From: Clostridia bacterium
GTDB lineage: Bacteria > Bacillota > Clostridia > Oscillospirales > CAG-272
NCBI GenBank assembly: GCA_017517035.1
Contig: JAFXAN010000083.1
Span: 27,853-91,852 of the forward strand
Direction of reading: 5' to 3'
DNA: 64,000 nucleotides
In this document: positions 1-64,000 of the stretch, piece by piece
Numbering within the stretch: the first letter of the stretch is position 1
How the letters are laid out: each line of letters opens with the position of its first letter
Notes under the pieces: model-generated
Database searches by the model: none
What the model was told of the DNA's origin: nothing
What the model saw: only the letters and a program-made list of their open reading frames with translations
Position numbers and translations under genes: made by a program

Positions 1-2
1 AG

Positions 3-3000
3 ACAATCAAGGCGGTTTCTATGGGAACAGCAACTGTCACCTTCAAGGATAATCATTATCCTATCGTTGTTGAAACAGAGGCTGCTATCTATGATCTCAT
101 TCTCTCGAATGAAGCTCTTGATCAAAACTTTGTTTCCGGATTTGCTAAATCCATCTATGCAAGAACGGCTCATACAGCATATTCCGGACTTACATGGGAT
201 GATCTTGCTTCGGAGATCAACGCAGGTAACATAATCAAGGGAAGAACATATTATCTTATTTCAAATTCCGATAATAGCCTTTCCTATACTGCCGATGAAA
301 TGTATCAGCTCTATGAGAACTCGGACGCTGATTATCTCGTTATGATCTCGGGTGATTCGTTTACAGAATCGGATGTTGCTATGTATGCAATGCAGCTTCA
401 GAGCGAAACGTATCTGAATGCTTATGTTTGCGCAAACGGCGATCTTACCGCTTTTGATGCGGGCAGAGCTGCGGGAAACAATATAGTTTCGATAATCGAG
501 AAGAACAAGCCTGTTCTTGATGCTGGTTTTAAGGTTTATAAGCAGGGCGGAGAAGAGCTCAAGGTGCTTTCAGTGATTCCGAGCGGCGAGGTGCTTTCTT
601 TTGCAGTAGTTCCGAATAATTTGTATAATGCTGTAAAATCCGTTGATGTTTCGGTCGTAGGCTTGGATTTTGATAAAGCTACAATGACTATTATCGGTGA
701 TGACGATGGCGGAATCATTTATATCAACGGTACAGAATACACGGTATATGCAGATGCAGTTGCTTCCGGAAATGTGGAAGGTTATTCTTGGCTTATTGAT
801 AATGACGGCAAGCTTACCGTTCTTTCTGAGGGCGTAATTTCCGATGCAAGCTATCCATGGGCAAGCTACGCCGCTTCCATCAAGGAAATTGAGCTTTCAG
901 GCGGTGTTACCGAAGTCGGTTCGGGAGCTTTTGCGGGCGTAGTGAATCTTACAAAGATCACACTTCCTTATACGCTTACCGAAATTGCAGATGATGCTGT
1001 AAGCGGAGCTTCGACATACTCGGTATTTGGCTTTGAAACAAATGCTGCATCTGTTGCTTTCGCAGAAAATAACGGTCAGTCATTCACATCCCTCGGTGCT
1101 TGCGGTTCGGCAGGTACATCCCTTATGTGGGAATATAAGGACGGCGTGCTTTATATTGACGGAAACGGAACCACGGTAAACTCCGGTGTCAGTGGTTATA
1201 ACAAGCAGTCGGAGTCTTCATGGTATGCCTATTATTCCGATATCACAAAGGTGGTTATCGGCAAGAATGTAACAACTATAGGTGCTTATGCATTCCACAA
1301 TATGAAAGCACTTACGACCGTTGAGATTACCGAAAATCTGAAATGTATATCAAATGCTGCATTTGAAAACAGTACTGCACTTAACTGCATTTATATTGCG
1401 GGTAACGAAGCTGTCAGCGGAACGGTTGATCTTTCCTATGTTACAACTTTGTCAGGCGGTTTTCAGTTTGATGGCTGCAGCAAGATTGCTAATATTATTT
1501 TTTCCGAAAATCTTACATCGCAGATCGGTGATAAGTTTATCGGTTATAATAGCTCGATAAAGACGCTCACTGTACCTGCAAGTGTACCTTCTATACATAA
1601 GAGAGCACTCTATAGAAATACCGCTCTCAAGGAGCTTACTATTCTCGGTTTTTCAACAGCACTTCCGTCTGATATGTTCACTTATGATAACAACACAACA
1701 TCTGTGGATGTAATTTACGGTATATCCGGATCTCCTGCTCATACATTTGCTGTCAACAATGGTATTACTTTCTATGATCTCACAGGAGACCAATATGACG
1801 GTGAAATCACTCTTAACGGTGCTTGCGGAACAGAAGTTTATTTTAAGCTCATCGAAAACGATATTGCTGATACCTATACGCTCTATTTCTATGGTACAGG
1901 TACAGAAATAGTCAGCGGAAATACAGCAACAGAGCTGAAGGCACCTTGGGCATCTTACGCCGATAAGATCACAGATGTGGTCTATCGCGGTGCGATTGAG
2001 AGCATGGGTGCATATAACCTTGTCGGACTTTCAAATCTTAAGTCTATAAAGCTCGAGAACTGTGCATTTACAAATATTTGCGAGAATGCTTTTGCTGGCT
2101 CGGGTATTTCGGGACTTTTTGAAATTTCTGAGGATGTTACGGCAATTGATGCTAATGCTTTTGCCGGACTTTCGAATCTTGATACCATTGTTATTCATGG
2201 TTCTTCGGTCGAAATTGATGCTGATGCATTTGCAGGCTGTGGCATAACAACCGTTTACGGTTATTACGGTTCAACTGTCCAGACCTTTGCTTCAACGATC
2301 GGAGCAACTTTTAAGAATATCAACGAGTATCTTCCCGTAGCAACAGGTTATCTTTATGCAACATGGAATAATTCACCTACAGTTAACACAAAATGGTACT
2401 ATGATAAGGCAACAAAAACCCTTTCATTTGAATCCCTCGCAAGTGCAGGGGCATGGAATGAGTGCGGAAATACAACACATGGTACTGATAACAAGACAGC
2501 ATGGTCGATCTTCAAAAATGAGATTGAAAAGGTAATTATCGGTCCCGGTCTTAAGAAGGTTTCGGGCTCTGCGTTTAAGGATCATACTGCTCTTAAGGTT
2601 GTTGAGTTAACAGGTGAAATCGGAGAAATTGACGGAAGTGCTTTCTCCGGATGTACAAATCTTGATACAATATATCTTAAGGGTAATGTTCCCGTCAAAG
2701 GAATTGCAGACCTTCACCGTGTCGGTAATCTTGAAAAGAGTTCATCTGTTTTCGTGAGATGTGCATTTGATAAGGTTATTTTCAGTGCTACTGAAACTGC
2801 AATCATGGAAGGCAGTTTCGCAAATTCTGCTGTAACGACTGTTATCGGCAATTCTGAAACAACAGAGACCCTTGCAACATCCATCGGCGCAACTGTGACC
2901 AGAGGTTATTCCGAGAGCGGAATGATCTGGACTCTTGATGGCGCAACTCTTACTGTATATGCAGGTGAAACACCTACTGCTGTAGCGGCTTGGTCTGATT

Positions 3001-6000
3001 TTGCAGATACTGTCACGAAGATCGTGTTTGAAAGCGAAAGTGATATTTCCACTCTCAACATTGGTGTTTTTGACGGCTTTGCAAACCTCGAAGAGGTACT
3101 CTTTAAGTGCGATGCTCCAGCATATGCTGCTGCGTCTTGTTTTGGAACAAATAATATCACGGTTTATTATGCAAAGGGCATAAGCAGCTTCTCCTCTCCC
3201 AATTGGAACGGTTATATTTGCCTTGAAGAGGGAAGTACCCTTGGAATCGTTGCAAGCGGACTTTGTAAAGAGGGCGGATATTCCTGGGCAATTGACGATC
3301 TGGGAACTCTCACCATCAGCGGCGAGGGCAACGGTGTTCTTGAATTTACCGAGGTTCCCAATTGGGAACCCGAAGCGATCAAGAGAATTGCTTGGTATTC
3401 ACACCGTTCTCTTATCAAAAAGGTTGTTATTGAAGAAGATACGCAGATCACAAGGGTTATTGCGTATGGTCTTTCCAATCTTCCTAACTGTACAACAATG
3501 ATCTTCCCCACAACACTTACCGACCTTAGCGGATATAATGTTCTTTGCAGCTTGCCAAACCTTAATACTATCGCTGTTCAGGGCAATGATGTCATCGAGG
3601 GGGTAATTGACCTTAGAAATGTTACAAAGCTTAATAGCCAGCTTTTCGAGTCATCCTTTAAGAATGTTAAGCCGGTTATTTATATCTCCGCTAATCCACA
3701 GATCTCTATTACAAAATGGGGTGCAGGATGCTCGGAAATGACAATTGTAACATATCCGACGTCCACAACAGCTACCCTTGTCAGAACTCTTGCAAAGCAG
3801 CAAATGGGTACTGCTCCCAGTAAATATCTTCCTAACAAGATCACTCTCAAATACTATACTGCCGAGCAGGATACAACTCTTGTAAGAAGCGGTTCTCAAA
3901 CATCAAGTGGCGGTCACATGGATTGGACTTTTGATGATGCTACAGGTACTCTTACATTTACAAAGGGCGCTGGAGCAACAGGTTGGAACGAGTTCCTTTA
4001 TAACTCCGGATCAACGGTTCTTAAAAATTGGTTATCTATCTGGAAGGATGCAATTCTTCATGTCAATGTTGCTTCTTCTTTCAGTAAATTCCAGGTGAAC
4101 AATAACATGCCCAGCCCGTTCAAAAACGCTGTTAACCTTATAAGCGTTAAATTCTCCGGAAATTCTTCTCTTGAATTCCAGTTTAGCGGCTCGGGCGGTT
4201 TATTTGAGGGCTGTGAATCTCTGACAACCTTCGGATTCAGCAATAGCTTCAATGAAGGAGTTATTGATATTTCCGGAATTTCGAAGTATTCCGGAGGTGG
4301 GGCAAATAGCAGTATGTTCAAGGGTTGTACATCAATAAAATCGGTCAAAATGCGCTCAAGCGCTCCCGATGCATCATCCGGAATAACTAACAATAAATGG
4401 ATCACTAACTCCATGTTTAGTGGATGTACTTCACTTCGCAGTATTGAAATACCGGCATGGATAACAAAGATTGATGCAAATGCATTTGCAGGTTGCACAT
4501 CTCTTACAAGTGTAACTCTTAATTCTTTACCCGAGATTGCAGCGATTTCTGCCTTCCCCGATAATGAGGGACAGAATCTTATTATCAAGTGTCCCGATCA
4601 GACAACAGCGGATGCTGTAAATGCGCTTGGATATACTTATACTAAGGCTGTTTACATTGATCTTGGTAATTTCGTGAGTGCTATCACAATGGAAGGCTAT
4701 GCTGTAAGACTTAAGGAATACAACGGTCTCCGCGGCTTGTTCAGCTTTGACTATACCATCAAGACAGCAAATGAAGGATATGGATTCAAGCTTGTCGAAT
4801 ACGGAGCACTTCTCTCATCTCAGGCTACTTATCTTAATTACGGTTGTGAGCTGGCACTTGCTGATGGTGTATATGTAACTCCTACAAAGGGCGTTGTTAA
4901 AAAGCCTGTTTATTCGGGTGACAAGATAGTCGGAAACACACTTTCGACAAGCACTGCGGATTCTGTTGATTTTGCGGCATCTGTTGTTAAGTACAATAGC
5001 AATTTCAAGCAGAATGTGTATATCTGCGGTTATGAGATCTGGGAAGATCTTTCCGGCGAAAGAATCATCGTATATACAGATTGTCCCGATGATACATATG
5101 ATTTCACAAATATCTATCAGATCTGCCTTAATCTTTACAGAGACGGTTATGTGAATGCAGAAAACGATACCGAAGGCATTGTTTGGGGCATTCTTTCCGA
5201 AAACGGCGCTGTAACACTCACAGCAGGTACTGATTATACCTATAACGAGGGACAGACAGACCTTAATGGCAATTCTCTTGCTGAAAAGTTTGTATTTAAG
5301 GATGTTCCCGCTGTTTCTCAGAAAACATCCGCTACGGATATAATCTTTACCGAATCCGGATTGACCATCACCCTTCTTGAAGATGGTGATAGATATGTTG
5401 CAGTATATAGAGGCGAAGGCGCAGTACCTGCGACAAATCCTTGGAGTAAGCTTGGTTCGCATCAGCTTTCATCCAACTTCTGCAATGCTTTAGTTCTTTC
5501 GAAGCTTCCTAATCCGATAATGGCAGCCGGAGCAGCTTCAAAAATTAAAACTATCGTTCTCGATTATGGCGTAACAGAGGTTAATGCTGCCGGATTTGCG
5601 CAGATATCTGTATTGGAAAAGCTTGTATATTCAACTTCACTTACGAAGCTTGGCGGAACAATGTTCGTATCATGTAGTGCTTTGAATACTGCATATTGTG
5701 CTGATGTAACAGACCCCGATTTTGTTCCAAAGAGCAATATTGTTGATTTCAGCAGACTTTCATCTGTTGATGCAAATTATATGTTTGTATCAGCCAAGAA
5801 GATTCAGTATGTTCGACTTCCTTCAAGCATCGGAACCGCTGCAAAAGGAATGTTCAATAACAACACTGCTCTAAAAGCTGTAAGCTGCGGCACAGCAGAG
5901 CTTGTTGATGGTGTTATTGATATGTCCCAGACCGGTATTGTGAATTTTGGCGATTACTCCTTTGCAGGTGTCAATAACATTACAACGCTTAAGCTTCCCG

Positions 6001-6197
6001 AAACCGTAACTACATTCTTCGATGTAAACGGCACAACCGAGAGACACGCTTTTGCTTCTAACTCATCTAATGTTACAAGTGCTTGCGGAATCAGAAATAT
6101 CATTACGGAAAATGAAGTTTCTGCAATTTCCGACTATATCACGAAGTATGGCGAGGCTATGAAGCTGACATATTCTTGGACAAATCAGGAACAATAA
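3..6197 (+). CDS. Giant BspA-type leucine-rich-repeat surface protein; 5' end cut by window edge
   Basis: 6.2-kb ORF. The frame is open from pos 3: no stop lies upstream of the first Met at 21, and no signal peptide follows that Met, so the N-terminus lies outside the window. Many BspA-like LRR units (AFAGCTSLTSVTL, AFSGCTNLDTIYL, AFENSTALNCIYI) alternate with W-x-[IF]D-x-x-G-x-LT beta motifs. Stop TAA 6195-6197. Confidence 0.8.
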   Translation, partial: TIKAVSMGTATVTFKDNHYPIVVETEAAIYDLILSNEALDQNFVSGFAKSIYARTAHTAYSGLTWDDLASEINAGNIIKGRTYYLISNSDNSLSYTADEMYQLYENSDADYLVMISGDSFTESDVAMYAMQLQSETYLNAYVCANGDLTAFDAGRAAGNNIVSIIEKNKPVLDAGFKVYKQGGEELKVLSVIPSGEVLSFAVVPNNLYNAVKSVDVSVVGLDFDKATMTIIGDDDGGIIYINGTEYTVYADAVASGNVEGYSWLIDNDGKLTVLSEGVISDASYPWASYAASIKEIELSGGVTEVGSGAFAGVVNLTKITLPYTLTEIADDAVSGASTYSVFGFETNAASVAFAENNGQSFTSLGACGSAGTSLMWEYKDGVLYIDGNGTTVNSGVSGYNKQSESSWYAYYSDITKVVIGKNVTTIGAYAFHNMKALTTVEITENLKCISNAAFENSTALNCIYIAGNEAVSGTVDLSYVTTLSGGFQFDGCSKIANIIFSENLTSQIGDKFIGYNSSIKTLTVPASVPSIHKRALYRNTALKELTILGFSTALPSDMFTYDNNTTSVDVIYGISGSPAHTFAVNNGITFYDLTGDQYDGEITLNGACGTEVYFKLIENDIADTYTLYFYGTGTEIVSGNTATELKAPWASYADKITDVVYRGAIESMGAYNLVGLSNLKSIKLENCAFTNICENAFAGSGISGLFEISEDVTAIDANAFAGLSNLDTIVIHGSSVEIDADAFAGCGITTVYGYYGSTVQTFASTIGATFKNINEYLPVATGYLYATWNNSPTVNTKWYYDKATKTLSFESLASAGAWNECGNTTHGTDNKTAWSIFKNEIEKVIIGPGLKKVSGSAFKDHTALKVVELTGEIGEIDGSAFSGCTNLDTIYLKGNVPVKGIADLHRVGNLEKSSSVFVRCAFDKVIFSATETAIMEGSFANSAVTTVIGNSETTETLATSIGATVTRGYSESGMIWTLDGATLTVYAGETPTAVAAWSDFADTVTKIVFESESDISTLNIGVFDGFANLEEVLFKCDAPAYAAASCFGTNNITVYYAKGISSFSSPNWNGYICLEEGSTLGIVASGLCKEGGYSWAIDDLGTLTISGEGNGVLEFTEVPNWEPEAIKRIAWYSHRSLIKKVVIEEDTQITRVIAYGLSNLPNCTTMIFPTTLTDLSGYNVLCSLPNLNTIAVQGNDVIEGVIDLRNVTKLNSQLFESSFKNVKPVIYISANPQISITKWGAGCSEMTIVTYPTSTTATLVRTLAKQQMGTAPSKYLPNKITLKYYTAEQDTTLVRSGSQTSSGGHMDWTFDDATGTLTFTKGAGATGWNEFLYNSGSTVLKNWLSIWKDAILHVNVASSFSKFQVNNNMPSPFKNAVNLISVKFSGNSSLEFQFSGSGGLFEGCESLTTFGFSNSFNEGVIDISGISKYSGGGANSSMFKGCTSIKSVKMRSSAPDASSGITNNKWITNSMFSGCTSLRSIEIPAWITKIDANAFAGCTSLTSVTLNSLPEIAAISAFPDNEGQNLIIKCPDQTTADAVNALGYTYTKAVYIDLGNFVSAITMEGYAVRLKEYNGLRGLFSFDYTIKTANEGYGFKLVEYGALLSSQATYLNYGCELALADGVYVTPTKGVVKKPVYSGDKIVGNTLSTSTADSVDFAASVVKYNSNFKQNVYICGYEIWEDLSGERIIVYTDCPDDTYDFTNIYQICLNLYRDGYVNAENDTEGIVWGILSENGAVTLTAGTDYTYNEGQTDLNGNSLAEKFVFKDVPAVSQKTSATDIIFTESGLTITLLEDGDRYVAVYRGEGAVPATNPWSKLGSHQLSSNFCNALVLSKLPNPIMAAGAASKIKTIVLDYGVTEVNAAGFAQISVLEKLVYSTSLTKLGGTMFVSCSALNTAYCADVTDPDFVPKSNIVDFSRLSSVDANYMFVSAKKIQYVRLPSSIGTAAKGMFNNNTALKAVSCGTAELVDGVIDMSQTGIVNFGDYSFAGVNNITTLKLPETVTTFFDVNGTTERHAFASNSSNVTSACGIRNIITENEVSAISDYITKYGEAMKLTYSWTNQEQ

Positions 6198-6203
6198 AAA
6201 CTT

Positions 6204-6236
6204 GGCGGATTCGCAATGCGAATCCGCCATTTTGTT
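6204..6236. terminator. Bidirectional intrinsic terminator between convergent genes
   Basis: Perfect 12-bp palindrome GGCGGATTCGCA-A-TGCGAATCCGCC (6204-6228), with an A-run before and ATTTTGTTT after. Confidence 0.75.
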
Positions 6237-7117
6237 TATCTTGTAATCTTTCTTGTCTTGATTTCTTTGAAGTATTCTTTTGTGGTTCCGGCACTAAGCT
6301 CGGGAATATAATGATATGATTTTTTTAGCTCATCTTCAGATGGATAAGAATTATAGAATCCTCCGCAAAGACCACTGTGATCACTTCCACCACTAATGAA
6401 AAGCCCTTTCTCAAGAGCAATTTTGAGCGCTCGATCTTTTTCTTCTTCTGTAAGGTCCGGGTGGAACACCTCAAGACCTACAATGCCTAGTGAAATCAGC
6501 TCATCCATATCGTCAAGGCAGTTGTGCGGATGAGCAACTATAGCAAATCCTCCCGCTGCCTTTATAAGCTCTATAAGCTCTCCCAGGGGTTTGAAATCAT
6601 AGCATGGCGGAAACAGATTTCTCTGCTTTTCGAAATTTTCCATAAACCATTGCATGTAGTTTTCTTGCTTCACAAGACCTTTTTCAATCATGGCATTATA
6701 AACATGATTATTGCAAAGCCACGGAATGCCACTGTTATACACGAGAACCTCTTCCCATGTAATGCCTAAAATTCCACCGTTTGAAACTGCCATATCGAAG
6801 CATTTCTTTGTGTTGTCCGTCTGTCTTTCAGCCATTTCCGAGAGATATTTTTTCATTTCGGGATATTCCGGATCAAAATCAAAGCCTACAATGTGGTAAG
6901 GCTTGGGATCATAAACCGAAAACTCAACTCCGAAAATACATTCAAGCTCTTCTTCCTTGCAAGCTTTTTCAAGCTCGGGAAATGCGCTTGCGGTATCGTG
7001 GTCAGTGATCGCCAAAGCTTGGTAACCTTCGGCCTTAGCAATTTTCACAAGCTCTCGTGGCGAATATACACCATCAGAGTGGGTCGAATGGGTATGTAAA
7101 TTAGCATAGAACTTCAT
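6236..7117 (-). CDS. PHP-domain metal-dependent phosphoesterase
   Basis: ORF-track entry 6236..7300 reads through a tRNA. The real start is its Met62 (ATG 7115-7117, with AAGAAAGG upstream). PHP signature MKFYANLHTHSTHSDG...AITDHD, and C-terminal GGSDHSG. Confidence 0.8.
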   Translation of the reverse strand: MKFYANLHTHSTHSDGVYSPRELVKIAKAEGYQALAITDHDTASAFPELEKACKEEELECIFGVEFSVYDPKPYHIVGFDFDPEYPEMKKYLSEMAERQTDNTKKCFDMAVSNGGILGITWEEVLVYNSGIPWLCNNHVYNAMIEKGLVKQENYMQWFMENFEKQRNLFPPCYDFKPLGELIELIKAAGGFAIVAHPHNCLDDMDELISLGIVGLEVFHPDLTEEEKDRALKIALEKGLFISGGSDHSGLCGGFYNSYPSEDELKKSYHYIPELSAGTTKEYFKEIKTRKITR

Positions 7118-7140
7118 ATAGTTACCTTTCTTAACACTAA

Positions 7141-7191
7141 AGATAAAAAACAAGCAGTATCTACACCCGGACGGGTGCAGGCACTGCCTGC
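7141..7191 (-). terminator. Two adjacent GC-rich hairpins plus U-tract directly after tRNA-Leu(CAG); possible terminator or processing site
   Basis: On the minus strand: GCAGGC-AGT-GCCTGC (7177-7191), CACCCG-TC-CGGGTG (7164-7177), then TAGATACTGCTTGTTTTTT. The U-run sits 13 nt after the second stem, so this is not a textbook terminator. Confidence 0.35.
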
Positions 7192-7278
7192 TGGTGCGGG
7201 TAACAGGACTTGAACCTGCACAGCCTTGCGACCATAAGAACCTGAATCTTACGCGTCTGCCAATTCCGCCACACCCGC
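7192..7278 (-). tRNA. trnL: tRNA-Leu (anticodon CAG), type II with long variable arm, CCA encoded
   Basis: Reverse complement reads GCGGGTG-TG-GCGGAATTGGCAGACGCG-TAAGA-TTCAGGT-TCTTA-TGGTCGCAAGGCTGT-GCAGGTTCAAGTCCTGT-TACCCGC-ACCA. The acceptor stem is 7 bp, the anticodon loop is TT-CAG-GT, and a T-loop GGTTCAAGTCC is present. Confidence 0.93.
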
Positions 7279-7308
7279 ATATTAACCGTTGATTTCTCAA
7301 CGGGAAAT

Positions 7309-7337
7309 ATTATACCATATAATAACATAAAAATCAA
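7309..7337 (-). promoter_or_regulatory. Sigma-A-type promoter for tRNA-Leu(CAG)
   Basis: Minus strand: TTGATT (7332-7337), 17 nt, TGG-TATAAT (7309-7317). An A/T-rich tract lies upstream (7340-7375). Leader hairpin CCGTTGA-GAAA-TCAACGG (7286-7303) sits just 5' of the tRNA. Confidence 0.65.
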
Positions 7338-7398
7338 GTGTTTTTTTGACTTTTTTGAAATTATTTTTTTGTTTTGTGCGTACAGAACAATATAACGG

Positions 7399-8682
7399 TT
7401 ATTCTCCCTTGAGAATAACCACGATATCCATCCCTCTTCCTGCTCCGCGTCCCGGAAAAGAAACTATACCGTCAGTTAGGCTGATGTTGCTGTGATATTC
7501 TCCTGTAGTTGGTTCAAAGGCTGTGATATTATCAATTTTAAAAGGGATATTAGAAAGTTTAACACTAATTCCGCAGGGAATATAAAGGTAGGCGCTGTTT
7601 TTTGATATTACTGCTTGTACATAATTTTCACCTTTTTCGTTGTTTTCAACGGCTGCCTCTGACGGTTTATGCGATGATAAATCGTTTTTGCAGATAAAAT
7701 CAGAGAAATATTTCATTTGCTCTGCGGCAGGGCGGTGCAGCGATTCACGCCAGGTGTTTGGATGATAAGAATTTTTTTCGGTATTCATGCACCAAACGCA
7801 ACTATGACCGTATGTGTTTCCGCAGCTTCCGGAAAATAAGTTTTTCCACATTGCATTTCGTACATCCACTGCATCAAAATAACCGTTTGTTTCTTTAAAG
7901 CTTATTGGGTGATCCTCGTAGCGTTGCTCACCGTCCATTGTAGGTTTAATCGGCTGTAGAGTACGATCATACTCCAATAATTCATAAGATTCAGGATTTG
8001 AAGGTCTACAATGGCCTGATTGAATCATATTGAAATCGAGCCACTGACAGCTATGAACATATTTCGATGAAGATGCAGACCCTGAAGGATGCAGAGTTAT
8101 TAAAAATTTTCCACCATCACCATCTTTAAGACCTTGTGCCATTGATTCAATAATGGAAAAATGTGCTTTAGTTTCAAGCGGCCGATCGCCGCCGAGTATC
8201 CAGATGATATTATTATATTTACTAAGATGCATAGCAAGCCATTTAGCATAAATATAAGCATTTTTTTCTGTAAATATTTCTGGTCCTAAGCCCCATTTCT
8301 TGTTGAATTTGTCACCCCAGGTCGGAAGAATGCCCATGTACAGGCCAAGCTCCGATGCTTTTGAAATTATAAATTCAACATGGTCAAAATATGAGTAATC
8401 GCCGTCGATATCCGGCATTGTAGGATCGAAAGTGCCCGACTCGTTTTTTAACAGCGGAGTTCTTCCATATGGATTAGGTGTTTCAAGTCCATTGAGCTCT
8501 GCAAGTACAACAGCTTGTATAAAGTTAAATCCTTGATTTTTTCTGGTTTTGAGATAATATTCAGCATCGTCCCTATCTAATTTGTGAAAAAGCTCCCATG
8601 CTGTATCGCCTATAAGAAAAAAACTTTCGTCATTAAATGTTACAATTCTGCGATGATCATCGGAAATTTTCAAGCATTTCAT
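7399..8682 (-). CDS. DUF4038 / GH140-like glycoside hydrolase (cytoplasmic, no signal peptide)
   Basis: 427-aa ORF. The N-terminus FFLIGDTAWELFHKL...GFNFIQAVVL is typical of the DUF4038 (apiosidase-like GH140) TIM-barrel family. Its ATG overlaps the upstream stop (ATGA at 8679-8682). Confidence 0.65.
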   Translation of the reverse strand: MKCLKISDDHRRIVTFNDESFFLIGDTAWELFHKLDRDDAEYYLKTRKNQGFNFIQAVVLAELNGLETPNPYGRTPLLKNESGTFDPTMPDIDGDYSYFDHVEFIISKASELGLYMGILPTWGDKFNKKWGLGPEIFTEKNAYIYAKWLAMHLSKYNNIIWILGGDRPLETKAHFSIIESMAQGLKDGDGGKFLITLHPSGSASSSKYVHSCQWLDFNMIQSGHCRPSNPESYELLEYDRTLQPIKPTMDGEQRYEDHPISFKETNGYFDAVDVRNAMWKNLFSGSCGNTYGHSCVWCMNTEKNSYHPNTWRESLHRPAAEQMKYFSDFICKNDLSSHKPSEAAVENNEKGENYVQAVISKNSAYLYIPCGISVKLSNIPFKIDNITAFEPTTGEYHSNISLTDGIVSFPGRGAGRGMDIVVILKGE

Positions 8683-9149
8683 AAGTTTTTATCCAATCGT
8701 TTGTTATTTTTTTTATTATTCCAGGCATATATCAGCTTAACCAATGCAGTAACAACAACGACACCAAGTGCAAGTGCCATAGCTAATTTAAGTGTGATAA
8801 TTCCGTTTATAAGAAAGCTTTCAAGATTGCCTTCGAAGGCGTTAGCCATTGTATAATACAGAGACCCTCCGGGAATCAACGGAATGAGCGCTGTTGTAAT
8901 GAAAGTTGTGGTAGGGGTTTTAAGTACTCTTGCCATTATTTCTGAATAAAGTGTTGTCGTCGCCGAAACAATAAAATATCTTATAGGTTCACTTTCGATC
9001 ATAAATTCCAAAATCAAAAACAAGCTCCAGGATAAAAATCCGCCAAGTGCCGCAAAAGCAAGTTTTTTTCCTCTAATGTTATATAATATTGCAAATCCAA
9101 AGGAACCGATAAAAGCGGCAAAAATTTGCATTATTTCACTGTTCATCAT
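8679..9149 (-). CDS. Threonine/serine-exporter-family membrane protein, small subunit (DUF3815-like)
   Basis: 156 aa and very hydrophobic (4-5 TM). Overlaps the upstream partner by 4 nt, the standard pairing with a DUF1212 protein. Confidence 0.65.
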   Translation of the reverse strand: MMNSEIMQIFAAFIGSFGFAILYNIRGKKLAFAALGGFLSWSLFLILEFMIESEPIRYFIVSATTTLYSEIMARVLKTPTTTFITTALIPLIPGGSLYYTMANAFEGNLESFLINGIITLKLAMALALGVVVVTALVKLIYAWNNKKNNKRLDKNL

Positions 9150-9898
9150 AGCGAAGCACCTCCTGATAAGAAAATAAACAGAAAATATCCCGCTGCAATA
9201 GCAAGTGCTGCCAGAACCGCCTCGATAAGCCTGAGAAGTCCCGAAACACTGTCGCCCACAAACAGATCGCGAAGTGCGTTCGTAAGCCCAACACCCGGCA
9301 CAAGAAGCATTATGTTTCCTATCATAACCTTATCAATGCTTTGTATAAATCCGATCTTCATTGCTGTGAATGATAAAACTGTGGCAATAAATGCACATAT
9401 GAGCTTACCGAATATTTTGTTGATATCAAATTTGTCAATAAATAGAACAACAAATCTCAATACTATACCCAATATGGCAGAGACGAGGGCATCATTAATT
9501 TTACCTCCAAAGAAAAGCGCAAATGCACCTGCAATAAATACATAGGAGATCACTTCAGCCCATAAAGGATATTTTTTTGCTTTTGTTATTTCGGCAAATC
9601 TGAGCTTAATATCATCAAATGTTAGTTTTTTGCCGCAAATATCCCTTGATAGCTGATTTAGCTTGTGCAGCATATCAATATCGGTGCCGGAGTTCTTAAT
9701 GCGCCTGGTCTGAGTAAAAGAGCCTTCCGGTGTGTGTATTGTCACGACCATGCTCGAGGTTATGATAAAAACATCAATATCTGTAGCGCCGAGAGCCAAA
9801 CCCATTCTTTCTATGCTGTCCTCAACACGGTGTATTTCAGCACCGCAGAGAAGCATCTGCTCACCGATATCCATAATAGTATCAAAGTGTTCCTTCAT
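9146..9898 (-). CDS. Threonine/serine-exporter-family membrane protein, large subunit (ThrE/DUF1212-like)
   Basis: The ORF-track entry extends to 10048 through a tRNA. The real start is its Met51 (ATG 9896-9898, GGAGG 8 nt upstream). Signature MLLCGAEIHRVEDSIERM followed by 5 TM segments. Confidence 0.7.
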   Translation of the reverse strand: MKEHFDTIMDIGEQMLLCGAEIHRVEDSIERMGLALGATDIDVFIITSSMVVTIHTPEGSFTQTRRIKNSGTDIDMLHKLNQLSRDICGKKLTFDDIKLRFAEITKAKKYPLWAEVISYVFIAGAFALFFGGKINDALVSAILGIVLRFVVLFIDKFDINKIFGKLICAFIATVLSFTAMKIGFIQSIDKVMIGNIMLLVPGVGLTNALRDLFVGDSVSGLLRLIEAVLAALAIAAGYFLFIFLSGGASL

Positions 9899-9914
9899 TT
9901 TTACCTCCAAAATC

Positions 9915-9950
9915 AACAAAAAAGACAGGCTTCGAAGAAACCTGTCTTTT
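9915..9950 (-). terminator. Intrinsic terminator abutting the 3' CCA of tRNA-Leu(GAG)
   Basis: Minus strand: AAAAAGACAGGTTTC-TTC-GAAGCCTGTCTTTTTT. The stem is about 10 bp with one mismatch and is followed by U6. It lies 16 nt upstream of the RBS of the next gene. Confidence 0.7.
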
Positions 9951-10035
9951 TGGTGCGAGAAACGGGACTTGAACCCGTACGGTGTGAACCACACGCCCCT
10001 CAAACGTGCGCGTCTGCCAGTTCCGCCACTCTCGC
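9951..10035 (-). tRNA. trnL: tRNA-Leu (anticodon GAG), type II, CCA encoded
   Basis: Reverse complement reads GCGAGAG-TG-GCGGAACTGGCAGACGCG-CACGT-TTGAGGG-GCGTG-TGGTTCACACCGTAC-GGGTTCAAGTCCCG-TTTCTCGC-ACCA. The anticodon loop is TT-GAG-GG. Confidence 0.92.
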
Positions 10036-10071
10036 ATGCCGTAAGCAACTGTGTTGCTCACAACGCTGACT

Positions 10072-10100
10072 ATTATACACCATTCTTTTCGATTTGTCAA
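10072..10100 (-). promoter_or_regulatory. Consensus sigma-A promoter for tRNA-Leu(GAG) with UP-like A/T tracts
   Basis: Minus strand: TTGACA (10095-10100), 17 nt, TATAAT (10072-10077). Three phased TTTTTCAAAA tracts at 10105-10137 lie upstream. Confidence 0.75.
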
Positions 10101-10149
10101 GTACTTTTTCAAAATTTTTCAAAAAAATTTTTTCAAAGTGAAAATGGTA

Positions 10150-10329
10150 TTAAATATTGTCGTCTTCGACCTCGACTTCTTCAAAATCTTCCTTTGAAGC
10201 ACCGCAAAGAGGGCATACCCAATCGGAAGGGATTTCCATAAATTCTGTTTCAGGCTCAACACCGTTATCGGGATCACCTGTATTCACATCATACGCATAG
10301 CCGCAAAGCGCACAAACAAACTTTTTCAT
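10150..10329 (-). CDS. Rubredoxin
   Basis: [14 protein letters not shown]...[13 protein letters not shown] carries two CxxCG knuckles. I prefer the start at ATG 10327-10329, with GGAGG 6 nt upstream, over the ORF-track start at 10353. Confidence 0.9.
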
Positions 10330-10366
10330 AAAGCCTCCATTAATCTTTTTCATTTTTTACCTATAT

Positions 10367-10395
10367 ATAATAAAATATCTGATGCAATTTGTCAA
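10367..10395 (-). promoter_or_regulatory. Sigma-A-type promoter of the rubredoxin gene
   Basis: Minus strand: TTGACA (10390-10395), 17 nt, TATTAT (10367-10372). Confidence 0.6.
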
Positions 10396-10499
10396 GAGTT
10401 TTATTTTGATTTTTATAAAAACATCGTTTAGCGAAAAAACAACCAAAATCGACAATGCGATTTTGTGCAAATTGCCACCATAATTTGCCTTAAAAACTA

Positions 10500-10528
10500 T
10501 TGACAAGTGAATTTTTGTGTGATATAAT
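10500..10528 (+). promoter_or_regulatory. Consensus sigma-A promoter of the GntR-ABC operon
   Basis: TTGACA (10500-10505), 17 nt, TG-A-TATAAT (10520-10528). Confidence 0.8.
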
Positions 10529-10533
10529 ACAGG

Positions 10534-10554
10534 TGTACTAATACGAATAATACA
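10534..10554 (+). promoter_or_regulatory. Candidate YtrA/GntR operator (imperfect inverted repeat at +1 region)
   Basis: TGTACTAATA-C-GAATAATACA, with 7 of 10 arm positions complementary, immediately downstream of the -10 box. Confidence 0.3.
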
Positions 10555-10568
10555 GTTGAGGAGGATTT

Positions 10569-10946
10569 ATGAGCATCATTGTTGTGGATGTGAAAAGCAG
10601 AATACCGATATATGAGCAAATAATAGCTTCTGTCAAGGATTCTGTTGTAAGCGGACTTATGACGGCTGACGAGCCGCTTCCGTCCGTTCGATCGCTCGCC
10701 GGAGAGCTTGCCATAAACCCGAATACTATTCAAAAGGCATATTCCGAGCTTGAGCGGCAGGGAATAGTATATTCTGTTCCCGGAAGAGGCAGCTTTATAG
10801 CCTCTGATACAGCTTCAATTGAAAGGCAGCATAGAGAAAAGATTCTTTCCGATCTCGCTGCTTTAGTTGATGAAGCATTAAAATCGGGAATCGACATCGG
10901 AGAGATCAAAAGCTTGATTGAAAATAAAAAGGAGGAAAACAACTGA
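10569..10946 (+). CDS. GntR-family (YtrA-subfamily) transcriptional regulator
   Basis: 125 aa. The winged HTH reads PLPSVRSLAGELAINPNTIQKAYSELERQGIVYSVPGRGSFI, and the short C-terminal helical tail is typical of YtrA-type regulators. GAGGAGG RBS. Confidence 0.85.
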   Translation: MSIIVVDVKSRIPIYEQIIASVKDSVVSGLMTADEPLPSVRSLAGELAINPNTIQKAYSELERQGIVYSVPGRGSFIASDTASIERQHREKILSDLAALVDEALKSGIDIGEIKSLIENKKEENN

Positions 10947-11848
10947 TGATCTTAATTGAAAACATTTCAAAAAGCTACGGAGATATAAAATCTCTGACAG
11001 GTATAAATGCCGCGATCGGAAGCGGAAGCATTTACGGTCTTATCGGCTCAAACGGAAGCGGAAAATCAACCCTTCTTCGCATAATGAGCGGAATAATGCG
11101 TCCGGATAGCGGCAAGGTGGGCTATGACGGTAAGCTTGTTTATGAAAACCCGGAGGTAAAGGACACTGTTGTTTATCTTTCGGATGAACAGTATTTTCTA
11201 TCAAATTCAACTCCGGATGAAATGGCAAGACTTTATGGTTCTCTCTATTCAAGCTTTTCCTTTGAAAGATATAACGAGCTATTGAAGCTTTTTGGTCTTG
11301 ACGGAGGCAGAAAAATCTCAACATTTTCAAAGGGTATGAAAAAGCAAACTGCGATACTGCTCGGACTATCTTGCAATCCTAAATATCTGCTTTGCGATGA
11401 GACTTTTGACGGACTTGATCCCGTTATGCGTTTGCTTGTAAAGAGAATACTTGCCGAGGAAGTGGCAACAAAAGGGCTTACACCTGTCATAGCTTCACAT
11501 AATCTTCGTGAGATCGAGGATATTTGCGATCATATAGGACTTCTTCATGAAGGCGGCATTCTGTTTGAAAGCGAAATTGATACGCTTAAATCAGAAATTC
11601 ACACGGTTCAGGGTGTATTTGGTGAGGACAAGAGAGCAGGGGACATCTTTGGCGATTTCCATGTTGTGTCCGAGAACAAGAGAGGAGCACTCATGACGGT
11701 TGTTGTGAGGGGCGAAAGAGATAAGATAGAAGACGCTGCAAAGGCTGCTGAACCGAAATATTTCGAAATCATCCCTCTCACCCTTGAGGAAATTTTTATC
11801 AGCGAAATGGAGGAAAGAGGCTATGACTACTCAAAAGTTGTATTCTGA
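10946..11848 (+). CDS. ABC transporter ATP-binding protein
   Basis: Walker A GSNGSGKST, signature FSKGMKKQ, Walker B LLCDETFDGLD. The start overlaps the gntR stop (TGATG). Confidence 0.9.
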   Translation: MILIENISKSYGDIKSLTGINAAIGSGSIYGLIGSNGSGKSTLLRIMSGIMRPDSGKVGYDGKLVYENPEVKDTVVYLSDEQYFLSNSTPDEMARLYGSLYSSFSFERYNELLKLFGLDGGRKISTFSKGMKKQTAILLGLSCNPKYLLCDETFDGLDPVMRLLVKRILAEEVATKGLTPVIASHNLREIEDICDHIGLLHEGGILFESEIDTLKSEIHTVQGVFGEDKRAGDIFGDFHVVSENKRGALMTVVVRGERDKIEDAAKAAEPKYFEIIPLTLEEIFISEMEERGYDYSKVVF

Positions 11849-13997
11849 AAAGAAGAGCTTGAATATGAACACTAAATATTTTCTCGGAGAGCTTAAGCGT
11901 TCATGGCCGAGAATGGTTCTCTATTTCATTATATTCTGTCTTGTTCTCGTGATTCCGCTTTTGATGGATAATTTGGGAATGGGAACAAGAGGATTTGACG
12001 AAACAAGTGCGGAATATATATTGCGAAGCTCAAAGGGAATCTTGAGTTTCCTCAAAAATTCTGTTGTACTTTGGTCTGCTTTTTCAATGATAGTTGCACT
12101 TTTTGCAGGCGGTTATGTTACAAAAATCCTTAATAACAAAATTAGCGCAGATTTTTATCATAGCATTCCGATGCGCCGTGAGAGCATTTTCTTCACAAGA
12201 TTTTCTGTTGGTCTTATAAGCTATCTTGCAACATTTCTTGCAAATGCTCTTATTGTGCTTGTCCTTTGCGAAACACAAGAGCTGGCTGCAGGATACGGTG
12301 CTCTGATATTCAAGCAGATAGCTGCCAATTTCGGAATCTCATTGCTCGGGTTTTTTATGATCTATTCTGTGACGATTCTTGCGGGAATGCTTTGCGGAAC
12401 AAGTGTTATGAGACTTCTTATGACGCTTTATCTCTGCTTTGTTGCATTCACATACCATTGTGCACTTTTTGGAACACTTGAGCTGTTTTTTGAAACATTT
12501 AATCCTTCGTATTATATTGAAGCGGAGGGCACTACAATATTTATTCTTAAACTCGTACCGTTTGTGAGACTGTTTTCATATGAGCTTATAGATAAGATAA
12601 GTACCGTTGATTATTTCTTCTATGCGCTGGGGTCTCTTGCAATTTTGGCAGGCTCGCTTGCGCTTTATAAGGCAAGAAAGATCGAAAAGGCGGGAACACC
12701 GATCGTATTTGACGGATTTGCGGCATTTTTCCGTTATTCCGTGATAATTCCCGTAACTTGGCTCGGTGGACTCTTCTTCTATGCTTTGGTAGGAGATTTT
12801 ATTTGGTACGTAATAGGTCTTATTCTTGGCGCGTTTCTTTCTTTTCTTCTTCTCAACACAATTCTTTGGAAAAATGCAAGAAAAATGTTCTCCGGTATAA
12901 AGGGCTTTGGTGTATATGCTGCTGTTATGCTTGTATTTTTCCTCTGTATTGGATTTGATGTTTTCGGAGTTGAAAACTATGTTCCAAAGGCCGATAATGT
13001 AAAGAGCGTATATATTTCGCTTCTGAATCAGATCCAAGAAGTTGAATTTGAGGACAGAGATGTTATCAAAGCGGCTGTAGACCTTGATAATTCAAGAAAA
13101 GATCTCAAATCATATCATGGAGAATTCATAACAGGCGCAGGCGATTGGGTTGCCACATCTGCAGATCCTTACGGAAGTGCTATTGAAATTGCTGTTGCCG
13201 GTGAATATCCCACAGATGAAAAAGTATTCAACACAAATGATTACGATCAGCTTACCTATTATGTTGTATATAAAATGAAAAGCGGAATACATGTTGCAAG
13301 ACGAGTGAGAGTTATGCTTGAAAGCGAACAGATGACTGCTTTTGCTAAAGCTGTGGCAAATTCGGATGAGTACGAGGCTATTTGGGCAGCACATCTTGAA
13401 AACTTTAGCCCGAACAGATATCACATCAGATATGATAGAATTACCGAATATAACGCTTTTGAGCGTGAAGTTATTCAAAAATATATGTCTGAGGAGTTAC
13501 TTCTTGCGGTAAAGGATGATTTTGACGGAATCGATTATGAGTATTTCCAGAGACCACAGATCGGAAGAGTGAATTTCTACAGTGATTACAGATTTGACGG
13601 TGCTGAATATATTAGCATGCGTCAGCTTCAGGCGCCGATATTTGTTGATGATATCTTCGCAAGGGCTCATATGAGCGGAAAGACTATTGATGATTATTAT
13701 GATTATCTTGCAAGCAAGGTTGTGAATATTGTCATTTATACAGGCGAAAAGCAGGACTTTTCCACCGAGGACGGAATATCACTTCCAAAAGATACTGGGA
13801 TTTATAAGGAAGTTCTTAAAAATCTTTCAAATATTACCGACACAAGAAATATTTTCACAGAAGCCGAACAGAAATATAAGGTAGGAATTGTGGTCAGATG
13901 CAGTGAAGAAAAATATTCAACAAGTATGACATATATGACAGCCGAATTTTTGAAGGATTCTGTACCCGCCTCAGTTCTCGCTTATATTCAGAAATGA
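11823..13997 (+). CDS. ABC-2-type permease with a large (~330 aa) C-terminal non-membrane domain
   Basis: At least 8 hydrophobic segments in the first ~400 aa, then a hydrophilic region running to the end. I chose the start at ATG 11823 (GGAAAGAGG upstream). ORF-track start 11784 or Met at 11865 are alternatives. Confidence 0.65.
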   Translation: MTTQKLYSEKKSLNMNTKYFLGELKRSWPRMVLYFIIFCLVLVIPLLMDNLGMGTRGFDETSAEYILRSSKGILSFLKNSVVLWSAFSMIVALFAGGYVTKILNNKISADFYHSIPMRRESIFFTRFSVGLISYLATFLANALIVLVLCETQELAAGYGALIFKQIAANFGISLLGFFMIYSVTILAGMLCGTSVMRLLMTLYLCFVAFTYHCALFGTLELFFETFNPSYYIEAEGTTIFILKLVPFVRLFSYELIDKISTVDYFFYALGSLAILAGSLALYKARKIEKAGTPIVFDGFAAFFRYSVIIPVTWLGGLFFYALVGDFIWYVIGLILGAFLSFLLLNTILWKNARKMFSGIKGFGVYAAVMLVFFLCIGFDVFGVENYVPKADNVKSVYISLLNQIQEVEFEDRDVIKAAVDLDNSRKDLKSYHGEFITGAGDWVATSADPYGSAIEIAVAGEYPTDEKVFNTNDYDQLTYYVVYKMKSGIHVARRVRVMLESEQMTAFAKAVANSDEYEAIWAAHLENFSPNRYHIRYDRITEYNAFEREVIQKYMSEELLLAVKDDFDGIDYEYFQRPQIGRVNFYSDYRFDGAEYISMRQLQAPIFVDDIFARAHMSGKTIDDYYDYLASKVVNIVIYTGEKQDFSTEDGISLPKDTGIYKEVLKNLSNITDTRNIFTEAEQKYKVGIVVRCSEEKYSTSMTYMTAEFLKDSVPASVLAYIQK

Positions 13998-14016
13998 GCT
14001 TTAAGGAGGTTGTTTT

Positions 14017-14406
14017 ATGAAGCATAATGCGATTGTTGCGGCATTAATTCTGGTAATATTGCTTGTTTTGGGATTTTTCGGATTTACCGGCTCAATAAAA
14101 AGAGGCGATGTTGTTTTGGTTGATTATCATATTTCCGATAAAAATGTCTTGACCTTTTCTACTACTATCACTACTGCCATGGGCTATACAAGAGGGTATA
14201 GGGATAGTTCCAATGAACCTGATGCGCACTATCTTGATTTTTATTCAACATTTGGCGGCTTCAACAGCAAATTTGGCGCAAAAAATACCTTTACGCTTCA
14301 GCTTGATGATGATACCGAAATATATTTCAGATCAGGTGATGGCGGATATACTTTGATGCTTGTAAAGGACAGGGCAAGCGGTGAATGGTCAAAGCCTTCT
14401 AAATAA
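14017..14406 (+). CDS. Small membrane-anchored hypothetical protein
   Basis: 129 aa with one N-terminal TM (IVAALILVILLVLGFFGF). GGAGG RBS. Last gene of the GntR-ABC operon. Confidence 0.6.
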   Translation: MKHNAIVAALILVILLVLGFFGFTGSIKRGDVVLVDYHISDKNVLTFSTTITTAMGYTRGYRDSSNEPDAHYLDFYSTFGGFNSKFGAKNTFTLQLDDDTEIYFRSGDGGYTLMLVKDRASGEWSKPSK

Positions 14407-14440
14407 ACAAACTGCCGTGCGAAAGCACGGCAGTTTGTTT
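14405..14440. terminator. Bidirectional intrinsic terminator
   Basis: AAACAAACTGCCGTGC-GAAA-GCACGGCAGTTTGTTT, a 16-bp stem. It overlaps both convergent stop codons. Confidence 0.85.
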
Positions 14441-15206
14441 ATTTATTTTGTCTCATTATTTCAAAAGCAATGACTGTTGAAGCGGAGGCAGCTGAAAGCG
14501 CAGCAGGGAAGTCTCTTCCGTAATCAATTGAAATGATCTTGTCTGCGGCATCGAGAACAGGTTTTGAGTTTCCTCTCTTTTCTCCTCCGATAAGTACAAA
14601 CAAAGGTTTTTTAAGCTCTGTTTCGTAAATTGAAACGGAATTTGGCTTGTCAGCGCAATAGACCGAATATCCCTTATTTTTAAACATTTCGATTGCCTTA
14701 AGTGGCTCACAAATATACATAGGGAGCAGCTCCGAAGCACCGGCGGACGCTCTTGAAACTACTCCTGCGGCACTCATCCAGTTTCTTGGCGAAAGGATTA
14801 TTCCGTCAACACCCGATGCATAAAGCGAGCGCAGGGAATAGCCGAAATTGTAAGGATCTTCTATGCCTTCAAGCATGAAATAAACGCCATTCGGAACGAT
14901 ATCACTGTATTGAAGCTCTTTGATTGTCCTTTCGGTACAGATGGCAATAACACCGCCGTGTGTATTTCCGATAGTGTTTTGTTCAATAATATCCTCCGAA
15001 ACGGTTTCAATCTCAAATCCGAGAAGAAGCGACATTTTTTTAAGATAATTAAATTCTCGAAAGTGCTTTTTGATTTTACTCTCATTATACAAAACTTTAA
15101 TGATTTTACGATCATTATTTTCGGAAGAGTTAAGAAGGGCAGAAATAGAGGTCATGCCTTCGAGAATTGTTGAAGAAATAAATTTTTCGGATTCTTTTGT
15201 TACCAT
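14439..15206 (-). CDS. SpoU/TrmH-family RNA 2'-O-methyltransferase (RlmB/TsnR-like architecture)
   Basis: N-terminal L30e-like part plus a SpoU core (GIEDPYNFGYSLRS, LFVLIGGEKRGNS, SIDYG...SAASASTVIAFE). I prefer the start at ATG 15204-15206, which has GGAG 6 nt upstream. Confidence 0.75.
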   Translation of the reverse strand: MVTKESEKFISSTILEGMTSISALLNSSENNDRKIIKVLYNESKIKKHFREFNYLKKMSLLLGFEIETVSEDIIEQNTIGNTHGGVIAICTERTIKELQYSDIVPNGVYFMLEGIEDPYNFGYSLRSLYASGVDGIILSPRNWMSAAGVVSRASAGASELLPMYICEPLKAIEMFKNKGYSVYCADKPNSVSIYETELKKPLFVLIGGEKRGNSKPVLDAADKIISIDYGRDFPAALSAASASTVIAFEIMRQNK

Positions 15207-15277
15207 GTGTGTCTCCATTATGATATTTTTGATATTTATAACATATATTGTATCGAAATATTTTTTTGAGGTGCAAT

Positions 15278-15553
15278 ATGAATTTCACAAGAAACGGAGA
15301 AAGATGTAGAAAGCTTGGTGAATATATAGTCGAAAACAATGCAACAGTAAGGAGCACCGCATATTATTTTGGTGTTAGTAAAAGTACAGTGCATAAGGAT
15401 GTTACGGAAAATCTAAGAAGAAGCGATCCGCTCCTTTATGATAAGGTGAAAAAAATTCTTGAAAACAACAAAGAAGTCAGACATTTAAGAGGCGGCGAAG
15501 CCACAAGAAAAAAATATCTAAAAATCAGAAACGGAGAGCAGTACCCATCTTAA
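15278..15553 (+). CDS. spoIIID: Sporulation transcriptional regulator SpoIIID
   Basis: RCRKLGEYIVENNATVRSTAYYFGVSKSTVHKDVTE...VRHLRGGEATRKKY closely matches my recollection of B. subtilis SpoIIID. ATG 15278 with GAGGTG RBS. Confidence 0.9.
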   Translation: MNFTRNGERCRKLGEYIVENNATVRSTAYYFGVSKSTVHKDVTENLRRSDPLLYDKVKKILENNKEVRHLRGGEATRKKYLKIRNGEQYPS

Positions 15554-15562
15554 AACACACAT

Positions 15563-15596
15563 CTCATTATACAAAATGCAAATTTTGTATAATGAG
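15563..15596 (+). terminator. 15-bp perfect hairpin with GCAA tetraloop after spoIIID
   Basis: CTCATTATACAAAAT-GCAA-ATTTTGTATAATGAG. The T-run (CTTTTT) follows only after 7 nt. Confidence 0.5.
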
Positions 15597-15650
15597 GGGA
15601 AGCTTTTTAGCTATAAAACTTAAATTTTTGATTAATTTTCGAAAATAATG

Positions 15651-15679
15651 GTGACAAAACTGATTTTATATGGTAGAAT
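15651..15679 (+). promoter_or_regulatory. Sigma-A-type promoter
   Basis: GTGACA (15651-15656), 17 nt, TGG-TAGAAT (15671-15679). Confidence 0.55.
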
Positions 15680-15711
15680 ATATTTAATCAAATTTTTGGA
15701 GGTAAAAAATA

Positions 15712-16122
15712 ATGCCAATTAAAATGAGAGTTCTTGTAGCTTCTCCCAAGAAAAAAATGATGACGCTTGCCAACAATATCAAAACCGAATTTGATCTTGT
15801 TCCCAACGCTGTCGATAAGATCCCACCTGCATATTCCTGTGATAAGGAGCGCATCGTAATTCTTGCTGTTCCTGCAAAACAGAATGCTGCAACAGAAAAG
15901 TTCTGTAAGGAGCTTAATAAGACTCGCGCTGGAAATGTTGCAATACTTATTGACGGTGCTGCAGACGATGCGGCAGCTCTAAAAAAGACACTCACTGAAG
16001 CCGGCACGAATGTTATTGATGAAGTGTTCTGCACAAAGTGCGGTCTTTTTGGCGGGGTCAAGCCCGAGGAGAATACTGCCCTTATCGAATGGGTCAACAG
16101 AGTTATCAAGGATCTTAAATAA
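15712..16122 (+). CDS. Hypothetical protein (flavodoxin-like fold suspected, no FMN loop recognised)
   Basis: 136 aa, GGAGG RBS. It has an alternating beta-alpha pattern (RVLVAS..., IVILAVPA..., VAILIDG...). I recognise no diagnostic motif. Confidence 0.5.
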   Translation: MPIKMRVLVASPKKKMMTLANNIKTEFDLVPNAVDKIPPAYSCDKERIVILAVPAKQNAATEKFCKELNKTRAGNVAILIDGAADDAAALKKTLTEAGTNVIDEVFCTKCGLFGGVKPEENTALIEWVNRVIKDLK

Positions 16123-16154
16123 TTTTTGGGTCAATTCCCTATTGTTATTTTTTT

Positions 16155-16185
16155 AACAAGTGGCTGCTTTTCGCAGCCACTTGTT
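16155..16185. terminator. Bidirectional intrinsic terminator
   Basis: AACAAGTGGCTGC-TTTTC-GCAGCCACTTGTT, flanked by T/A runs. Confidence 0.8.
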
Positions 16186-16187
16186 TT

Positions 16188-16808
16188 TTATTTCTGGTTG
16201 TATGTCAAAATATTATCTATTTTATATTGTTCGTTATCTGTTGTTATCGTAAGATACCAGGGCTTTGAGGAATCGCTGTCTATATCGCTTCGGAGACTGC
16301 CGTTATTCTTGTTGATCATAAAATCAAGCATATAGACAAGCTGCGCTTCGCCATTGCTTCCCCTTCCCTCGCTGATCTTTTCAATTGTAACATTATAGAT
16401 CCTTTGCATGGTGAATTTTTCGGGCAAAAGATTTTTCTGTCTGTATTCATCGGAAAAATAGCTCTCGTATGCTTCAAAATCACCGTTCTTCATGGTCTCG
16501 ATAAGCTTTGCAAGAAAATCAAGCACAGGATCGACCGAGGAGTATTCTTCGGGATTTACAGATATCGTAAGCGGACCGCTTTTATATGAAATAATATGAT
16601 TCAAGCTCATATATTCCGCATCGTCAAAGATGTTTTCATCATAATTTTCGGGATAAAAATCAAAATCATATACAATTTCTTTCCCGTCGTTGTTGCTTTC
16701 TAAACTTTCAATAATGAATAGAGATGCTGCAAGAACGATAGTCAGAATAATTCCGGTAAGTATAATTATAAGCTTTTTTCTCATAGTTCCTTTGTCCGTT
16801 TTCATCAA
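16188..16808 (-). CDS. Hypothetical membrane-anchored extracytoplasmic protein
   Basis: 206 aa with an N-terminal TM (LIIILTGIILTIVLAASLFII) followed by an acidic soluble domain. No motif recognised. Confidence 0.55.
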   Translation of the reverse strand: MMKTDKGTMRKKLIIILTGIILTIVLAASLFIIESLESNNDGKEIVYDFDFYPENYDENIFDDAEYMSLNHIISYKSGPLTISVNPEEYSSVDPVLDFLAKLIETMKNGDFEAYESYFSDEYRQKNLLPEKFTMQRIYNVTIEKISEGRGSNGEAQLVYMLDFMINKNNGSLRSDIDSDSSKPWYLTITTDNEQYKIDNILTYNQK

Positions 16809-16885
16809 TTTTAATATTATTTTATCATATTAAGCATCATTTTTCAATATCTTCGCACAATTTTTTATAAATTAATAAAATCTTG

Positions 16886-16913
16886 TTGACCTTGACAGAT
16901 TTTGTGGTATAAT
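16886..16913 (+). promoter_or_regulatory. Sigma-A-type promoter of the apgM-lepB... operon
   Basis: TTGACC (16886-16891), 16 nt, TGG-TATAAT (16905-16913). Confidence 0.65.
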
Positions 16914-16965
16914 ATTATAATGGATATTGTTTTTAAATTGATATACATATAAGGAGATATAATCT

Positions 16966-18180
16966 ATGAAATACTTGGTTCTTATTCCCGACGGAATGGC
17001 TGACACGCCCATTGATTCGCTCGGCGGCATTACCCCCATGGAAAAGGCTCATAAGCCCACAATGGACATGCTTGCTTCAAAATCATATATCGGAACAGTT
17101 TCCAATGTTCCTGCAGATATGGTTCCCGAAAGCGATACTGCGAATCTTGCGATACTTTCTTATGATCCAAAGATCTATTCTAAAGGTCGTTCACCTCTTG
17201 AGGCGGTCAGCATGGGAATCGAGATGATGCCCGACGAGACTGCATATAGATGCAATGTTGTTACACTTTCCGATGAAGGCGATTATGACAGCAAGACGAT
17301 AATCGACCATAGTGCCGATGAGATCACAACCGCAGAAGCCGATCTTCTTATCAAGGCTCTTGACGAAAAGCTTGGTAATGAAATGAGAAAATTCTATACC
17401 GGTGTCAGCTATAGGCATTGCCTTATCTGGAAAAACGGTAACGATAAATATGATTTTATGCGTCCGCATGATATTCTCGGCAAGACTATCGGTGAATATC
17501 TTCCGAGAAAGGAAGACGGCGGCGAGGAATTTTATAAGCTTATGCGTGATAGCTTTGAAATCCTCAATCACCATCCCGTAAACGAAGAAAGAAGAAGAAG
17601 AGGACTTCGTCCAGCAAACTCCGCTTGGCTCTGGAGTCCGGGAAAAAAGCCACAGCTTCCCTCCTTCAAAGATAAATGGGGGCTTGATGCTTCGGTTATT
17701 TCTGCAGTTGATCTTATCAAAGGCATAGGACTTTGTGCTAAAATGGAATCAATTGATGTTGAAGGCGTGACAGGAAATGTTCACACAAATTATGTGGGCA
17801 AGGCAAATGCTGCAATTGATGCATTTAAGCGAGGTAAAGAGCTTGTTTATGTTCATGTTGAAGGTCCTGATGAGTGCGGTCACAGAGCTGAAACCGAAAA
17901 TAAGGTGATTTCAATCGAGAAAATTTCCGAGCTTATTCTCAAGCCCGTCTATGAATATCTTAACGGCACAGGAGAAGAATTTAAGATCATGGTTCTTCCC
18001 GATCACCCAACACCTATAGCGATAAGAACTCATGCTATAGATCCCGTTCCTTTCATGATATATAATTCCGCAAAAGCTTATGACGGAGTTTCTCTTTTCT
18101 CCGAGAAAACTGCTGAGAATAAAAATAATTATATTCCTCACGGTCACGATCTTATGGGACTTCTCACAGGAGAGATTTGA
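16966..18180 (+). CDS. Cofactor-independent phosphoglycerate mutase, ApgM (archaeal) type
   Basis: MKYLVLIPDGMADTP...TPMEKAHKPTMD...HVEGPDECGH are alkaline-phosphatase-superfamily ApgM signatures. Confidence 0.8.
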   Translation: MKYLVLIPDGMADTPIDSLGGITPMEKAHKPTMDMLASKSYIGTVSNVPADMVPESDTANLAILSYDPKIYSKGRSPLEAVSMGIEMMPDETAYRCNVVTLSDEGDYDSKTIIDHSADEITTAEADLLIKALDEKLGNEMRKFYTGVSYRHCLIWKNGNDKYDFMRPHDILGKTIGEYLPRKEDGGEEFYKLMRDSFEILNHHPVNEERRRRGLRPANSAWLWSPGKKPQLPSFKDKWGLDASVISAVDLIKGIGLCAKMESIDVEGVTGNVHTNYVGKANAAIDAFKRGKELVYVHVEGPDECGHRAETENKVISIEKISELILKPVYEYLNGTGEEFKIMVLPDHPTPIAIRTHAIDPVPFMIYNSAKAYDGVSLFSEKTAENKNNYIPHGHDLMGLLTGEI

Positions 18181-18187
18181 GGTAAAA

Positions 18188-18787
18188 ATGGGAAATATGA
18201 ATACTGCAAAAAATGAAGAAAAGACAACATTTGCAAGAGAACTTTATGATATAATCGAGATCCTTGTTGTTGCTGCCTGCGTAGTTTTGACCTTGTATTC
18301 CTTCGTTTCTCGTCTATGCGTTGTTTCGGGCGGTTCTATGGATGTCACACTTGCCAATAAGCAAATGCTTATCGTTTCAAATATCAATTATACCCCCGAT
18401 ACAGGAGATATCATCGTTTTTCATCAGACCTCTAATGATTCATACGGTCTCAATGAGCCTATTGTTAAGCGAGTTATTGCCACAGAGGGAGAGACGATTG
18501 ATATTGATTTTGACACATGGACGGTCACAATTACCGATAAAAACGGCAATACAAGCGTTCTTGACGAATCGGAATATCTTTACCTCAAGGAAGGCTACAC
18601 GCTTTTGAAATCGGATTTTGAGTATCCTATGACAGTTCCCGAAGGTCATCTTTTCGTGATGGGAGATAACAGAAATCACTCAACAGACAGCCGCTCCGGT
18701 TGGATCGGCTTTGTTGATGAAAGAAGAGTTATCGGCAAAGCACTTCTGAGACTTACTCCTTTCTCAAAATTCGGTCCGATTGAATAA
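18188..18787 (+). CDS. lepB: Signal peptidase I
   Basis: SGGSMDVTL (catalytic Ser box), KRVIATEGE, GDNRNHSTDSR. The real start is ATG 18188; the ORF-track 5' extension overlaps the previous gene. Confidence 0.9.
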   Translation: MGNMNTAKNEEKTTFARELYDIIEILVVAACVVLTLYSFVSRLCVVSGGSMDVTLANKQMLIVSNINYTPDTGDIIVFHQTSNDSYGLNEPIVKRVIATEGETIDIDFDTWTVTITDKNGNTSVLDESEYLYLKEGYTLLKSDFEYPMTVPEGHLFVMGDNRNHSTDSRSGWIGFVDERRVIGKALLRLTPFSKFGPIE

Positions 18788-18807
18788 ATTTAATAAAGGA
18801 AACAGTT

Positions 18808-19677
18808 ATGCCAACAGAAATAATTCAATGGTTCCCGGGGCATATGGCGAAAACACGCCGTATGATAACCGAGCACCTAAAACAAGTTGACGTAGTAATA
18901 GAAATTCTCGATGCAAGAATACCTTATAGCTCGCATAATCCGGAAATTATGAAGATCATCGAGCAGAAGCCTATGATAACCTTGCTAAATAAGGCTTCTC
19001 TTGCCGATCCGGACAAAACCGCAAGATTTGTAAAAAAATATACAGCCGGAAACAGAGTTTGTCTCGCAACAGACTGTATTACAGGCGAGGGCATGAACAA
19101 GATCGCTCCTGTCATAAAAGAAGTTCTCAGCGAAAAACTCAAACGCTATGAGGAAAAAGGCATGAGCGGCAGAAAGCTTCGTGCTATGGTGGTCGGGATC
19201 CCAAATGTGGGAAAATCTTCGCTTATCAATAAAATCAGCGGTAATAAAAAAGCCAAGGTTGAGAATCGCCCCGGCGTCACGGTTGATAAGCAATGGGTTT
19301 CAACAACTATCGGTATTGACCTGCTTGATATGCCCGGCGTTCTTTGGCCTAAATTTGACGACAGAGCAGTTGGAGAAAATCTTGCAATTACAGGCGCAAT
19401 AAAAGATTCGGTTCTCGAAATCGAAGCAATTGCGCTTGCTCTCGTCTCCAGAATGCGAAATATGTACCCTGCTCTCCTTTGTGAGAGGTATAAACTTGGT
19501 GAGATATCCCAATACGATGAAACCGATGATTATGAGCTATTCAGAATTATTGGTAAAAAAAGAGGCTTTCTGATCTCGGGTGGCGAGATCAATGAAGAAA
19601 GAACCGCAAATATGCTTCTTGATGAATTCAGAGCCGGCAAGCTTGGCAGGATCACCATCGAGAAGGTTAATGAATGA
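18808..19677 (+). CDS. rbgA: Ribosome biogenesis GTPase A (YlqF/RbgA)
   Basis: QWFPGHMAKTRR, circularly permuted GTPase motifs (LNKASL ... GIPNVGKSSLINK). Confidence 0.9.
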   Translation: MPTEIIQWFPGHMAKTRRMITEHLKQVDVVIEILDARIPYSSHNPEIMKIIEQKPMITLLNKASLADPDKTARFVKKYTAGNRVCLATDCITGEGMNKIAPVIKEVLSEKLKRYEEKGMSGRKLRAMVVGIPNVGKSSLINKISGNKKAKVENRPGVTVDKQWVSTTIGIDLLDMPGVLWPKFDDRAVGENLAITGAIKDSVLEIEAIALALVSRMRNMYPALLCERYKLGEISQYDETDDYELFRIIGKKRGFLISGGEINEERTANMLLDEFRAGKLGRITIEKVNE

Positions 19678-19686
19678 GGTAGCAAA

Positions 19687-20298
19687 ATGCCGGATTATTC
19701 ACTTGAAAACAAATATTCGGAAATGGGATATAAGGTCATATGCGGGGTCGATGAAGCGGGCAGAGGTCCTCTCTGCGGTCCTGTTTATGCCGCAGCTTGC
19801 GTACTTCCGGAAGGGCTGTTTATCGAAGGTCTTAATGATTCGAAAAAGCTTACCGAGAAAAAACGAGAGGCTCTTTTTGATGTGATAAGAGAAAATGCAA
19901 TAGCTTACTGTATCGCATCTGCCTCGGTTGAGGAGATCGACGAGCTGAATATCCTTGAGGCAGATCTTCTTGCAATGCGCCGTGCTATCGAAGGGCTTTC
20001 GGTAAAAGCAGATTTTGCTCTTATCGACGGAAATATAAACCGAGGATTTTCGATTGACAGCGCTGCCATAATAAAAGGTGATGCAACCTCCATGAGCATT
20101 GCCGCTGCCTCGATACTCGCAAAGGTTGCAAGAGACAGAATATGCGCTGAGCTTGATGCCGAATATCCTGAATATAAAATCGCAAAGCACAAGGGATATG
20201 GAACAAAAGAGCACAAAGAAGCATTATTTAAATATGGGCCATCCCCGATACACAGAAAACAATTTATAAGATTCCTCGACAAAAAAGATGAAGAGTAA
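19687..20298 (+). CDS. rnhB: Ribonuclease HII
   Basis: GVDEAGRGPLCGPVYAAA, DSKKLT, HKGYGT. Confidence 0.9.
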   Translation: MPDYSLENKYSEMGYKVICGVDEAGRGPLCGPVYAAACVLPEGLFIEGLNDSKKLTEKKREALFDVIRENAIAYCIASASVEEIDELNILEADLLAMRRAIEGLSVKADFALIDGNINRGFSIDSAAIIKGDATSMSIAAASILAKVARDRICAELDAEYPEYKIAKHKGYGTKEHKEALFKYGPSPIHRKQFIRFLDKKDEE

Positions 20299-20680
20299 CG
20301 AAAATGGGCGTCTGGGTGAGTCGATCGCCGCTGAATTTTATGAGGTTAACGGATATACCGTTATCGAAAAAAATTATAGATCGGGTCATAATGAGATAGA
20401 TATTATCGCAAGAAAATCGAATCATATTGTTTTCGCTGAGGTGAAAACCAGAACAAAGTCCCCTTCTCTTGAAAAATTTGGCAGCGCCAAAAGCGCTGTT
20501 GACAGATATAAGCAAAAGCATCTCCTTGATGCGGCTCTTGAATATATGTATAACACGAAAAGCGCCGCAGGGTTGCGCCCGAGAATGGATGTTGTTGAGG
20601 TGTATCTTACAAAAGAAGGAAGACTTTTGAAGCTGAACTATATCAGAAACGCTTTTGGAATAAGAAGCGATAACAGATAA
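20288..20680 (+). CDS. yraN: YraN-family endonuclease-like protein (UPF0102)
   Basis: GRLGESIAAEFYEVNGYTVIEKNYR...EIDIIA...VFAEVKTR. Overlaps rnhB by 11 nt. Confidence 0.8.
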   Translation: MKSNENGRLGESIAAEFYEVNGYTVIEKNYRSGHNEIDIIARKSNHIVFAEVKTRTKSPSLEKFGSAKSAVDRYKQKHLLDAALEYMYNTKSAAGLRPRMDVVEVYLTKEGRLLKLNYIRNAFGIRSDNR

Positions 20681-20712
20681 GAAAAATTATTTCAATACGA
20701 AAGGCTGAAAAA

Positions 20713-22194
20713 ATGAAATATCAGAGCACAAGAGATAATCAGAAAAACAAAATCGAATCCGCAGAGGCAATAAAGCAAGGTCTGGCGAATGACGGAGGTC
20801 TTTTCGTTCCTGATGAGATCCCTTCCCTCTCCACCGATGATATTAAAGCACTTTGTCCTCTCTCTTATCCCGAAAGAGCAGCGAATGTTCTTTCAAGATA
20901 TCTGACCGATTATACATATGAAGAATTGCTCGCTGACTGCAAGGCTGCATATAGCGAAAAATCATTCGTCGGAGGTGCCGCTCCCGTAAAAAATATACAT
21001 GACAATATCTATTCTCTCGAGCTTTGGCACGGTCCTACGGCCGCATTTAAAGATATGGCGCTTCAGATCATGCCCAGACTTCTTTCAAGAGCACTGGTGA
21101 AAACAGGCGAGGAAAGAACAGCACTTATTCTCGTTGCAACCTCAGGTGATACAGGAAAAGCAGCTCTTGAGGGATATAAGGATATCGACAGAGTTAAGAT
21201 TATGGTGTTCTATCCAACAGGCGGTGTCAGCCGTGTTCAGAAGCTTCAGATGGCGACACAGGAAGGCTCAAATGTGAATGTTTGCGCTATCAGAGGTAAT
21301 TTTGACGATGCACAGAGCAATGTTAAGAAGATCTTTGCTGATTCCGATATGGCGAAAGCTCTTGATGAGAACGGCTATTTCTTCTCCAGTGCCAACTCTA
21401 TCAACTGGGGCAGACTTGTTCCTCAGATAGTCTATTATATCTCTGCATATTGTGATCTTGTAAATGACGGCAAGATAAGGCTTGGTGACGAGATCAACTT
21501 CTGTGTTCCCACGGGCAATTTCGGTAATATTTTTGCCGCATATCTTGCAAAGCTTATGGGTCTTCCCATTGCACGCCTTATCTGCGCATCAAATATGAAC
21601 AATGTTCTTACAGATTTTCTTGAGAACGGTACTTATGACAGAAACCGCGCATTCCATCTTACAATGTCTCCTTCAATGGATATTCTTATTTCAAGCAATC
21701 TGGAAAGACTTCTCTATTTCTGCGCAGGCGCAGACGAAACCGCTTCTTATATGAAGAGCCTTGCGGAAAGCGGAAAATATACAGTTTCCGCTGATGTAAA
21801 AACCAAGATAGATGAGCTTTTCTCCGGTTATTATGCTGATGAAAATGAAACAGCAAAGACAATTAAGGAAACTTTTGAAAAATACGGTTATCTTTGCGAT
21901 ACTCATACCGCTGTCGGTGTTTCCGCTGCCGAAAGGTACTGTTCCGATAACAATGACACGAGAGTAACTGTTGTGGATTCTACAGCAAGTCCTTATAAAT
22001 TTGCTGCAGATGTATATACAGCACTTGGAAAAGATGCTCCTGCCGATCAGCTTGATGCTCTCGATGCACTCAGCGCATATACAGACACCGAAATTGCTTA
22101 TCCTCTCAGAGGACTTGGCGAAAGAAAGGTTGTTTTTGATAAGGTTATTGATGCGGATGAAATGCCCGCAGAGGTTCTTAAATTTGCAAAATAA
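20713..22194 (+). CDS. thrC: Threonine synthase (long form)
   Basis: YSLELWHGPTAAFKDMALQ (PLP-lysine motif), ATSGDTGKAA. Confidence 0.9.
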   Translation: MKYQSTRDNQKNKIESAEAIKQGLANDGGLFVPDEIPSLSTDDIKALCPLSYPERAANVLSRYLTDYTYEELLADCKAAYSEKSFVGGAAPVKNIHDNIYSLELWHGPTAAFKDMALQIMPRLLSRALVKTGEERTALILVATSGDTGKAALEGYKDIDRVKIMVFYPTGGVSRVQKLQMATQEGSNVNVCAIRGNFDDAQSNVKKIFADSDMAKALDENGYFFSSANSINWGRLVPQIVYYISAYCDLVNDGKIRLGDEINFCVPTGNFGNIFAAYLAKLMGLPIARLICASNMNNVLTDFLENGTYDRNRAFHLTMSPSMDILISSNLERLLYFCAGADETASYMKSLAESGKYTVSADVKTKIDELFSGYYADENETAKTIKETFEKYGYLCDTHTAVGVSAAERYCSDNNDTRVTVVDSTASPYKFAADVYTALGKDAPADQLDALDALSAYTDTEIAYPLRGLGERKVVFDKVIDADEMPAEVLKFAK

Positions 22195-22198
22195 TTAA

Positions 22199-22220
22199 GC
22201 AGGGCGATATTTCGCCCTGC
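22199..22220. terminator. GC-rich hairpin between convergent genes
   Basis: GCAGGGCGA-TATT-TCGCCCTGC. There is no strong U-run on either side. Confidence 0.5.
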
Positions 22221-22236
22221 CCTCTGATAATATTAA

Positions 22237-22422
22237 TTAGTCTTTCTTTTTGAATGTTGCGCAAACTGTGTCTGTAGAGGATGTTGCATAGGAAGGTCCA
22301 ACAGCGATCTTGTCAGCTGTGCAATAGCATCCTTCTGCATTGTAATAGCAGTTGCAAACATCGCAGTTGATTCCGCTGAGGTGCTTGCAATTGCCGCTTG
22401 TGCAGGTTTTCTTATCTTCCAT
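22237..22422 (-). CDS. DUF1540-domain small Cys-rich protein
   Basis: 61 aa. CKHLSGINCDVCNCYYNAEGCYCTADKIAVG...TVCATF matches the DUF1540 pattern. AAGGAG RBS. Confidence 0.75.
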   Translation of the reverse strand: MEDKKTCTSGNCKHLSGINCDVCNCYYNAEGCYCTADKIAVGPSYATSSTDTVCATFKKKD

Positions 22423-22527
22423 CTTTTTTCTCCTTACACCGCATTGCGGTAAATAGAATAGCTCCTTGAGCCGATTATATTTTTGACCGCATAGTAAGAT
22501 TTTATACGAAAGAGTGGTGATTTTGCT

Positions 22528-23265
22528 TTGTCATTATTTGTAATTGCCGATCTCCATTTGTCTCTGTCGGAAAAAACCAATAAGCCGATGGAGGTTTTTG
22601 GTCAGAATTGGGCAAATCACGCAGAGAGAATCAAGAAATATTGGAGCGCAGTTGTATGCGCAGAGGATACTGTTATGATTCCCGGCGATATTTCCTGGGC
22701 AATGAAGCTTGAAGAAGCATATGATGATCTCAGGTTTATAGATTCTTTGCCCGGAACAAAGATAATAAGCAAAGGAAATCACGATTTTTGGTGGTCGACC
22801 GTCGGAAAGATTGAAACTTTTTTTAAGGATAAAGGAATAACATCCATCAAGATGCTTCATAACAACGCATTCAGACTTGAGGATTGCATAGTTTGCGGCA
22901 CACGAGGATGGTTCTATGATGAAAAAGAACAAAAGACTGTCAGTGAAACGGATTTTGATAAAATTGTCAATAGAGAAACTATGCGACTTGAAATGAGTCT
23001 TAAATCGGCAAAAGAACTACAGGCTGGTGATGAAAATATTCCGATTTTGGTGTTCTTTCACTTCCCTCCTGTTTGGAACGGTTATGAATGCAGACCGATC
23101 ATTGATATGTTGCATAAGTATAATATTAACCGTTGCTATTTCGGACATATACACGGATCATATTTTGTTCAGAAAACAACAGTGTTTGAAGGAATTTCAA
23201 TGTCACTCACATCCGCAGATTTTCTGAAATTCGCTCCAATGCCAATATTTTTTGACGATTATTGA
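22528..23265 (+). CDS. Metallophosphoesterase (calcineurin-like)
   Basis: FVIADLHLS, IPGDISW, KGNHDFWW, FGHIHG. TTG start at 22528. Confidence 0.8.
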   Translation: MSLFVIADLHLSLSEKTNKPMEVFGQNWANHAERIKKYWSAVVCAEDTVMIPGDISWAMKLEEAYDDLRFIDSLPGTKIISKGNHDFWWSTVGKIETFFKDKGITSIKMLHNNAFRLEDCIVCGTRGWFYDEKEQKTVSETDFDKIVNRETMRLEMSLKSAKELQAGDENIPILVFFHFPPVWNGYECRPIIDMLHKYNINRCYFGHIHGSYFVQKTTVFEGISMSLTSADFLKFAPMPIFFDDY

Positions 23266-23295
23266 AAAAATATTGAAGAAAATACGCGGAAACAC

Positions 23296-23324
23296 TTGAC
23301 TTTTTGGCATAAAAAGGATAAAAT
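23296..23324 (+). promoter_or_regulatory. Sigma-A-type promoter of tig(-clpP-clpX)
   Basis: TTGACT (23296-23301), 17 nt, TAAAAT (23319-23324). It shares an 18-nt core, CTTGACTTTTTGGCATAA, with the promoter at 55152. Confidence 0.65.
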
Positions 23325-23370
23325 ATATAGGATATAAAAAATTTTCATTTATTTCTTTTGGAGGACAAAA

Positions 23371-24831
23371 ATGAGTTTAACAAAAAAGGAACTGATCGAG
23401 AAAAATAAGTATGAAATTGAGTTCTCGATCGACAAAAAGACCTTCGACGATGCTGTTATGAAGGTTTATCGCAAGAGCGTTAAGAATATCAACGTTCCCG
23501 GCTTCCGTAAAGGTAAGGCACCCAAGTCCGTTATCGAGAAGATGTACGGCACAGGTGTTTTCTATGAGGATGCTATCAATGATCTCCTTCCCGAGGCTTA
23601 TGATGCAGCGGCTAAGGAATCCGAGCTTGAGATCGTTGGAAATCCCGAGTTCGATATCGTTTCCATTGATGAAGGCGGTCTCGTTATGAAGGCTGTTGTT
23701 TATGTAAAGCCCGATGTTGAGATCAAGGATTATTTCGGAATTGAAGTTTCAAAGACAGTTATCCCCGTTACAGACGAGGAGGTTGATCGTGAGATCAAAA
23801 CTGTTCAGGAAAGAAACGCAAGAGAGACTGAGGTTACAGACCGTGCTGCTGAAATGGGCGATACAACTGTCATCGACTTTGACGGTTATGTTGACGATAA
23901 ACAGTTTGACGGCGGTAAGGCTGAGGGGCACAAGCTCAAGCTTGGCTCGGGTCAGTTTATTCCCGGCTTTGAGGAACAGATCGTTGGTAAGAATGTTGGC
24001 GACAGCTTCGATGTAAATGTTAAGTTCCCTGCTGATTATCATGCTTCTGAACTTGCAGATAAGGATGCTGTTTTCAAGTGCGTTCTTCATAAGATCGAAA
24101 AAGAGGAGCTTCCCGAGCTTGACGATGAATTTGCAAAGGATGTTTCCGAATTTGATACATTTGCTGAATATAAGGCTGATGTCAAGGCAAAAATCGAAGA
24201 GAGACATGCAAGAACTGCTGATGCAGAGATCGAAGAGCAGATCATCGCAGCTCTTATCGCAAAGCTTGAGGCTGATATTCCCGAGTGTATGTTCGTAGCA
24301 GAAACAGAAAACTTTGTTCGTGATTACGATTCCAGACTCAGAATGCAGGGCCTTGATCTTAACACATACTTCAAGTATACAGGTCTTACACTTGATGCTC
24401 TCCGTGAGCAGATGCGTCCCCAGGCTGAAAAGCAGGTTAAGACACGCCTCGCTCTTGAGAAGATCGCAGAGCTTGAGGGTATCGTAGCTTCCGATGCTGA
24501 TATAAACGAAGAATATGAAAGCATCGCAAAGGCTTATAATGTTCCTGTGGAAGAGGCTAAGAACAGCATTCCTGAGGATATGATCGCAGCTGATATGAAG
24601 GTTAAGAAGGCTGTTGAGCTTGTTAAGGAAAAGGCTGTTGTAACCGAAAAGGCTCCCGAGGAGCCCAAGCCTGCAAAGAAACCTGCAGCAAAGAAGACAA
24701 CAACAAAGAAGACAACTGCAAAGGCTGATGATGCAAAAGCTGAAGAAAAGCCTGCAGAAGAGGCAGAAAAGCCCAAGAGAACAAGAAAGCCCGCAGCAAA
24801 GAAGGCAGAAGAGCCCAAGGCTGAGGAATAA
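23371..24831 (+). CDS. tig: Trigger factor with a 59-aa Lys/Ala/Glu/Pro-rich C-terminal tail
   Basis: The N-terminus has GFRKGKAP (ribosome-binding loop), followed by an FKBP domain and a C-terminal arm. The tail APEEPKPAKKPAAKKTTTKK...KAEEPKAEE is extra. Confidence 0.9.
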   Translation: MSLTKKELIEKNKYEIEFSIDKKTFDDAVMKVYRKSVKNINVPGFRKGKAPKSVIEKMYGTGVFYEDAINDLLPEAYDAAAKESELEIVGNPEFDIVSIDEGGLVMKAVVYVKPDVEIKDYFGIEVSKTVIPVTDEEVDREIKTVQERNARETEVTDRAAEMGDTTVIDFDGYVDDKQFDGGKAEGHKLKLGSGQFIPGFEEQIVGKNVGDSFDVNVKFPADYHASELADKDAVFKCVLHKIEKEELPELDDEFAKDVSEFDTFAEYKADVKAKIEERHARTADAEIEEQIIAALIAKLEADIPECMFVAETENFVRDYDSRLRMQGLDLNTYFKYTGLTLDALREQMRPQAEKQVKTRLALEKIAELEGIVASDADINEEYESIAKAYNVPVEEAKNSIPEDMIAADMKVKKAVELVKEKAVVTEKAPEEPKPAKKPAAKKTTTKKTTAKADDAKAEEKPAEEAEKPKRTRKPAAKKAEEPKAEE

Positions 24832-24851
24832 TATAATTAAACTTTGAGAAT

Positions 24852-24874
24852 TGCCGCTTCCGAGCGGCAGTTTT
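24852..24874 (+). terminator. Hairpin plus short U-run after tig
   Basis: TGCCGCT-TCCG-AGCGGCA followed by GTTTTC. Confidence 0.5.
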
Positions 24875-24909
24875 CATCAGAAATACTTTTTATTTTGGAG
24901 GATAATATT

Positions 24910-25494
24910 ATGGCACTTGTACCAACAGTAATTGAACAGACCAACCGCGGTGAGAGAGCTTATGATATCTATTCAAGGCTTCTTAATGACAGAATCGTTT
25001 TTCTTGCAGACGAGGTAAATGACACAACCGCTTCCCTTGTGGTTGCACAGCTTCTTTTCCTCGAAGCTCAGGATCCCGATAAGGATATCTCCCTTTATAT
25101 AAACAGTCCCGGCGGATCTGTTTCCGCAGGTCTTGCTATCTATGATACAATGAACTTTATCAAATGTGATGTTTCAACCATCTGCATTGGTATGGCGGCA
25201 AGCATGGGTGCATTCCTTCTCTCTTCCGGTGCAAAGGGTAAGAGATTTGCTCTTCCCAACAGCGAAATTATGATCCATCAGCCTCTCGGAGGAACAAGAG
25301 GTCAGGCAACAGATATCAAAATTCATGCAGATCATATTTTGCGCACACGCGACAGACTCAACAAGATCCTCGCTGATAATACCGGCAAAGCTCTTGAGAT
25401 CATCGAGAGAGATACAGAGAGAGATAATTTTATGACAGCAGATCAGGCGCTCGAATACGGTCTTATTGATAAAGTGTTCACAAAGCGTGCCTAA
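24910..25494 (+). CDS. clpP: ATP-dependent Clp protease proteolytic subunit
   Basis: [29 protein letters not shown] (Ser), IMIHQPLGG (His). ATG 24910 after GGAGG; the ORF-track 5' extension is rejected. Confidence 0.95.
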
Positions 25495-25516
25495 TTCATT
25501 GAAAGGTTTTTAACTG

Positions 25517-26788
25517 ATGGCAACTAAAAACAATCAACCTACAAGATATTGCTCCTTTTGCGGAAGGGGCGAAACACAGGTTAATTTTCTTATTCCTTCC
25601 CCCGATGGAGTTTATATCTGCGATTACTGTGTTGATGCTTGCCAGGAGCTGATAAGCACGAATTCCGGACCCGCTGTTGATTTTGACAGCCTTGCTCCGG
25701 GAGCCCTTCCCCGCCCCAGAGAGATAAAAGAATCACTTGATAAATATGTTATCGGTCAGGATGAGGCAAAGAAAGCACTTTCAGTTGCGGTTTATAACCA
25801 CTATAAGCGCATAATGAACCGTGAGGAGAATTTTAAAAAATCCAAAGGTGAAGAAAACGAAGATATTATTGAGCTTCAGAAAAGCAATGTTCTTCTTATA
25901 GGCCCCACCGGTGTCGGAAAGACCTATCTTGCGCAGACCCTCGCAAAAACTCTCAAGGTGCCTTTTGCCATTGCAGATGCAACAACACTCACAGAGGCAG
26001 GTTATGTTGGTGAGGATGTTGAAAACATCCTCCTCAGGCTCATTCAGGCGGCTGATTTCGATATTGAGCTTGCCGAAAGAGGCATAATTTATATTGATGA
26101 AATTGATAAGATATCAAGAAAAAGCGAAAATCGCTCCATAACAAGAGATGTTTCCGGAGAGGGCGTTCAGCAAGCGCTTCTCAAGATTCTCGAGGGTACG
26201 GTTGCAAATGTTCCGCCTCAAGGTGGAAGAAAGCATCCGAATCAGGATTTTATTCAGATAAATACTGAGAATATCCTCTTCATATGCGGTGGCGCATTTG
26301 ATGGTCTTTCGCAGATCATCGAAAAGCGCAAGGGCAATCAGTCCATCGGCTTCTCGGGCGAGATACTCAAAAAGGCCGAAAAGAAGGAAAACGGTATTTA
26401 TAAGGATGTGAATCCTCACGACATCGTGAAATACGGCCTTATTCCCGAGCTTGTGGGAAGAATTCCTGTTATAGTTCCGCTTTCAGATCTTGATAAGGAC
26501 GCTCTTGTTAGAATTATCAGTGAACCGAAAAATTCACTTGTAAAGCAATATATCAAGCTCTTTGATATGGATGGTGTCAAGCTTGAATTTGAGGACGAAG
26601 CACTTGAAGCGGTTGCAGCAAAGGCTCTTGAAAGAAATACAGGCGCAAGAGGCCTTCGTTCGATTATGGAAGAGATCATGGTCGATCTTATGTATGATAT
26701 TCCCTCGGAAGAGAATTTAAAGAAAGTTATTATTACAGCCAATTGCGTAAACAATAAGGAAAAACCGAGAAAGGTTTATAAAAAGTAA
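25517..26788 (+). CDS. clpX: ATP-dependent Clp protease ATP-binding subunit ClpX
   Basis: Zinc ribbon CSFCGR...CDYCVDAC, Walker [18 protein letters not shown]. Confidence 0.95.
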
Positions 26789-26789
26789 T

Positions 26790-28235
26790 ATGAACGGAAA
26801 TTGTGTGAATTATATTGTTGAACGCTCTGAAAAATATGATGTTTGTGTCGTTGGCGGCGGTGTTGCAGGATGCTGTGCCGCTATCGCCTCGGCAAGAATG
26901 GGTGCTAAAACAGTTCTCATAGAGTCAAGCGGTGTTCTCGGAGGTCAAGGAACTCTCGGAATCGTTACGCCGATTTCTGCTACAAACGCCAGAAACGGTG
27001 TAAGCTTCGGCGGTCTTGTCAAGGAGATAACCGATGAGGTCATTTCTATGTCCAAAAAGTATTGCACTTGCGATCAGAACGGTGCGGATGTTTGGGATAT
27101 TGCTTCTCCCCATATCGTTAAATATGTTCTGCTTGACAAGGTGCAGGACGCTGGCGCTGATATAATGTTTCACACTTCATTTCTTTCCTCTACTACCGAA
27201 AATGATCGGATAGAAAGCATCATAGTTCATGATGTAAACGGTCTGAAACAAATTTTTGCAAAGAATTTTATTGACTCTACAGGTGATGCACTTCTTGTTT
27301 GCGAAAGCGGTGCTGAATTTGTCAAAGGCAGCGAAGAGGATTCGTATGATTCCCTAAGAGTTACAGGCTTTGATAAAACGCATGATGACAGTGGGCAAGA
27401 GGGCTCTGTTTATAATTCTTGTACAAAAAACGGACTTATGCAGCCTGTTTCGATATTCTTTGTACTTGGCGGTGTCGATACCGAGGAAGCATATAAGCTC
27501 AATAACAAAGAGCTGCATTTTGGCGATTTCGGCATAACAAGAGAAAAATTCTCCGCTTGGAAATTCTGTGGCACATGCGGTTTCGAGCTTTCTGATGATG
27601 ATAAAATACCAATGCCTCAGGGCAGAATTCTTGTTACAAAAACCACAAGAAAAGGTGCTCTTGCCGTGAATATGTCAAGAGTTATCGGAATCGACGGCTC
27701 TGATGCTGACAGTCTTTCAACGGGTGAGATTTTGGCGCAAAAGCAGATTATTGCGATAATTGATTTTCTCAAAACCTTTATCCCCGCTTTTAAAAATGCT
27801 TATTATATTCATTCGGGTTCAACACTTGGAATTAGAGAAACCAATCGAATGGTAGGAAAATATGTTCTTACGGGGCTTGATGCCATTAACTGCCGAGAAT
27901 TTGATGATTGTATTGCTCGCGGCTCTTATATGATTGATATTCATGATCCAAACGGAAAAAAACGAGCTATTGGCGGTCATCTTCCGAAAAATTATTATGA
28001 TATTCCCTATCGTTCTATCATATCGAATACATATTCTAACCTTTTTGCTTGCGGAAGATGTATTTCAAGTGACCATGTGGCTCATGCAAGCACAAGAATA
28101 ATGGGAACTTGCATGATGACAGGTCAATCTTCGGGAACTGCGGCGGCACTTGCTTCGTTTCAAAATAAAAAATCTTATGGTATTGATGTTTCGGAGCTTC
28201 GAAAAATACTCATTGATAACGGAATGTATATATGA
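26790..28235 (+). CDS. FAD-dependent oxidoreductase (FAD_oxidored/PF12831-like)
   Basis: YDVCVVGGGVAGCCAAIASARMGAKTVLIE dinucleotide-binding motif. The start lies 1 nt after the clpX stop. Confidence 0.7.
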   Translation: MNGNCVNYIVERSEKYDVCVVGGGVAGCCAAIASARMGAKTVLIESSGVLGGQGTLGIVTPISATNARNGVSFGGLVKEITDEVISMSKKYCTCDQNGADVWDIASPHIVKYVLLDKVQDAGADIMFHTSFLSSTTENDRIESIIVHDVNGLKQIFAKNFIDSTGDALLVCESGAEFVKGSEEDSYDSLRVTGFDKTHDDSGQEGSVYNSCTKNGLMQPVSIFFVLGGVDTEEAYKLNNKELHFGDFGITREKFSAWKFCGTCGFELSDDDKIPMPQGRILVTKTTRKGALAVNMSRVIGIDGSDADSLSTGEILAQKQIIAIIDFLKTFIPAFKNAYYIHSGSTLGIRETNRMVGKYVLTGLDAINCREFDDCIARGSYMIDIHDPNGKKRAIGGHLPKNYYDIPYRSIISNTYSNLFACGRCISSDHVAHASTRIMGTCMMTGQSSGTAAALASFQNKKSYGIDVSELRKILIDNGMYI

Positions 28236-28253
28236 AAAAATAATATATATTAC

Positions 28254-28286
28254 AAAAGCCTATCTCAGACACGAGATAGGCTTTTT
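28254..28286. terminator. Bidirectional intrinsic terminator
   Basis: AAAAGCCTATCTC-AGACAC-GAGATAGGCTTTTT. Confidence 0.85.
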
Positions 28287-28291
28287 GTTAA

Positions 28292-31200
28292 TTACTGAAA
28301 ACTATAATTTAAGTACGGTTTTTCTTCAATGTATTTGTCGATCAGCTTCTGTATTCCGGTCATGTCATCCTCTGAAGCAAACACATCGGCATAGTTGGTT
28401 GTCGCACCGTTATATGTATAATATGTGGAGATAAATTCATCAAATGTGCGATATTGATAATCCGAGCTATAGGAATCGTCTCCGCAGAAATAATACGGCT
28501 GTCCGACAGCACTTTCGCCTGTGATGATGCTATATGTCATAAGGGTTGTGATATAACCTGTAAGCTGGTTGGGATGATATCCGTCATTTGCGCTCTGGTT
28601 TACAACAAATGTGTTTTTGTTATATTCAAGTGTCGCTCCGGGGACTTCAACATCACCGTTCACAATGTCTGCAATTATCTTGCCCCAATCTATGACAGTT
28701 ACGCCCTTTTCACCAAGCGTTTTTAAGCTCTCAAGGAATACTGTATCGGGGCCTGTTGCTCTGTTGTCAATTCCATGAGCCGATGACTGTGCCATAAGAT
28801 AGAATTTTACATTTGGATTTGCTTCTTTAAAGAAGTCTATCATAACATCCAGCCATTCGATATAGTTTGTCTGACCTCTTGTGCCATAACAAGCAACAAC
28901 ATAGTCATAATACGGATCGGTAAGGTATGATGCGTGGTCGACTCCATCGCAACCTCTGTTTGCGGAACAGCTTCCGGAGAAGAAATCGTCAAGCAGATGA
29001 TTTCCTATAGTCCAGTTTGTAACATTCACATCCATTCCGTTCGCCTTGCAAAGCTGGTAGAAATAACCTTCGTCGTTCATTCTTCCCTCTTGCGTGAGTG
29101 TGTCTGTTGCATATTTGCAAAGAACCGTGTTACCATAGAAAATATGCGAATTTCCAATGAAAATTATTCTCTTTCCGTCCAGCGGAACAGAATTTATTAT
29201 ATCCTTCACAATACTATCCTTATCCATTTCATCGGTAACTATTCCGTTTTTCCACATTTCATAGCTGATATCATATAGACTTACCTCATCATAATCTGTT
29301 CCTGCGCAATCGGTATATGTGATATTTATATTACCGTCTGAATCCTGCCAAACTTCGTATGCACAGAAATAAACATCAGACTGATAATTCTTTTCGTCGA
29401 AATTAACGACCGTCACAGCAAACTCTGTCTTGTTTTCTGAATCGGAAAGATATTTACCGACAAAGCCGTCATCATTATTCCAAACTTCTGTTTTAATTGC
29501 GCCGACAGCGGTATACCCACCGTTTCCATCCGAGATAAGAACGCAATTTGACTTGTTTTCGGCAGAAGCAACAATCGTTCCGTATTCAAGCAATGTAAAG
29601 CCTTTTGCTTCATTTTCATTGACGATTCCCCGGCTTACCGAAAACAGTCCGCGCAGACCGTTATAATCCGCTATGCGAACGCTAAAGCCGTCCATTGTTA
29701 CTGCATTATAAAATTTTCCGGGATAAACTACATCGGTAAATTCAAAATCACCAAAAAGATCTGCGATCTCGCTGTTGCTGACATTTATCACAAGTCCTTC
29801 AATATCGGGGAACGCATTTTCGGCAACAGATGTTAACGAAGCAGATGCTGCTGTTACACTGCGAAGTGAAGTGCATCCCGCAAAGGCCTTTGACTGAATA
29901 GAAGTTATGTATGTTGGCAAGGTTATGTCAACAAGTGAGGTGCATCCTTCAAACATTGAAGCAAAGATATAGGGAGTTGCGGTCTTATCTGCGCTGTCCG
30001 AAATTGATGATGTTCTGAAAATTACTTTTTTAATGGATGAACATCCTCTGAACATATAATCGGGTTCCTGAACTGTCCAATATTGCAAGCCCTTAAGGTT
30101 GATTTCGCCTTCCTTAAAGTTTGATCCCCAACCAAGTGTTGTGAGAGAGGGATTTCCTTCAAACACACCACCGGAAACTGCGTCTTGTATTTGGTTATAA
30201 GCACTATCTATTTTTATCGAAAGAAGATTTGGCATATTGGCAAAGAAAAATTCATCGTCGCTATTTTGACAATAGATCATTCCGCCGCTTGCGCTTGTAA
30301 CGGTTTCAATGTGAATAATAGCATCCCGCCATATCTGCTTCCATTCATAGATGGTGCTTCTGCTGTCAAGGCAAAGATTTGCACTCCATCCGCTTGTAAC
30401 AGAGCTTGTGATCGTAAGCTTCCCTGTTTCTTCATCAAATGTCCATGTATAAGCTTTACCAAAGGTATTGCTACCGTCTCTCACAAGTGACGGATCGTAT
30501 TCCTTTGAATAGTATTCAAGCTTAATATTTGCGTCAGTATTCTTTATAAGCAAGCGAACACTTGTTGCAGCATCACAGGTAGGATAAGAAACAAAGGTTA
30601 TTTGATCACAATCGGGGATAAGAATACCTGAAACGGAAATACTCTTTGAAAGCATTATTCTCGGTGAAGCTTCACCGAAAGAACCGTAGAAAGCACTTGA
30701 GCTGATTGAAGTGGCATTTGAAAGATCCACTTCTTCAAGCTTTGGATTATTTGCAAAGATATATTCGGAGCTTATCGCTGTAAAGGACTCAGGAAGAACT
30801 ATCGACTTAACATTTGGAAGATTCGCAAAAGCATAATCATCTGCCGATGTTATAGAAGCTTCTACCGAAATTGCAGAAATATCATTTGCAAATTCCATCC
30901 AGGGCATTTCGCCGTCATATGTGAGTGCTCCCGAGCCTTCGCCCGTGATTTTCAGAGTTCCTTCGCCATCAATTGTCCAGCTATATTCGCCAACGGTGCC
31001 GCTTTCGCTTACAAGTGCGATTATTTTTGTTTGCTCATAAGCAAAAGTGCTCTTGATTGCGTTTGCATCTTCACGGGTCTGTGTGTAAACAACGAGATTT
31101 GCTCTGTCATCAAAAACTTGACCTGAAGTTGAAAATCCGGTTGCGTTGATCGTAACCTCATTGAGAGCGGAACAGCCGCTAAAGGCTCCTGTACCCAATG

Positions 31201-32482
31201 TTACAACATTGCTCGGAATGATAATACTCTCAAGTGATGTGCATCCCGAAAAAGCATTTGCTCGTATCTCTGTTGTATAGGTGGGGATTGTTATTTCCTT
31301 AAGTGATATACAGTTGTTAAACATAGAAGCGTATATGTAGGTATATGTATTAGAACCGCTTATCAATCCTGCACTCGTTAGAATAACCTTCTTAATAGAG
31401 CTGCAACCGTCAAACATATTATCAAGATTACCGCCTGTAAGGTTCTTAAGACCTTTAAGGCTCACAACATTTTCGGTGAGCGTACTATTGAAAGAAACTG
31501 TTGTCAGAGAAGGACAACCACTGAAGAAACCTCCTGAAGCCTGCTCCTTTATTTCGGTGATACCATTCATATGAACGCTTACAAGGTTAGGGAGATTGGC
31601 AAACATACATTCTCCGGCATTACTGCTGTTATAAAATGCACAATAGGAGAAATTTGAAAATTCAACGCTGATAATTGCGTCTCTCCATATTTCTTTCCAC
31701 GCCTTAAGGCTTGCAGTGGAGCTGAATGTAATAGATGTCCATGATGTTGAAGTGCGGGTGATAGTCAGCTTACCTGTTGCTGTGTCAATGTTCCAACTGT
31801 ATTTACTTTCAGCACCTGCTCTCACCAAAGATGAGTCATATTCTTCCGAAAAATAGTCAAGAGTGATATTTGCTTTTTCTGTTTTTATAAGTGAACGAAC
31901 ACTTGTTGCAGCAGTACATGTCGGATATGTAACAAAAGTAATGTTTCCGCAGCCTTCGGAAAGATCCAAAGCCGAAACAGAAAGATCCTTTGCCAAATAA
32001 ATTATTGGTAAAACACCGTCGAATGAGCCTGCAAACGCACTTGCGCTCAAAGCTTTTGCGCCTGTAAGGTCAATAACGCCGCTGTTTGTGCTTTCGCTGA
32101 TCTTAATCTGGGTAAGATTGGAATTGTTAGCGAAAAGAAAATCCGAATTGAAATCCGTAAATGTCGCCGGGAGCGTTACGGAGGTCAAATTGGGTAAATT
32201 TGAAAATGCATAAGGTGATGCCGAGACTATTTCGGCATCGACAATGATTTCGGAAATAGAATCTGCATTTTCGAGCCACGGTATCATAGTCAGGTCATCT
32301 GATGTGGGAATGCTCGAAAAATCAAGGATGCCGTCTCCTTCGCCGCTTATCGTTAAAATGCCATTTTCATCTATCGAATAATAATAATCATTTCCTACTG
32401 CATCCTCAGCATAGGCAGAGAAAACGAGTGCAGATGCGATGATTAAAGCAATGGCAAAAACTGACATTATGTGTTTTTTCAT
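28292..32482 (-). CDS. Secreted BspA-type LRR protein with internally duplicated module and C-terminal SGNH/DUF4886-like esterase domain
   Basis: Signal peptide MKKHIMSVFAIALIIASALVFSAYA/ED. LRR units include AFSGCTSLESIIIP and AFAGCTSLRSVTA. The C-terminal part has RIIFIGNSHIFYG (block I-like) and SANDGYHPN (block V D-x-x-H-like). Confidence 0.8.
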   Translation of the reverse strand: MKKHIMSVFAIALIIASALVFSAYAEDAVGNDYYYSIDENGILTISGEGDGILDFSSIPTSDDLTMIPWLENADSISEIIVDAEIVSASPYAFSNLPNLTSVTLPATFTDFNSDFLFANNSNLTQIKISESTNSGVIDLTGAKALSASAFAGSFDGVLPIIYLAKDLSVSALDLSEGCGNITFVTYPTCTAATSVRSLIKTEKANITLDYFSEEYDSSLVRAGAESKYSWNIDTATGKLTITRTSTSWTSITFSSTASLKAWKEIWRDAIISVEFSNFSYCAFYNSSNAGECMFANLPNLVSVHMNGITEIKEQASGGFFSGCPSLTTVSFNSTLTENVVSLKGLKNLTGGNLDNMFDGCSSIKKVILTSAGLISGSNTYTYIYASMFNNCISLKEITIPTYTTEIRANAFSGCTSLESIIIPSNVVTLGTGAFSGCSALNEVTINATGFSTSGQVFDDRANLVVYTQTREDANAIKSTFAYEQTKIIALVSESGTVGEYSWTIDGEGTLKITGEGSGALTYDGEMPWMEFANDISAISVEASITSADDYAFANLPNVKSIVLPESFTAISSEYIFANNPKLEEVDLSNATSISSSAFYGSFGEASPRIMLSKSISVSGILIPDCDQITFVSYPTCDAATSVRLLIKNTDANIKLEYYSKEYDPSLVRDGSNTFGKAYTWTFDEETGKLTITSSVTSGWSANLCLDSRSTIYEWKQIWRDAIIHIETVTSASGGMIYCQNSDDEFFFANMPNLLSIKIDSAYNQIQDAVSGGVFEGNPSLTTLGWGSNFKEGEINLKGLQYWTVQEPDYMFRGCSSIKKVIFRTSSISDSADKTATPYIFASMFEGCTSLVDITLPTYITSIQSKAFAGCTSLRSVTAASASLTSVAENAFPDIEGLVINVSNSEIADLFGDFEFTDVVYPGKFYNAVTMDGFSVRIADYNGLRGLFSVSRGIVNENEAKGFTLLEYGTIVASAENKSNCVLISDGNGGYTAVGAIKTEVWNNDDGFVGKYLSDSENKTEFAVTVVNFDEKNYQSDVYFCAYEVWQDSDGNINITYTDCAGTDYDEVSLYDISYEMWKNGIVTDEMDKDSIVKDIINSVPLDGKRIIFIGNSHIFYGNTVLCKYATDTLTQEGRMNDEGYFYQLCKANGMDVNVTNWTIGNHLLDDFFSGSCSANRGCDGVDHASYLTDPYYDYVVACYGTRGQTNYIEWLDVMIDFFKEANPNVKFYLMAQSSAHGIDNRATGPDTVFLESLKTLGEKGVTVIDWGKIIADIVNGDVEVPGATLEYNKNTFVVNQSANDGYHPNQLTGYITTLMTYSIITGESAVGQPYYFCGDDSYSSDYQYRTFDEFISTYYTYNGATTNYADVFASEDDMTGIQKLIDKYIEEKPYLNYSFQ

Positions 32483-32522
32483 TTTTTTATTCCTTTCTCA
32501 TAAATATAAGAATTTCAAGTTC

Positions 32523-32550
32523 ATTATATCATTTTCAATTAAATTTTCCA
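32523..32550 (-). promoter_or_regulatory. Extended -10 promoter candidate for the LRR-SGNH gene
   Basis: Minus strand: TGGAAA (32545-32550), 16 nt, TGA-TATAAT (32523-32531). Confidence 0.45.
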
Positions 32551-32570
32551 TCCTTTATGACAGTGTTTTT

Positions 32571-32579
32571 TGATATAAT
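32571..32579 (+). promoter_or_regulatory. Extended -10 element (TGATATAAT), promoter candidate for the AraC gene
   Basis: TGATATAATGTC at 32571-32582, with a weak -35. Confidence 0.4.
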
Positions 32580-32621
32580 GTCAGCATTGAAATTTTTTCA
32601 TTGCATTTTTTACTAAAAATA

Positions 32622-32630
32622 TGATATAAT
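32622..32630 (+). promoter_or_regulatory. Second extended -10 element overlapping the annotated AraC ATG
   Basis: TTGCAT (32601-32606), 18 nt, TGA-TATAAT (32622-32630). The ATG at 32629 sits inside the -10 box. Confidence 0.35.
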
Positions 32631-33417
32631 GTCTGTACGGGGGGGATGGCTTATTCACAAATATATAACATTAACCAATAAGAATTTCAAAGATTTGAAT
32701 CCTCTTTTTATGGGATATGAACACTGTCAACCCGGTAAAATCGGAGAATCAGCTTCATATTCCGATACATGTACCATGATTCATTATGTTGAATGCGGCA
32801 AAGGTGTACTTTACAAAAACGGGAATGCTTATGTGGTGAACCCGGGCGATGCATTTATTATTCTTAAAGGCGAAAAGTGTTCCTATGTTGCGGATGAGGA
32901 AAAGCCTTGGCACTATATATGGATAGGTTTTGACGGTGAGCTTAGCAAAAAATTCTCCGAGCTTGATCCTGTTTTTAAGGTTGCCCCCGGAATATTTCAG
33001 GAAATGATAGCAACAAATAACGCGCCTTGGTCGAGAGAATATCACCTTGCGGCAATGCTTTTCAATTTATATGCTGATCTTTTTTCGACCGGTGCTCAGA
33101 CAAATTACTATGTACGAGAGGTTCAAGAATATATATTTTACAATTTTAACAGTGATATAAAGATTGAATCACTTGCCAAAATGGTCAATCTTGACAGAAA
33201 ATATCTTGCTTATATTTTTAAAAAGGAAACAGGACAAACCATGCAGCGGTATCTTTTGGAGAGAAGATTATATGTTGCAAAATGGCGTCTTGAAATCGGC
33301 AAGAGCATAACCGAAACCGCTTTTTGTTGCGGTTTTAACAGCGTTTCAAATTTTTCAAGAATGTTCAAAAAATACTATGGTGTCAGCCCCGGAGAGTGGA
33401 GAAAGCGTTTAAAATAA
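32629..33417 (+). CDS. AraC-family transcriptional regulator (cupin + HTH_AraC)
   Basis: The cupin part reads GYEHCQPG...IHYVECGKGVLY. The C-terminal part reads LAKMVNLDRKYLAYIFKKETG...GFNSVSNFSRMFKKYYGVSPGEWR. The start is uncertain: 32629, or downstream (for example Met at 32710). Confidence 0.8.
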   Translation: MSVRGGWLIHKYITLTNKNFKDLNPLFMGYEHCQPGKIGESASYSDTCTMIHYVECGKGVLYKNGNAYVVNPGDAFIILKGEKCSYVADEEKPWHYIWIGFDGELSKKFSELDPVFKVAPGIFQEMIATNNAPWSREYHLAAMLFNLYADLFSTGAQTNYYVREVQEYIFYNFNSDIKIESLAKMVNLDRKYLAYIFKKETGQTMQRYLLERRLYVAKWRLEIGKSITETAFCCGFNSVSNFSRMFKKYYGVSPGEWRKRLK

Positions 33418-33444
33418 AAGATGAGATAATTTACTCTTCCGAAA

Positions 33445-33476
33445 CAAAAAACGGCAGTGAAAACTGCCGTTTTTTG
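33445..33476. terminator. Bidirectional intrinsic terminator
   Basis: AAAAAACGGCAG-TGAAAA-CTGCCGTTTTTT. Confidence 0.85.
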
Positions 33477-33478
33477 TT

Positions 33479-34393
33479 TTAAAGTGCCGTTTGTGTGTCG
33501 TTAGGATCGCCGTTTCTTGCAAGATCATATTCATGGGACCAATCAAGATCACGGTAAGGCTCGCCTCGGGGATCGTTCTTTATGAAGTCCATAAGTAGAT
33601 CAAGCATTTCCTCGGTCCATGTATTTCTGTCGATCTGAGCTGTAGTGAACTTATTCTGTGAGATCATTTCAAAGCCGAAATCGTCTTTTACATGTGTCTT
33701 TGCCGCCCCATCAACAACCTCTGCAACAAGATGACTGGGGATAAAGAGTACTCCGCCGCCGGCACCGAAAACAACATCACCGGGGAGACATACAGCACCG
33801 CCAAAATTAACGACCGAGTTAAATCCTGTCATAACGAAGTCACGAATCGGTGTGGGATCAATTCCTCTGTAATAAACCTGAACGCCTTCAACCTGCTTCA
33901 TCTGTTCAACATCACGGATTCCACCCCAAACAACAGCACCGCCATTCTTCGTTCTTGTTTTTATTGCTGTTGTGAGATTTCCGCCAAGGAATGTTCCCTT
34001 ATATATCTTATCGAACATATCAACAACAACAACATCTCTTTCAACAAGAGAGTCGATAACCCATTGGTTATAGTTTCCGTTCCTTCCCTCTTCTGCGCCA
34101 ACTGCGAACATCGTTTCATGCAGATCGGGACGGGTGGGACAGAACGAGCAAGTTACGGCTCTTCCGATGAGCTTTCTGCCGTCGTCATGGAGTACATTAA
34201 GGGGATTCACTCCGCCGCCGACAAACTGATTTTCATATCCCTTGACGAAAATCGGCTTCCAAACCTCTTCAAGAGTCATTTTTTTGAGGGCATCAAGATA
34301 TTTGTCCTCAACATAGGGCCTTCCGTCTTCCATTCTCTTTCCCTTCCACTGGGGAGTTAGAGCAATTATTTCCTCTTTGACATTAAAATGCAT
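33479..34393 (-). CDS. RraA-family protein (class II pyruvate aldolase / oxaloacetate decarboxylase-like), long form
   Basis: 304 aa. The core reads VVVDMFDKIYKGTFLGGNLTTAIKTRTKNGGAVVWGGIRDVEQ, fitting the RraA/HMG-aldolase pattern. There are ~70 extra N-terminal and ~60 extra C-terminal residues. AGGTGG RBS. Confidence 0.65.
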   Translation of the reverse strand: MHFNVKEEIIALTPQWKGKRMEDGRPYVEDKYLDALKKMTLEEVWKPIFVKGYENQFVGGGVNPLNVLHDDGRKLIGRAVTCSFCPTRPDLHETMFAVGAEEGRNGNYNQWVIDSLVERDVVVVDMFDKIYKGTFLGGNLTTAIKTRTKNGGAVVWGGIRDVEQMKQVEGVQVYYRGIDPTPIRDFVMTGFNSVVNFGGAVCLPGDVVFGAGGGVLFIPSHLVAEVVDGAAKTHVKDDFGFEMISQNKFTTAQIDRNTWTEEMLDLLMDFIKNDPRGEPYRDLDWSHEYDLARNGDPNDTQTAL

Positions 34394-34432
34394 TACTATA
34401 CCACCTATTTATCTTTTAATTTTTTTAACTAA

Positions 34433-35161
34433 TTAGAGGCTCATTCCACCGTCGATCTTTACATCTGCACCTGTAATATATTTTCCTTCTTCGGAAGCTA
34501 AAAGAAGAAATGCTCCGATGCAATCGTCAGTATGTCCCGGAATTGCCATTGGGATCTTTTTCATAACATTTTTATAAAATTCGGGATCGGAAAGTACCGC
34601 ATCATTTCTCGGTGTTGCGATAACGCCGGGAGAAATATTATTTACGGTAACACCTGTTGGTGCAAGATCCTTTGACAGACATTCAACAAGGCTCATCTGG
34701 GCGCATTTTGAAGCGGAGTAAATGGGCATTGCAGGATTTGGTCTGTGCTGCTGAACACTTCCGACGGTTATGATCCTTCCCCATCCGTTTTTGACCATAG
34801 CTCTCTGATATTTCTGAATCAAAGCAAGCGAGGAGAAAACATTGACCTTCATCTGCTTTTCAAATTCATCATATGGCACATCCTGCCAAAGAGTTCTATA
34901 CTGAATGGAAGCATTTAGAACAAGGATATCTACATCGCCTGTTTTTTCGTAAATCTTATTCGCTGCATTAGTATCCGAAAGATCGCATATGACAAAGTCT
35001 GTGCCGTTTGCCTCTGCAAGAGCTTTCTTGCATTTTTCTTCACTTGTCGCACCGTGAATGATAACACTTGCTCCTCTTTCGGAAAATGCCTTTGCAACGG
35101 CAAGACCGATTCCCTGCGTTGAACCTGTTATCAGTGCCTTTTTACCTTTTAAATCAAACAT
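34433..35161 (-). CDS. SDR-family oxidoreductase
   Basis: KKALITGSTQGIGLAVAKAF (TGxxxGIG), NASI, YSASKCA (YxxxK). Confidence 0.85.
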   Translation of the reverse strand: MFDLKGKKALITGSTQGIGLAVAKAFSERGASVIIHGATSEEKCKKALAEANGTDFVICDLSDTNAANKIYEKTGDVDILVLNASIQYRTLWQDVPYDEFEKQMKVNVFSSLALIQKYQRAMVKNGWGRIITVGSVQQHRPNPAMPIYSASKCAQMSLVECLSKDLAPTGVTVNNISPGVIATPRNDAVLSDPEFYKNVMKKIPMAIPGHTDDCIGAFLLLASEEGKYITGADVKIDGGMSL

Positions 35162-35170
35162 TTAAACACC

Positions 35171-36547
35171 TCACGACCATTCTCTGTCATTTGCCCATTC
35201 CTTATCCCAAGCAGAGCTATCCGCCCATTTATCGGGATATTTTGTGTGCATATGCTCTGAAATAAGCTCTTCGTTAAGATGGTCGATTCCAAGCCCCGGA
35301 GCATCGGGAACATCAATAAATCCATCCTTTATCAGCGGATTTGCAATTCCAATGGCAAGATCATTCCACCAAGGGCAATCAACCGAATGATATTCAAGAG
35401 CAAGAATATTCTGAATTGCTGCCGCCGTATGAACCGCAGCCATGCAGGCGATAGGGCTTTCAGCCATGTGGATCGCCATTGCAACACCGTATTTTTCGCA
35501 CATATCACCAAGCTTTTTCATCTCAAGAGCGCCGCCCACGGTAAGCATATCCGGATGGACAACCGAAACGCCGCCGCTCGCCATAAGAGGCTCATAGTTT
35601 TCATGGAGATAAATGTCCTCACCTGTGCATATCGGAATAGTTGTGGCGTTTGAGATCTTAACATAATGCTCTGTATAATGCCAAGGAGCAACATCCTCAA
35701 GCCAGGCAATGTTATATTTTTCAAGTCTTTTTGCGATGGCAATGCAATCATTTATATGAATGTGTCCGAGATGGTCAATTGCAAGCGGCACTTCATAACC
35801 GATAACGCTTCTTACCTCTTTTACATAGTTTTCGAGATAATCAATTCCCTTTTCGGTGACATGAATACCCGTTGCGTGGTGCGGAATGGTAAACACCTCA
35901 TAGTTTTTGCCGAGCATCATATCCATATCAACAGAGCCGTGTTGGTGTGTGATCGCTTTCATTGAATATTTCTTTATATCTTCAAGGAAACCAAGGGGTG
36001 CATTGAGACAGCCCGGCTCATCTATCATAAGTTCAATGCCAAGATCCATCTTAAGGAATGTAAAGCCTGCTTCCATTCGCTTTTTAAGAGCTTTTCCCAT
36101 ATCAGTTCCTGTGTGCTTGCCGTCAACATCGGTGTCACAATAAACACGGATCTTATCACGGAATTTTCCGCCGAGAAGCTGATAAAGCGGAACCCCGTAA
36201 GCTTTTCCAACAATATCCCAGAGAGCGATCTCGATGCCGGAAACTCCGCCGCCCTGTCGTGAATGTCCTCCAAACTGCTTAATCCTTCTGAAAAGCTTAT
36301 CAACATTAAGTGGGTTTTCTCCGATGATTCTGCTTTTAAGCATAAGTGCATATGTTGCACTTGAAGCGTCTCTGACCTCACCATAACCCACTATTCCCTG
36401 ATTTGTATATATTTTTATCAAGGGACAGTGCTTTGGTGCACCATTGATATTCGCAACACGCAGATCGGTAATGCGAAGCTCTGAAGGGGAAGAAGCGGTT
36501 CTTGTGTTGGTTTCTATCATTTCTTTAAAAAGTTTTGATTTTTCCAT
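35171..36547 (-). CDS. Enolase-superfamily (mandelate racemase/muconate-lactonizing family) acid-sugar dehydratase candidate
   Basis: GGVSGIEIALWDIVGKAYGVPLYQLLGG, with likely metal-ligand positions in AIDHLGH / AWLEDV / CTGED. I prefer ATG 36545-36547 (AAAGGA upstream) over the TTG at 36553. Confidence 0.75.
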   Translation of the reverse strand: MEKSKLFKEMIETNTRTASSPSELRITDLRVANINGAPKHCPLIKIYTNQGIVGYGEVRDASSATYALMLKSRIIGENPLNVDKLFRRIKQFGGHSRQGGGVSGIEIALWDIVGKAYGVPLYQLLGGKFRDKIRVYCDTDVDGKHTGTDMGKALKKRMEAGFTFLKMDLGIELMIDEPGCLNAPLGFLEDIKKYSMKAITHQHGSVDMDMMLGKNYEVFTIPHHATGIHVTEKGIDYLENYVKEVRSVIGYEVPLAIDHLGHIHINDCIAIAKRLEKYNIAWLEDVAPWHYTEHYVKISNATTIPICTGEDIYLHENYEPLMASGGVSVVHPDMLTVGGALEMKKLGDMCEKYGVAMAIHMAESPIACMAAVHTAAAIQNILALEYHSVDCPWWNDLAIGIANPLIKDGFIDVPDAPGLGIDHLNEELISEHMHTKYPDKWADSSAWDKEWANDREWS

Positions 36548-36574
36548 TGACAAATCCTTTCCTTTCGTGTAATA

Positions 36575-36630
36575 TATATTACGATAATTATAAAAGTATT
36601 TCCATGCAAAAACAACGATTATATTACGAT
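36575..36630. promoter_or_regulatory. 11-nt direct repeat TATATTACGAT x2 in the divergent AraC/dehydratase intergenic region (operator candidate)
   Basis: Exact copies at 36575-36585 and 36620-36630, with a 45-nt offset. Confidence 0.4.
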
Positions 36631-36662
36631 TTGATTATACTATATTATGATTGGAGAAGAAA

Positions 36663-37523
36663 ATGAGGTATAATGCAGCAAAACCTATTACCGATTCCGC
36701 AGGTCAGAATATCCTTCAGATGTATGAATCCGTGCCTGACAGTGAACGAGGAAATTTTTCCGAGCATCATCATACAGAGATCGAGCTTTGTTATGTTTTG
36801 AGCGGAAAAGGAAAATTCAAGGTCAGAGAAAAATACTATGATATACTGCCGGGAGCGGTATTTTTGTTTCCTTCGAACGAAGTACACTGGATCGAAAGCA
36901 TAGAAAGCGGTGACAGGCTTTGTTTTCTTGATCTGAAATTCGAGCCGCGTCTTATTTGGTCGCCACAACTCAATCTTTTTGATGATAATTGTCTGCGAGG
37001 ACTTTTTGGTTCCGACTGCACTAATTATATTTCTCCCGATATGCCGATATCCGCTGTTATAGGCGAAATTATGAAGGAGATGCACAATGAGTGTCTCGGT
37101 GAAGAAAAAGGAAGCGAGATCATGGTTAAAAGCGATCTTTATCGTTTGCTTGTTTTGCTTCTTCGAAATGAGAATAGCCATGGTTATGAGGCCTCTGTGG
37201 GCAACATCGAAAATTTGAAGAACATAGAAAAAGCAATTCAGTATATAAATTCAAATCTTTCAAAAAAGTTTACTCTTGAGGAGCTTGCTGATATTTCCTG
37301 CTTCAGCAGAACATATTTTTCGGCACTTTTTAAATCGCTTAACGGTGTCTCTCCTTGGGAATATATCAATATCAAGCGTATCGAAAAGGCAAAAATGATG
37401 CTTTCGGAAACAAATGACACCATTCTCTATATCGCCAACGAATGCGGATTCGGAAATCTCTCTAATTTCAATAGAATCTTCAGGAAGATCACGGGAAAGA
37501 AGCCTTCCGATTACAGAAAATGA
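36663..37523 (+). CDS. AraC-family transcriptional regulator (cupin + HTH_AraC)
   Basis: HHHTEIELCYVLSGKGKF cupin part. The C-terminal part reads LEELADISCFSRTYFSALFKSLNGVSPWEY...GFGNLSNFNRIFRKITGKKPSDYR. ATG 36663 after GGAGAAG. Confidence 0.85.
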   Translation: MRYNAAKPITDSAGQNILQMYESVPDSERGNFSEHHHTEIELCYVLSGKGKFKVREKYYDILPGAVFLFPSNEVHWIESIESGDRLCFLDLKFEPRLIWSPQLNLFDDNCLRGLFGSDCTNYISPDMPISAVIGEIMKEMHNECLGEEKGSEIMVKSDLYRLLVLLLRNENSHGYEASVGNIENLKNIEKAIQYINSNLSKKFTLEELADISCFSRTYFSALFKSLNGVSPWEYINIKRIEKAKMMLSETNDTILYIANECGFGNLSNFNRIFRKITGKKPSDYRK

Positions 37524-37532
37524 TCATATAGC

Positions 37533-37563
37533 AAAAATCAAGGACATTTTGTCCTTGATTTTT
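37533..37563. terminator. Bidirectional intrinsic terminator
   Basis: AAAAATCAAGGAC-ATTTT-GTCCTTGATTTTT. Confidence 0.85.
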
Positions 37564-37565
37564 GA

Positions 37566-38369
37566 TTATTTCTTCAGTTCAAGAGTTCTTTCATAAGCTT
37601 TTTTTACAGCATTAATGGCAGAAGCTCGGAAAGCTCCGTCTTCAAGTGCATGAACACCTGCAATAGTAGTGCCGCCTGGACTGCACACTGCGTCCTTGAG
37701 TACGCCCGGATGCTTGCCCGATTCTTCAAGTAATTTTGCGGCACCGAGAAGCGTTTGCGCAGCATAAAGCATTGCTTTATCCCTTGGAAGTCCGCATTCA
37801 ACCGCACCGTCGGAAAGTGCTTCCGCAAACATATAAACGAATGCAGGACCGCATCCAGAAAGAGCACTTGCGGCATCAATTTTATCCTCAGGCAGCATAT
37901 CAAGCTTCCCTGCCATAGAAAGAAGATTTTCAAAAAAACTCAATTGTTCCTCGCTTACCGAGTTGTTTGGGGAATAAAGAATCATTCCCTCTCCTACAGA
38001 AACAGGAGTGTTAGGCATAATACGAATAACAGAACAATTGCAGTCTGCCATTTTTTCAACTGCAGAAATAGATACACCTGCTGCCATTGAAATCAGAACA
38101 AAGTTATCTTTTCTTGATTTTAAAACGGAAGAGATGGCAGCAAAAAGAGTCTCAAAGCCTTGAGGCTTAACACCGAGAAAAATATAATCACAATTCCGAG
38201 CAACATTTTCAAGCTCTGCAACATTTGCTCCGTATTTTTTTGCAAGCTCTTCTGCTTTTTCGGCAAAAGTATCACATAAATAAATATCTTCACCCGAAAC
38301 GACCTTTGCAGCGGCACTGACAAGTGCGCCGCCCATATTTCCGCATCCGATAAAACCGATTTTTTTCAT
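37566..38369 (-). CDS. proC: Pyrroline-5-carboxylate reductase
   Basis: KIGFIGCGNMGGAL, IRIMPNTP, and SPGGTTIAG near the C-terminus. Confidence 0.9.
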   Translation of the reverse strand: MKKIGFIGCGNMGGALVSAAAKVVSGEDIYLCDTFAEKAEELAKKYGANVAELENVARNCDYIFLGVKPQGFETLFAAISSVLKSRKDNFVLISMAAGVSISAVEKMADCNCSVIRIMPNTPVSVGEGMILYSPNNSVSEEQLSFFENLLSMAGKLDMLPEDKIDAASALSGCGPAFVYMFAEALSDGAVECGLPRDKAMLYAAQTLLGAAKLLEESGKHPGVLKDAVCSPGGTTIAGVHALEDGAFRASAINAVKKAYERTLELKK

Positions 38370-38378
38370 ATTTTCTCC

Positions 38379-39626
38379 TTATCTTATCTGACCGTTTCCG
38401 GTGATAACATATTTATAAGCAGTAAGCTCCGAAAGACCCATAGGCCCTCTTGCATGGAGCTTTTGAGTTGAGATGCCTATCTCGCAACCGAGACCAAACT
38501 CCCCTCCGTCTGTAAATCTTGTTGAAGCATTAACATATACGGATGAGCTATCGACGGCGGCTGTGAAATATGCGGCATTCTTTTCGTTTTTTGTTATAAT
38601 TGCTTCGCTATGGTGAGTAGAATGCTTTGAAATATGTGCAACTGCCTCCTTAACATCCGACACAATAGCAACTGCAAGGATATAGTCGAGAAATTCAGTG
38701 TCGAAATCATTCTCCGAGGCTGCTTTTCCCTCGATTATCTCAGCGGCTTCCCTATCAAGCCTCAGCTCAACAGGATTATTATCTCTGCTGTCAACAAGGC
38801 GATTTTTTAGCTTGGGCAAGAAATCTTCAGCGATTTTGCGGTTGACAAGGCAAACCTCCTCGGCATTACACACGGAAGGACGGCTTGTTTTTGCATTTTC
38901 GATAATATTCAATGCCATATCAATATCCGCATCGTCGTCGACATAAATATGACAGATACCCGTTCCTGTCTGGATACAAGGCACTTTTGCATTTTCCACA
39001 CAAGCTCTTATGAGTCCTGCACCGCCTCTCGGAATGAGAAGATCAACATATTCCGTTGCGGTCATAAGCTCATTTGCGCCTGCTCTTGTGGTGTCTTCAA
39101 GCATATTCACAAATGTCTTGGGAAGCCCTACGCTTTGAAGTCCTTTGCGCATTGCGTCGACGATCGCAAGAGAGCTTTTATAAGCTTCCTTTCCGCCACG
39201 GAGAATGCAGACATTACCGCTTTTCAGAGCCAATGCAGCAGCATCGGATGTTACATTTGGTCTGCTTTCGTAAATAATAGCAACAACGCCCATAGGAACT
39301 CTGACCTTATTGATAACAAGACCGTTGGGGCGCACATTCTGTTCGATCACCTTGCCTACAGGATCATCAAGCTCACAAACTTGACGAATACCGTCAGCCA
39401 TTCCGCAGATCCTATCGTGTGTAAGGCGAAGTCTGTCTATCATAACATCGCTGATGGTGCCTATTGCATTCTCGATGTCCTCGGCATTTGCCGCAAGAAT
39501 TTTTACTTCATCGTTTAGGAGAGCCTCTGCCATTGCCATGAGAGCTTTATTTTTTGTTTCTGTATCAAGCAAAGCAAGCTCGGGCGCAGATGCCTTTGCC
39601 GCCTTTAAAATTTCAAGTGTAGTCAT
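38379..39626 (-). CDS. proA: Glutamate-5-semialdehyde dehydrogenase (gamma-glutamyl phosphate reductase)
   Basis: 415 aa. [30 protein letters not shown]. Positioned between proB and proC. Confidence 0.9.
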
Positions 39627-39629
39627 ATT

Positions 39630-40397
39630 TCAGCCTTTCGGAAAGAATCTTGTTCCAACTTTTTTACCGTCAAAAAGATCATAAAGAAGACTTGGGTCTT
39701 CGCCATTGAGAATCACCATCTCACAGCCTGCCTGCGCACAAAGCTCTGCGGCATGAAGCTTTGTTTTCATTCCGCCTGTGCCAAGCGACGAACCGACACC
39801 GCCTGCAAGAGCCATAATTTCGGGCGTAAGCTTATCAACCACATCAATCAGCTTTGCATTTGGATCTTTATGTGGATCTGCGGTATAAAGACCGTCGATG
39901 TCCGAGAGAAGGATTAGCATTTCCGCGCCGATACTGGTTGCAACGATGGCAGAAAGTGTGTCATTATCGCCAACCTTGATCTCCTCGGTTGCGATTGTGT
40001 CATTTTCGTTTATGATCGGAAGAACATCAAGCTCAAGAAGCCGTGTCATTGTGTTTCTGAAGTTTTCAAATCTGTCGTCATGGCGGAAATCTGAGCCTGT
40101 AAGCAGAATCTGGGCAACTGTGTGATTATATTCCTGAAAGAGCTTATCATATGTATACATAAGCTCGCACTGCCCGACTGCTGCCGCCGCCTGCTTTGTG
40201 GGGATATCCTGCGGACGCTCCTTTAAGGAGAGCTTTCCAATGCCCATTCCGATAGCACCTGACGAAACAAGTATGATTTCATGCCCGCTGTTTTTAAGAT
40301 CGCTCAAAACTCTGCAAAGAGCTTCAACTCTGCGTATATTCAAATGCCCTGTGTGATGAGCAAGTGTCGATGTTCCGACTTTAACTACGATTCTCAT
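39630..40397 (-). CDS. proB: Glutamate 5-kinase, short form without PUA domain
   Basis: RIVVKVGTSTL, VSSGAIGMG, GDNDTLSA, GTGGMKTK. The length of 255 aa shows no PUA domain is present. Confidence 0.9.
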   Translation of the reverse strand: MRIVVKVGTSTLAHHTGHLNIRRVEALCRVLSDLKNSGHEIILVSSGAIGMGIGKLSLKERPQDIPTKQAAAAVGQCELMYTYDKLFQEYNHTVAQILLTGSDFRHDDRFENFRNTMTRLLELDVLPIINENDTIATEEIKVGDNDTLSAIVATSIGAEMLILLSDIDGLYTADPHKDPNAKLIDVVDKLTPEIMALAGGVGSSLGTGGMKTKLHAAELCAQAGCEMVILNGEDPSLLYDLFDGKKVGTRFFPKG

Positions 40398-40429
40398 TTT
40401 AATGATCCTTTACTTTAATATGATAATAC

Positions 40430-40458
40430 ATTATACTACTAATAAGTCTTTAAGTCAA
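40430..40458 (-). promoter_or_regulatory. Consensus-like sigma-A promoter of proBAC
   Basis: Minus strand: TTGACT (40453-40458), 17 nt, TATAAT (40430-40435). Confidence 0.7.
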
Positions 40459-40470
40459 GTAAATTTAACA

Positions 40471-40497
40471 AAAAAGGTCGGTTTTCACCGACCTTTT
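40471..40497 (-). terminator. Intrinsic terminator after the amino-acid ABC / FAD-oxidoreductase operon
   Basis: Minus strand: AAAAGGTCGG-TGAAAA-CCGACCTTTTTT. Confidence 0.85.
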
Positions 40498-40503
40498 ACA
40501 ATT

Positions 40504-41892
40504 TTATATAAGCTTTCTTCCCATGAGAACACCCATAACGGATGCCATCATAAGACCTCTTGTCCAGCCGCTGGAGTCGCCAAGGCAATGAAGCCCCTTG
40601 ATATTGGTATTGAAATCTTCATCCATCTTTACTCTGTTGCTGTAGAATTTTAGTTCCGGAGAATAAAGAAGTGTTTCGGTCGATGCAACACCGGGAACTA
40701 CAGTATCCATTGCTTGGATGAAATTGATGATATTCGTCATCGCTCTATAAGGCATTGCGGCGGTTATATCTCCCGCAACGGCATCTGGAAGCGACGGACG
40801 GAGATTTGACTGGGAAAGCTCCTTTGGCCATGTTCTCTTACCGTCGAGAATATCTCCGAATCTCTGAACAAGAATATGTCCCGCACCGAGCATATTGGTA
40901 AGCTCGCCAACCTTCTGTGCATATTCTATAGGCTGATTGAACGGGGTGCTGAAATTGTGAGAACAAAGAATAGCGAAATTCGTATTGTTTGATTTCAGCT
41001 CCTTATAGGAATGTCCGTTCACAACAGCAAGATCATTATCGTAATTCTCTTGGCTGACAAATCCACCGGGATTCTGACAGAAGGTTCTCACCTTGTTTTT
41101 GAAAGGATGAGGATAGCCAACAAGCTTTGCCTCATAAAGAACCTTATTTACCTTTTCCATGATCTCGTTTCTGACCTCAACTCTGACACCGATGTCAACT
41201 GTGCCGGGAGCATGAGCAATATTATGCTCGGCGCAAAGCTTTTCAAGCCAATCTGCGCCTCTTCTGCCCGTTGCAACAACAACGTGCTCCGCAAGCATCT
41301 CAAAGGTCTTACCTTTTTGAGAAAGTGTTACGCCTCTGCAAACATCGTCATCAAGTATAATATCAACGCATTCGCAGTCGAAAATTATCTCAACTCCGTT
41401 TTCAAGGAGATATTTTTCAATCGAATAGTAAATATCCTGAGCTTTTTCGGTTCCCAGATGTCTTATGGGGCAATCTACAAGCTTAAGACCTGCCTTTATG
41501 GCATTTTTTCTGATCTCCTTTACCTCATCTGTGTTTTCAAGACCTTCAACATGTGTATCCGCACCGAACTCAAGATAAATGCTATCAGTATAGTCAATTG
41601 TTTCCTGTGCAAGATCCTCACCAATGAGACTCGGAAGATCACCGCCTACTTCATAGCTGAGGGAAAGCTTACCGTCCGAGAAAGCTCCGGCTCCTGAAAA
41701 TCCTGTTGTGATATGGCAATGAGGCTTACAATTTACGCACTGTTTTGTTTTGTGCTTGGGGCATCTGCGCTTTTCGATGGCAACGCCCTTTTCTATTATG
41801 GTGATTTTTTTATTGCTGCCTTTTTTGAGCATTTCAAGTGCTGTAAAAATGCCCGCAGGTCCTGCACCGATTATTATTACATTATTATTCAT
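40504..41892 (-). CDS. NAD(P)/FAD-dependent oxidoreductase (COG2509-like)
   Basis: NVIIIGAGPAGIFTALEM Rossmann motif, Cys-rich insert CPKHKTKQCVNCKPHC. 462 aa, GGAGTG RBS. Confidence 0.7.
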   Translation of the reverse strand: MNNNVIIIGAGPAGIFTALEMLKKGSNKKITIIEKGVAIEKRRCPKHKTKQCVNCKPHCHITTGFSGAGAFSDGKLSLSYEVGGDLPSLIGEDLAQETIDYTDSIYLEFGADTHVEGLENTDEVKEIRKNAIKAGLKLVDCPIRHLGTEKAQDIYYSIEKYLLENGVEIIFDCECVDIILDDDVCRGVTLSQKGKTFEMLAEHVVVATGRRGADWLEKLCAEHNIAHAPGTVDIGVRVEVRNEIMEKVNKVLYEAKLVGYPHPFKNKVRTFCQNPGGFVSQENYDNDLAVVNGHSYKELKSNNTNFAILCSHNFSTPFNQPIEYAQKVGELTNMLGAGHILVQRFGDILDGKRTWPKELSQSNLRPSLPDAVAGDITAAMPYRAMTNIINFIQAMDTVVPGVASTETLLYSPELKFYSNRVKMDEDFNTNIKGLHCLGDSSGWTRGLMMASVMGVLMGRKLI

Positions 41893-41903
41893 ATTTCACT
41901 CCA

Positions 41904-42647
41904 TTATAATACGCTCTGCAAAAATTGCTTCGTTCTTGGATTTTGTGGATCAGTAAAGATCTTTTTAGGCTCGCCCTGTTCGGCAATTCCTCTGTCGCAA
42001 ACAAACAAGATCCTATCCGCAACCTCTCGGGCAAATCCCATTTCGTGTGTTACAACAGCCATTGTCATGCCCTCGGAGGCAAGACTTTTCATAACATCAA
42101 GCACTTCACCGACCATTTCAGGATCAAGAGCTGATGTCGGCTCATCAAAAAGCATGAATTCAGGCTTCATCATAAGCGCTCTTACGATAGCAATTCTCTG
42201 CTTCTGACCGCCGGAGAGCTGATTTGGATAAGCATCCGCCTTTTCGTCAAGACCAACACGGCGGAGAAGCCTGTGACCTTCAGCTTCTGCCTCTGCCTTT
42301 GGCATTTTCAGCAGCTTCATCGGGGCAATAGTAATATTTTTCATGACAGTCATATGAGGAAAGAGATTAAACTGCTGAAAAACCATTCCTATCTTTTGTC
42401 GGAGCTTATTGATATCGCTTTTTTTATCGGTTATATTTGTACCGTCAAAATAAATCTCGCCGCCTGTTGGCTCTTCGAGAAGGTTAAGGCAACGCAAAAG
42501 CGTTGATTTTCCACCACCCGAAGGACCGATTATACAAACGACCTCGCCTTTATAGATCGTAAGGTCAACATTCTCCAGAACTGTGAGGCTGCCGAAGGCT
42601 TTTGTGAGATTTTTAACTTCTATAATTTTTTTGCTGTTATCTATCAC
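41904..42647 (-). CDS. Amino-acid ABC transporter ATP-binding protein (GlnQ/HisP-like)
   Basis: [37 protein letters not shown] prefer the GTG start at 42645-42647 (AAGAGG upstream, 11-nt overlap with the permease). ATG 42704 would overlap by 68 nt. Confidence 0.85.
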
Positions 42648-44115
42648 CTTTTTGCAACCTCTTTTCAAGTAAACTAACGAGATATGTAAGTCCCAGAACC
42701 ACAACGAGATATATAAGAGCCACTGCTATTAGCGGCATGAAATTACTGTATGTTATGGAACGAATGGTTATTCCACCCTTTGTCAGATCACCGACACCGA
42801 TATAGAATGCAACAGAAGATTCCTTAAGAAGCGTGATGAACTCATTTGCAAGTGCAGGAAGAACCGCTTTGAAAGCCTGGGGTATCACAATATGATACAT
42901 GGTCTGCCAATATGTAAAGCCAAGGCTGCGTCCGGCTTCTGTCTGACCGTTATCTACCGACATAATACCGCCTCTGACAATTTCGGCAACATAAGCACCG
43001 GAATTTAGTCCAAAGCAAAGGACAGCAGAGCCGAATTTATCAATGGCAAAAAATGCAACGATTTTCGACATGATCATGTTCCCGCCATCGGCAAGAGCTG
43101 CCGAATAATTAAGCATTATCTGTCGGAGCGGCAGAAGCATTACAAAATAAATTATGAGAAGCTGAACCATAACAGGAGTTCCCCTGATTATTGAAACATA
43201 AACACGGCAAATCGCATCGAGAATCTTCGCTTTTCCGGTCTTGCTGTTTGTAACTCTGATTATTGCAACCAGGAAGCCGATCACGATACCGATGATCAGC
43301 GCAAAAAATGTTATTCTGAGAGTTGTCCAAAGTCCGCCCGTAAGATGCTTCCAGTTAGAATTGTTTATAAAATTACGCTGGAATTCATCCTTCATATCAG
43401 ACCACCAATTGGAAAGGAATGTGCCATTATTTGGCTCATTTCCGTCATAATTTGTAAGTGCAAAGCAATCTGAAATACCGGTTCTCAATGTGTTGAGATT
43501 TGTTATATCTATGATCTCATCATTATAGACGATCTCATTCGTTTCGTTTATCAGTTTCAGCGCATCGAGAACACCGCCATAGCAGGTATTAACGGTTTCA
43601 TATGAGAGATACATTCTCATTTCACCATCATTCATCTGATAAATAAGTATTTCACATTCGCCTGAGATAAGATCCGCATTCTCATATGCTTCTTTTATAA
43701 TAGGAGTAGCAACCTTCATGCGTATATTTGTACCGCTTGTCTTTGTTCCGCTTGCTTCTCTCTCAATATAATAAGAATAAACAGCAGAAAACAGCTCGCT
43801 TTTTTTATCTTCGATGATGGCTCCGATGTTTTTTGTTTCATACGAGCAGTTAAGAGAAAATCTTCTGTTTCCGATACTGCTTACCGAATTGACATTTACT
43901 TTAGCCCCATCGGTAATTATCGTAGCTACCTTTGGCAGAGAAGAAATATTCTCATCAACTATCTTTTGTGCTTCGTCAATGGATAACTCACGCTCAGGCT
44001 CGATTCCCATGCCATCAATTATGATAACTGCAACAATAATTACAGCAATCACCAATAATGCTATGAGCGTCTTTAACCAAATATTTAGAGGTTTTTTGTT
44101 TTTTATTGCACTCAT
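42637..44115 (-). CDS. Amino-acid ABC transporter permease with an extra N-terminal TM plus ~220-aa extracytoplasmic domain
   Basis: The C-terminal ~230 aa is a typical HisM/GlnP TMD ([36 protein letters not shown]). The N-terminal 260 aa has one TM and then a soluble region with no motif I recognise. Confidence 0.8.
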
Positions 44116-44136
44116 TAAAATTCTCCGTTACACAGC

Positions 44137-44164
44137 AAAAAGGAATGATTTCTCATTCCTTTTT
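44137..44164 (-). terminator. Intra-operon terminator/attenuator between the binding-protein and permease genes
   Basis: Minus strand: AAAAAGGAATGA-GAAA-TCATTCCTTTTT, 20 nt upstream of the permease GGAG RBS. Confidence 0.7.
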
Positions 44165-44191
44165 GCCCCACAATTGTTTATTGGCAAATAA

Positions 44192-45022
44192 TTATTTGAT
44201 GTACTTAGCAACGATACCGTCGATAGTTCCGTCTGCTGTAAGCTCAAGAATAGCAGCGTCGATCTGAGCGAGAAGCTCGGAGTTGCCCTTCTGAACGCAG
44301 ATTGCATAGTCCTCATCAGCATATGTTGATTCGAGAATTATAAGACCCTCATTTGCTGCAACATAAGCCTTTGCGGGCTCGTTATCAATGATCACGCAGT
44401 CAACATCACCGCCTGCAAGTGCAAGAACAGCCTCGTTTCCTGTCGCATACTGTGTTACTCTGTCTGTACCGAAATCGCCGGAAGCATAGGAATCACCTGT
44501 TGTGCCAAGCTGAACGCCTACCTTATATGTAGCACCCTCTGCAAAGAGATCATCAACTGTTGTGATAGCAGAGCCTTCCTTAACGATAACTACCTGAACG
44601 CCGTTAGCATAGCTGCTGGAGAAATCAACCTCAAGGAGTCTGTCCTCTGTGATTGTCATACCAGCCATACCGAAATCAACAGATCCGGACTGAACAGCTG
44701 TGATGATAGAGCTGAATTCCATATCCTCAATAACGAGAGTCTTGCCAAGCTTTGCAGCGATGGCAGCAGCGATCTCAGCGTCGATACCGACGATGTTCTC
44801 GCCCTCATAGAACTCATAGGGAGGGAATGCAGCGTTAGTAGCCATAACGATTGTGTCTGTAGCTTCGTTGTCACCTTCAGTATCAGCTGCAGTATCAGCA
44901 GAAGTGTCAACAGCAGTCTCTGTGTCTGTATCCTTTGCATCAGTGGAGCCGCTTCCGCAAGAAACGAAAGTAAAGAGCATCATGATAGCAAGAACGATAG
45001 AAAGAATTTTTGTGAATTTCAT
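44192..45022 (-). CDS. Amino-acid ABC transporter substrate-binding lipoprotein
   Basis: Lipobox LFTFVSC/GSG, then an acidic Thr/Asp-rich linker, then a type-2 PBP core (PPYEFYEG...GIDAEIAAAIA...DFGMAGMTIT). ATG 45020-45022 after GGAGG. Confidence 0.85.
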   Translation of the reverse strand: MKFTKILSIVLAIMMLFTFVSCGSGSTDAKDTDTETAVDTSADTAADTEGDNEATDTIVMATNAAFPPYEFYEGENIVGIDAEIAAAIAAKLGKTLVIEDMEFSSIITAVQSGSVDFGMAGMTITEDRLLEVDFSSSYANGVQVVIVKEGSAITTVDDLFAEGATYKVGVQLGTTGDSYASGDFGTDRVTQYATGNEAVLALAGGDVDCVIIDNEPAKAYVAANEGLIILESTYADEDYAICVQKGNSELLAQIDAAILELTADGTIDGIVAKYIK

Positions 45023-45069
45023 TTTAGAATCCTCCATTAAAATTTAATTGTGGTTTTATTGCCTGTAAG

Positions 45070-45098
45070 ATTATAACGCATATTTATGCATTTGTCAA
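45070..45098 (-). promoter_or_regulatory. Consensus sigma-A promoter of the amino-acid ABC operon
   Basis: Minus strand: TTGACA (45093-45098), 17 nt, TATAAT (45070-45075). Confidence 0.75.
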
Positions 45099-45129
45099 GT
45101 GAATTTTGAGTTTTTTTATCAATTTTATT

Positions 45130-45648
45130 CTAAATATTCAAAAAGACACGGAAATTTATCACAAAACAATGAACAAGCCACACCAGATGACAAAACAAAG
45201 CAATACCGATTGCTTTATTTATTTTATAGTATTCTTTTGCGGTCAGAAGGCAGAACAATGCTATGATGACGATATCTGTAAGAGAAATGAATATAGCTCC
45301 TGCCCTGAAAAACAGCGGATACCAAACTATATTGAATATCATCATGCAGACGAACCACAAAGATCCCTTGAATTTATAAACATCCTTCCCTGCTTTTTTG
45401 CTGCTCAGAATAAATCCAAACGAAAAGCCGAGTATGATATACCAGAATGTCCAGATACAAGAAAATACCCAGGCTCTCGGGATCTGATTTTTCATTCCGA
45501 TAAATCGAAGCATATATATCGGACTTCCGGAAAGGATTCTCGATAGAAAAGCAAAAAATAAAACTATCACTATTGAAGCTATGATAACTCTGATGTCTGC
45601 TCTTGATTTTCTGCAAGATGACAAAATTTGCTTTTTAAATTTCTTCAT
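45130..45648 (-). CDS. TspO/MBR-family (tryptophan-rich sensory protein-like) membrane protein
   Basis: 172 aa, 5 TM, with aromatic-rich motifs WVFSCIWTFWYIILGFSFG and NIVWYPLFF resembling TspO. This is a moderate-confidence family call. Confidence 0.55.
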   Translation of the reverse strand: MKKFKKQILSSCRKSRADIRVIIASIVIVLFFAFLSRILSGSPIYMLRFIGMKNQIPRAWVFSCIWTFWYIILGFSFGFILSSKKAGKDVYKFKGSLWFVCMMIFNIVWYPLFFRAGAIFISLTDIVIIALFCLLTAKEYYKINKAIGIALFCHLVWLVHCFVINFRVFLNI

Positions 45649-45650
45649 TA

Positions 45651-45685
45651 AAAATCACCCCATAGAAATTCTATGAGGTGATTTT
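45651..45685 (-). terminator. Terminator after the PBP1A gene whose 3' arm contains the TspO RBS
   Basis: Minus strand: AAAATCACCTCATAG-AATTT-CTATGGGGTGATTTT (one mismatch), followed by TAATG, the TspO start. Confidence 0.65.
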
Positions 45686-45696
45686 CACTTTTAAAA

Positions 45697-48219
45697 CTAA
45701 TCATAAACTCTTCTTCCGGAGGCGGTTATTTCTCCGCGTTTGAAAGCGTCAAAATCAAAGTGCTTCCAGCAGAATTGGTTATACTGCGTTTCAACATCGG
45801 AAGAACCGACATAGGTTCCCGAGGGAATGGTATTTATAAAGAAAGGATCTCCCCACCATCCGCCCGGCTCTGTTGTTTCGGGTAAATTTCTGTAAACATA
45901 CTGAGCATCAGTAATTCTGACCTGTTTGGGGAAGCTTCGGTCATTCACCTCGATCAGACCGACTCGAGTAATACTGTCAGAGGGACAGCAAGCACTTGCA
46001 ACGGCTCCGGAGGCTGTACAATAATCTACCATAACATGAGTTGTACAGTAAGAATTTGGCTGTGTTCCTATGGCAAAATATCCGGTTTCGGCTCTGTTTC
46101 CTCTCGGATCAGCTCTGCAGGCATCGGTCATAAGAAGTCCGGAATCCTTACAGTATGTTGCTTTTATAACAGTACTTGGAACTTCAAATTCCTTAAGCGG
46201 TTCTCCACCGTTTGCCGCAGCGTCAATATATCCCTGGTGCAGCTTTGTCATAACAGTATCCCAGAGCGAAACGCAAGGATTGCTCTTAAGACTTGAGAGG
46301 GATTTCGGGTATTCATAACCGTACCAAACACCGCCGATATAATAAGGAGTATAACCGATGAACCATCTGTCGTAGTCATCGCTTGTTGTACCGGTTTTTC
46401 CTGCGCAGTTTACTGTTTTACGAAGCGTTACAGCTTTTGCTGTACCGTTATTTACTACATTTGAGAGCATTTTTGTCATTACAGCGGCATTTTCTTCGCT
46501 GAAAACTATATTGCCCGGGTCTTCATTTGAAAGAAGAACCTCGCCATCGGCTGTTGTGACCTTAAGATATGAATGTGCGGAATTGAATACTCCGTTATTT
46601 GCAAAAGCAGTATAGGCTGCTGTGATCTCACGAACGGTAACACCGTATGTGAACTGTCCGAGGGCGAGTGGAGCGGGAGCGATATCAGAAAGTATCTGAC
46701 CGTTAGAAAGCTCAACAAGCTCAAGAAGGCTCTTCATTCCAAGCTTATCACGGCAAAATTCAAATGATTCTCTGAGACCGACATCCTCAAGCACTTTGAC
46801 AGCAATAGTATTTACCGAACGTTCGATAGCACTGTTTATATTTGTAAGTCCTCCATATACATCGGGGAGGTTATGAGGCCATGGTGAAGAATTATCCTCT
46901 CTGAAATTTACGGGGGTATCATCATATACGGTTGCATATGTGATAAGTCCGTTTTCGAGAGCTGGACCGTAGACCGAAACAGGCTTTGTTGATGAACCTG
47001 CCGGGCGCACAGTATCTGTTGCAAAATTCTGAATACGGTTTCCCTTTTTCTCACCCTTTGCGCCAGCAACTCCGAGGATGTCGCCTGTATGGGGATCAAT
47101 AATTATCATTGAAGATTGAGCAGGCATACCGCTGGTATGCTCGGGAAAATATTCATCGCTGAGATAAACTTCATCAAGAACGCTCTGAACACCGGGATCC
47201 ATGCAGGTATAAATCTTAAGACCGCCTGAATAAACGAGCAGGTTTGCCGCCTGGTAGGTATATCCCTTTGCGACGAGGTCATCAATCACATCGTTTATGA
47301 CCATATCTGTATACCACGAATTGATATTGGTATTACCCTTATCGGATGTGTTGAGATTAAAAACAGGCTCTTCATCCCAAAGCTCGTTCATTGTTTCCTC
47401 GCTGATAAGACCTTCTTCGCTCATTTTCCATAGAATCGTCTGTCTGCGTTCCTTGTTATGCTCGGGGAATCTAATGGGATTATAATATGAAGGGTTGTTT
47501 GTTATTGCTGCGATGCAAGCACATTCGAGCAGCGTCAGCTCACTGACATCCTTACCAAAATAGGTATTGGCTGCTGCCTGAACACCGTAGCAGTTCTGCG
47601 AAAGGTTGATAACATTCAGATAAAGTGTCAGAATATCTTCCTTCGATTTCTTGCTTTCAAGGTCGAGTGCCCAGAATATCTCCTGAATCTTTCGCTGGAT
47701 CTTGTAATCATCCTCGCCCGTGATATTCTTTATGAGCTGCTGTGTAATGGTTGATGCTCCGAATTTTTTCTTGATCGGAATAATAAAGTTTACACCCGCA
47801 CCAACGGTTCTGTACCAGTCAACGCCTTTATGATCCCAAAAACGCTCATCCTCGATTGCGACAAATGCATTGATCAGATCTTTTGGGATCTGCGAATACG
47901 GAACAAATATACTGTTTGATCCGCCGTAAAGACGCGCATCCTCGATCTCGATTGCTTCACCGATTCTGTTTTCTCTGTCGGTAAAGTCATAGTAATAGAG
48001 CTTGGTTGTGGTATTGGTGGTATTTAGCTCGAATTTTGTTTCGTCCACCTCAATGTCGATGTTATTTTTCACGTAGATTGCAAATGCACTTCCGACAATT
48101 ATTGCGGTAATAATACCAACCAGCATAATTGTTAGAAAAGAGTTCAGAATAAATATCAGTATCCTACCGGCTAAACTTCTTTTCTTTCTTGGTTTTGCGC
48201 TTTTATCCTTATTTTTCAA
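45697..48219 (-). CDS. Class A penicillin-binding protein (PBP1A; transglycosylase + transpeptidase)
   Basis: EDERFWDHKGVD, RKIQE (GT51), GSSTKP (SxxK), KTGTT. I prefer the TTG start at 48217-48219 (AAAGGAG 7 nt upstream), because ATG 48276 lies upstream of the likely -10 box (TATAAT, 48265-48270 minus). Confidence 0.85.
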   Translation of the reverse strand: MKNKDKSAKPRKKRSLAGRILIFILNSFLTIMLVGIITAIIVGSAFAIYVKNNIDIEVDETKFELNTTNTTTKLYYYDFTDRENRIGEAIEIEDARLYGGSNSIFVPYSQIPKDLINAFVAIEDERFWDHKGVDWYRTVGAGVNFIIPIKKKFGASTITQQLIKNITGEDDYKIQRKIQEIFWALDLESKKSKEDILTLYLNVINLSQNCYGVQAAANTYFGKDVSELTLLECACIAAITNNPSYYNPIRFPEHNKERRQTILWKMSEEGLISEETMNELWDEEPVFNLNTSDKGNTNINSWYTDMVINDVIDDLVAKGYTYQAANLLVYSGGLKIYTCMDPGVQSVLDEVYLSDEYFPEHTSGMPAQSSMIIIDPHTGDILGVAGAKGEKKGNRIQNFATDTVRPAGSSTKPVSVYGPALENGLITYATVYDDTPVNFREDNSSPWPHNLPDVYGGLTNINSAIERSVNTIAVKVLEDVGLRESFEFCRDKLGMKSLLELVELSNGQILSDIAPAPLALGQFTYGVTVREITAAYTAFANNGVFNSAHSYLKVTTADGEVLLSNEDPGNIVFSEENAAVMTKMLSNVVNNGTAKAVTLRKTVNCAGKTGTTSDDYDRWFIGYTPYYIGGVWYGYEYPKSLSSLKSNPCVSLWDTVMTKLHQGYIDAAANGGEPLKEFEVPSTVIKATYCKDSGLLMTDACRADPRGNRAETGYFAIGTQPNSYCTTHVMVDYCTASGAVASACCPSDSITRVGLIEVNDRSFPKQVRITDAQYVYRNLPETTEPGGWWGDPFFINTIPSGTYVGSSDVETQYNQFCWKHFDFDAFKRGEITASGRRVYD

Positions 48220-48353
48220 GTTTTTTCTCCTTTCAAGGGCATATGAAAGCAAATATATGGTAATATTATACACCATTTTTTTGAATATATTATGAATTCA
48301 CGGTAATAATAAAATCAACAAAACATTTTTTAACATTCTGTGGGGTAAAAGAT

Positions 48354-48713
48354 ATGAAAAAAATTATAATTTATGTAATTGCAGCTTTGAGCGTATTCTT
48401 GGCATTTTTCTCTATTTCTTTTTCACTTGAAAATACGATGAAATATAACCGATTGAGCGCAAGCTCAGCAAATCAGCTCTCAAATATAAAAACGAGACTA
48501 ACGAGACTTGAGGAGAAAGACGAGTGCTTTGTCGTACTTATTGAAAGTAACGGTATTATTGGGATTTTCGACAGTGAGAGAAGATATCTTCTCGGAACTA
48601 TTAATGTGGATGTGAAAACGCTTCCCGAAGCTGACCGCAGAAGGCTGCTCGAAGGTATTGAGGTCAAGGATTCGGCAAAATTCATTTCACTTTTCGAAGA
48701 TTATTCAAGTTGA
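48354..48713 (+). CDS. Small membrane-anchored hypothetical protein (possibly BofC-C-terminal-like)
   Basis: 119 aa with an N-terminal TM. IGIFD...LPEADRRRLLEGIEV...LFEDYSS resembles what I recall of BofC-type domains. This is a weak call. Confidence 0.5.
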   Translation: MKKIIIYVIAALSVFLAFFSISFSLENTMKYNRLSASSANQLSNIKTRLTRLEEKDECFVVLIESNGIIGIFDSERRYLLGTINVDVKTLPEADRRRLLEGIEVKDSAKFISLFEDYSS

Positions 48714-48724
48714 ATATGTTTTTT

Positions 48725-48747
48725 GGGGTTGCAGATAATGCAACCCC
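48725..48747. terminator. Hairpin between convergent genes
   Basis: GGGGTTGCA-GATAA-TGCAACCCC, with the T-run on the 5' side only. Confidence 0.4.
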
Positions 48748-48752
48748 ATAAT

Positions 48753-49613
48753 TTATGCGTCAGCAAGCATTTTTTCAAAAAGCTGGAGCTTATTCTGCGA
48801 AACCTCGTAAGCCCCTTTATAGTCTTCGGTTTCCTTACAACTCTTTTCAAGGTCATCAAGAATAAAATAGATTATCGGCTTAGGCAAGCTGTTATCTTCG
48901 CAAATTTGAGACAGAAGACCGATCGCAGCTTCATAGTTACCGTTATCTACCATATCTATTGCTACGAGGGCATGATGATAGTTAACATTGCTCCATTCAA
49001 GATCTTTGTATGATTTTATTCCCATAAGGCAATCAGAAAACTTGCAAATGTCGCATAAGCATACGGATGCACTGCCGCTGTCCGGCACATCAATTGTTAA
49101 AGTCGGTGAAATCTTCGACATAAACTCAACTTGTGTTTTTATACAAGAAACGATACTGCCGACATCGAATACTGTGAGGGCTGAATATTCAAGTGCTTCC
49201 TCAAACATTTTTGCCGCCTTTTTCAGCTCTCCGTGATAAAAACCGGAGCAACCGATGTGATACGCCGCATATGCAAGCATATATGTTATTTCATTATCCG
49301 AACCGTCAGCATAACAGGAAAGACATAGATCCCGGCAGATTTCCCATTCTTCACTTTTAAAAGAGCTTATGATGTTGGGATAATTTGCGTATTTTTTATA
49401 GTACATTTCGTTGGCATCGCCGTCTGAAAGAAGATATCCGGGCTGAACACCGAGACGGTTAGCCAGATATATAAGGCTTTGAAGGGATGGGAGAGCTGCT
49501 CCGTTTTCTATTCTGCTAAGCATATTTCTTGTTATAACATCGCCCGCAAGCTCTTTTTGCGTCATCAGCTTCGATGTGCGTAAATTTTTGATTTTTTCTC
49601 CGATATTCATCAT
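48753..49613 (-). CDS. XRE-family HTH regulator with helical (TPR-like) Cys-rich C-terminal domain
   Basis: IGEKIKNLRTSKLMTQKELAGDVITRNMLSRIENGAALPSLQSLIYLANRLGV (HTH_XRE). 286 aa with 11 Cys, including VCLCDICKFSDC. The ATG overlaps the upstream stop (ATGA). Confidence 0.8.
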   Translation of the reverse strand: MMNIGEKIKNLRTSKLMTQKELAGDVITRNMLSRIENGAALPSLQSLIYLANRLGVQPGYLLSDGDANEMYYKKYANYPNIISSFKSEEWEICRDLCLSCYADGSDNEITYMLAYAAYHIGCSGFYHGELKKAAKMFEEALEYSALTVFDVGSIVSCIKTQVEFMSKISPTLTIDVPDSGSASVCLCDICKFSDCLMGIKSYKDLEWSNVNYHHALVAIDMVDNGNYEAAIGLLSQICEDNSLPKPIIYFILDDLEKSCKETEDYKGAYEVSQNKLQLFEKMLADA

Positions 49614-50140
49614 TTAAAAATGCTTTTGCCCTCGGAATCTATTCCGACGATCAAAGCAAAATCCTCAATTTCCATTTTTTTAACCGATTCACAGCCAAGC
49701 TCGGGGAATGCGATCACATCACATTTTTTTATCGATTTTGAGGCGAGTGCTCCTGCACCTCCGATGGCACAAAAATATATAGCACCATGCGCCTTCATAG
49801 CGTTTATAACATCATTATTTCTCTGCCCCTTGCCGATCATAGCCACAAGCCCGTTTTCTATCAAACGGGGCGAAAAGGAATCCATTCTCGATGATGTTGT
49901 GGGACCGCAGGAACCGACAGCCATGCCATTCTTTGCAGGTGTGGGACCAGCAAAATAGATAACCGCATCACGAAGCTCGAACGGCAACGTTTCGCCTTTG
50001 TCCATAAGCGCAAAAATTCTTTTGTGCGCCGCATCTCTTGCTGTGTATATCGTGCCCGAAAGCAGAACAGAATCACCTGCATGGAGATTCCCAAGCTCAT
50101 CTCTGAGCTGATTTGTATGAATTTTCTTAATATTGCTCAT
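49610..50140 (-). CDS. Fe-S hydro-lyase beta subunit (FumA C-terminal / TtdB family), no alpha partner nearby
   Basis: GDSVLLSGTIYTARDAAHKR, YFAGPTP, GSCGPTTSSRMD, IGKGQR. Confidence 0.8.
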   Translation of the reverse strand: MSNIKKIHTNQLRDELGNLHAGDSVLLSGTIYTARDAAHKRIFALMDKGETLPFELRDAVIYFAGPTPAKNGMAVGSCGPTTSSRMDSFSPRLIENGLVAMIGKGQRNNDVINAMKAHGAIYFCAIGGAGALASKSIKKCDVIAFPELGCESVKKMEIEDFALIVGIDSEGKSIFK

Positions 50141-51045
50141 TATTTTCTGATTCGCTTAACCTGTTCCGGTGTTGCTTTCTTTTGCTCCGAGGATGAAGTG
50201 CTTTTTATACCGTTCAGATCCTCCTTGACCCCGCGCCAAATCGAATCCTCATAGCTTTTTATTTTGATTTCGGAATTTCCGGCTTTGCTTCGGATGTCCT
50301 CAAGGGCTTTTTCGATCACACTATATGTATAAGAAGTGACGGCTGAAACATCTCTTCGGCATTCAGCGGCAGCAAGCGACACCTTTGAAAAAATACTTTC
50401 TATGGCTCTCTTTGAAGTTTCTTCAATATTCCTTCGTTTTTCTTCAAGCTCTTTTTCCGCCTTCACTTCAAGCAGACGGGCTTCTTCCCGTGCCGCAGAA
50501 ATGATCTCCTCTGCAGTGTTTTTTGCCGAAATCAAGGTTTCGCCTATGCTGTTTGAGGTTTTATCATATTGAGCCGCTTTTTTCACAAGCTCATCGTATT
50601 TTTCTTTTGTTATCTCAATTTCGGAACTTTGATTTTTAAGTTCTTCGATTTCTGCTTTTAGTGCTTCTATTTCTTCGAACTGCTTTGCGATGATAGCTTC
50701 CTGTCTATCAAAATCTTCCTTTGATATTGCTTCATTCTCGGGTGTTATTTCGGAATTGGTTTGAATAGAAATACTGTCTTCAAGAAGCTTCTTTTCATCG
50801 GTCAGTTTTGCTATCTCGGCATCCTTTTCGGCAATTATATTCTTTGCATTTTCAAGCTCTGCCTCTGCGGCTTCAATTCTATTTATGTATTCATTTACTT
50901 CGTTTTCGGCTCTTTCAACTCTTTCGCTTGCAGCCGCTTCCCTCTCCAAAAGCTCAGCGGAGGAACGAACAAGATAATTGTTGACATCACTCTTGTTATA
51001 TCCACCAATAGCGCTTCTGAAAACTACATTCTTAATATCGGACAT
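50140..51045 (-). CDS. DivIVA-domain coiled-coil protein
   Basis: The N-terminus FRSAIGGYNKSDVNNYL fits the DivIVA motif, followed by ~250 aa of Glu/Lys/Ala-rich heptad-like sequence. GGAGG RBS. Confidence 0.75.
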   Translation of the reverse strand: MSDIKNVVFRSAIGGYNKSDVNNYLVRSSAELLEREAAASERVERAENEVNEYINRIEAAEAELENAKNIIAEKDAEIAKLTDEKKLLEDSISIQTNSEITPENEAISKEDFDRQEAIIAKQFEEIEALKAEIEELKNQSSEIEITKEKYDELVKKAAQYDKTSNSIGETLISAKNTAEEIISAAREEARLLEVKAEKELEEKRRNIEETSKRAIESIFSKVSLAAAECRRDVSAVTSYTYSVIEKALEDIRSKAGNSEIKIKSYEDSIWRGVKEDLNGIKSTSSSEQKKATPEQVKRIRK

Positions 51046-51083
51046 TTTTCATCCTCCAATCGGTTTTTATGACCATTCAATAT

Positions 51084-51112
51084 ATAATAACACATTTTTT
51101 TGAAATAATCAA
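51084..51112 (-). promoter_or_regulatory. Sigma-A-type promoter of the DivIVA/beta-subunit/XRE operon
   Basis: Minus strand: TTGATT (51107-51112), 17 nt, TGT-TATTAT (51084-51092). Confidence 0.55.
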
Positions 51113-51142
51113 TCACTTTTTTCGATATTTTGACATTTTCTC

Positions 51143-51171
51143 TTTACGAAAGGAATTTTTTGTGGTATAAT
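51143..51171 (+). promoter_or_regulatory. Extended -10 promoter candidate for xpt
   Basis: TTTACG (51143-51148), 17 nt, TGG-TATAAT (51163-51171). This leaves only a ~30-nt leader. Confidence 0.5.
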
Positions 51172-51205
51172 TGAAAAAAGTCAGACACTTTTGGAGGAAA
51201 AACAA

Positions 51206-51784
51206 ATGGAATTACTTGAAAAAAAGATACTTGAATGCGGTGAGCTTCGCGACGGCGGTATATTGAAGGTTGACAGTTTTCTCAATCATCAGATAGATAT
51301 TGAACTTATGATCGAGATAGGCAAAGAATTCGCAAAGCTTTTTGCTGATAAAAAAGTTAATAAAATCCTTACGATTGAGGCTTCAGGCATTGCTATTGCT
51401 TCTATTACTGCACAATTTTTCGGAAATGTTCCCGTTGTTTTTGCAAAAAAGACCGAATCTCTCAATCTCAGCGGTGATGTTTATTCAACCGATATCCATT
51501 CATATACGAAAAATAAGGACTACACAGCCAGAATTGACAAAAAATACATAAACGAAAATGACCGTGTCCTTATCATCGACGATTTCCTTGCTAACGGTGA
51601 GGCTGCAATGGGACTTATGCGTCTTGTGAAAATGGCAGGCGCTGAGGTTTCGGGTGTTGGAATTTGCATAGAAAAAGCATTCCAGCGCGGCGGCAATCTG
51701 ATAAGAGAAAACGGAACTTCTCTTCATTCCCTTGCCATTGTTGATGTAAAAGAAGACGGATCCATTTCATTCCTCAGAAAATGA
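51206..51784 (+). CDS. xpt: Xanthine phosphoribosyltransferase
   Basis: MELLEKKILECG...LKVDSFLNHQID...ILTIEASGIA...VLIIDDFLANGEA. ATG 51206 after GGAGG. Confidence 0.9.
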   Translation: MELLEKKILECGELRDGGILKVDSFLNHQIDIELMIEIGKEFAKLFADKKVNKILTIEASGIAIASITAQFFGNVPVVFAKKTESLNLSGDVYSTDIHSYTKNKDYTARIDKKYINENDRVLIIDDFLANGEAAMGLMRLVKMAGAEVSGVGICIEKAFQRGGNLIRENGTSLHSLAIVDVKEDGSISFLRK

Positions 51785-52542
51785 GTTCAAATATTTTAAA
51801 GCTCATCGCTTGCTTTACGATGCTTCTCGATCATATAGGCTATATGATGATGGCAAGCGGTGTTGGAGATTACAATGTTGCATTGATTCTGAGACTGGTG
51901 GGCAGAATTTCTTTCCCGATTTTTGCTTTCCTTATAGCAGAAGGGTTTAAGCACACAAAAAATGTCGTGTTTTATGCCGCAAGGCTGTTTCTTGCGGGAA
52001 TCATATCTGAGATTCCGTATAATCTTTGCTTTCACGGCAAATTAGTATACAGAGGCTCTTTGAATGTGATGTTTACCTTCACCATTGCGCTCATAATGCT
52101 GATTTTTTCCGATATGTGCATCAAATCATCAAAAAAAGAGATAAGATTTTTGTTCATCTTACCTCTGTTCTCTGCTTGCTATTTTGCCGAAAGCTTTTCG
52201 GTCGATTATGGTTATTTTGCTATATTGTTAATTTTCCTGCTTTACATTATTGATTCAAATCAGGTTTCCAAAAAAATACTTTTGCTTCCTGTTTTGCTCA
52301 TGTTTGCCGCAAGATATATAATTTCGGCCTTTATCGAAGGAAATACCGCTTCTCTCTGGCACCATCAGCAGCTGTATGCGACGCTCGCATTCGTTCCTTT
52401 GGTTCTTTATAACGGCAAAGGCGGTTCATCCGGAAAATCAAAAGGTGCTCGAAAGCTGAAACAGTATCTTTTCTATCTGTTCTATCCCGCACACCTTTTG
52501 GCTTTGTATTTTGTTTTTAAACTGCTTGTGAATTTCAGATGA
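51781..52542 (+). CDS. TraX-family membrane protein
   Basis: LKLIACFTMLLDHIGY...RISFPIFAFLIAEGFKHT is the TraX family pattern. ATGA overlap with the xpt stop. Confidence 0.7.
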   Translation: MSSNILKLIACFTMLLDHIGYMMMASGVGDYNVALILRLVGRISFPIFAFLIAEGFKHTKNVVFYAARLFLAGIISEIPYNLCFHGKLVYRGSLNVMFTFTIALIMLIFSDMCIKSSKKEIRFLFILPLFSACYFAESFSVDYGYFAILLIFLLYIIDSNQVSKKILLLPVLLMFAARYIISAFIEGNTASLWHHQQLYATLAFVPLVLYNGKGGSSGKSKGARKLKQYLFYLFYPAHLLALYFVFKLLVNFR

Positions 52543-53485
52543 TCATCGGTGCTTCAAAAAGCATTCTTCTGAGTTTGAAATAAATCTCAAACAGATTTGA
52601 TAGAGGAAGAGGATTTTCCCCTTTCCCGCATTCGACTGTGTATGCAGGCTTTTTCAGTTCTTTTACAATCCAATCTGTAAATCCGCCGCTCGAAGCGCTG
52701 CCTTCGGTTTCTTTGAGTTTGTATCCACTGAGCTTTTCAAGCATTTTTCCGATTCGGATATTTTCTTTTGGGGGATCAAAATTATTTCCGTAATATATCT
52801 CTTCACCCTGGGAGTGGAAAGAAATGAACATTTCTATATCGTCATTGAAACGGCTGAAATTCGCTAAAAGTCCGCTTTCCGGCTCAGATTCCGGTGAGAT
52901 CCCGCACCATTTTGTCGATGCACCGTTTGATATTTTTTGTGTTTCCTCGTTTTGCAGGTATTCATAAAAGCCTGCATCATAATTATGGTTAAGATCAACA
53001 CCTCTCCCGTTTGCTTGCCAGTGCGAAAAATCTTCACTGCCATTCATTTTTATCAGTCTTTCGTATAGTGGATTGCTTTTTTTAACTCCGTTTATCTGAT
53101 ATTCAACACCATCGGGATTTAACATTGGTATAATCATTATGCTTCTTGTTGAATTTAAATAACTGATCGAAGTGTGAGAAATATGACCGTTTACTTCAAA
53201 AAGCTCGCAATATTCATTTGCGAATTTAAGAAGCAATGCCGTGGTTATCCACTCCATTCCGTGATGCGCTCCGATATATAAAACGCTTTTTTTACCCTTT
53301 CCCAGAGTTATCATCGGAATGCTCCTGCCGAGCAGCGAATTTCCAAGAAACGACACATGAAAGCACTTGTATCTTTCTGAAAAAATGTCTATGTATTCAA
53401 TCATGCGATGGTAAGTCAACGGTTCATCATAGGAAAGGATGCCTTCACGAGCATCCGATTGATTCTTGCTTGCCAACAAAATCAC
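52535..53485 (-). CDS. M14-family zinc carboxypeptidase (gamma-D-glutamyl-meso-diaminopimelate peptidase-like)
   Basis: YIGAHHGMEWIT (HxxE zinc motif), VDLNHNYD, ISFHSQGE. GTG start at 53485; a TTG 6-9 nt downstream is also possible. The 3' end overlaps traX by 8 nt. Confidence 0.75.
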   Translation of the reverse strand: MILLASKNQSDAREGILSYDEPLTYHRMIEYIDIFSERYKCFHVSFLGNSLLGRSIPMITLGKGKKSVLYIGAHHGMEWITTALLLKFANEYCELFEVNGHISHTSISYLNSTRSIMIIPMLNPDGVEYQINGVKKSNPLYERLIKMNGSEDFSHWQANGRGVDLNHNYDAGFYEYLQNEETQKISNGASTKWCGISPESEPESGLLANFSRFNDDIEMFISFHSQGEEIYYGNNFDPPKENIRIGKMLEKLSGYKLKETEGSASSGGFTDWIVKELKKPAYTVECGKGENPLPLSNLFEIYFKLRRMLFEAPMII

Positions 53486-53545
53486 CTCTCTTTTTGTATT
53501 CAGAAAAAATATATGCTTAAAGAGAGATCTTTATGAAGGAAAAAT

Positions 53546-54190
53546 ATGAAAAATAATCGCTTAGCTGAAAATTTATTTTTTATACTGCCGCTTGTGGTGC
53601 TGATACTGATTTATTGTGCTGTTTTATCTCCCATATATGTTTGGCTCTGCTCGGATATTATATATCTTGAGAGTTATTTGCCGGGTGTTCTTGAAGTCCT
53701 TCTGGAGCTGTGTCAGCTTTTTATATGGGGTGTATTGTTCTCGAATATGATAAAAGCAATAAGAGTACAAAGAAAAGCACTTTTTATCTTAACTACTGTG
53801 ATCGTTTTGCTTGTCAGATATTTTTATCCTATTGTTTTTGAGCTTATAAAAGGCTCGCCATTAGATCCGATCAATATTATAGATGCGCTCATTTATTACG
53901 GCGCTGATATACTTATATTATCTATTGCTTTTGTAATAATTTTGTCAAAAAAAGAAAGCTCGGAAAAAAAGTTTATGCGCTTTGGCGCATTGATCTCTGC
54001 GATTCTTATTTCGGTTTCAAAGGTTGCTTCAAGATTCATTTTTGATATTTTTTACGGGGCGCCCGAGTCGTTATCGGAAATTATGTTTATGTTTGCTTAC
54101 TATTTTTTCGATATTGTTTTTGGCGTGATCTCATATTTTCTGATTTATTTCATTACAAAATTATTGTTGACAGAAAAGAACTCCGATTAA
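53546..54190 (+). CDS. Hypothetical polytopic membrane protein
   Basis: 214 aa with about 6 hydrophobic segments. AAGGA RBS. No motif recognised. Confidence 0.55.
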   Translation: MKNNRLAENLFFILPLVVLILIYCAVLSPIYVWLCSDIIYLESYLPGVLEVLLELCQLFIWGVLFSNMIKAIRVQRKALFILTTVIVLLVRYFYPIVFELIKGSPLDPINIIDALIYYGADILILSIAFVIILSKKESSEKKFMRFGALISAILISVSKVASRFIFDIFYGAPESLSEIMFMFAYYFFDIVFGVISYFLIYFITKLLLTEKNSD

Positions 54191-54201
54191 GGAGTTCTTT
54201 T
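54174..54201. terminator. Bidirectional terminator whose loop carries both convergent stop codons
   Basis: AAAA-GAACTCC-GATTAA-GGAGTTC-TTTT. The plus-strand TAA is at 54188-54190 and the minus-strand TAA at 54187-54189. Confidence 0.65.
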
Positions 54202-55077
54202 CTGCGTTTTGCATATATAAGCATTTGCGCCTGCCGATATGAGTGATTTTTTTGCGTTTTCTGCTTGTTTTTCTTCGGTAAAAATCCCGAAAACAGACGG
54301 TCCGCTTCCGCTCATCATCGAAATAACAGCACCCGAATTTAACATACAGCTTTTGATCTGCCCAACGAAAGGCCGTTCTTTTTCAACAACACTTTCAAAA
54401 ATGTTGTATGTACCGGAGTAAATCTGCGTATTATTGCTCTCTTTAAGACCAACTAAAAGCTTTTCTATTCTTCCCTCATCCCTGCTTGATGAAAAATCTC
54501 CGTAAGTTTCGTCAACAGCTTTATATGCTATGGGTGTGGATACCCCGTCTCCCTTTATGGCGATCACAATGTGCATATTCGGACAGTCATCGAGGCGTGT
54601 CAATTTTTCTCCTCTTCCCTCGCAAAGAACCGTTCCGCCAACATAGCAAAAAGGCACATCAGATCCGACGGAAGTGGCAATTTCAAGCATCATAGGCTCA
54701 TCCAAAGGCTTTTTGTTGAGCTTATTCAGAATCCTGAGAGTTGCAGCAGCATCCGAGCTGCCACCCGCAAGACCCGCTGATGAAGGTATCATTTTATTAA
54801 GATTTATATGGATCCCAAAACTTTTATTTATTGCTTTTCGATATGCATCCGTAGCTTTAATGATCAAATTTGATGAATCGGTCGGAATACCCGGAACATT
54901 GCAGATCAAACTGTTGTCGGTCTGCTCGGAAAGTCGGATCTCAAGCTCGTCACAAAGTGAAACACTTTGCATTATGCTTTTTATATCGTGAAATCCGTCG
55001 TCACGCTTTTTAGTTACATCAAGATAAAGGTTAATTTTGGCATATGCCTTGTCCGATATGGCTCTGTTAAAGATCAT
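54187..55077 (-). CDS. ispE: 4-diphosphocytidyl-2-C-methyl-D-erythritol kinase
   Basis: AYAKINLYLDVTKKRDDGFHDI, and PSSAGLAGGSSDAAA (GHMP ATP loop). Confidence 0.9.
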   Translation of the reverse strand: MIFNRAISDKAYAKINLYLDVTKKRDDGFHDIKSIMQSVSLCDELEIRLSEQTDNSLICNVPGIPTDSSNLIIKATDAYRKAINKSFGIHINLNKMIPSSAGLAGGSSDAAATLRILNKLNKKPLDEPMMLEIATSVGSDVPFCYVGGTVLCEGRGEKLTRLDDCPNMHIVIAIKGDGVSTPIAYKAVDETYGDFSSSRDEGRIEKLLVGLKESNNTQIYSGTYNIFESVVEKERPFVGQIKSCMLNSGAVISMMSGSGPSVFGIFTEEKQAENAKKSLISAGANAYICKTQKRTP

Positions 55078-55152
55078 AATATCACCACCCGGTTAAATGA
55101 TATCACAAATATTCTTCCCTGTCAATTATTTTCTTAATTTCACCTTAAATTC

Positions 55153-55181
55153 TTGACTTTTTGGCATAATTAAAGTATAAT
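55153..55181 (+). promoter_or_regulatory. Consensus-like sigma-A promoter of the perM-htpG operon
   Basis: TTGACT (55153-55158), 17 nt, TATAAT (55176-55181). The 18-nt core CTTGACTTTTTGGCATAA is identical to 23295-23312. Confidence 0.7.
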
Positions 55182-55211
55182 ATAATAAATACCCAAAAAG
55201 GGGGAGCACAG

Positions 55212-56513
55212 ATGAATAACGAAAATAATAAAAAGCATGATAAAAATAATTACTTGAAGCTGCTTTGCATTCTTGCGGTGGTTTTTGTTGCCCTGTTTGC
55301 ACTTGTTAATTTTGGAACCTTTGCAATGATTTTTGCAATTATCATTTCTGTTTTAGAACCGGTTCTGATCGGATTTATTATTGCTTATCTTTGCAATCCT
55401 ATTTATAGGATGTTCAGCACTAAGGCCCTTAAAAAGATCAAACGAGCAAAGCTGAAGAAAGTTCTTTCGATCGTTTTGACTTACCTTGTTGTACTTGCTA
55501 TCGTTGCCGGAATATTGCTTATAATTATTCCGCAGTTTGTCTTTGCATTCAAGGATCTCGTTGCAAAGACTGATGGCTATATCAATGCTGCAATTGCATG
55601 GGCGAATAATCTTATCAGCAATTCTAATCTTTTTGCCGAGAATACCGATATTTTTGATTTTATTGACACTGAAAAGATTCTTGCAAATCTCAAAACTTTC
55701 TTTGATGCATCCGGTGACATACTTAAGAAGGTCGGCGACCTTGCGATAAATTACGGAACGAATATTGTCGGCGGAATCACAAATGTTCTTCTCGGATTGT
55801 TCATCTCCATTTATGTTCTTATTTTCAAAGAAAAAATGGCAGTTTGGTTCAAGAGGATCTTTCGTGCTATGCTTTCGAGAGAAAAATATGATTCGTTCAT
55901 CAATAGAATCGATCATGTAAACAGCAAGTTTGGTAACTATATTATCGGTGCTCTTACGGATTCTATCATTGTTGCGGTTGAAGGCTTCATAATCTTTTCT
56001 CTCTTTGGAATCCCATATGCACCGCTTGTGGCTGTTATCGTGGGTATAACAAATATTATACCGATTCTCGGTCCTTTTCTCGGTGCGGTCCCCAGTGCTT
56101 TTATCATTTTCATTGTTAATCCCGAAAAGGTTATTCTTTTCATAATTCTCATAATTGTGATCCAGCAGATAGACGGAAACATTGTTGCTCCGTTCATTCT
56201 CGGCTCAAGCCTTGGCCTTAGCTCTTTCGGCATTATCATCGCAGTAACCGTAATGGGCAGTCTTTGGGGCATACCGGGAATGTTTATCGGTGTTCCTCTT
56301 TTTGCATATGTTGCAGATGTCATTGAGGAGGTCGTTAATAACAAGCTGAAATCTATCGGTGATCCCGAATTTCCGCCGCACGAAATTCAAAATGATGTCA
56401 AAGCGCCTTCTCCGATCATCAGCTTTATAAAAAGAAAAGGCGGAAATCTTATAAAAAATGTAAGAAATAAAACCGGTAAAAGAACCAAGATAAGAACCGG
56501 TAAGAAAAAATAA
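55212..56513 (+). CDS. AI-2E family transporter (PerM/YhhT-like)
   Basis: 433 aa, 8 TM. GITNIIPILGPFLGAVP and QQIDGNIVAPFILG motifs. Basic C-terminal tail. Confidence 0.8.
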   Translation: MNNENNKKHDKNNYLKLLCILAVVFVALFALVNFGTFAMIFAIIISVLEPVLIGFIIAYLCNPIYRMFSTKALKKIKRAKLKKVLSIVLTYLVVLAIVAGILLIIIPQFVFAFKDLVAKTDGYINAAIAWANNLISNSNLFAENTDIFDFIDTEKILANLKTFFDASGDILKKVGDLAINYGTNIVGGITNVLLGLFISIYVLIFKEKMAVWFKRIFRAMLSREKYDSFINRIDHVNSKFGNYIIGALTDSIIVAVEGFIIFSLFGIPYAPLVAVIVGITNIIPILGPFLGAVPSAFIIFIVNPEKVILFIILIIVIQQIDGNIVAPFILGSSLGLSSFGIIIAVTVMGSLWGIPGMFIGVPLFAYVADVIEEVVNNKLKSIGDPEFPPHEIQNDVKAPSPIISFIKRKGGNLIKNVRNKTGKRTKIRTGKKK

Positions 56514-56524
56514 GAGGTCTCAAA

Positions 56525-58366
56525 ATGTCTGAAATTCAAAACAAAAAAGGCGGTATATCTGTTGAATCACAGCATATATTCCCTATCATCAAAAAATGGC
56601 TTTATTCCGAAAAGGATATTTTTCTCCGTGAAATCGTTTCAAATGCAACCGATGCTATAACAAAGCTTAAAAGATTGCAGTCCCTTGGACAGATCTCTTC
56701 ATTTGAGAATGACTTCAAAATCACGGTTTCGCTCGACAAGGAGGCGAAAACCCTTTCGGTAAGCGATAACGGAATCGGCATGACCGAAGACGAGCTTCAG
56801 AGATATATTTGCCAGATTGCTCTTTCGGGTGCTCTTGAATTTATTGAGAAATACGAGGATGAAAGCACTTCCGCTCAAAACGGAATAATCGGTCACTTTG
56901 GCCTTGGATTTTACTCATCATTTATGGTGAGTGATACCGTTGAGCTTATCACAAAATCCTATACCGATGCTCCCGCCGTCAGATGGGTTTGTAACGGTGA
57001 CGGTGAATATGAGATATTTCCTGCCGAAAGAGACGAAAAAGGCACAACTGTTATCATGCACATCTCTGAGAGCGAAACAGAGTATCTTGACAGCAACAAG
57101 ATCCGCTCTATGCTTGATAAATACTGTGCATTTATGCCTGTTCAGATCTATTTTGATGACAGTGAACAGTCAGAAGACAAGGAAAATAAACCGATCAACG
57201 ATGTTGAACCGCTTTGGCTGAAGAACCCCTCGGATTGCAAGCCTGAGGAATATAATGAATTCTATAAAAAGGTCTTCGGAGATTTCAGAGATCCTTTGTT
57301 TTATGTTCATATCAATGCAGATTACCCTCTCAATTTCAAGGGTATTCTCTTCTTCCCCAAGCTAAACAATGAATTTGAATCTGTAGAGGGGCAGATAAAG
57401 CTTTATTATAATCAGGTGTTCGTTGCGGACAATATCAAGGAAATAATTCCCGAATATCTTCTTATGCTTAAGGGCGTTCTTGATTGTCCCGAGCTTCCAC
57501 TTAATGTTTCAAGAAGCTATCTCCAGAACAACACATATACCGCAAAGGTTGCGGCTCATATAGTCAAAAAGGTTGCGGACAAGCTCGCCGGACTTTGCAT
57601 CAACGAGCGTGAAGAATATGAGAAGGTATGGAACGATATTCGAACATTTGTTGAATATGCCTGCATGAGAGATAAAAAATTCTATGACCGTGTCTCTTCT
57701 TCCCTGCTTCTCCACCTTACAGACGGCAGCTATGTCACAAGAGATGCTTATCTTGAGTCCGCAAAGGAAGTTCATGAAAACACTGTTTATTATGCAACCG
57801 ATGCAGATCTTCAAGCTCGATATATTTCACTTTTTGAATCTCAAGGGATCAAGGTCGCACTCTTTGAAAAGCTTATTGACACGCAATTTATTTCAATGCT
57901 CGAAAGCTATGAGCCGAATGTAAAATTTGTCAGAGTTGATGCGGATGTTGCAGGAGTTCTAAAGGGAGACGGAAAGATCGAGAGTAACGAAAAGATCGTG
58001 GAACTATTCAAAAAAGTTAGCGGAAAGGACGAACTTGAAGTTGTTTTTGAAAGCTTAAAGGATGAAAATGTTCCTGCAATTATGAATGTTTCAGAGCAGT
58101 CGAGAAGAATGGAAGAGATGATGAAGCTTTATTCCATGTCTTCGGGTGGAAATGCGCCATCCTTCCCTCTCGAAATGAAGATGATAATAAACACATCTTC
58201 AGCGCTTATCGACCATCTTTCGTCTGTTTGCGAAACAGATATCGATAAGGCAGAAAAAATCGCAAAGCAGATCTTTTATCTTTCACTTATGTCACAAAGA
58301 AATCTAACAGCAGAGGAAATGAAAAATTTCCTTGATGACAGCTATGGAATTTTGAAAAATTACTGA
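56525..58366 (+). CDS. htpG: Molecular chaperone HtpG (Hsp90)
   Basis: IFLRELVSNATDAITKL, DNGIGMT, GHFGLGFYSSFMV, LNVSRSYLQ. Confidence 0.95.
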   Translation: MSEIQNKKGGISVESQHIFPIIKKWLYSEKDIFLREIVSNATDAITKLKRLQSLGQISSFENDFKITVSLDKEAKTLSVSDNGIGMTEDELQRYICQIALSGALEFIEKYEDESTSAQNGIIGHFGLGFYSSFMVSDTVELITKSYTDAPAVRWVCNGDGEYEIFPAERDEKGTTVIMHISESETEYLDSNKIRSMLDKYCAFMPVQIYFDDSEQSEDKENKPINDVEPLWLKNPSDCKPEEYNEFYKKVFGDFRDPLFYVHINADYPLNFKGILFFPKLNNEFESVEGQIKLYYNQVFVADNIKEIIPEYLLMLKGVLDCPELPLNVSRSYLQNNTYTAKVAAHIVKKVADKLAGLCINEREEYEKVWNDIRTFVEYACMRDKKFYDRVSSSLLLHLTDGSYVTRDAYLESAKEVHENTVYYATDADLQARYISLFESQGIKVALFEKLIDTQFISMLESYEPNVKFVRVDADVAGVLKGDGKIESNEKIVELFKKVSGKDELEVVFESLKDENVPAIMNVSEQSRRMEEMMKLYSMSSGGNAPSFPLEMKMIINTSSALIDHLSSVCETDIDKAEKIAKQIFYLSLMSQRNLTAEEMKNFLDDSYGILKNY

Positions 58367-59208
58367 TGAATAAAGAAACAGATACAATAATTAAGAACAT
58401 TAAGAGTATAAAAAGCGAATCGGAGCTGCGTCTCAAAGCACTTAAGCTTTGGCTGAGAGAGCTTGTTTCAGCTGCTCATAGGGATGGCTTTTCAACCTAT
58501 GAGGATTTTGCGGAGCTACTCAAAAGTGCAGATATAAACACTCCGGAAGAGATGCTCATCGCTGCCAGAATGCTTCGCTATGAAGACCTGGGCGAGCTGC
58601 ATGGAGATTTTACCATGCAGCCAATTGATAAGCCGCATTATGTGGTTTCAAATTTTTGCAATTCGCTTTCGGAAGAAACTTATGAGCATTTCTTTGGCGA
58701 CAAAGAATACAAAATCATCAAAAGGAACAGCTTTGGAGAGCTATTTGACGATGTTTATAATGAGACGGCAAACTATTGCATTGTCCCCATCGAAAATAAC
58801 ACATACGGTACACTCGGAAACTTCTATATTCAAATATTTGATTATGGTCTGAAGATTGTTAAGGTCTGCGACATTTTGCATCCTGACGGAGATGATGAAA
58901 CAAGATTCGCGCTTCTCTCCTCTGCTCCGATCAGCCTAGCTTCTCTTGAAGACGGCGAGGATCATTTTGAGCTTGTTATCCATTCAAGTGACGGATCCAT
59001 CATTCCGAGAATACTCGAAGCAGCAATGCTTTGCAAAATGATTCCTGAGCGAATCGACTCCGTGCCTCTTTCAAGGCTTAAAAAGGATCATCCGTTCAAA
59101 ATAGTTTTCAAGATGCTCCCTGATGTCAATCTTCCTGATTTTCTGATCTATCTCATTCTTGACGGGATTTCTTATACCCCTGTGGGTATTTTCAATATTT
59201 GTGAATAA
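58366..59208 (+). CDS. Degenerate prephenate-dehydratase/ACT-like protein of unknown function, start-stop coupled to htpG
   Basis: The ATG overlaps the htpG TGA (TGATG, 58364-58368). NYCIVPIENNTYGTLGNF (compare PDT VVPIENSxxGxV), DDETRFALL (PDT TRF motif), ERIDSVPL (compare ACT IESRP). The central PDT subdomain and the GPxGT(F/Y)S N-terminus are missing. Confidence 0.55.
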   Translation: MNKETDTIIKNIKSIKSESELRLKALKLWLRELVSAAHRDGFSTYEDFAELLKSADINTPEEMLIAARMLRYEDLGELHGDFTMQPIDKPHYVVSNFCNSLSEETYEHFFGDKEYKIIKRNSFGELFDDVYNETANYCIVPIENNTYGTLGNFYIQIFDYGLKIVKVCDILHPDGDDETRFALLSSAPISLASLEDGEDHFELVIHSSDGSIIPRILEAAMLCKMIPERIDSVPLSRLKKDHPFKIVFKMLPDVNLPDFLIYLILDGISYTPVGIFNICE

Positions 59209-59246
59209 AGTTATAAAAAATGAAATAAAATTTGAAAGGACAAAAA

Positions 59247-59513
59247 ATGAAAAAACATATCACTTACACAACAAACGGTGTTTGTTCAAGACAGATCGAT
59301 CTTGATATCGAAAATGATATTATTGTTGGAGCAAAATATACCGGCGGATGCTCCGGAAACACGCAAGGAGTTGCAGCTCTTGTTATAGGAATGGAAATAA
59401 ATGAGGCAATTTCTCGTCTTTCCGGAATCAAATGCGGAATGAAGAACACCTCCTGTCCCGATCAGCTCGCAAAGGCTCTTGAACAGTATAAAAGCGAAAA
59501 GGAGAATTTATGA
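59247..59513 (+). CDS. TSCPD-domain protein (TIGR03905-like)
   Basis: GVCSRQIDLDIEND...GGCSGNTQGVAALV...NTSCPDQLAKAL. ATG 59247 after AAAGGA. Confidence 0.75.
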   Translation: MKKHITYTTNGVCSRQIDLDIENDIIVGAKYTGGCSGNTQGVAALVIGMEINEAISRLSGIKCGMKNTSCPDQLAKALEQYKSEKENL

Positions 59514-61234
59514 ATTACACTTATAGGGAGAATTTTGAAAAATGGCTCCAGAGCGGCAAGCTTTCGGAAGATGAAATGAGCGCTCTTATCGCAATAAAAG
59601 ATGATGAGAAGGAGATAAAAAGCAGATTTTCATCATTTCTTTCTTTCGGAACAGCAGGCCTCAGGGGAACCATGAAGGTTGGTATGAACGCAATGAATCG
59701 CCATACCGTTGCCCATGCAACACAAGGACTTGCAGCTCTTATCATCAAAGAAGAAAGAGAAAATGACGGTGTTGTGATTGCATATGACAGCCGTAACAAC
59801 TCCGAGCTTTTTGCAAAAATATCCGCTCAGGTTCTTGCCGCAAACGGAATAAAAGCTTATCTTTTCGACGGCATAAGGCCAACGCCCGAGCTTTCCTTTG
59901 CTATAAGAAACCTTGGCTGTGTTGCAGGTATCAATATTACCGCTTCTCACAATCCTAAAGAGTATAATGGTTATAAGGCTTATTGGGAGGATGGTGCTCA
60001 GCTTCCCCCGGAGCACGCCGACACCGTTTCAGCACAGATAGAAAAGGTCGATATTTTCAAAGATGTTAAACTTCAGGATTTTGATTCGGCAATAAAGGAC
60101 GGCAAGATCATCATTATTGGTGATGAGATCGACGAAAAATATCTTGCAGAGGTCGAAAAACAGCTCGTAAATCCGGATGCAATTAAAAAGGTTGCTGATG
60201 AACTCAACATCGTATATACCCCTCTCCACGGTACAGGCTATAAAATGGTTCCCGAGATCTTGAAAAGAGTCGGCATTAAGAACCTATATACCGTTCCCGA
60301 ACAGATGATAATTGACGGGGACTTTCCAACGGTGAAAAAGCCAAATCCGGAATTTTCCGAGGTCTTTTCTCTTGGCATAAAAATTGCTGAAGAGATTCAC
60401 AGCGATCTTGTTATCGCAACAGATCCCGATGCTGACCGAGTTGGTGTTGTCACAAGAACCACCGACGGTGATTTTATGACGATCACAGGAAATCAGATGG
60501 GTGCGTTGCTTATCGACTATATCCTTTCGGCTTACGAGGAAACCGGCACCATGCCCGAGGAACCTTATGTTGTGAAAAGTATTGTTTCGACAGAGCTTGC
60601 CGCAAAGATTTGCGAGGAACATGGAGTAAAAATGTATAATGTCCTCACAGGCTTTAAATTTATCGGTGAAGTCATTAAAAATCATGAAAAAGAAGGACAC
60701 GGCTCTTTCCTCTTTGGCTTTGAAGAAAGCTATGGATACCTCAAGGGCACATATGCAAGAGATAAGGATGCTGTTGTTGCCTCTATGCTTATTGCTGAAA
60801 TGACAGCATACTATAAGGCGAAAAATATGACGCTCTTTGATGCTCTCGATTCTCTTTACAAGAGATACGGATTCTCAGCCGAGAATAATCTTGAGGTTCA
60901 TATGGAAGGCGTTGACGGCCCGGAAAAAATGGAGGCTCTCATGTCTTCCCTCAGAAACAGCACACCTACCGAGATCGGCGGAGTTTCTGTTGGTATTTTC
61001 GGTGACTATATGACCGAAAGCTTTACTGATATGAAGAGCGGAAAAACAACGCCGACCGGTCTTCCCAAAGCTAATGTTCTGTATTTTACCCTTGAAAACG
61101 GTGATGTTATTATCGTTCGTCCTTCGGGCACAGAGCCAAAGGTTAAATTCTATTTCCTTGTTTCGGGTAAAGATAAGAACGAGACATCAAACAAAATTGA
61201 GATTTATCAAAAATCAATCAAAAAACTCATTTAA
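59510..61234 (+). CDS. Phosphoglucomutase / phosphomannomutase family (alpha-D-phosphohexomutase)
   Basis: FGTAGLRG, and ITASHNPKEYNGYK (phosphoserine loop). 574 aa. ATGA overlap with the upstream gene. Confidence 0.9.
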   Translation: MNYTYRENFEKWLQSGKLSEDEMSALIAIKDDEKEIKSRFSSFLSFGTAGLRGTMKVGMNAMNRHTVAHATQGLAALIIKEERENDGVVIAYDSRNNSELFAKISAQVLAANGIKAYLFDGIRPTPELSFAIRNLGCVAGINITASHNPKEYNGYKAYWEDGAQLPPEHADTVSAQIEKVDIFKDVKLQDFDSAIKDGKIIIIGDEIDEKYLAEVEKQLVNPDAIKKVADELNIVYTPLHGTGYKMVPEILKRVGIKNLYTVPEQMIIDGDFPTVKKPNPEFSEVFSLGIKIAEEIHSDLVIATDPDADRVGVVTRTTDGDFMTITGNQMGALLIDYILSAYEETGTMPEEPYVVKSIVSTELAAKICEEHGVKMYNVLTGFKFIGEVIKNHEKEGHGSFLFGFEESYGYLKGTYARDKDAVVASMLIAEMTAYYKAKNMTLFDALDSLYKRYGFSAENNLEVHMEGVDGPEKMEALMSSLRNSTPTEIGGVSVGIFGDYMTESFTDMKSGKTTPTGLPKANVLYFTLENGDVIIVRPSGTEPKVKFYFLVSGKDKNETSNKIEIYQKSIKKLI

Positions 61235-61237
61235 AAG

Positions 61238-61274
61238 AGTCCCGATGCGAGACGATCGCATCGGGGCTTTTTTC
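61238..61274 (+). terminator. Intrinsic terminator after the phosphoglucomutase gene
   Basis: AGTCCCGATGCGA-GACGA-TCGCATCGGGGCT followed by TTTTTTC. Confidence 0.85.
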
Positions 61275-61277
61275 TTT

Positions 61278-61296
61278 ATAATTCAACATCAATTAT
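61278..61296 (+). promoter_or_regulatory. AT-rich palindrome upstream of feoAB (Fur-box-like candidate)
   Basis: ATAATT-CAACATC-AATTAT. AATTATCA resembles a Fur half-site and overlaps the probable -35 region of a TATACT -10 box at about 61317. Confidence 0.3.
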
Positions 61297-61355
61297 CAAA
61301 AAACGAGCTTTTGGAATATACTTTTGGTAAAGTTTCTTTGAGAGGAGACATATTC

Positions 61356-61604
61356 ATGGCTTCGTTTGAAAATCTGTCAAGGCTTAGGCCTGACAGCAAA
61401 GCTGTAATTTTAGAAAACAACGCCTCGGAATTTATAAAAACGAGGCTAAATGATATCGGACTTATTGAAGGCACGGAGGTTGAATGCGTCGGCAGAAGCC
61501 CTACGGGTGGAATTTCAGCCTTCCTTATAAGGGGTGCTACCATTGCGATACGGGATGAGGATAGTTGCAAAATTGTCATTCGAGAGGTGATTCAAAATGC
61601 CTAG
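61356..61604 (+). CDS. feoA: Ferrous iron transport protein A
   Basis: 82 aa. RLNDIGLIEGTEVECVGRSPTGG...IRGATIAIR (FeoA SH3-like). GAGAGGAG RBS. The ORF-track 5' extension (61074) overlaps the pgm gene and is rejected. Confidence 0.85.
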   Translation: MASFENLSRLRPDSKAVILENNASEFIKTRLNDIGLIEGTEVECVGRSPTGGISAFLIRGATIAIRDEDSCKIVIREVIQNA

Positions 61605-63432
61605 CGCTGAAAAAAAGACTATAAATGTGGCTCTTGCGGGAAATCCCAATGTCGGAAAAAGCACAGTCTTTAACAATTTAACCGGGATGAAGCAACATAC
61701 CGGCAATTGGCCCGGAAAAACTGTAGCAACAGCAAAAGGTTTTTCGGAAAGTGAAAAATATATCTATTCTGTCGTTGATCTTCCCGGAACATATTCCCTT
61801 TCTTCTCATTCCCCCGAGGAAGAGATCGCAAGTGAATATCTCACTTCGGGGTGTTGTGATGCGGTGGTTATTGTTTGCGATGCTGCTTGTCTTGAACGAA
61901 ATTTGATCTTGGCATTTCAGATAATGAATCTGGGGATTAGAGCAATTTTGTGCGTAAATCTTCTTGATGAGGCCAAAAGAAAAGGCATAAATGTTGATTT
62001 AGACTTACTGTCGAAAAAGCTCGGTGTTCCTGTGGTCGGCACTGTTGGCAGAAAAAAGAAAAGCGCTCAAAAGATCCTTGATGCACTTGATGATTTATCT
62101 TATGGAGAATCTTTATCTGCAGAGAATTTGCATTTTTCCGAAAACAATATTGAAGAAATAATTGCAAAATCAGAAGAAGCGGTCAAAGAAGCGGTAACGA
62201 AAAAGCACGAAAATACATTCGGTTTCGATAGAAAACTCGACAGAATATTGACAGGCAAGCTCACAGCATATCCAATCATGATCCTTTTGCTTGCGGCAGT
62301 ATTCTGGATAACTCTTGAAGGCGCAAATTATCCTTCAAGATTATTGGCTGTTGTTTTGGACAATTTAGGGGAAGGCATTAGAAGTTTTCTTGAATTTGTT
62401 CGGATTCCGAATATCATAATAAGTGTTTTTATTGACGGAATCTATAGGGTTCTTTCTTCGGTTGTTTCCGTTATGCTTCCCCCAATGGCAATATTCTTCC
62501 CTTTTTTCACTCTTCTTGAGGATTCGGGATATTTGCCGAGAATAGCATATAATCTTGACCGACCTTTTAAATGCTCGGGGGCTTGCGGAAAACAAGCGCT
62601 TACTATGTGTATGGGATTCGGATGCAATGCAGCAGGCGTGGTCGGTTGCAGGATCATTGATTCTCCAAGAGAAAGGCTTCTTGCAGTGCTAACGAACAGC
62701 TTGGTTCCCTGCAACGGAAAATTTCCCACTCTGATTGCTCTGATTTCAATGTTTTTTGTTCTTGATGGGAATTTCTCTGCAATGCTTTCTTCTCTGATTC
62801 TCACTTTGGTCATTCTTTTGGGAATAGCTATGACCTTTGCGGCAACACGAATTTTATCGTTCACTTGTCTTAAAGGCAGACCTTCTTCCTTCATTCTTGA
62901 GCTTCCGTCATACAGAAAACCTCAAATTGGAAAGGTGATCGTTCGCTCTTTGCTTGACAGAACCGCATCGGTACTCATGCGCGCAATAGCCTTTTCCGCA
63001 CCGTGCGGTTTGGTTATCTGGATGCTTGCAAATATAAGCATCGGAGATACATCGCTTCTATCCTCCTGCACGATTTTTTTCGATCCGATCGGCAAGGCAT
63101 TAGGGCTTGACGGCGTTATAATTTTTGCATTCATTCTGGGGCTTCCTGCCAATGAGATCGTTATACCAATTATACTAATGTCTTATCTGTCATCGGGTAC
63201 ACTTGTTGATATCTCGGACCTTGATTCGATGAAAAATATTCTTGTGTCAAACGGATGGACCTTGAAAACTGCGATTTCCATGACGATCTTTACTTTGTTT
63301 CATTGGCCTTGCGCTACTACGCTGATAACGGTAAAAAAAGAAACGGGTAAGCTATATTACACGCTTCTTTCCGCAATGATACCCACTTTGATTGGCGTTA
63401 TTTTATGTCTTATGGTAAATATATTATTTTAA
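61597..63432 (+). CDS. feoB: Ferrous iron transport protein B
   Basis: G-domain ALAGNPNVGKSTVFN, DLPGTYSL, followed by a polytopic membrane domain. Overlaps feoA by 8 nt. Confidence 0.92.
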   Translation: MPSAEKKTINVALAGNPNVGKSTVFNNLTGMKQHTGNWPGKTVATAKGFSESEKYIYSVVDLPGTYSLSSHSPEEEIASEYLTSGCCDAVVIVCDAACLERNLILAFQIMNLGIRAILCVNLLDEAKRKGINVDLDLLSKKLGVPVVGTVGRKKKSAQKILDALDDLSYGESLSAENLHFSENNIEEIIAKSEEAVKEAVTKKHENTFGFDRKLDRILTGKLTAYPIMILLLAAVFWITLEGANYPSRLLAVVLDNLGEGIRSFLEFVRIPNIIISVFIDGIYRVLSSVVSVMLPPMAIFFPFFTLLEDSGYLPRIAYNLDRPFKCSGACGKQALTMCMGFGCNAAGVVGCRIIDSPRERLLAVLTNSLVPCNGKFPTLIALISMFFVLDGNFSAMLSSLILTLVILLGIAMTFAATRILSFTCLKGRPSSFILELPSYRKPQIGKVIVRSLLDRTASVLMRAIAFSAPCGLVIWMLANISIGDTSLLSSCTIFFDPIGKALGLDGVIIFAFILGLPANEIVIPIILMSYLSSGTLVDISDLDSMKNILVSNGWTLKTAISMTIFTLFHWPCATTLITVKKETGKLYYTLLSAMIPTLIGVILCLMVNILF

Positions 63433-63454
63433 AAGGGCAATATTGCCCTTTTTT
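63431..63454 (+). terminator. Intrinsic terminator after feoB
   Basis: AAAAGGGCAATATTGCCCTTTTTT. Confidence 0.75.
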
Positions 63455-63474
63455 CATTTTTTTAGAAATATCTA

Positions 63475-63503
63475 TTGAAAGTTTCGATGATTTAAGGTAC
63501 AAT
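63475..63503 (+). promoter_or_regulatory. Sigma-A-type promoter
   Basis: TTGAAA (63475-63480), 17 nt, TACAAT (63498-63503). Confidence 0.6.
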
Positions 63504-63526
63504 ATTATCAGAGAGGAAGGTGCAAT

Positions 63527-64000
63527 ATGAAGAGGTACTATCTTTTGGCATTAATTATAATATTTGTTATGTTTTTTGCGTGCTTTGCTTATTGCACCGA
63601 TGAAGCCATAATTTACGGCGGTTATTGTTATTATATAGAAAACGGTGATATTTACAGAGCACCGATGACAGAAATTGCCGGAGAAACCGAGCTTTTCAGA
63701 AGAGACAGCCTTTCAATTTCTCTTGATGGTTCTGATCTGATTTCGATAAGCTCAAAAGGAGATATCGCATATTACTCTTTGATATCTGATGATGAGTTAT
63801 ATTTTGTGGGATTGGAATATTTGTCATCTCAATCGGGTGACCAATATTTGCTTGGTAGTCTGTCTGCCAAATATGAATCAAATGGCAATCCCGCAGCAAT
63901 TTCCAAAGGAAACGACGCAGGCGGTGTTTCCTTTGGTGCTTATCAATTTGCCAGCAATGCAGGCGTTCCGAAAACTTTTGCCGAATGGTGCATATCGAGC
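63527..64000 (+). CDS. Secreted protein, 3' end cut by window edge; lytic-transglycosylase/lysozyme-like motif at the truncated end
   Basis: Absent from the ORF track because no stop occurs before the edge. My translation: ATG 63527 after GAGGAAGG; MKRYYLLALIIIFVMFFACFAYC signal/anchor; ...LSAKYESNGNPAAISKGNDAGGVSFGAYQFAS resembles the SLT E-S...S...G-A-x-Q pattern. Confidence 0.55.
   Translation, partial: MKRYYLLALIIIFVMFFACFAYCTDEAIIYGGYCYYIENGDIYRAPMTEIAGETELFRRDSLSISLDGSDLISISSKGDIAYYSLISDDELYFVGLEYLSSQSGDQYLLGSLSAKYESNGNPAAISKGNDAGGVSFGAYQFASNAGVPKTFAEWCISS

Follow-up and report, generated by a model that had tools for sequence, protein, structure and literature searches.

The locus described here raises the question of why a gene for the beta subunit of a fumarase-type hydro-lyase should be found, with no alpha subunit gene beside it, between genes for a DivIVA-family protein and a DNA-binding regulator. 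It lies in a 64-kb stretch of DNA from a Clostridia bacterium, referred to below at its full length as the window, and consists of three genes on the minus strand. In order of transcription these are a DivIVA-family gene (50140..51045; profile matches to PF05103 and TIGR03544) whose product has 301 aa and not the approximately 250 aa first assigned to it, a stand-alone Fumerase_C beta gene (49610..50140, 176 aa; PF05683, NF005310 and an AF2 model) and a gene for an RRNPP-like HTH_XRE regulator (48753..49613, 286 aa; HTH_3, TPR families and an AF2 model). ORF coordinates and sequence confirmed the codon overlaps described for the three genes in the initial annotation: the DivIVA stop codon TAA and the beta ATG share one base in TAATG (50142-50138), and the regulator ATG overlaps the beta stop TGA in ATGA (49613-49610). 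The motifs quoted in that annotation were likewise all found in the translated ORFs.

A promoter candidate had been proposed upstream of the first gene, at 51084..51112 on the minus strand. It has the features of a sigma-A-type promoter, with a -35 hexamer TTGATT (51112-51107), a 17-nt spacer and an extended -10 element, TGnTATTAT, ending at 51084, and in a consensus scan it gave 9/12 matches plus the TG. Taken alone the candidate is not significant, since 12 promoter-like sites were counted in the region versus 7.9±2.8 in shuffled sequences. The proposal was nevertheless borne out by comparison with eight relatives, including one lacking the beta gene (L058) and a distant one (L029), in which both hexamers and the TG are unchanged and the intergenic DNA around them has diverged. 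The three genes may well form one operon under a conserved housekeeping-type promoter (sigma-A, extended -10), and this is part of the explanation favoured below. At the other end, a terminator-like scan and the sequence identified a GC-rich hairpin with a 10 bp stem (48724..48748, not assigned to a strand), poor in T-tracts on both strands, which lies between the regulator gene and a convergent gene for a 119-aa protein (48354..48713, plus strand) and is likely a terminator shared by both. The latter protein has an N-terminal membrane anchor or signal, with no Pfam match and no family assignment; its gene is a syntenic companion of the trio in the close clade, being kept beside it, together with PBP1A and TspO, in six loci, and is also present in the beta-less L058. 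On the promoter side, a phosphoribosyltransferase gene (51191..51784, plus strand; Pfam label Pribosyltran), read here as a xanthine phosphoribosyltransferase gene, xpt, is transcribed divergently from the operon. A divergent xpt-like gene also accompanies the DivIVA/XRE operon in L058, L059, L061, L065 and L077, so that this neighbour is conserved even among relatives without beta or without DivIVA. No RNA elements were found in the operon region with Rfam.

The product of the first gene matches PF05103 (DivIVA) with 40.4 bits (cut-off 28) and the TIGR03544 N-terminal domain with 24.7 bits (cut-off 22). An N-terminal DivIVA domain (VVFRSAIGGYNKSDVNNYL) leads into a coiled coil that is long and variable; the protein also has a DivIVA-like helix (IGETLISAKNTAEEIISAAREEA) at its centre and ends in a basic tail. 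The N-terminal motif is common to an alignment of 29 upstream proteins, and is present even in the more distant ones, which score 18.8-23.5 bits and fall under the Pfam threshold. Because the conserved parts of these upstream proteins are generic DivIVA features only, no beta-specific docking motif is visible in them. The canonical divIVA gene of Firmicutes is located in the sepF-ylmH-divIVA-ileS division cluster. The window gene lies outside such a cluster, its upstream neighbour being the divergent xpt-like gene, and no obvious YlmH- or SepF-like proteins were encoded upstream of 16 DivIVA-beta loci, as judged by sequence only; the upstream genes vary between these loci.

The third gene encodes a protein with an N-terminal HTH_3 domain (E=9e-10), and TPR families were matched in 7 of 11 of its orthologues. 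Searches of PDB with the regulator profile found ComR, PlcR and Rgg. The AF2 model is all-helical (pLDDT 93.4) and its top 45 Foldseek hits in PDB were all RRNPP regulators, although global TM values were low (0.20-0.27). The protein thus looks like a regulator of the RRNPP type (PlcR, ComR, Rgg), with an HTH_XRE domain and a predicted TPR-like domain. The count of 11 Cys residues made in the initial annotation was correct, but the suggestion that they mark a metal- or Fe-S-binding domain gained no support. C93 alone does not vary, conservation is 90% or higher at C97, C258 and C259, and the CxCxxC stretch, VCLCDICKFSDC, is already gone in relatives with 63-72% identity. A metal site is therefore unsupported, and the domain resembles an RRNPP-type TPR domain instead. 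Since the regulator gene overlaps the gene upstream and only 40 nt lie between it and the convergent gene for the 119-aa protein, no intergenic space is left around it, and no gene for a short secreted pro-peptide was seen beside it among ORFs of at least 50 aa. In relatives, small lipoproteins with a Cys motif are encoded downstream instead.

The identification of the middle gene product as a fumarase-type beta subunit was supported by profile matches and by the predicted fold. It matches PF05683 (Fumerase_C) with E=1.4e-58 (198 bits, cut-off 22.2), TIGR00723 with 182.5 bits (cut-off 145) and, marginally, NF005310 ('Fe-S-containing hydro-lyase') with 240.2 bits (cut-off 238). The protein is of the FumA C-terminal/TtdB type and belongs to the same Pfam family as TtdB, but its score of 92.9 bits against NF006082 (TtdB) is below the equivalog cut-off of 264, and TtdB is the outgroup in the tree. 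The AF2 model (pLDDT 90.8) shows a swiveling beta/beta/alpha fold that Foldseek superimposed on 5l2r (the C-terminal domain of LmFH), 2isb, 5dni and 7xky_B with TM 0.86-0.92 and rmsd 2.0-3.1 Å; identity to structurally solved members is 36-40%. Residues R35, T81, T82, R85 and K104 correspond to R421, T467, T468, R471 and K491 of LmFH and to R32, T80, T81, R84 and K104 of MjFH beta. These five substrate-contacting residues, as defined in LmFH and MjFH, are present in the window protein and at least 90% conserved among the 42 members of its clade, a group described below. The family motifs RDAAHK, GPTTSxRMD, GKGxR and GGAGA are retained. Among 144 diverse representatives of the family, 32 positions reach a conservation of 90% or more, and every one of them does so among the 42 clade betas too. 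The half of the class I fumarate hydratase active site that a beta subunit contributes is fully preserved. For beta, dN is roughly one half of the value for the DivIVA gene, with no rate acceleration, and beta is under strong purifying selection.

The clade betas also have a signature of their own, consisting of ELGCES[VI]K, with three clade-specific changes (Cys150, A152S and K154), Cys78 and Cys124, each 90% conserved, and the loss of an N-terminal 'TTP' motif. This signature could mean that the partner of the subunit has changed. Two more specific interpretations of the cysteines were discarded. Cys150, within ELGCE, is not a marker of independence from alpha, as an 'ELGCEA' beta (P0266) is encoded in a canonical malic enzyme-alpha-beta operon. 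A self-contained Fe-S site made of Cys78, Cys124 and Cys150 is unsupported: C150 lies in a helix and C78 and C124 in strands of the AF2 model, and the latter two are jointly missing in L025, L033 and L034, where DivIVA and beta are nevertheless still paired.

The alpha subunit was sought in the window and beyond. The claim that no alpha gene exists in the 64 kb was sustained by three types of search: tblastn, for which the queries were three alphas of clostridial type and TtdA of E. coli (best E=0.58), an iterated HMM search, which found none, and a direct scan of 33 window ORFs, none of which matched PF05681. Nor was there one among the Pfam labels precomputed for genes in about 20 kb around the trio. 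Of 46 distinct beta loci surveyed from the beta side, 42 belong to a single clade without alpha, and in none of these 42 was an alpha gene found in the available flanks (up to 10 kb on each side); alpha lies immediately upstream of beta only in the non-clade loci L043, L050, L053 and L063. With a profile built from four alpha sequences, the matches listed were all near the Erysipelotrichaceae/Thomasclavelia queries (those named among them being Thomasclavelia, Massilimicrobiota and Coprobacillus), and are uninformative on an alpha of the clade. A complete gene table is available for Caproicibacterium lactatifermentans and contains exactly two 'fumarate hydratase' genes (PMC9600882 supplement). 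One of them, GJQ69_03200, sits in the arrangement ftsQ-ftsZ-corA-fum-czcD (PMC9600882 supplement), which is the synteny of clade member L014. The other, GJQ69_03115, is 17 genes away, its product name not being diagnostic of an alpha versus a second beta, and transcript levels of the two are similar, with TPM of 134/91 and 103/89 (PMC9600882 supplement).

The initial annotation had held that a gene order not kept in relatives, together with a lone alpha gene elsewhere in the genome, would point to a displaced fumarase gene placed by chance. The 42 clade loci are at species level and are not near-identical strains; the records are labelled mostly as Oscillospiraceae or Acutalibacteraceae. A DivIVA-domain gene is found immediately upstream of beta in 33 of them, spanning approximately 51-88% beta identity to the window protein and with the flanking genes replaced, and the full trio is preserved down to 71% beta identity. 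The view that the combination is not due to chance was therefore upheld. The two genes share 1 or 4 nt at no fewer than 15 of the DivIVA-beta junctions, and elsewhere the gap is mostly 40 nt or shorter. An XRE gene lies immediately downstream of beta in 12/42 loci, mostly with a 4-nt overlap. The commonest form is DivIVA-beta without the regulator (25/42), whereas DivIVA, beta and XRE occur together in eight; any other neighbour of the clade betas is common to at most about six loci, and several betas (such as L014, L022 and L039) stand alone, without DivIVA or XRE. Searches from the regulator side yielded 15 loci with a DivIVA-domain gene directly upstream of XRE (L058, L061, L065, L072, L073, L076, L081, L082, L084-L086, L089, L095, L096 and L098), none of them with beta; L058 has a synteny identical to that of the window but for the missing beta. 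The DivIVA-beta, beta-XRE and DivIVA-XRE pairs are thus all found, each tightly coupled, with stop and start codons that overlap or nearly abut. The existence of DivIVA-XRE pairs without beta indicates that the operon is modular. Judged by gene order, the trio is one form within an operon family in which a DivIVA gene is followed by beta, the regulator, or both, and which occurs in Clostridia with records mostly labelled Oscillospiraceae, Acutalibacteraceae or Ruminococcus. XRE orthologues encoded without beta have 40-55% identity to the window regulator, nearer to it than some encoded with beta (27-34%), which implies repeated loss of beta. Fusion proteins joining DivIVA to beta, or beta to XRE, were absent from 270 homologues. 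Division or sporulation genes are found near members of the family: FtsZ directly upstream in L047, ftsQ-ftsZ in L014, SpoIVA in L061 and L077, YunB in L051 and PBP1A in the window.

The explanation we favour, to which we would give about an even chance, is that beta is the catalytic subunit of a split-gene hydro-lyase that is co-produced with a DivIVA-like scaffold. In an Fe-S hydro-lyase of the fumarate/malate type, beta would serve as the mobile swivel subunit, and the cluster-binding alpha subunit would be encoded in a separate transcription unit. Lying distal to the DivIVA-like gene in the operon and translationally coupled to it, beta would have its synthesis tied to that of the scaffold, and the HTH-TPR regulator would be another product coupled to the gene for the scaffold. 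The intact conserved residues and slow evolution of beta favour a protein that is still enzymatic, with its alpha elsewhere, as does the second, unlinked 'fumarate hydratase' gene in a related complete genome. Against this, separate transcription units for an obligate alpha2beta2 enzyme throughout a lineage would be unusual, canonical relatives coupling alpha to beta; a purely metabolic role does not explain the tight and widespread coupling to the DivIVA-like gene; the clade-specific signature could point to a changed partner; and no alpha was encountered in the available sequence of any genome with a clade beta. A rival reading, which takes up the idea of the initial annotation, is an alpha-independent adaptor or sensor: the clade beta would no longer work with an alpha subunit, would bind a C4-dicarboxylate (fumarate, malate or tartrate) through its preserved half-site and, docked on the scaffold, would signal metabolic state to the regulator or to the division/sporulation machinery. 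In its favour, alpha is missing from the available flanks of all 42 loci, the clade has its specific substitutions, the DivIVA-like gene occupies the position of alpha with the same kind of overlap, all three pairwise gene combinations occur, and division or sporulation genes recur in the neighbourhoods. We nonetheless regard this reading as rather unlikely, since the retention of all catalytic and conserved residues without rate acceleration is unexpected after long loss of a partner, the upstream proteins offer no docking motif for beta, the DivIVA-XRE pair can dispense with beta, as in L058, beta stands alone in several clade members, no fusions were found and a related isolate has the second 'fumarate hydratase' gene.

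The loci lacking beta lend themselves to another interpretation, that the DivIVA-like scaffold and the HTH-TPR regulator together make up the functional core, beta being an inserted and often-lost metabolic passenger. The regulator could then be a DNA-binding protein tethered or sequestered at the pole or septum, in the manner of RacA-DivIVA in B. subtilis, or a membrane-sequestered transcription factor. The 15 DivIVA-XRE loci and the closeness of their regulators to that of the window speak for it, but DivIVA-beta without regulator is the commonest form and survives the turnover of its neighbours, so that beta is hard to call a passenger; we hold this interpretation to be doubtful. A further reading is a hub with two clients: the DivIVA-like protein would tether clients made from the same mRNA, an alpha-independent beta acting as a fumarate/malate sensor and the RRNPP-type regulator, and would gate division/sporulation gene expression or chromosome anchoring. 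Such gating would be by central-carbon status in spore-forming gut Clostridia. We consider this speculative and improbable. Least probable by far is a displaced fumarase beta gene that came by chance to lie between unrelated genes, with no selective meaning. Beta does stand alone in some lineages, and the proteins of the trio have no common known pathway, but adjacency with overlapping codons in 33/42 loci over such a range of beta identities, with the flanks replaced, already contradicts it.

All three proteins are members of well-known families. The searchable literature yielded no account of a conserved operon of the DivIVA-beta or DivIVA-XRE/TPR kind, and searches on Fumerase_C, 'Fe-S-containing hydro-lyase', orphan beta subunits, DivIVA with fumarate hydratase and DivIVA with RRNPP or XRE found nothing relevant. 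Should beta be only one half of a fumarase with split genes, this would bear on how the abundant gut Oscillospiraceae and Acutalibacteraceae are annotated and their metabolism reconstructed, as a beta scored without an adjacent alpha would lead to 'incomplete' fumarase calls. If the scaffold has a genuine client in beta or in the regulator, the operon would connect central metabolism with a peptide-sensor-type regulator and with the organisation of the cell pole or septum, a connection open to testing, in Clostridia for which few division or sporulation regulators are known. A hub with two clients, if true, would extend Fe-S hydro-lyase subunits to a novel role and add a further class to the clients of DivIVA.

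Among known systems, the closest to the beta protein are the class I fumarate hydratases (MjFH alpha/beta, 7xky and 5dni; A. fulgidus, 2isb; L. major FH, 5l2r), with which it shares the swivel fold, the five beta-side substrate residues and the family motifs. The alpha gene, however, is neither adjacent here nor within the available flanks of the 42 clade loci, a DivIVA-family gene occupies the upstream, translationally coupled slot, and the window clade also differs by its ELGCES[VI]K stretch, Cys78, Cys124 and the absent TTP motif. E. coli TtdA/TtdB belongs with the window beta in one Pfam family, and the ttdA and ttdB genes overlap each other, but TtdB is the outgroup, and the window protein looks fumarase-like rather than TtdB-like. 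The scaffolds of Firmicutes have several clients, DivIVA of B. subtilis acting with RacA, MinJ and SpoIIE, and GpsB with PBP1. The window protein shares with them the N-terminal DivIVA lipid-binding-type domain and the coiled coil; the gene for an HTH DNA-binding protein beside it recalls the DivIVA-RacA chromosome anchor, and PBP1A is a syntenic neighbour of the operon. Its putative clients, however, show no sequence relationship to RacA, MinJ or the PBP tails, and are encoded by genes translationally coupled to that of the scaffold. Finally, the regulator has the HTH_XRE plus TPR-like architecture and the size (approximately 285-300 aa) of the RRNPP proteins PlcR-PapR, ComR-ComS, Rgg-SHP and PrgX, which gave its top profile and fold matches in spite of the low global TM, but differs from them in that its gene shares an operon with a DivIVA-like gene and overlaps the gene upstream.

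The three minus-strand open reading frames (ORFs) described in the initial annotation were recovered: a DivIVA-family gene (gene 1, 50140-51045, 301 aa), a Fumerase_C beta subunit gene (gene 2, 49610-50140, 176 aa) and an HTH_3/XRE regulator gene (gene 3, 48753-49613, 286 aa). They overlap as had been claimed, with one base common to the stop codon of gene 1 and the ATG of gene 2 (TAATG), and with the ATG of gene 3 across the TGA of gene 2 (ATGA). Profile searches confirmed the three domain assignments. Gene 1 exceeds the curated DivIVA cut-offs (PF05103, 40.4 bits vs 28; TIGR03544, 24.7 vs 22), and gene 2 is unambiguously Fumerase_C (PF05683, E=1.4e-58), scoring barely above the NCBIfam equivalog 'Fe-S-containing hydro-lyase' (240.2 bits vs 238) and below the TtdB equivalog cut-off (92.9 vs 264). 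The single promoter candidate (51112-51084, minus strand; TTGATT, 17 nt, TG-n-TATTAT) was found again by a scan, whose score alone is not significant; its hexamers and TG are invariant in eight relatives amid diverged intergenic DNA, and are therefore good evidence for a real, housekeeping-type promoter.

The 64 kb were also said to lack a gene for the cluster-binding alpha subunit (PF05681), and this held in every search: E. coli TtdA and three alpha subunits of clostridial type, used as tblastn queries, gave a best E value of 0.58, an iterated HMM found zero matches in the window, PF05681 found zero among 33 window ORFs scanned directly, and the precomputed Pfam labels around the trio include no alpha. 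Elsewhere in the window there are two very large BspA-type leucine-rich-repeat proteins, at 21-6197 (plus strand, 2058 aa, starting 20 nt from the window edge) and 28292-32482 (minus strand, 1396 aa), and two minus-strand tRNA-Leu genes (CAG and GAG) detected by ARAGORN at 7192-7278 and 9951-10035, the former alone reaching the Rfam gathering score. The mechanical ORFs overlapping them (6236-7300 and 9146-10048) are probably not genes.

The full trio is kept, together with a 119-aa gene, PBP1A and TspO, in relatives at 78% and 71% beta identity; at 64% the DivIVA-beta pair is retained in a quite different neighbourhood, adjoining SmpB, and at 62% beta stands alone near ftsQ-ftsZ. A species scan with one genome per species gave 41 loci, labelled mostly as Oscillospiraceae, Acutalibacteraceae, Ruminococcus, Eubacteriales or Clostridia MAGs, in which ORFs were called and then searched with phmmer, jackhmmer and tblastn. 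Alpha immediately precedes beta in just one Erysipelotrichaceae, one Thomasclavelia and one Latescibacterota locus. A neighbour-joining tree groups the remaining 42 loci (the window among them) as a single clade, and alpha is found in none of them within the available flanks (up to 10 kb on each side). A DivIVA-type coiled-coil gene directly precedes beta in 33 of the 42; the encoded proteins, 182-351 aa long, show the DivIVA motif F/L-x-x-x-F-G-G-F/Y-x-K-x-D-V-x-x-Y at the N-terminus. At 15 or more of these junctions the two genes overlap, by 1 or 4 nt, and at most others they lie 40 nt apart or less. An XRE gene follows beta in 12/42, the two overlapping by 4 nt in most cases (the DivIVA gene is missing from four of the 12), and any other neighbour is common to at most about six loci. 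The trio is thus not a set of chance neighbours: random placement is effectively excluded, and the juxtaposition is selected. The other arrangements upstream of beta, with FtsZ (L047, immediately before beta), YunB (L051) or a DivIVA-like gene plus a pseudouridine synthase gene (L031), are suggestive exceptions.

Across 29 aligned upstream proteins the only common features are a DivIVA domain at the N-terminus, a coiled coil that varies and, centrally, a DivIVA-type helix. The more divergent proteins do not reach the Pfam threshold, and the genes of this group lie outside the sepF-ylmH-divIVA-ileS cluster. As for the regulator, its profile matches ComR, PlcR and Rgg in the PDB, TPR families match seven of 11 orthologues, and the top 45 fold matches of its AF2 model (pLDDT 93.4) are all peptide-sensing RRNPP regulators, with low global TM, which points to an RRNPP-like protein. 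No short pro-peptide gene was seen adjoining it among the listed ORFs (≥50 aa). The metal or Fe-S site proposed for its Cys-rich domain is unsupported, because most of the 11 Cys are variable, C93 alone being invariant, and the CxCxxC stretch is already gone in relatives at 63-72% identity.

Regulator homologues at 40-55% identity are abundant, and they reveal related loci lacking beta. L058 reproduces the synteny of the window (M14 peptidase, TraX, the divergent phosphoribosyltransferase gene xpt, DivIVA-like, XRE, 119-aa gene, PBP1A, TspO) with beta absent and a 4-nt DivIVA-like/XRE overlap; L061 reads SpoIVA, xpt, a 198-aa DivIVA-domain protein and XRE; L059 has only xpt and XRE. A metagenome search based on the regulator alignment brought 13 further loci, all lacking beta, in which XRE is immediately preceded by a DivIVA-domain gene. 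DivIVA-beta, beta-XRE and DivIVA-XRE pairs therefore all occur, each tightly coupled, the DivIVA-like gene being the commonest partner, and some beta-less regulators are nearer that of the window than some beta-bearing ones, so that the simplest history is an old DivIVA-beta-XRE operon with repeated loss of one or another member. The 119-aa protein (48354-48713, plus strand, convergent with the operon) has an N-terminal membrane anchor or signal and no Pfam match; its gene, PBP1A and TspO are conserved together in the close clade and in L058. Small secreted proteins or lipoproteins of no Pfam family are encoded directly 3' of XRE at L058:4806-5153, L059:4899-5402 and L061:4863-5765, with one to three 'G-x-VWH ... 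C ... GK-x-x-CK-x-C' repeats each; no equivalent gene was seen in the window.

Three readings of beta were weighed. In the best supported, to which we give about an even chance, it is still catalytic: beta would be the swivel subunit of an Fe-S hydro-lyase of fumarate/malate type, the alpha partner being encoded at another locus, translational coupling would tie its synthesis to the DivIVA-like scaffold gene, and the RRNPP-like regulator would be coupled to that same gene. Beta aligns with the C-terminal domain of Leishmania FH and with archaeal beta subunits, and its AF2 model (pLDDT 90.8) superposes on solved ones with a TM of about 0.9. Residues R35, T81, T82, R85 and K104 correspond to R421, T467, T468, R471 and K491 of L. 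major FH and to R32, T80, T81, R84 and K104 of M. jannaschii FH beta, the residues on the beta side that are within hydrogen-bonding distance of malate (10.1101/2022.09.03.506457). An exhaustive HMMER search gave 3692 hits, from which 144 diverse representatives were set against the 42 members of the clade: 32 positions reach at least 90% conservation across the family, and every one of them does so in the clade as well. For dN, beta has about half the value of the DivIVA gene and about 0.6 that of the regulator. A role for beta as a sensor or adaptor independent of alpha, which we consider unlikely, would accommodate the features specific to the clade: Cys78, Cys124, Cys150, A152S, K154 and a missing N-terminal 'TTP' motif. 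C78 and C124 are jointly lost in one subclade (L025, L033, L034), where the DivIVA-beta pair persists. We likewise consider it unlikely that DivIVA and regulator are the core and beta a passenger; the beta-less loci would fit this.

The three cysteines (codons at about 49907-49909, 49769-49771 and 49691-49693, minus strand) are 90%, 90% and 100% conserved in the clade, other family members having mostly A/V/I/G/P/T. Cys150 alone was rejected as diagnostic, because an ELGCEA protein occurs within a canonical malic enzyme-alpha-beta operon. Among the Fumerase_C homologues searched, alpha-beta fusions are common and neither DivIVA-beta nor beta-XRE fusions were found. Four independent 50%-cluster representatives (P0364, P0372, P0373, P0387) carry a C-terminal thymidylate kinase, and P0274, P0292, P0249, P0313 and P0270 are fused to GNAT acetyltransferase (two), microbial PARG, HATPase_c and a periplasmic-binding domain; such fusions may be genuine, or they may be products of gene calling.

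No published description of a DivIVA/beta/XRE operon was found in the literature searched. The one lead to an alpha encoded away from beta is the complete-genome gene table of Caproicibacterium lactatifermentans, which contains exactly two 'fumarate hydratase' genes (PMC9600882, supplementary file 5). GJQ69_03200, in the order ftsQ-ftsZ-corA-fum-czcD (PMC9600882), has the synteny of clade member L014, and GJQ69_03115 lies 17 genes away, across the dcw cluster, with a similar transcript level (PMC9600882). This genome also has malic enzyme and one DivIVA-domain gene, the latter in the canonical cluster (PMC9600882). The two 'fumarate hydratase' genes bracket the entire dcw division/cell-wall cluster, mraZ...ftsZ (GJQ69_03100-03205; PMC9600882), and both are therefore in a division-gene neighbourhood. 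If GJQ69_03115 is alpha, the clade would simply represent one half, beta, of a fumarase encoded by split genes.

Follow-up and report, generated by a model that had tools for sequence, protein, structure and literature searches.

Results

A mixed operon joins htpG to a gene for a truncated prephenate dehydratase-like protein

The window analyzed here is the whole 64-kb stretch of Clostridia DNA, and all positions refer to it. On its plus strand lies a block of five genes in which htpG, encoding the bacterial Hsp90, is followed directly by a gene for a truncated prephenate dehydratase (PDT)-like protein, hereafter X. The features of the block are as follows.

55153–55181, plus strand: promoter-like TTGACT-17-TATAAT preceding the operon, with 11 of 12 consensus matches
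55212–56513, plus strand: AI-2E family transporter gene, first of the block; homologues in three related loci (L001–L003) are annotated PF01594
56525–58366, plus strand: htpG (bacterial Hsp90), 613 amino acids, with its own AGAGG Shine-Dalgarno (SD) sequence; NF003555, Pfam HSP90 and HATPase_c
58364–58368, plus strand: TGATG, where the htpG stop (TGA, 58364–58366) and the X start (ATG, 58366–58368) share one base
58366–59208 (stop codon included), plus strand: X gene, encoding a 280-amino-acid truncated PDT-like protein
59247–59513, plus strand: gene for a small TSCPD-domain (TIGR03905) protein; Pfam PF12637 at 4.6e-27, TIGR03905 at 114 bits
59510–61234, plus strand: phosphoglucomutase/phosphomannomutase family (PGM) gene; Pfam PGM_PMM I–IV, own AGGAG SD sequence
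61233–61273, plus strand: hairpin resembling an intrinsic terminator, at the end of the block; 18-bp stem with 8 GC pairs, then a run of T

The promoter-like site is the top-scoring one on the plus strand of positions 54900–61700, and no CIRCE heat-shock operator was found within three mismatches, either upstream of the operon or elsewhere in the window. The encoded HtpG is full length, matching NCBIfam NF003555 over residues 8–607 of 613 (594 bits; cutoff 371). Further downstream, the PGM gene overlaps the TSCPD gene by 4 nt; the mechanical listing of open reading frames starts the latter at TTG 59232, and the ATG at 59247 is preceded by AAAGGA. The conserved unit is a mixed operon of AI-2E transporter, htpG, X, TSCPD and phosphoglucomutase genes, the transporter gene lying 5' of htpG and the PGM gene 3' of X in most related loci.

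Translation of X is probably coupled to that of htpG

The ATG assigned to X is the first start codon of its frame, which opens only nine codons upstream, and this start is real because residues 1–30 are kept in homologues. Overlaps of 1 or 4 nt are not unusual per se, occurring at at least seven gene junctions within the window. An overlap of the TGATG, TAATG or ATGA type is found at 21 of 25 htpG–X junctions (the window plus genome-derived loci), and it is this conservation of the overlap, not the overlap itself, that exceeds chance. No SD-like sequence precedes the X start at −22 to −4 in the window, and none does so in 21 of 22 lineages; htpG–X loci with a 94-nt gap carry GGGAGGG. With a start codon that overlaps the htpG stop and lacks an SD sequence, X is probably translated by ribosomes coming directly from the end of htpG.

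X retains one lobe of the PDT fold between an orphan helical domain and an ACT-like domain

X consists of three parts, all on the plus strand.

58366–58629, plus strand: N-terminal four-helix domain, residues 1–88, orphan fold; AlphaFold2 (AF2) helices 3–16, 22–39, 45–54 and 60–72
58630–58926, plus strand: single PDT first-lobe domain, residues 89–187; PIEN at 58786–58797, TRF at 58900–58908
58957–59199, plus strand: ACT-like beta-alpha-beta-beta-alpha-beta domain, residues 198–278, from the AF2 secondary structure

PDT is the sole Pfam family matched by X, and the match (31.4 bits against a gathering threshold of 25.2) covers residues 101–166 only, corresponding to profile positions 10–74 of 181. 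Since TRF sits 13 residues past the end of this match, some 81–90 amino acids of the PDT domain are absent. In agreement with this, residues 196–276 of a canonical P-protein (L117) have no counterpart in X, leaving a gap of about 81 amino acids with alignment on both sides. Truncation of the second lobe is common to the 150 matches listed of 662, in which the matched stretches are of equal length in query and target. The glycine-rich loop GPxGT(F/Y)S has also gone: VSNFCNSLSE takes its place in the window X, and the family consensus IAY(L/Q)(K/R)NSYTDxAY has no conserved glycine, as compared with IAYQGVEGSYGHGAA in the same region of the canonical P-protein L111. Against NCBIfam equivalogs for PDT (EC 4.2.1.51) of the PRK11898/PRK11899 kind, X scores 17.4, 15.6 and 14.4 bits, the cutoffs being 219, 359 and 577.

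The AF2 model of X is confident (pLDDT 81, pTM 0.82). Its top Foldseek matches in the PDB are PDTs (4lub, 2qmw, 2qmx, 6vh5 and 3mwb) together with the PDT-fold protein GqqA, at E values from 5e-11 to 8e-6. A PDB sequence search with X alone returned chance-level matches only (e.g., Cas9 at E = 0.046), and a profile search recovered PDTs weakly. The ACT-like domain can be aligned with the ACT regions of 4lub and L117 and is not matched by the Pfam ACT model. Of the two Phe-site motifs, the GALV position is unconserved, with glycine in 35 of 205 family members, and ESRP has become D (75%)-S/T (84%)-L/V/I-P, with arginine in 11 of 205.

The N-terminal domain alone has no fold match in the PDB (best Foldseek E = 2.6, no chorismate mutase), and across the family it varies in length (about 90–190 amino acids) and also in sequence. 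Were it a degenerate chorismate mutase, X would amount to a shortened P-protein; this idea was rejected as unsupported. Pfam CM_2 (PF01817) matched none of 34 family members at E ≤ 10, with controls L111 and L117 at about 1e-21 to 1e-22. An alignment of the domain to chorismate mutase with hhalign reached a probability of 8% and aligned helix 1 alone, in what is a weak test with a two-sequence template.

Much of this architecture had been anticipated by a sequence-only reading of the locus. The overlap of the htpG TGA with the ATG of a 280-codon frame is confirmed, and the three PDT/ACT motifs that it quoted are all present (IVPIENNTYGTLGNF at residues 139–153, DDETRFALL at 176–184 and ERIDSVPL at 228–235). 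Its statements that X lacks both the N-terminal GPxGT motif and a middle PDT subdomain of about 90 amino acids, and bears an unrelated helical N-terminal region instead, likewise hold.

The X family is large, lineage restricted and under purifying selection

An exhaustive search of representatives placed 662 representatives or clusters at 50% identity in the family (E < 1e-3); a word-indexed protein search gave mainly one subfamily. All clusters come from Clostridia metagenome assemblies of uncultured gut and rumen bacteria; X belongs to a large, unnamed, lineage-restricted family. Ten close homologues (46–99% identity) share 75 invariant columns, and mean column identity over the family is 26%. 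In 205 members the most conserved positions are PIEN, G148 and TRF, which line the active site: P141 is kept in 100%, E143 in 91%, G148 in 97%, and TRF appears as T in 87%, R in 68% (K in 15%) and F/Y in 98%. T179-R180-F181 is present in the window X and invariant or nearly so in its close clade; family-wide, 13% of members have V, I, S, A or N in place of T179, and 18% have a residue other than R or K at position 180. A 34-sequence family alignment contains no conserved stretch of 7–10 columns.

More than 40 loci keep the reading frame intact, with identities as low as about 20–25%. Comparison of X with its homologue in L001 gives a dN/dS of about 0.085, with dS near saturation, and its amino acid sequence evolves about 3–4 times faster than that of HtpG. 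X is a real gene under purifying selection.

Linkage to htpG is widespread and has exceptions

X lies directly 3' of htpG in 19 of 28 species-representative genomes, counting those that encode a close HtpG and whose sequence extends far enough downstream. Nineteen loci from a metagenome scan seeded with X, run with an 8-sequence alignment, extend 340 nt or more upstream of X, and 15 of them have htpG there. On a rough neighbor-joining tree, htpG-linked members span the whole family, deepest branches included.

Exceptions occur on both sides. X is found without upstream htpG in L091, L095 and L099/L100, and close htpG relatives have no X in L008, L012 and L025. The adjacency of X and the PGM gene is kept in L091 and L099/L100 despite the absence of htpG; in L012 the PGM gene comes straight after htpG, and in L031 a GlmM-like mutase takes that position. 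Adjacency of htpG and the PGM gene is at least as persistent as that of htpG and X, as L012 illustrates. The C-terminal tail of HtpG shows no visible covariation with the presence of X, the tails in L008, L012 and L025 being like those of X-bearing relatives. Finally, a nested monophyletic subfamily of 362–384 amino acids lies in front of ruvC-ruvA-ruvB, overlapping ruvC by 4 nt in four of the five proteins looked up and having no htpG within 5–10 kb. This clade has moved to the front of ruvCAB; the 64-kb window itself contains no ruvC, ruvA or ruvB.

Discussion

X is a degenerate, almost certainly non-enzymatic relative of PDT, a conclusion that is well supported. Compared with monofunctional PheA (PF00800 plus ACT; 2QMX, 2QMW, 4LUB, 6VH5 and 3MWB), it has the same first-lobe alpha/beta fold, PIENSxxG loop, TRF motif and C-terminal ACT-type fold, but it is devoid of the second lobe (about 81 amino acids), the GPxGT(F/Y)S loop and the GALV/ESRP Phe-site motifs, carries an extra helical N-terminal domain of about 90 amino acids and falls below every NCBIfam PDT equivalog cutoff. 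The bifunctional P-proteins (chorismate mutase-PDT-ACT; E. coli PheA and the Clostridial L111 and L117) resemble it in their three-part layout with a helical N-terminal stretch of about 100 amino acids, although no CM_2 character can be detected in the N-terminal domain of X and the canonical genes of L111 and L117, unlike X, are not adjacent to htpG. The closest sequence context is that of L111, ADYCILPIENSS against CEYCILPIENS in the family, which suggests that X descends from Clostridial pheA.

We know of no chaperone link for GqqA, another PDT-fold protein and one of the top structural matches of X. Its chains of 273–278 residues align with X over 277–279 columns, as full-length PDTs do, so GqqA itself looks full length. 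It has been reported as a quorum-quenching acylase (PDB 7ALZ/7AM0; PMC4879726) and offers a precedent for the use of the PDT fold outside prephenate dehydration.

The sequence-only reading doubted that X is an active PDT, and the data agree: X misses the equivalog cutoffs by more than 200 bits, 13% of family members have another residue in place of the catalytic threonine, and X does not align over its full length to active PDTs. It is nonetheless conceivable that X has kept enzymatic activity, as a minimal dehydratase/decarboxylase of the prephenate, arogenate or a related type, with the N-terminal helices or the lobe of a second subunit filling in for the missing one. The window X keeps E143/N144, presumably the equivalents of E159/N160 in the E. 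coli P-protein, as well as T179-R180-F181, and both PIEN and TRF are highly conserved family-wide. TRF is described as critical to PDT catalysis (PMC13217925). The 64-kb window, which represents only a small fraction of the genome, also contains no gene for a canonical PDT: the family HMM and two P-protein queries match nothing else there. We regard continued catalysis as improbable, given that the whole second lobe and the glycine-rich substrate loop are absent, that R180 as well as T179 is dispensed with in a share of the family and that the N-terminal domain varies in length and sequence, unlike a catalytic lobe. At the opposite extreme, a truncated and divergent copy of a known enzyme that evolves several times faster than HtpG could be taken for a functionless, decaying pheA remnant or an annotation artifact; the intact frame in so many loci, the retained core motifs, the low dN/dS and the confident AF2 fold effectively refute this.

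The evidence for a role of X with HtpG consists of gene order and translational coupling. Tight coupling had led the sequence-only reading to propose a partner, client-adaptor or ligand-sensing modulator of HtpG, and adjacency to htpG has proved widespread; the ruvC-linked clade, the unpaired loci, the lack of covariation in the HtpG tail and the unrelated genes of the operon weigh against the proposal. Ligand sensing is, in addition, unproven because the classical ACT Phe-binding motifs are unconserved. Since the operon is mixed and htpG–PGM adjacency at least as persistent, operon position alone could explain the persistence of X, with no functional link. X would then be a stand-alone regulatory or ligand-binding pseudoenzyme unrelated to HtpG, such as an aromatic-metabolite sensor or a regulator of phosphoglucomutase or another target, derived from a truncated Clostridial pheA that entered the operon between the htpG and PGM genes and was held there by the cost of breaking the operon. 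The direct succession of htpG and a mutase gene in L012 and L031, the survival of the X–PGM pair where htpG is missing and the existence of a clade at work away from htpG all speak for this explanation, and the concentration of conservation in PIEN, G148 and TRF fits a retained ligand site. We still consider this explanation somewhat unlikely. The missing SD sequence in nearly all lineages ties synthesis of X to htpG translation, whereas the unrelated PGM gene of the same operon keeps a strong SD; the htpG–X arrangement recurs throughout the family tree; and GALV/ESRP, the Phe-binding motifs, have not been conserved. On this balance, we tentatively favor X as a partner or accessory protein of HtpG, a suggestion drawn from gene order and coupling that could well prove wrong.

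X is best explained as a functional, non-catalytic PDT descendant co-transcribed with htpG, and its most likely role is that of an HtpG accessory protein. Ribosomes terminating on htpG would re-initiate on X, tying the amount of X to HtpG synthesis. The ACT-like domain may mediate dimerization, and the retained half-site (PIEN and TRF), together with the family motif Y-x-K/R-N-x-Y-x-D, might accommodate a small molecule or a segment of a client; such binding, through contact with HtpG, could modulate or target the chaperone. A functional analogy is provided by IlvH/IlvN, the small ACT-containing subunit of acetohydroxyacid synthase, whose gene directly follows that of the catalytic partner, in many cases starting within it, and which places the enzyme under ligand control. 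The analogy involves no sequence relationship beyond the ACT-like fold, and the proposed partner of X is a chaperone, not an enzyme. Likewise, X would resemble the eukaryotic co-chaperones Aha1, p23, Hop and Cdc37 only in a hypothesized Hsp90-modulating or targeting role, as we found no similarity to known Hsp90 co-chaperones by sequence or structure. The boldest form of the idea, which we consider unlikely, is that the X family comprises accessory proteins dedicated to bacterial Hsp90, the first of their kind: PDT-derived pseudoenzymes made in fixed proportion to HtpG by termination-reinitiation, whose ACT-like dimer and half-site gate or target the chaperone according to a metabolite.

To our knowledge, bacterial Hsp90 has no established dedicated co-chaperone, and the clients of HtpG are poorly defined. 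We found no description in the literature of an htpG-linked PDT-like gene, of an HtpG co-chaperone gene neighborhood or of a PDT pseudoenzyme of this kind. Should the link to HtpG reflect inherited gene order only, X would stand for an uncharacterized, lineage-restricted family of modest interest. A family tied in its synthesis to HtpG across dozens of species constitutes a concrete, testable candidate partner. It also presents a clean case of a halved enzyme fold, in which one lobe of a periplasmic-binding-protein-like catalytic domain persists with an ACT-like domain under selection, and adds to the known pseudoenzymes derived from amino acid biosynthesis.

Operon context of htpG and X

The gene for X, the 280-aa truncated protein resembling prephenate dehydratase (PDT) and ending in an ACT-type domain, lies in the following block.

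55153-55181: near-consensus promoter-like site, TTGACT-17-TATAAT, ahead of the AI-2E gene
55212-56513: AI-2E transporter gene, upstream of htpG
56525-58366: htpG, full-length, 613 aa (NF003555, Pfam HSP90, HATPase_c)
58366-59208: X, 280 aa, ATG at 58366-58368
59247-59513: TSCPD/TIGR03905 gene, after X
59510-61234: phosphoglucomutase-family (PGM) gene, overlapping the TSCPD gene by 4 nt
61233-61273: strong hairpin and T-run, end of the block

On NCBIfam NF003555, where the cutoff is 371 bits, HtpG reaches 594. As the sequence-only reading had noticed, the htpG TGA (58364-58366) and the X ATG have one base in common; the frame offers no earlier start than this ATG, and homologues keep residues 1-30. 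Since overlaps of 1 or 4 nt are frequent in the window (at least seven junctions), this one is by itself weak evidence. htpG follows the AI-2E gene after 12 nt with its own Shine-Dalgarno (SD) sequence, AGAGG, the strong AGGAG of the PGM gene sits within the TSCPD gene, and X is the sole gene of the operon with no SD-like sequence. No CIRCE element was found at the operon. The TSCPD product is a small four-cysteine protein, and the TSCPD-PGM pair (59247-61234), or the PGM gene alone, lies downstream of X in most related loci. A phosphohexomutase gene directly follows htpG in loci L012 (PGM) and L031 (GlmM-like), so the pairing of htpG with a mutase gene may predate X.

Elsewhere the window holds the following features.

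21-6197 (+): very large ORF, 2058 aa, BspA-type leucine-rich repeats (Pfam LRR_5)
7192-7278 (-) and 9951-10035 (-): tRNA-Leu genes, anticodons CAG and GAG
11784-13997 (+): 737-aa ORF, no Pfam match at E<=1e-5
23371-24831 (+): Trigger factor
24844-25494 (+): 216-aa ORF, by position perhaps ClpP
25517-26788 (+): ClpX
28292-32482 (-): very large ORF, 1396 aa, BspA-type leucine-rich repeats (Pfam LRR_5)

Both tRNA-Leu genes lie within mechanically listed ORFs (6236-7300 and 9146-10048) whose starts are probably over-extended. The Trigger factor-ClpX proteostasis cluster (23371-26788) precedes the htpG operon by about 30 kb.

Architecture and conservation of X

PDT is the only Pfam family matching X: aa 101-166 align with positions 10-74 of a 181-position profile, at 31.4 bits where the gathering score is 25.2. 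X falls more than 200 bits below the NCBIfam PDT equivalog cutoffs. In a confident AlphaFold2 model (pLDDT 81, pTM 0.82; input alignment of ten homologues), four helices (aa 3-72) are followed by an alpha/beta lobe with five strands (aa ~92-185) and then by an ACT-type domain of beta-alpha-beta-beta-alpha-beta topology (aa ~200-276). Foldseek gives 16 significant matches in the PDB, each of them either a prephenate dehydratase (4lub, 2qmw, 2qmx, 6vh5, 3mwb, 3luy) or GqqA, a protein with the PDT fold. Canonical Clostridial P-proteins (CM_2 + PDT + ACT; L111 and L117, recovered incidentally) align on both sides of a stretch of ~81 residues (L117 residues 196-276) that has no counterpart in X and that, to judge from its place in the PDT profile, corresponds to the second lobe of the catalytic domain. 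Whereas PDTs open this domain with a Gly-rich GxxG(S/T)(F/Y) loop, the X family has I-A-Y-x-K/R-N-x-Y-x-D-x-A-Y/F there. The N-terminal domain, about 90 to 190 aa long across the family, has no Pfam match, no CM_2 (0/34 members), a probability of 8% against chorismate mutase by hhalign and no fold match in the PDB. The earlier description of a degenerate PDT with an unrelated helical N-terminal region thus holds, and its three motifs were recovered at aa 139-153, 176-184 and 228-235. One 682-aa member, P0094, carries a low-complexity insertion of ~350 aa within and after the N-terminal domain, with SYDR-, GGN- and SN-rich repeats.

A word-indexed search yielded no more than ten close relatives (46-99% identity), and an exhaustive profile search retrieved 662 representatives at 50% identity (E<1e-3), 296 of them at E<1e-10. 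Their length is 280-350 aa in nearly every case, and the equal length of the matched stretches in query and target implies the same truncation. Their sources are all metagenome-assembled Clostridia, Eubacteriales or Oscillospiraceae/Ruminococcaceae from gut and rumen; where named, they are "hypothetical protein" or "prephenate dehydratase domain-containing protein."

Among 205 distinct members, P141 (100%), F/Y181 (98%), G148 (97%), E143 (91%), T179 (87%), N144 (73%; S, 18%) and R180 (68%; K, 15%) are retained. According to PMC13217925, PDT catalysis depends critically on the TRF motif, and the regulatory motifs are GALV and ESRP. The GALV equivalent is unconserved, the ESRP equivalent reads D - S/T - L/V/I - P with Arg in 11/205 members, and the ACT domain does not retain its classical Phe site. 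The dN/dS of X against L001, approximate because dS is close to saturation, is about 0.085, a value indicative of purifying selection. In the same genome pairs X is 47-72% identical versus 84-89% for HtpG, i.e., X evolves several-fold faster.

Linkage to htpG across relatives

Adjacency to htpG is widespread. An HtpG-seeded scan with one genome per species yielded 30 loci (L006-L035; HtpG, 41-87% identity), with X directly 3' of htpG in 19; this X, which the word-indexed search had overlooked, often shares just 22-33% identity with the window protein. X was not found after htpG in nine, including L012, where the PGM gene follows directly, and L008 and L025, whose HtpG is nearer to that of the window than in most X-bearing loci; L030 and L032 had too little downstream sequence for assessment. 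In an X-seeded metagenome scan, htpG was immediately upstream in 15 of 25 loci and absent from at least 340 nt of upstream sequence in four (L091, L095, L099, L100), the other six being too short. Of 25 junctions in the window and genome-derived loci, 21 have the start of X overlapping the stop of htpG (20 by 1 nt, one by 4 nt), and the remainder have 3- to 10-nt gaps. No SD-like sequence precedes X in 21/22 lineages. In L103-L107 the gap is 94 nt, and X has its own GGGAGGG. On a rough neighbor-joining tree, built without bootstrap from 186 columns of the conserved core, members linked to htpG appear in every major branch, the deepest included, and loci without htpG are isolated tips.

Near-identical X genes have htpG upstream in L098/L101 (gap of roughly 160-400 nt, the exact X start not being fixed) and lack it in L099/L100, which indicates recent rearrangement of this junction between close strains; in L100, a minus-strand 787-aa ORF lies upstream. 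In L109 (1555-3553), an X homologue partially matching the family model lies downstream of an htpG broken over three frames, which reflects a pseudogene with frameshifts or else an error of assembly.

Possible roles of X

As the sequence-only reading had held, prephenate dehydratase activity is very unlikely for X, which has lost the substrate loop and one half of the catalytic cleft and in whose family the catalytic Thr (T179) is not universal. Neither is X a decaying remnant. Conservation is strongest in a new polar motif and at the residues of the surviving lobe that line the ligand site, a pattern suggesting that a binding site has been kept or put to another use and that X may bind a ligand. 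That X is an unusual minimal enzyme is improbable, the third-ranked reading.

The role judged most likely, still tentatively, is that of an HtpG accessory protein, which ribosomes would make by termination-reinitiation after htpG and which might dimerise and contact HtpG. Somewhat doubtful, and second in rank, is a regulatory pseudoenzyme unconnected with HtpG and merely fixed in the operon. Several observations weigh against a specific link to HtpG. What persists is the unit htpG-X-(TSCPD)-PGM, often preceded by the AI-2E gene, and confinement within it could explain the persistence of the pair. Relatives with and without X show no difference in the C-terminal tail of HtpG. A subfamily with lengths of 362-384 aa (L118-L125, e.g., L124:10001-13353), which is monophyletic and nested on the rough tree, precedes ruvC-ruvA-ruvB in all five proteins looked up, with a 4-nt overlap between its stop and the start of ruvC in four; htpG was within 5-10 kb of none of the five. 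A small ORF (80-108 aa, no Pfam match) precedes the gene of this subfamily. The rest of the probability is kept for roles outside these three.

Neither the X family nor a PDT-like gene linked to htpG was found described in the literature. X is a new, lineage-restricted and uncharacterised architectural variant of a known fold family, and its importance would be high if an interaction with HtpG were demonstrated.
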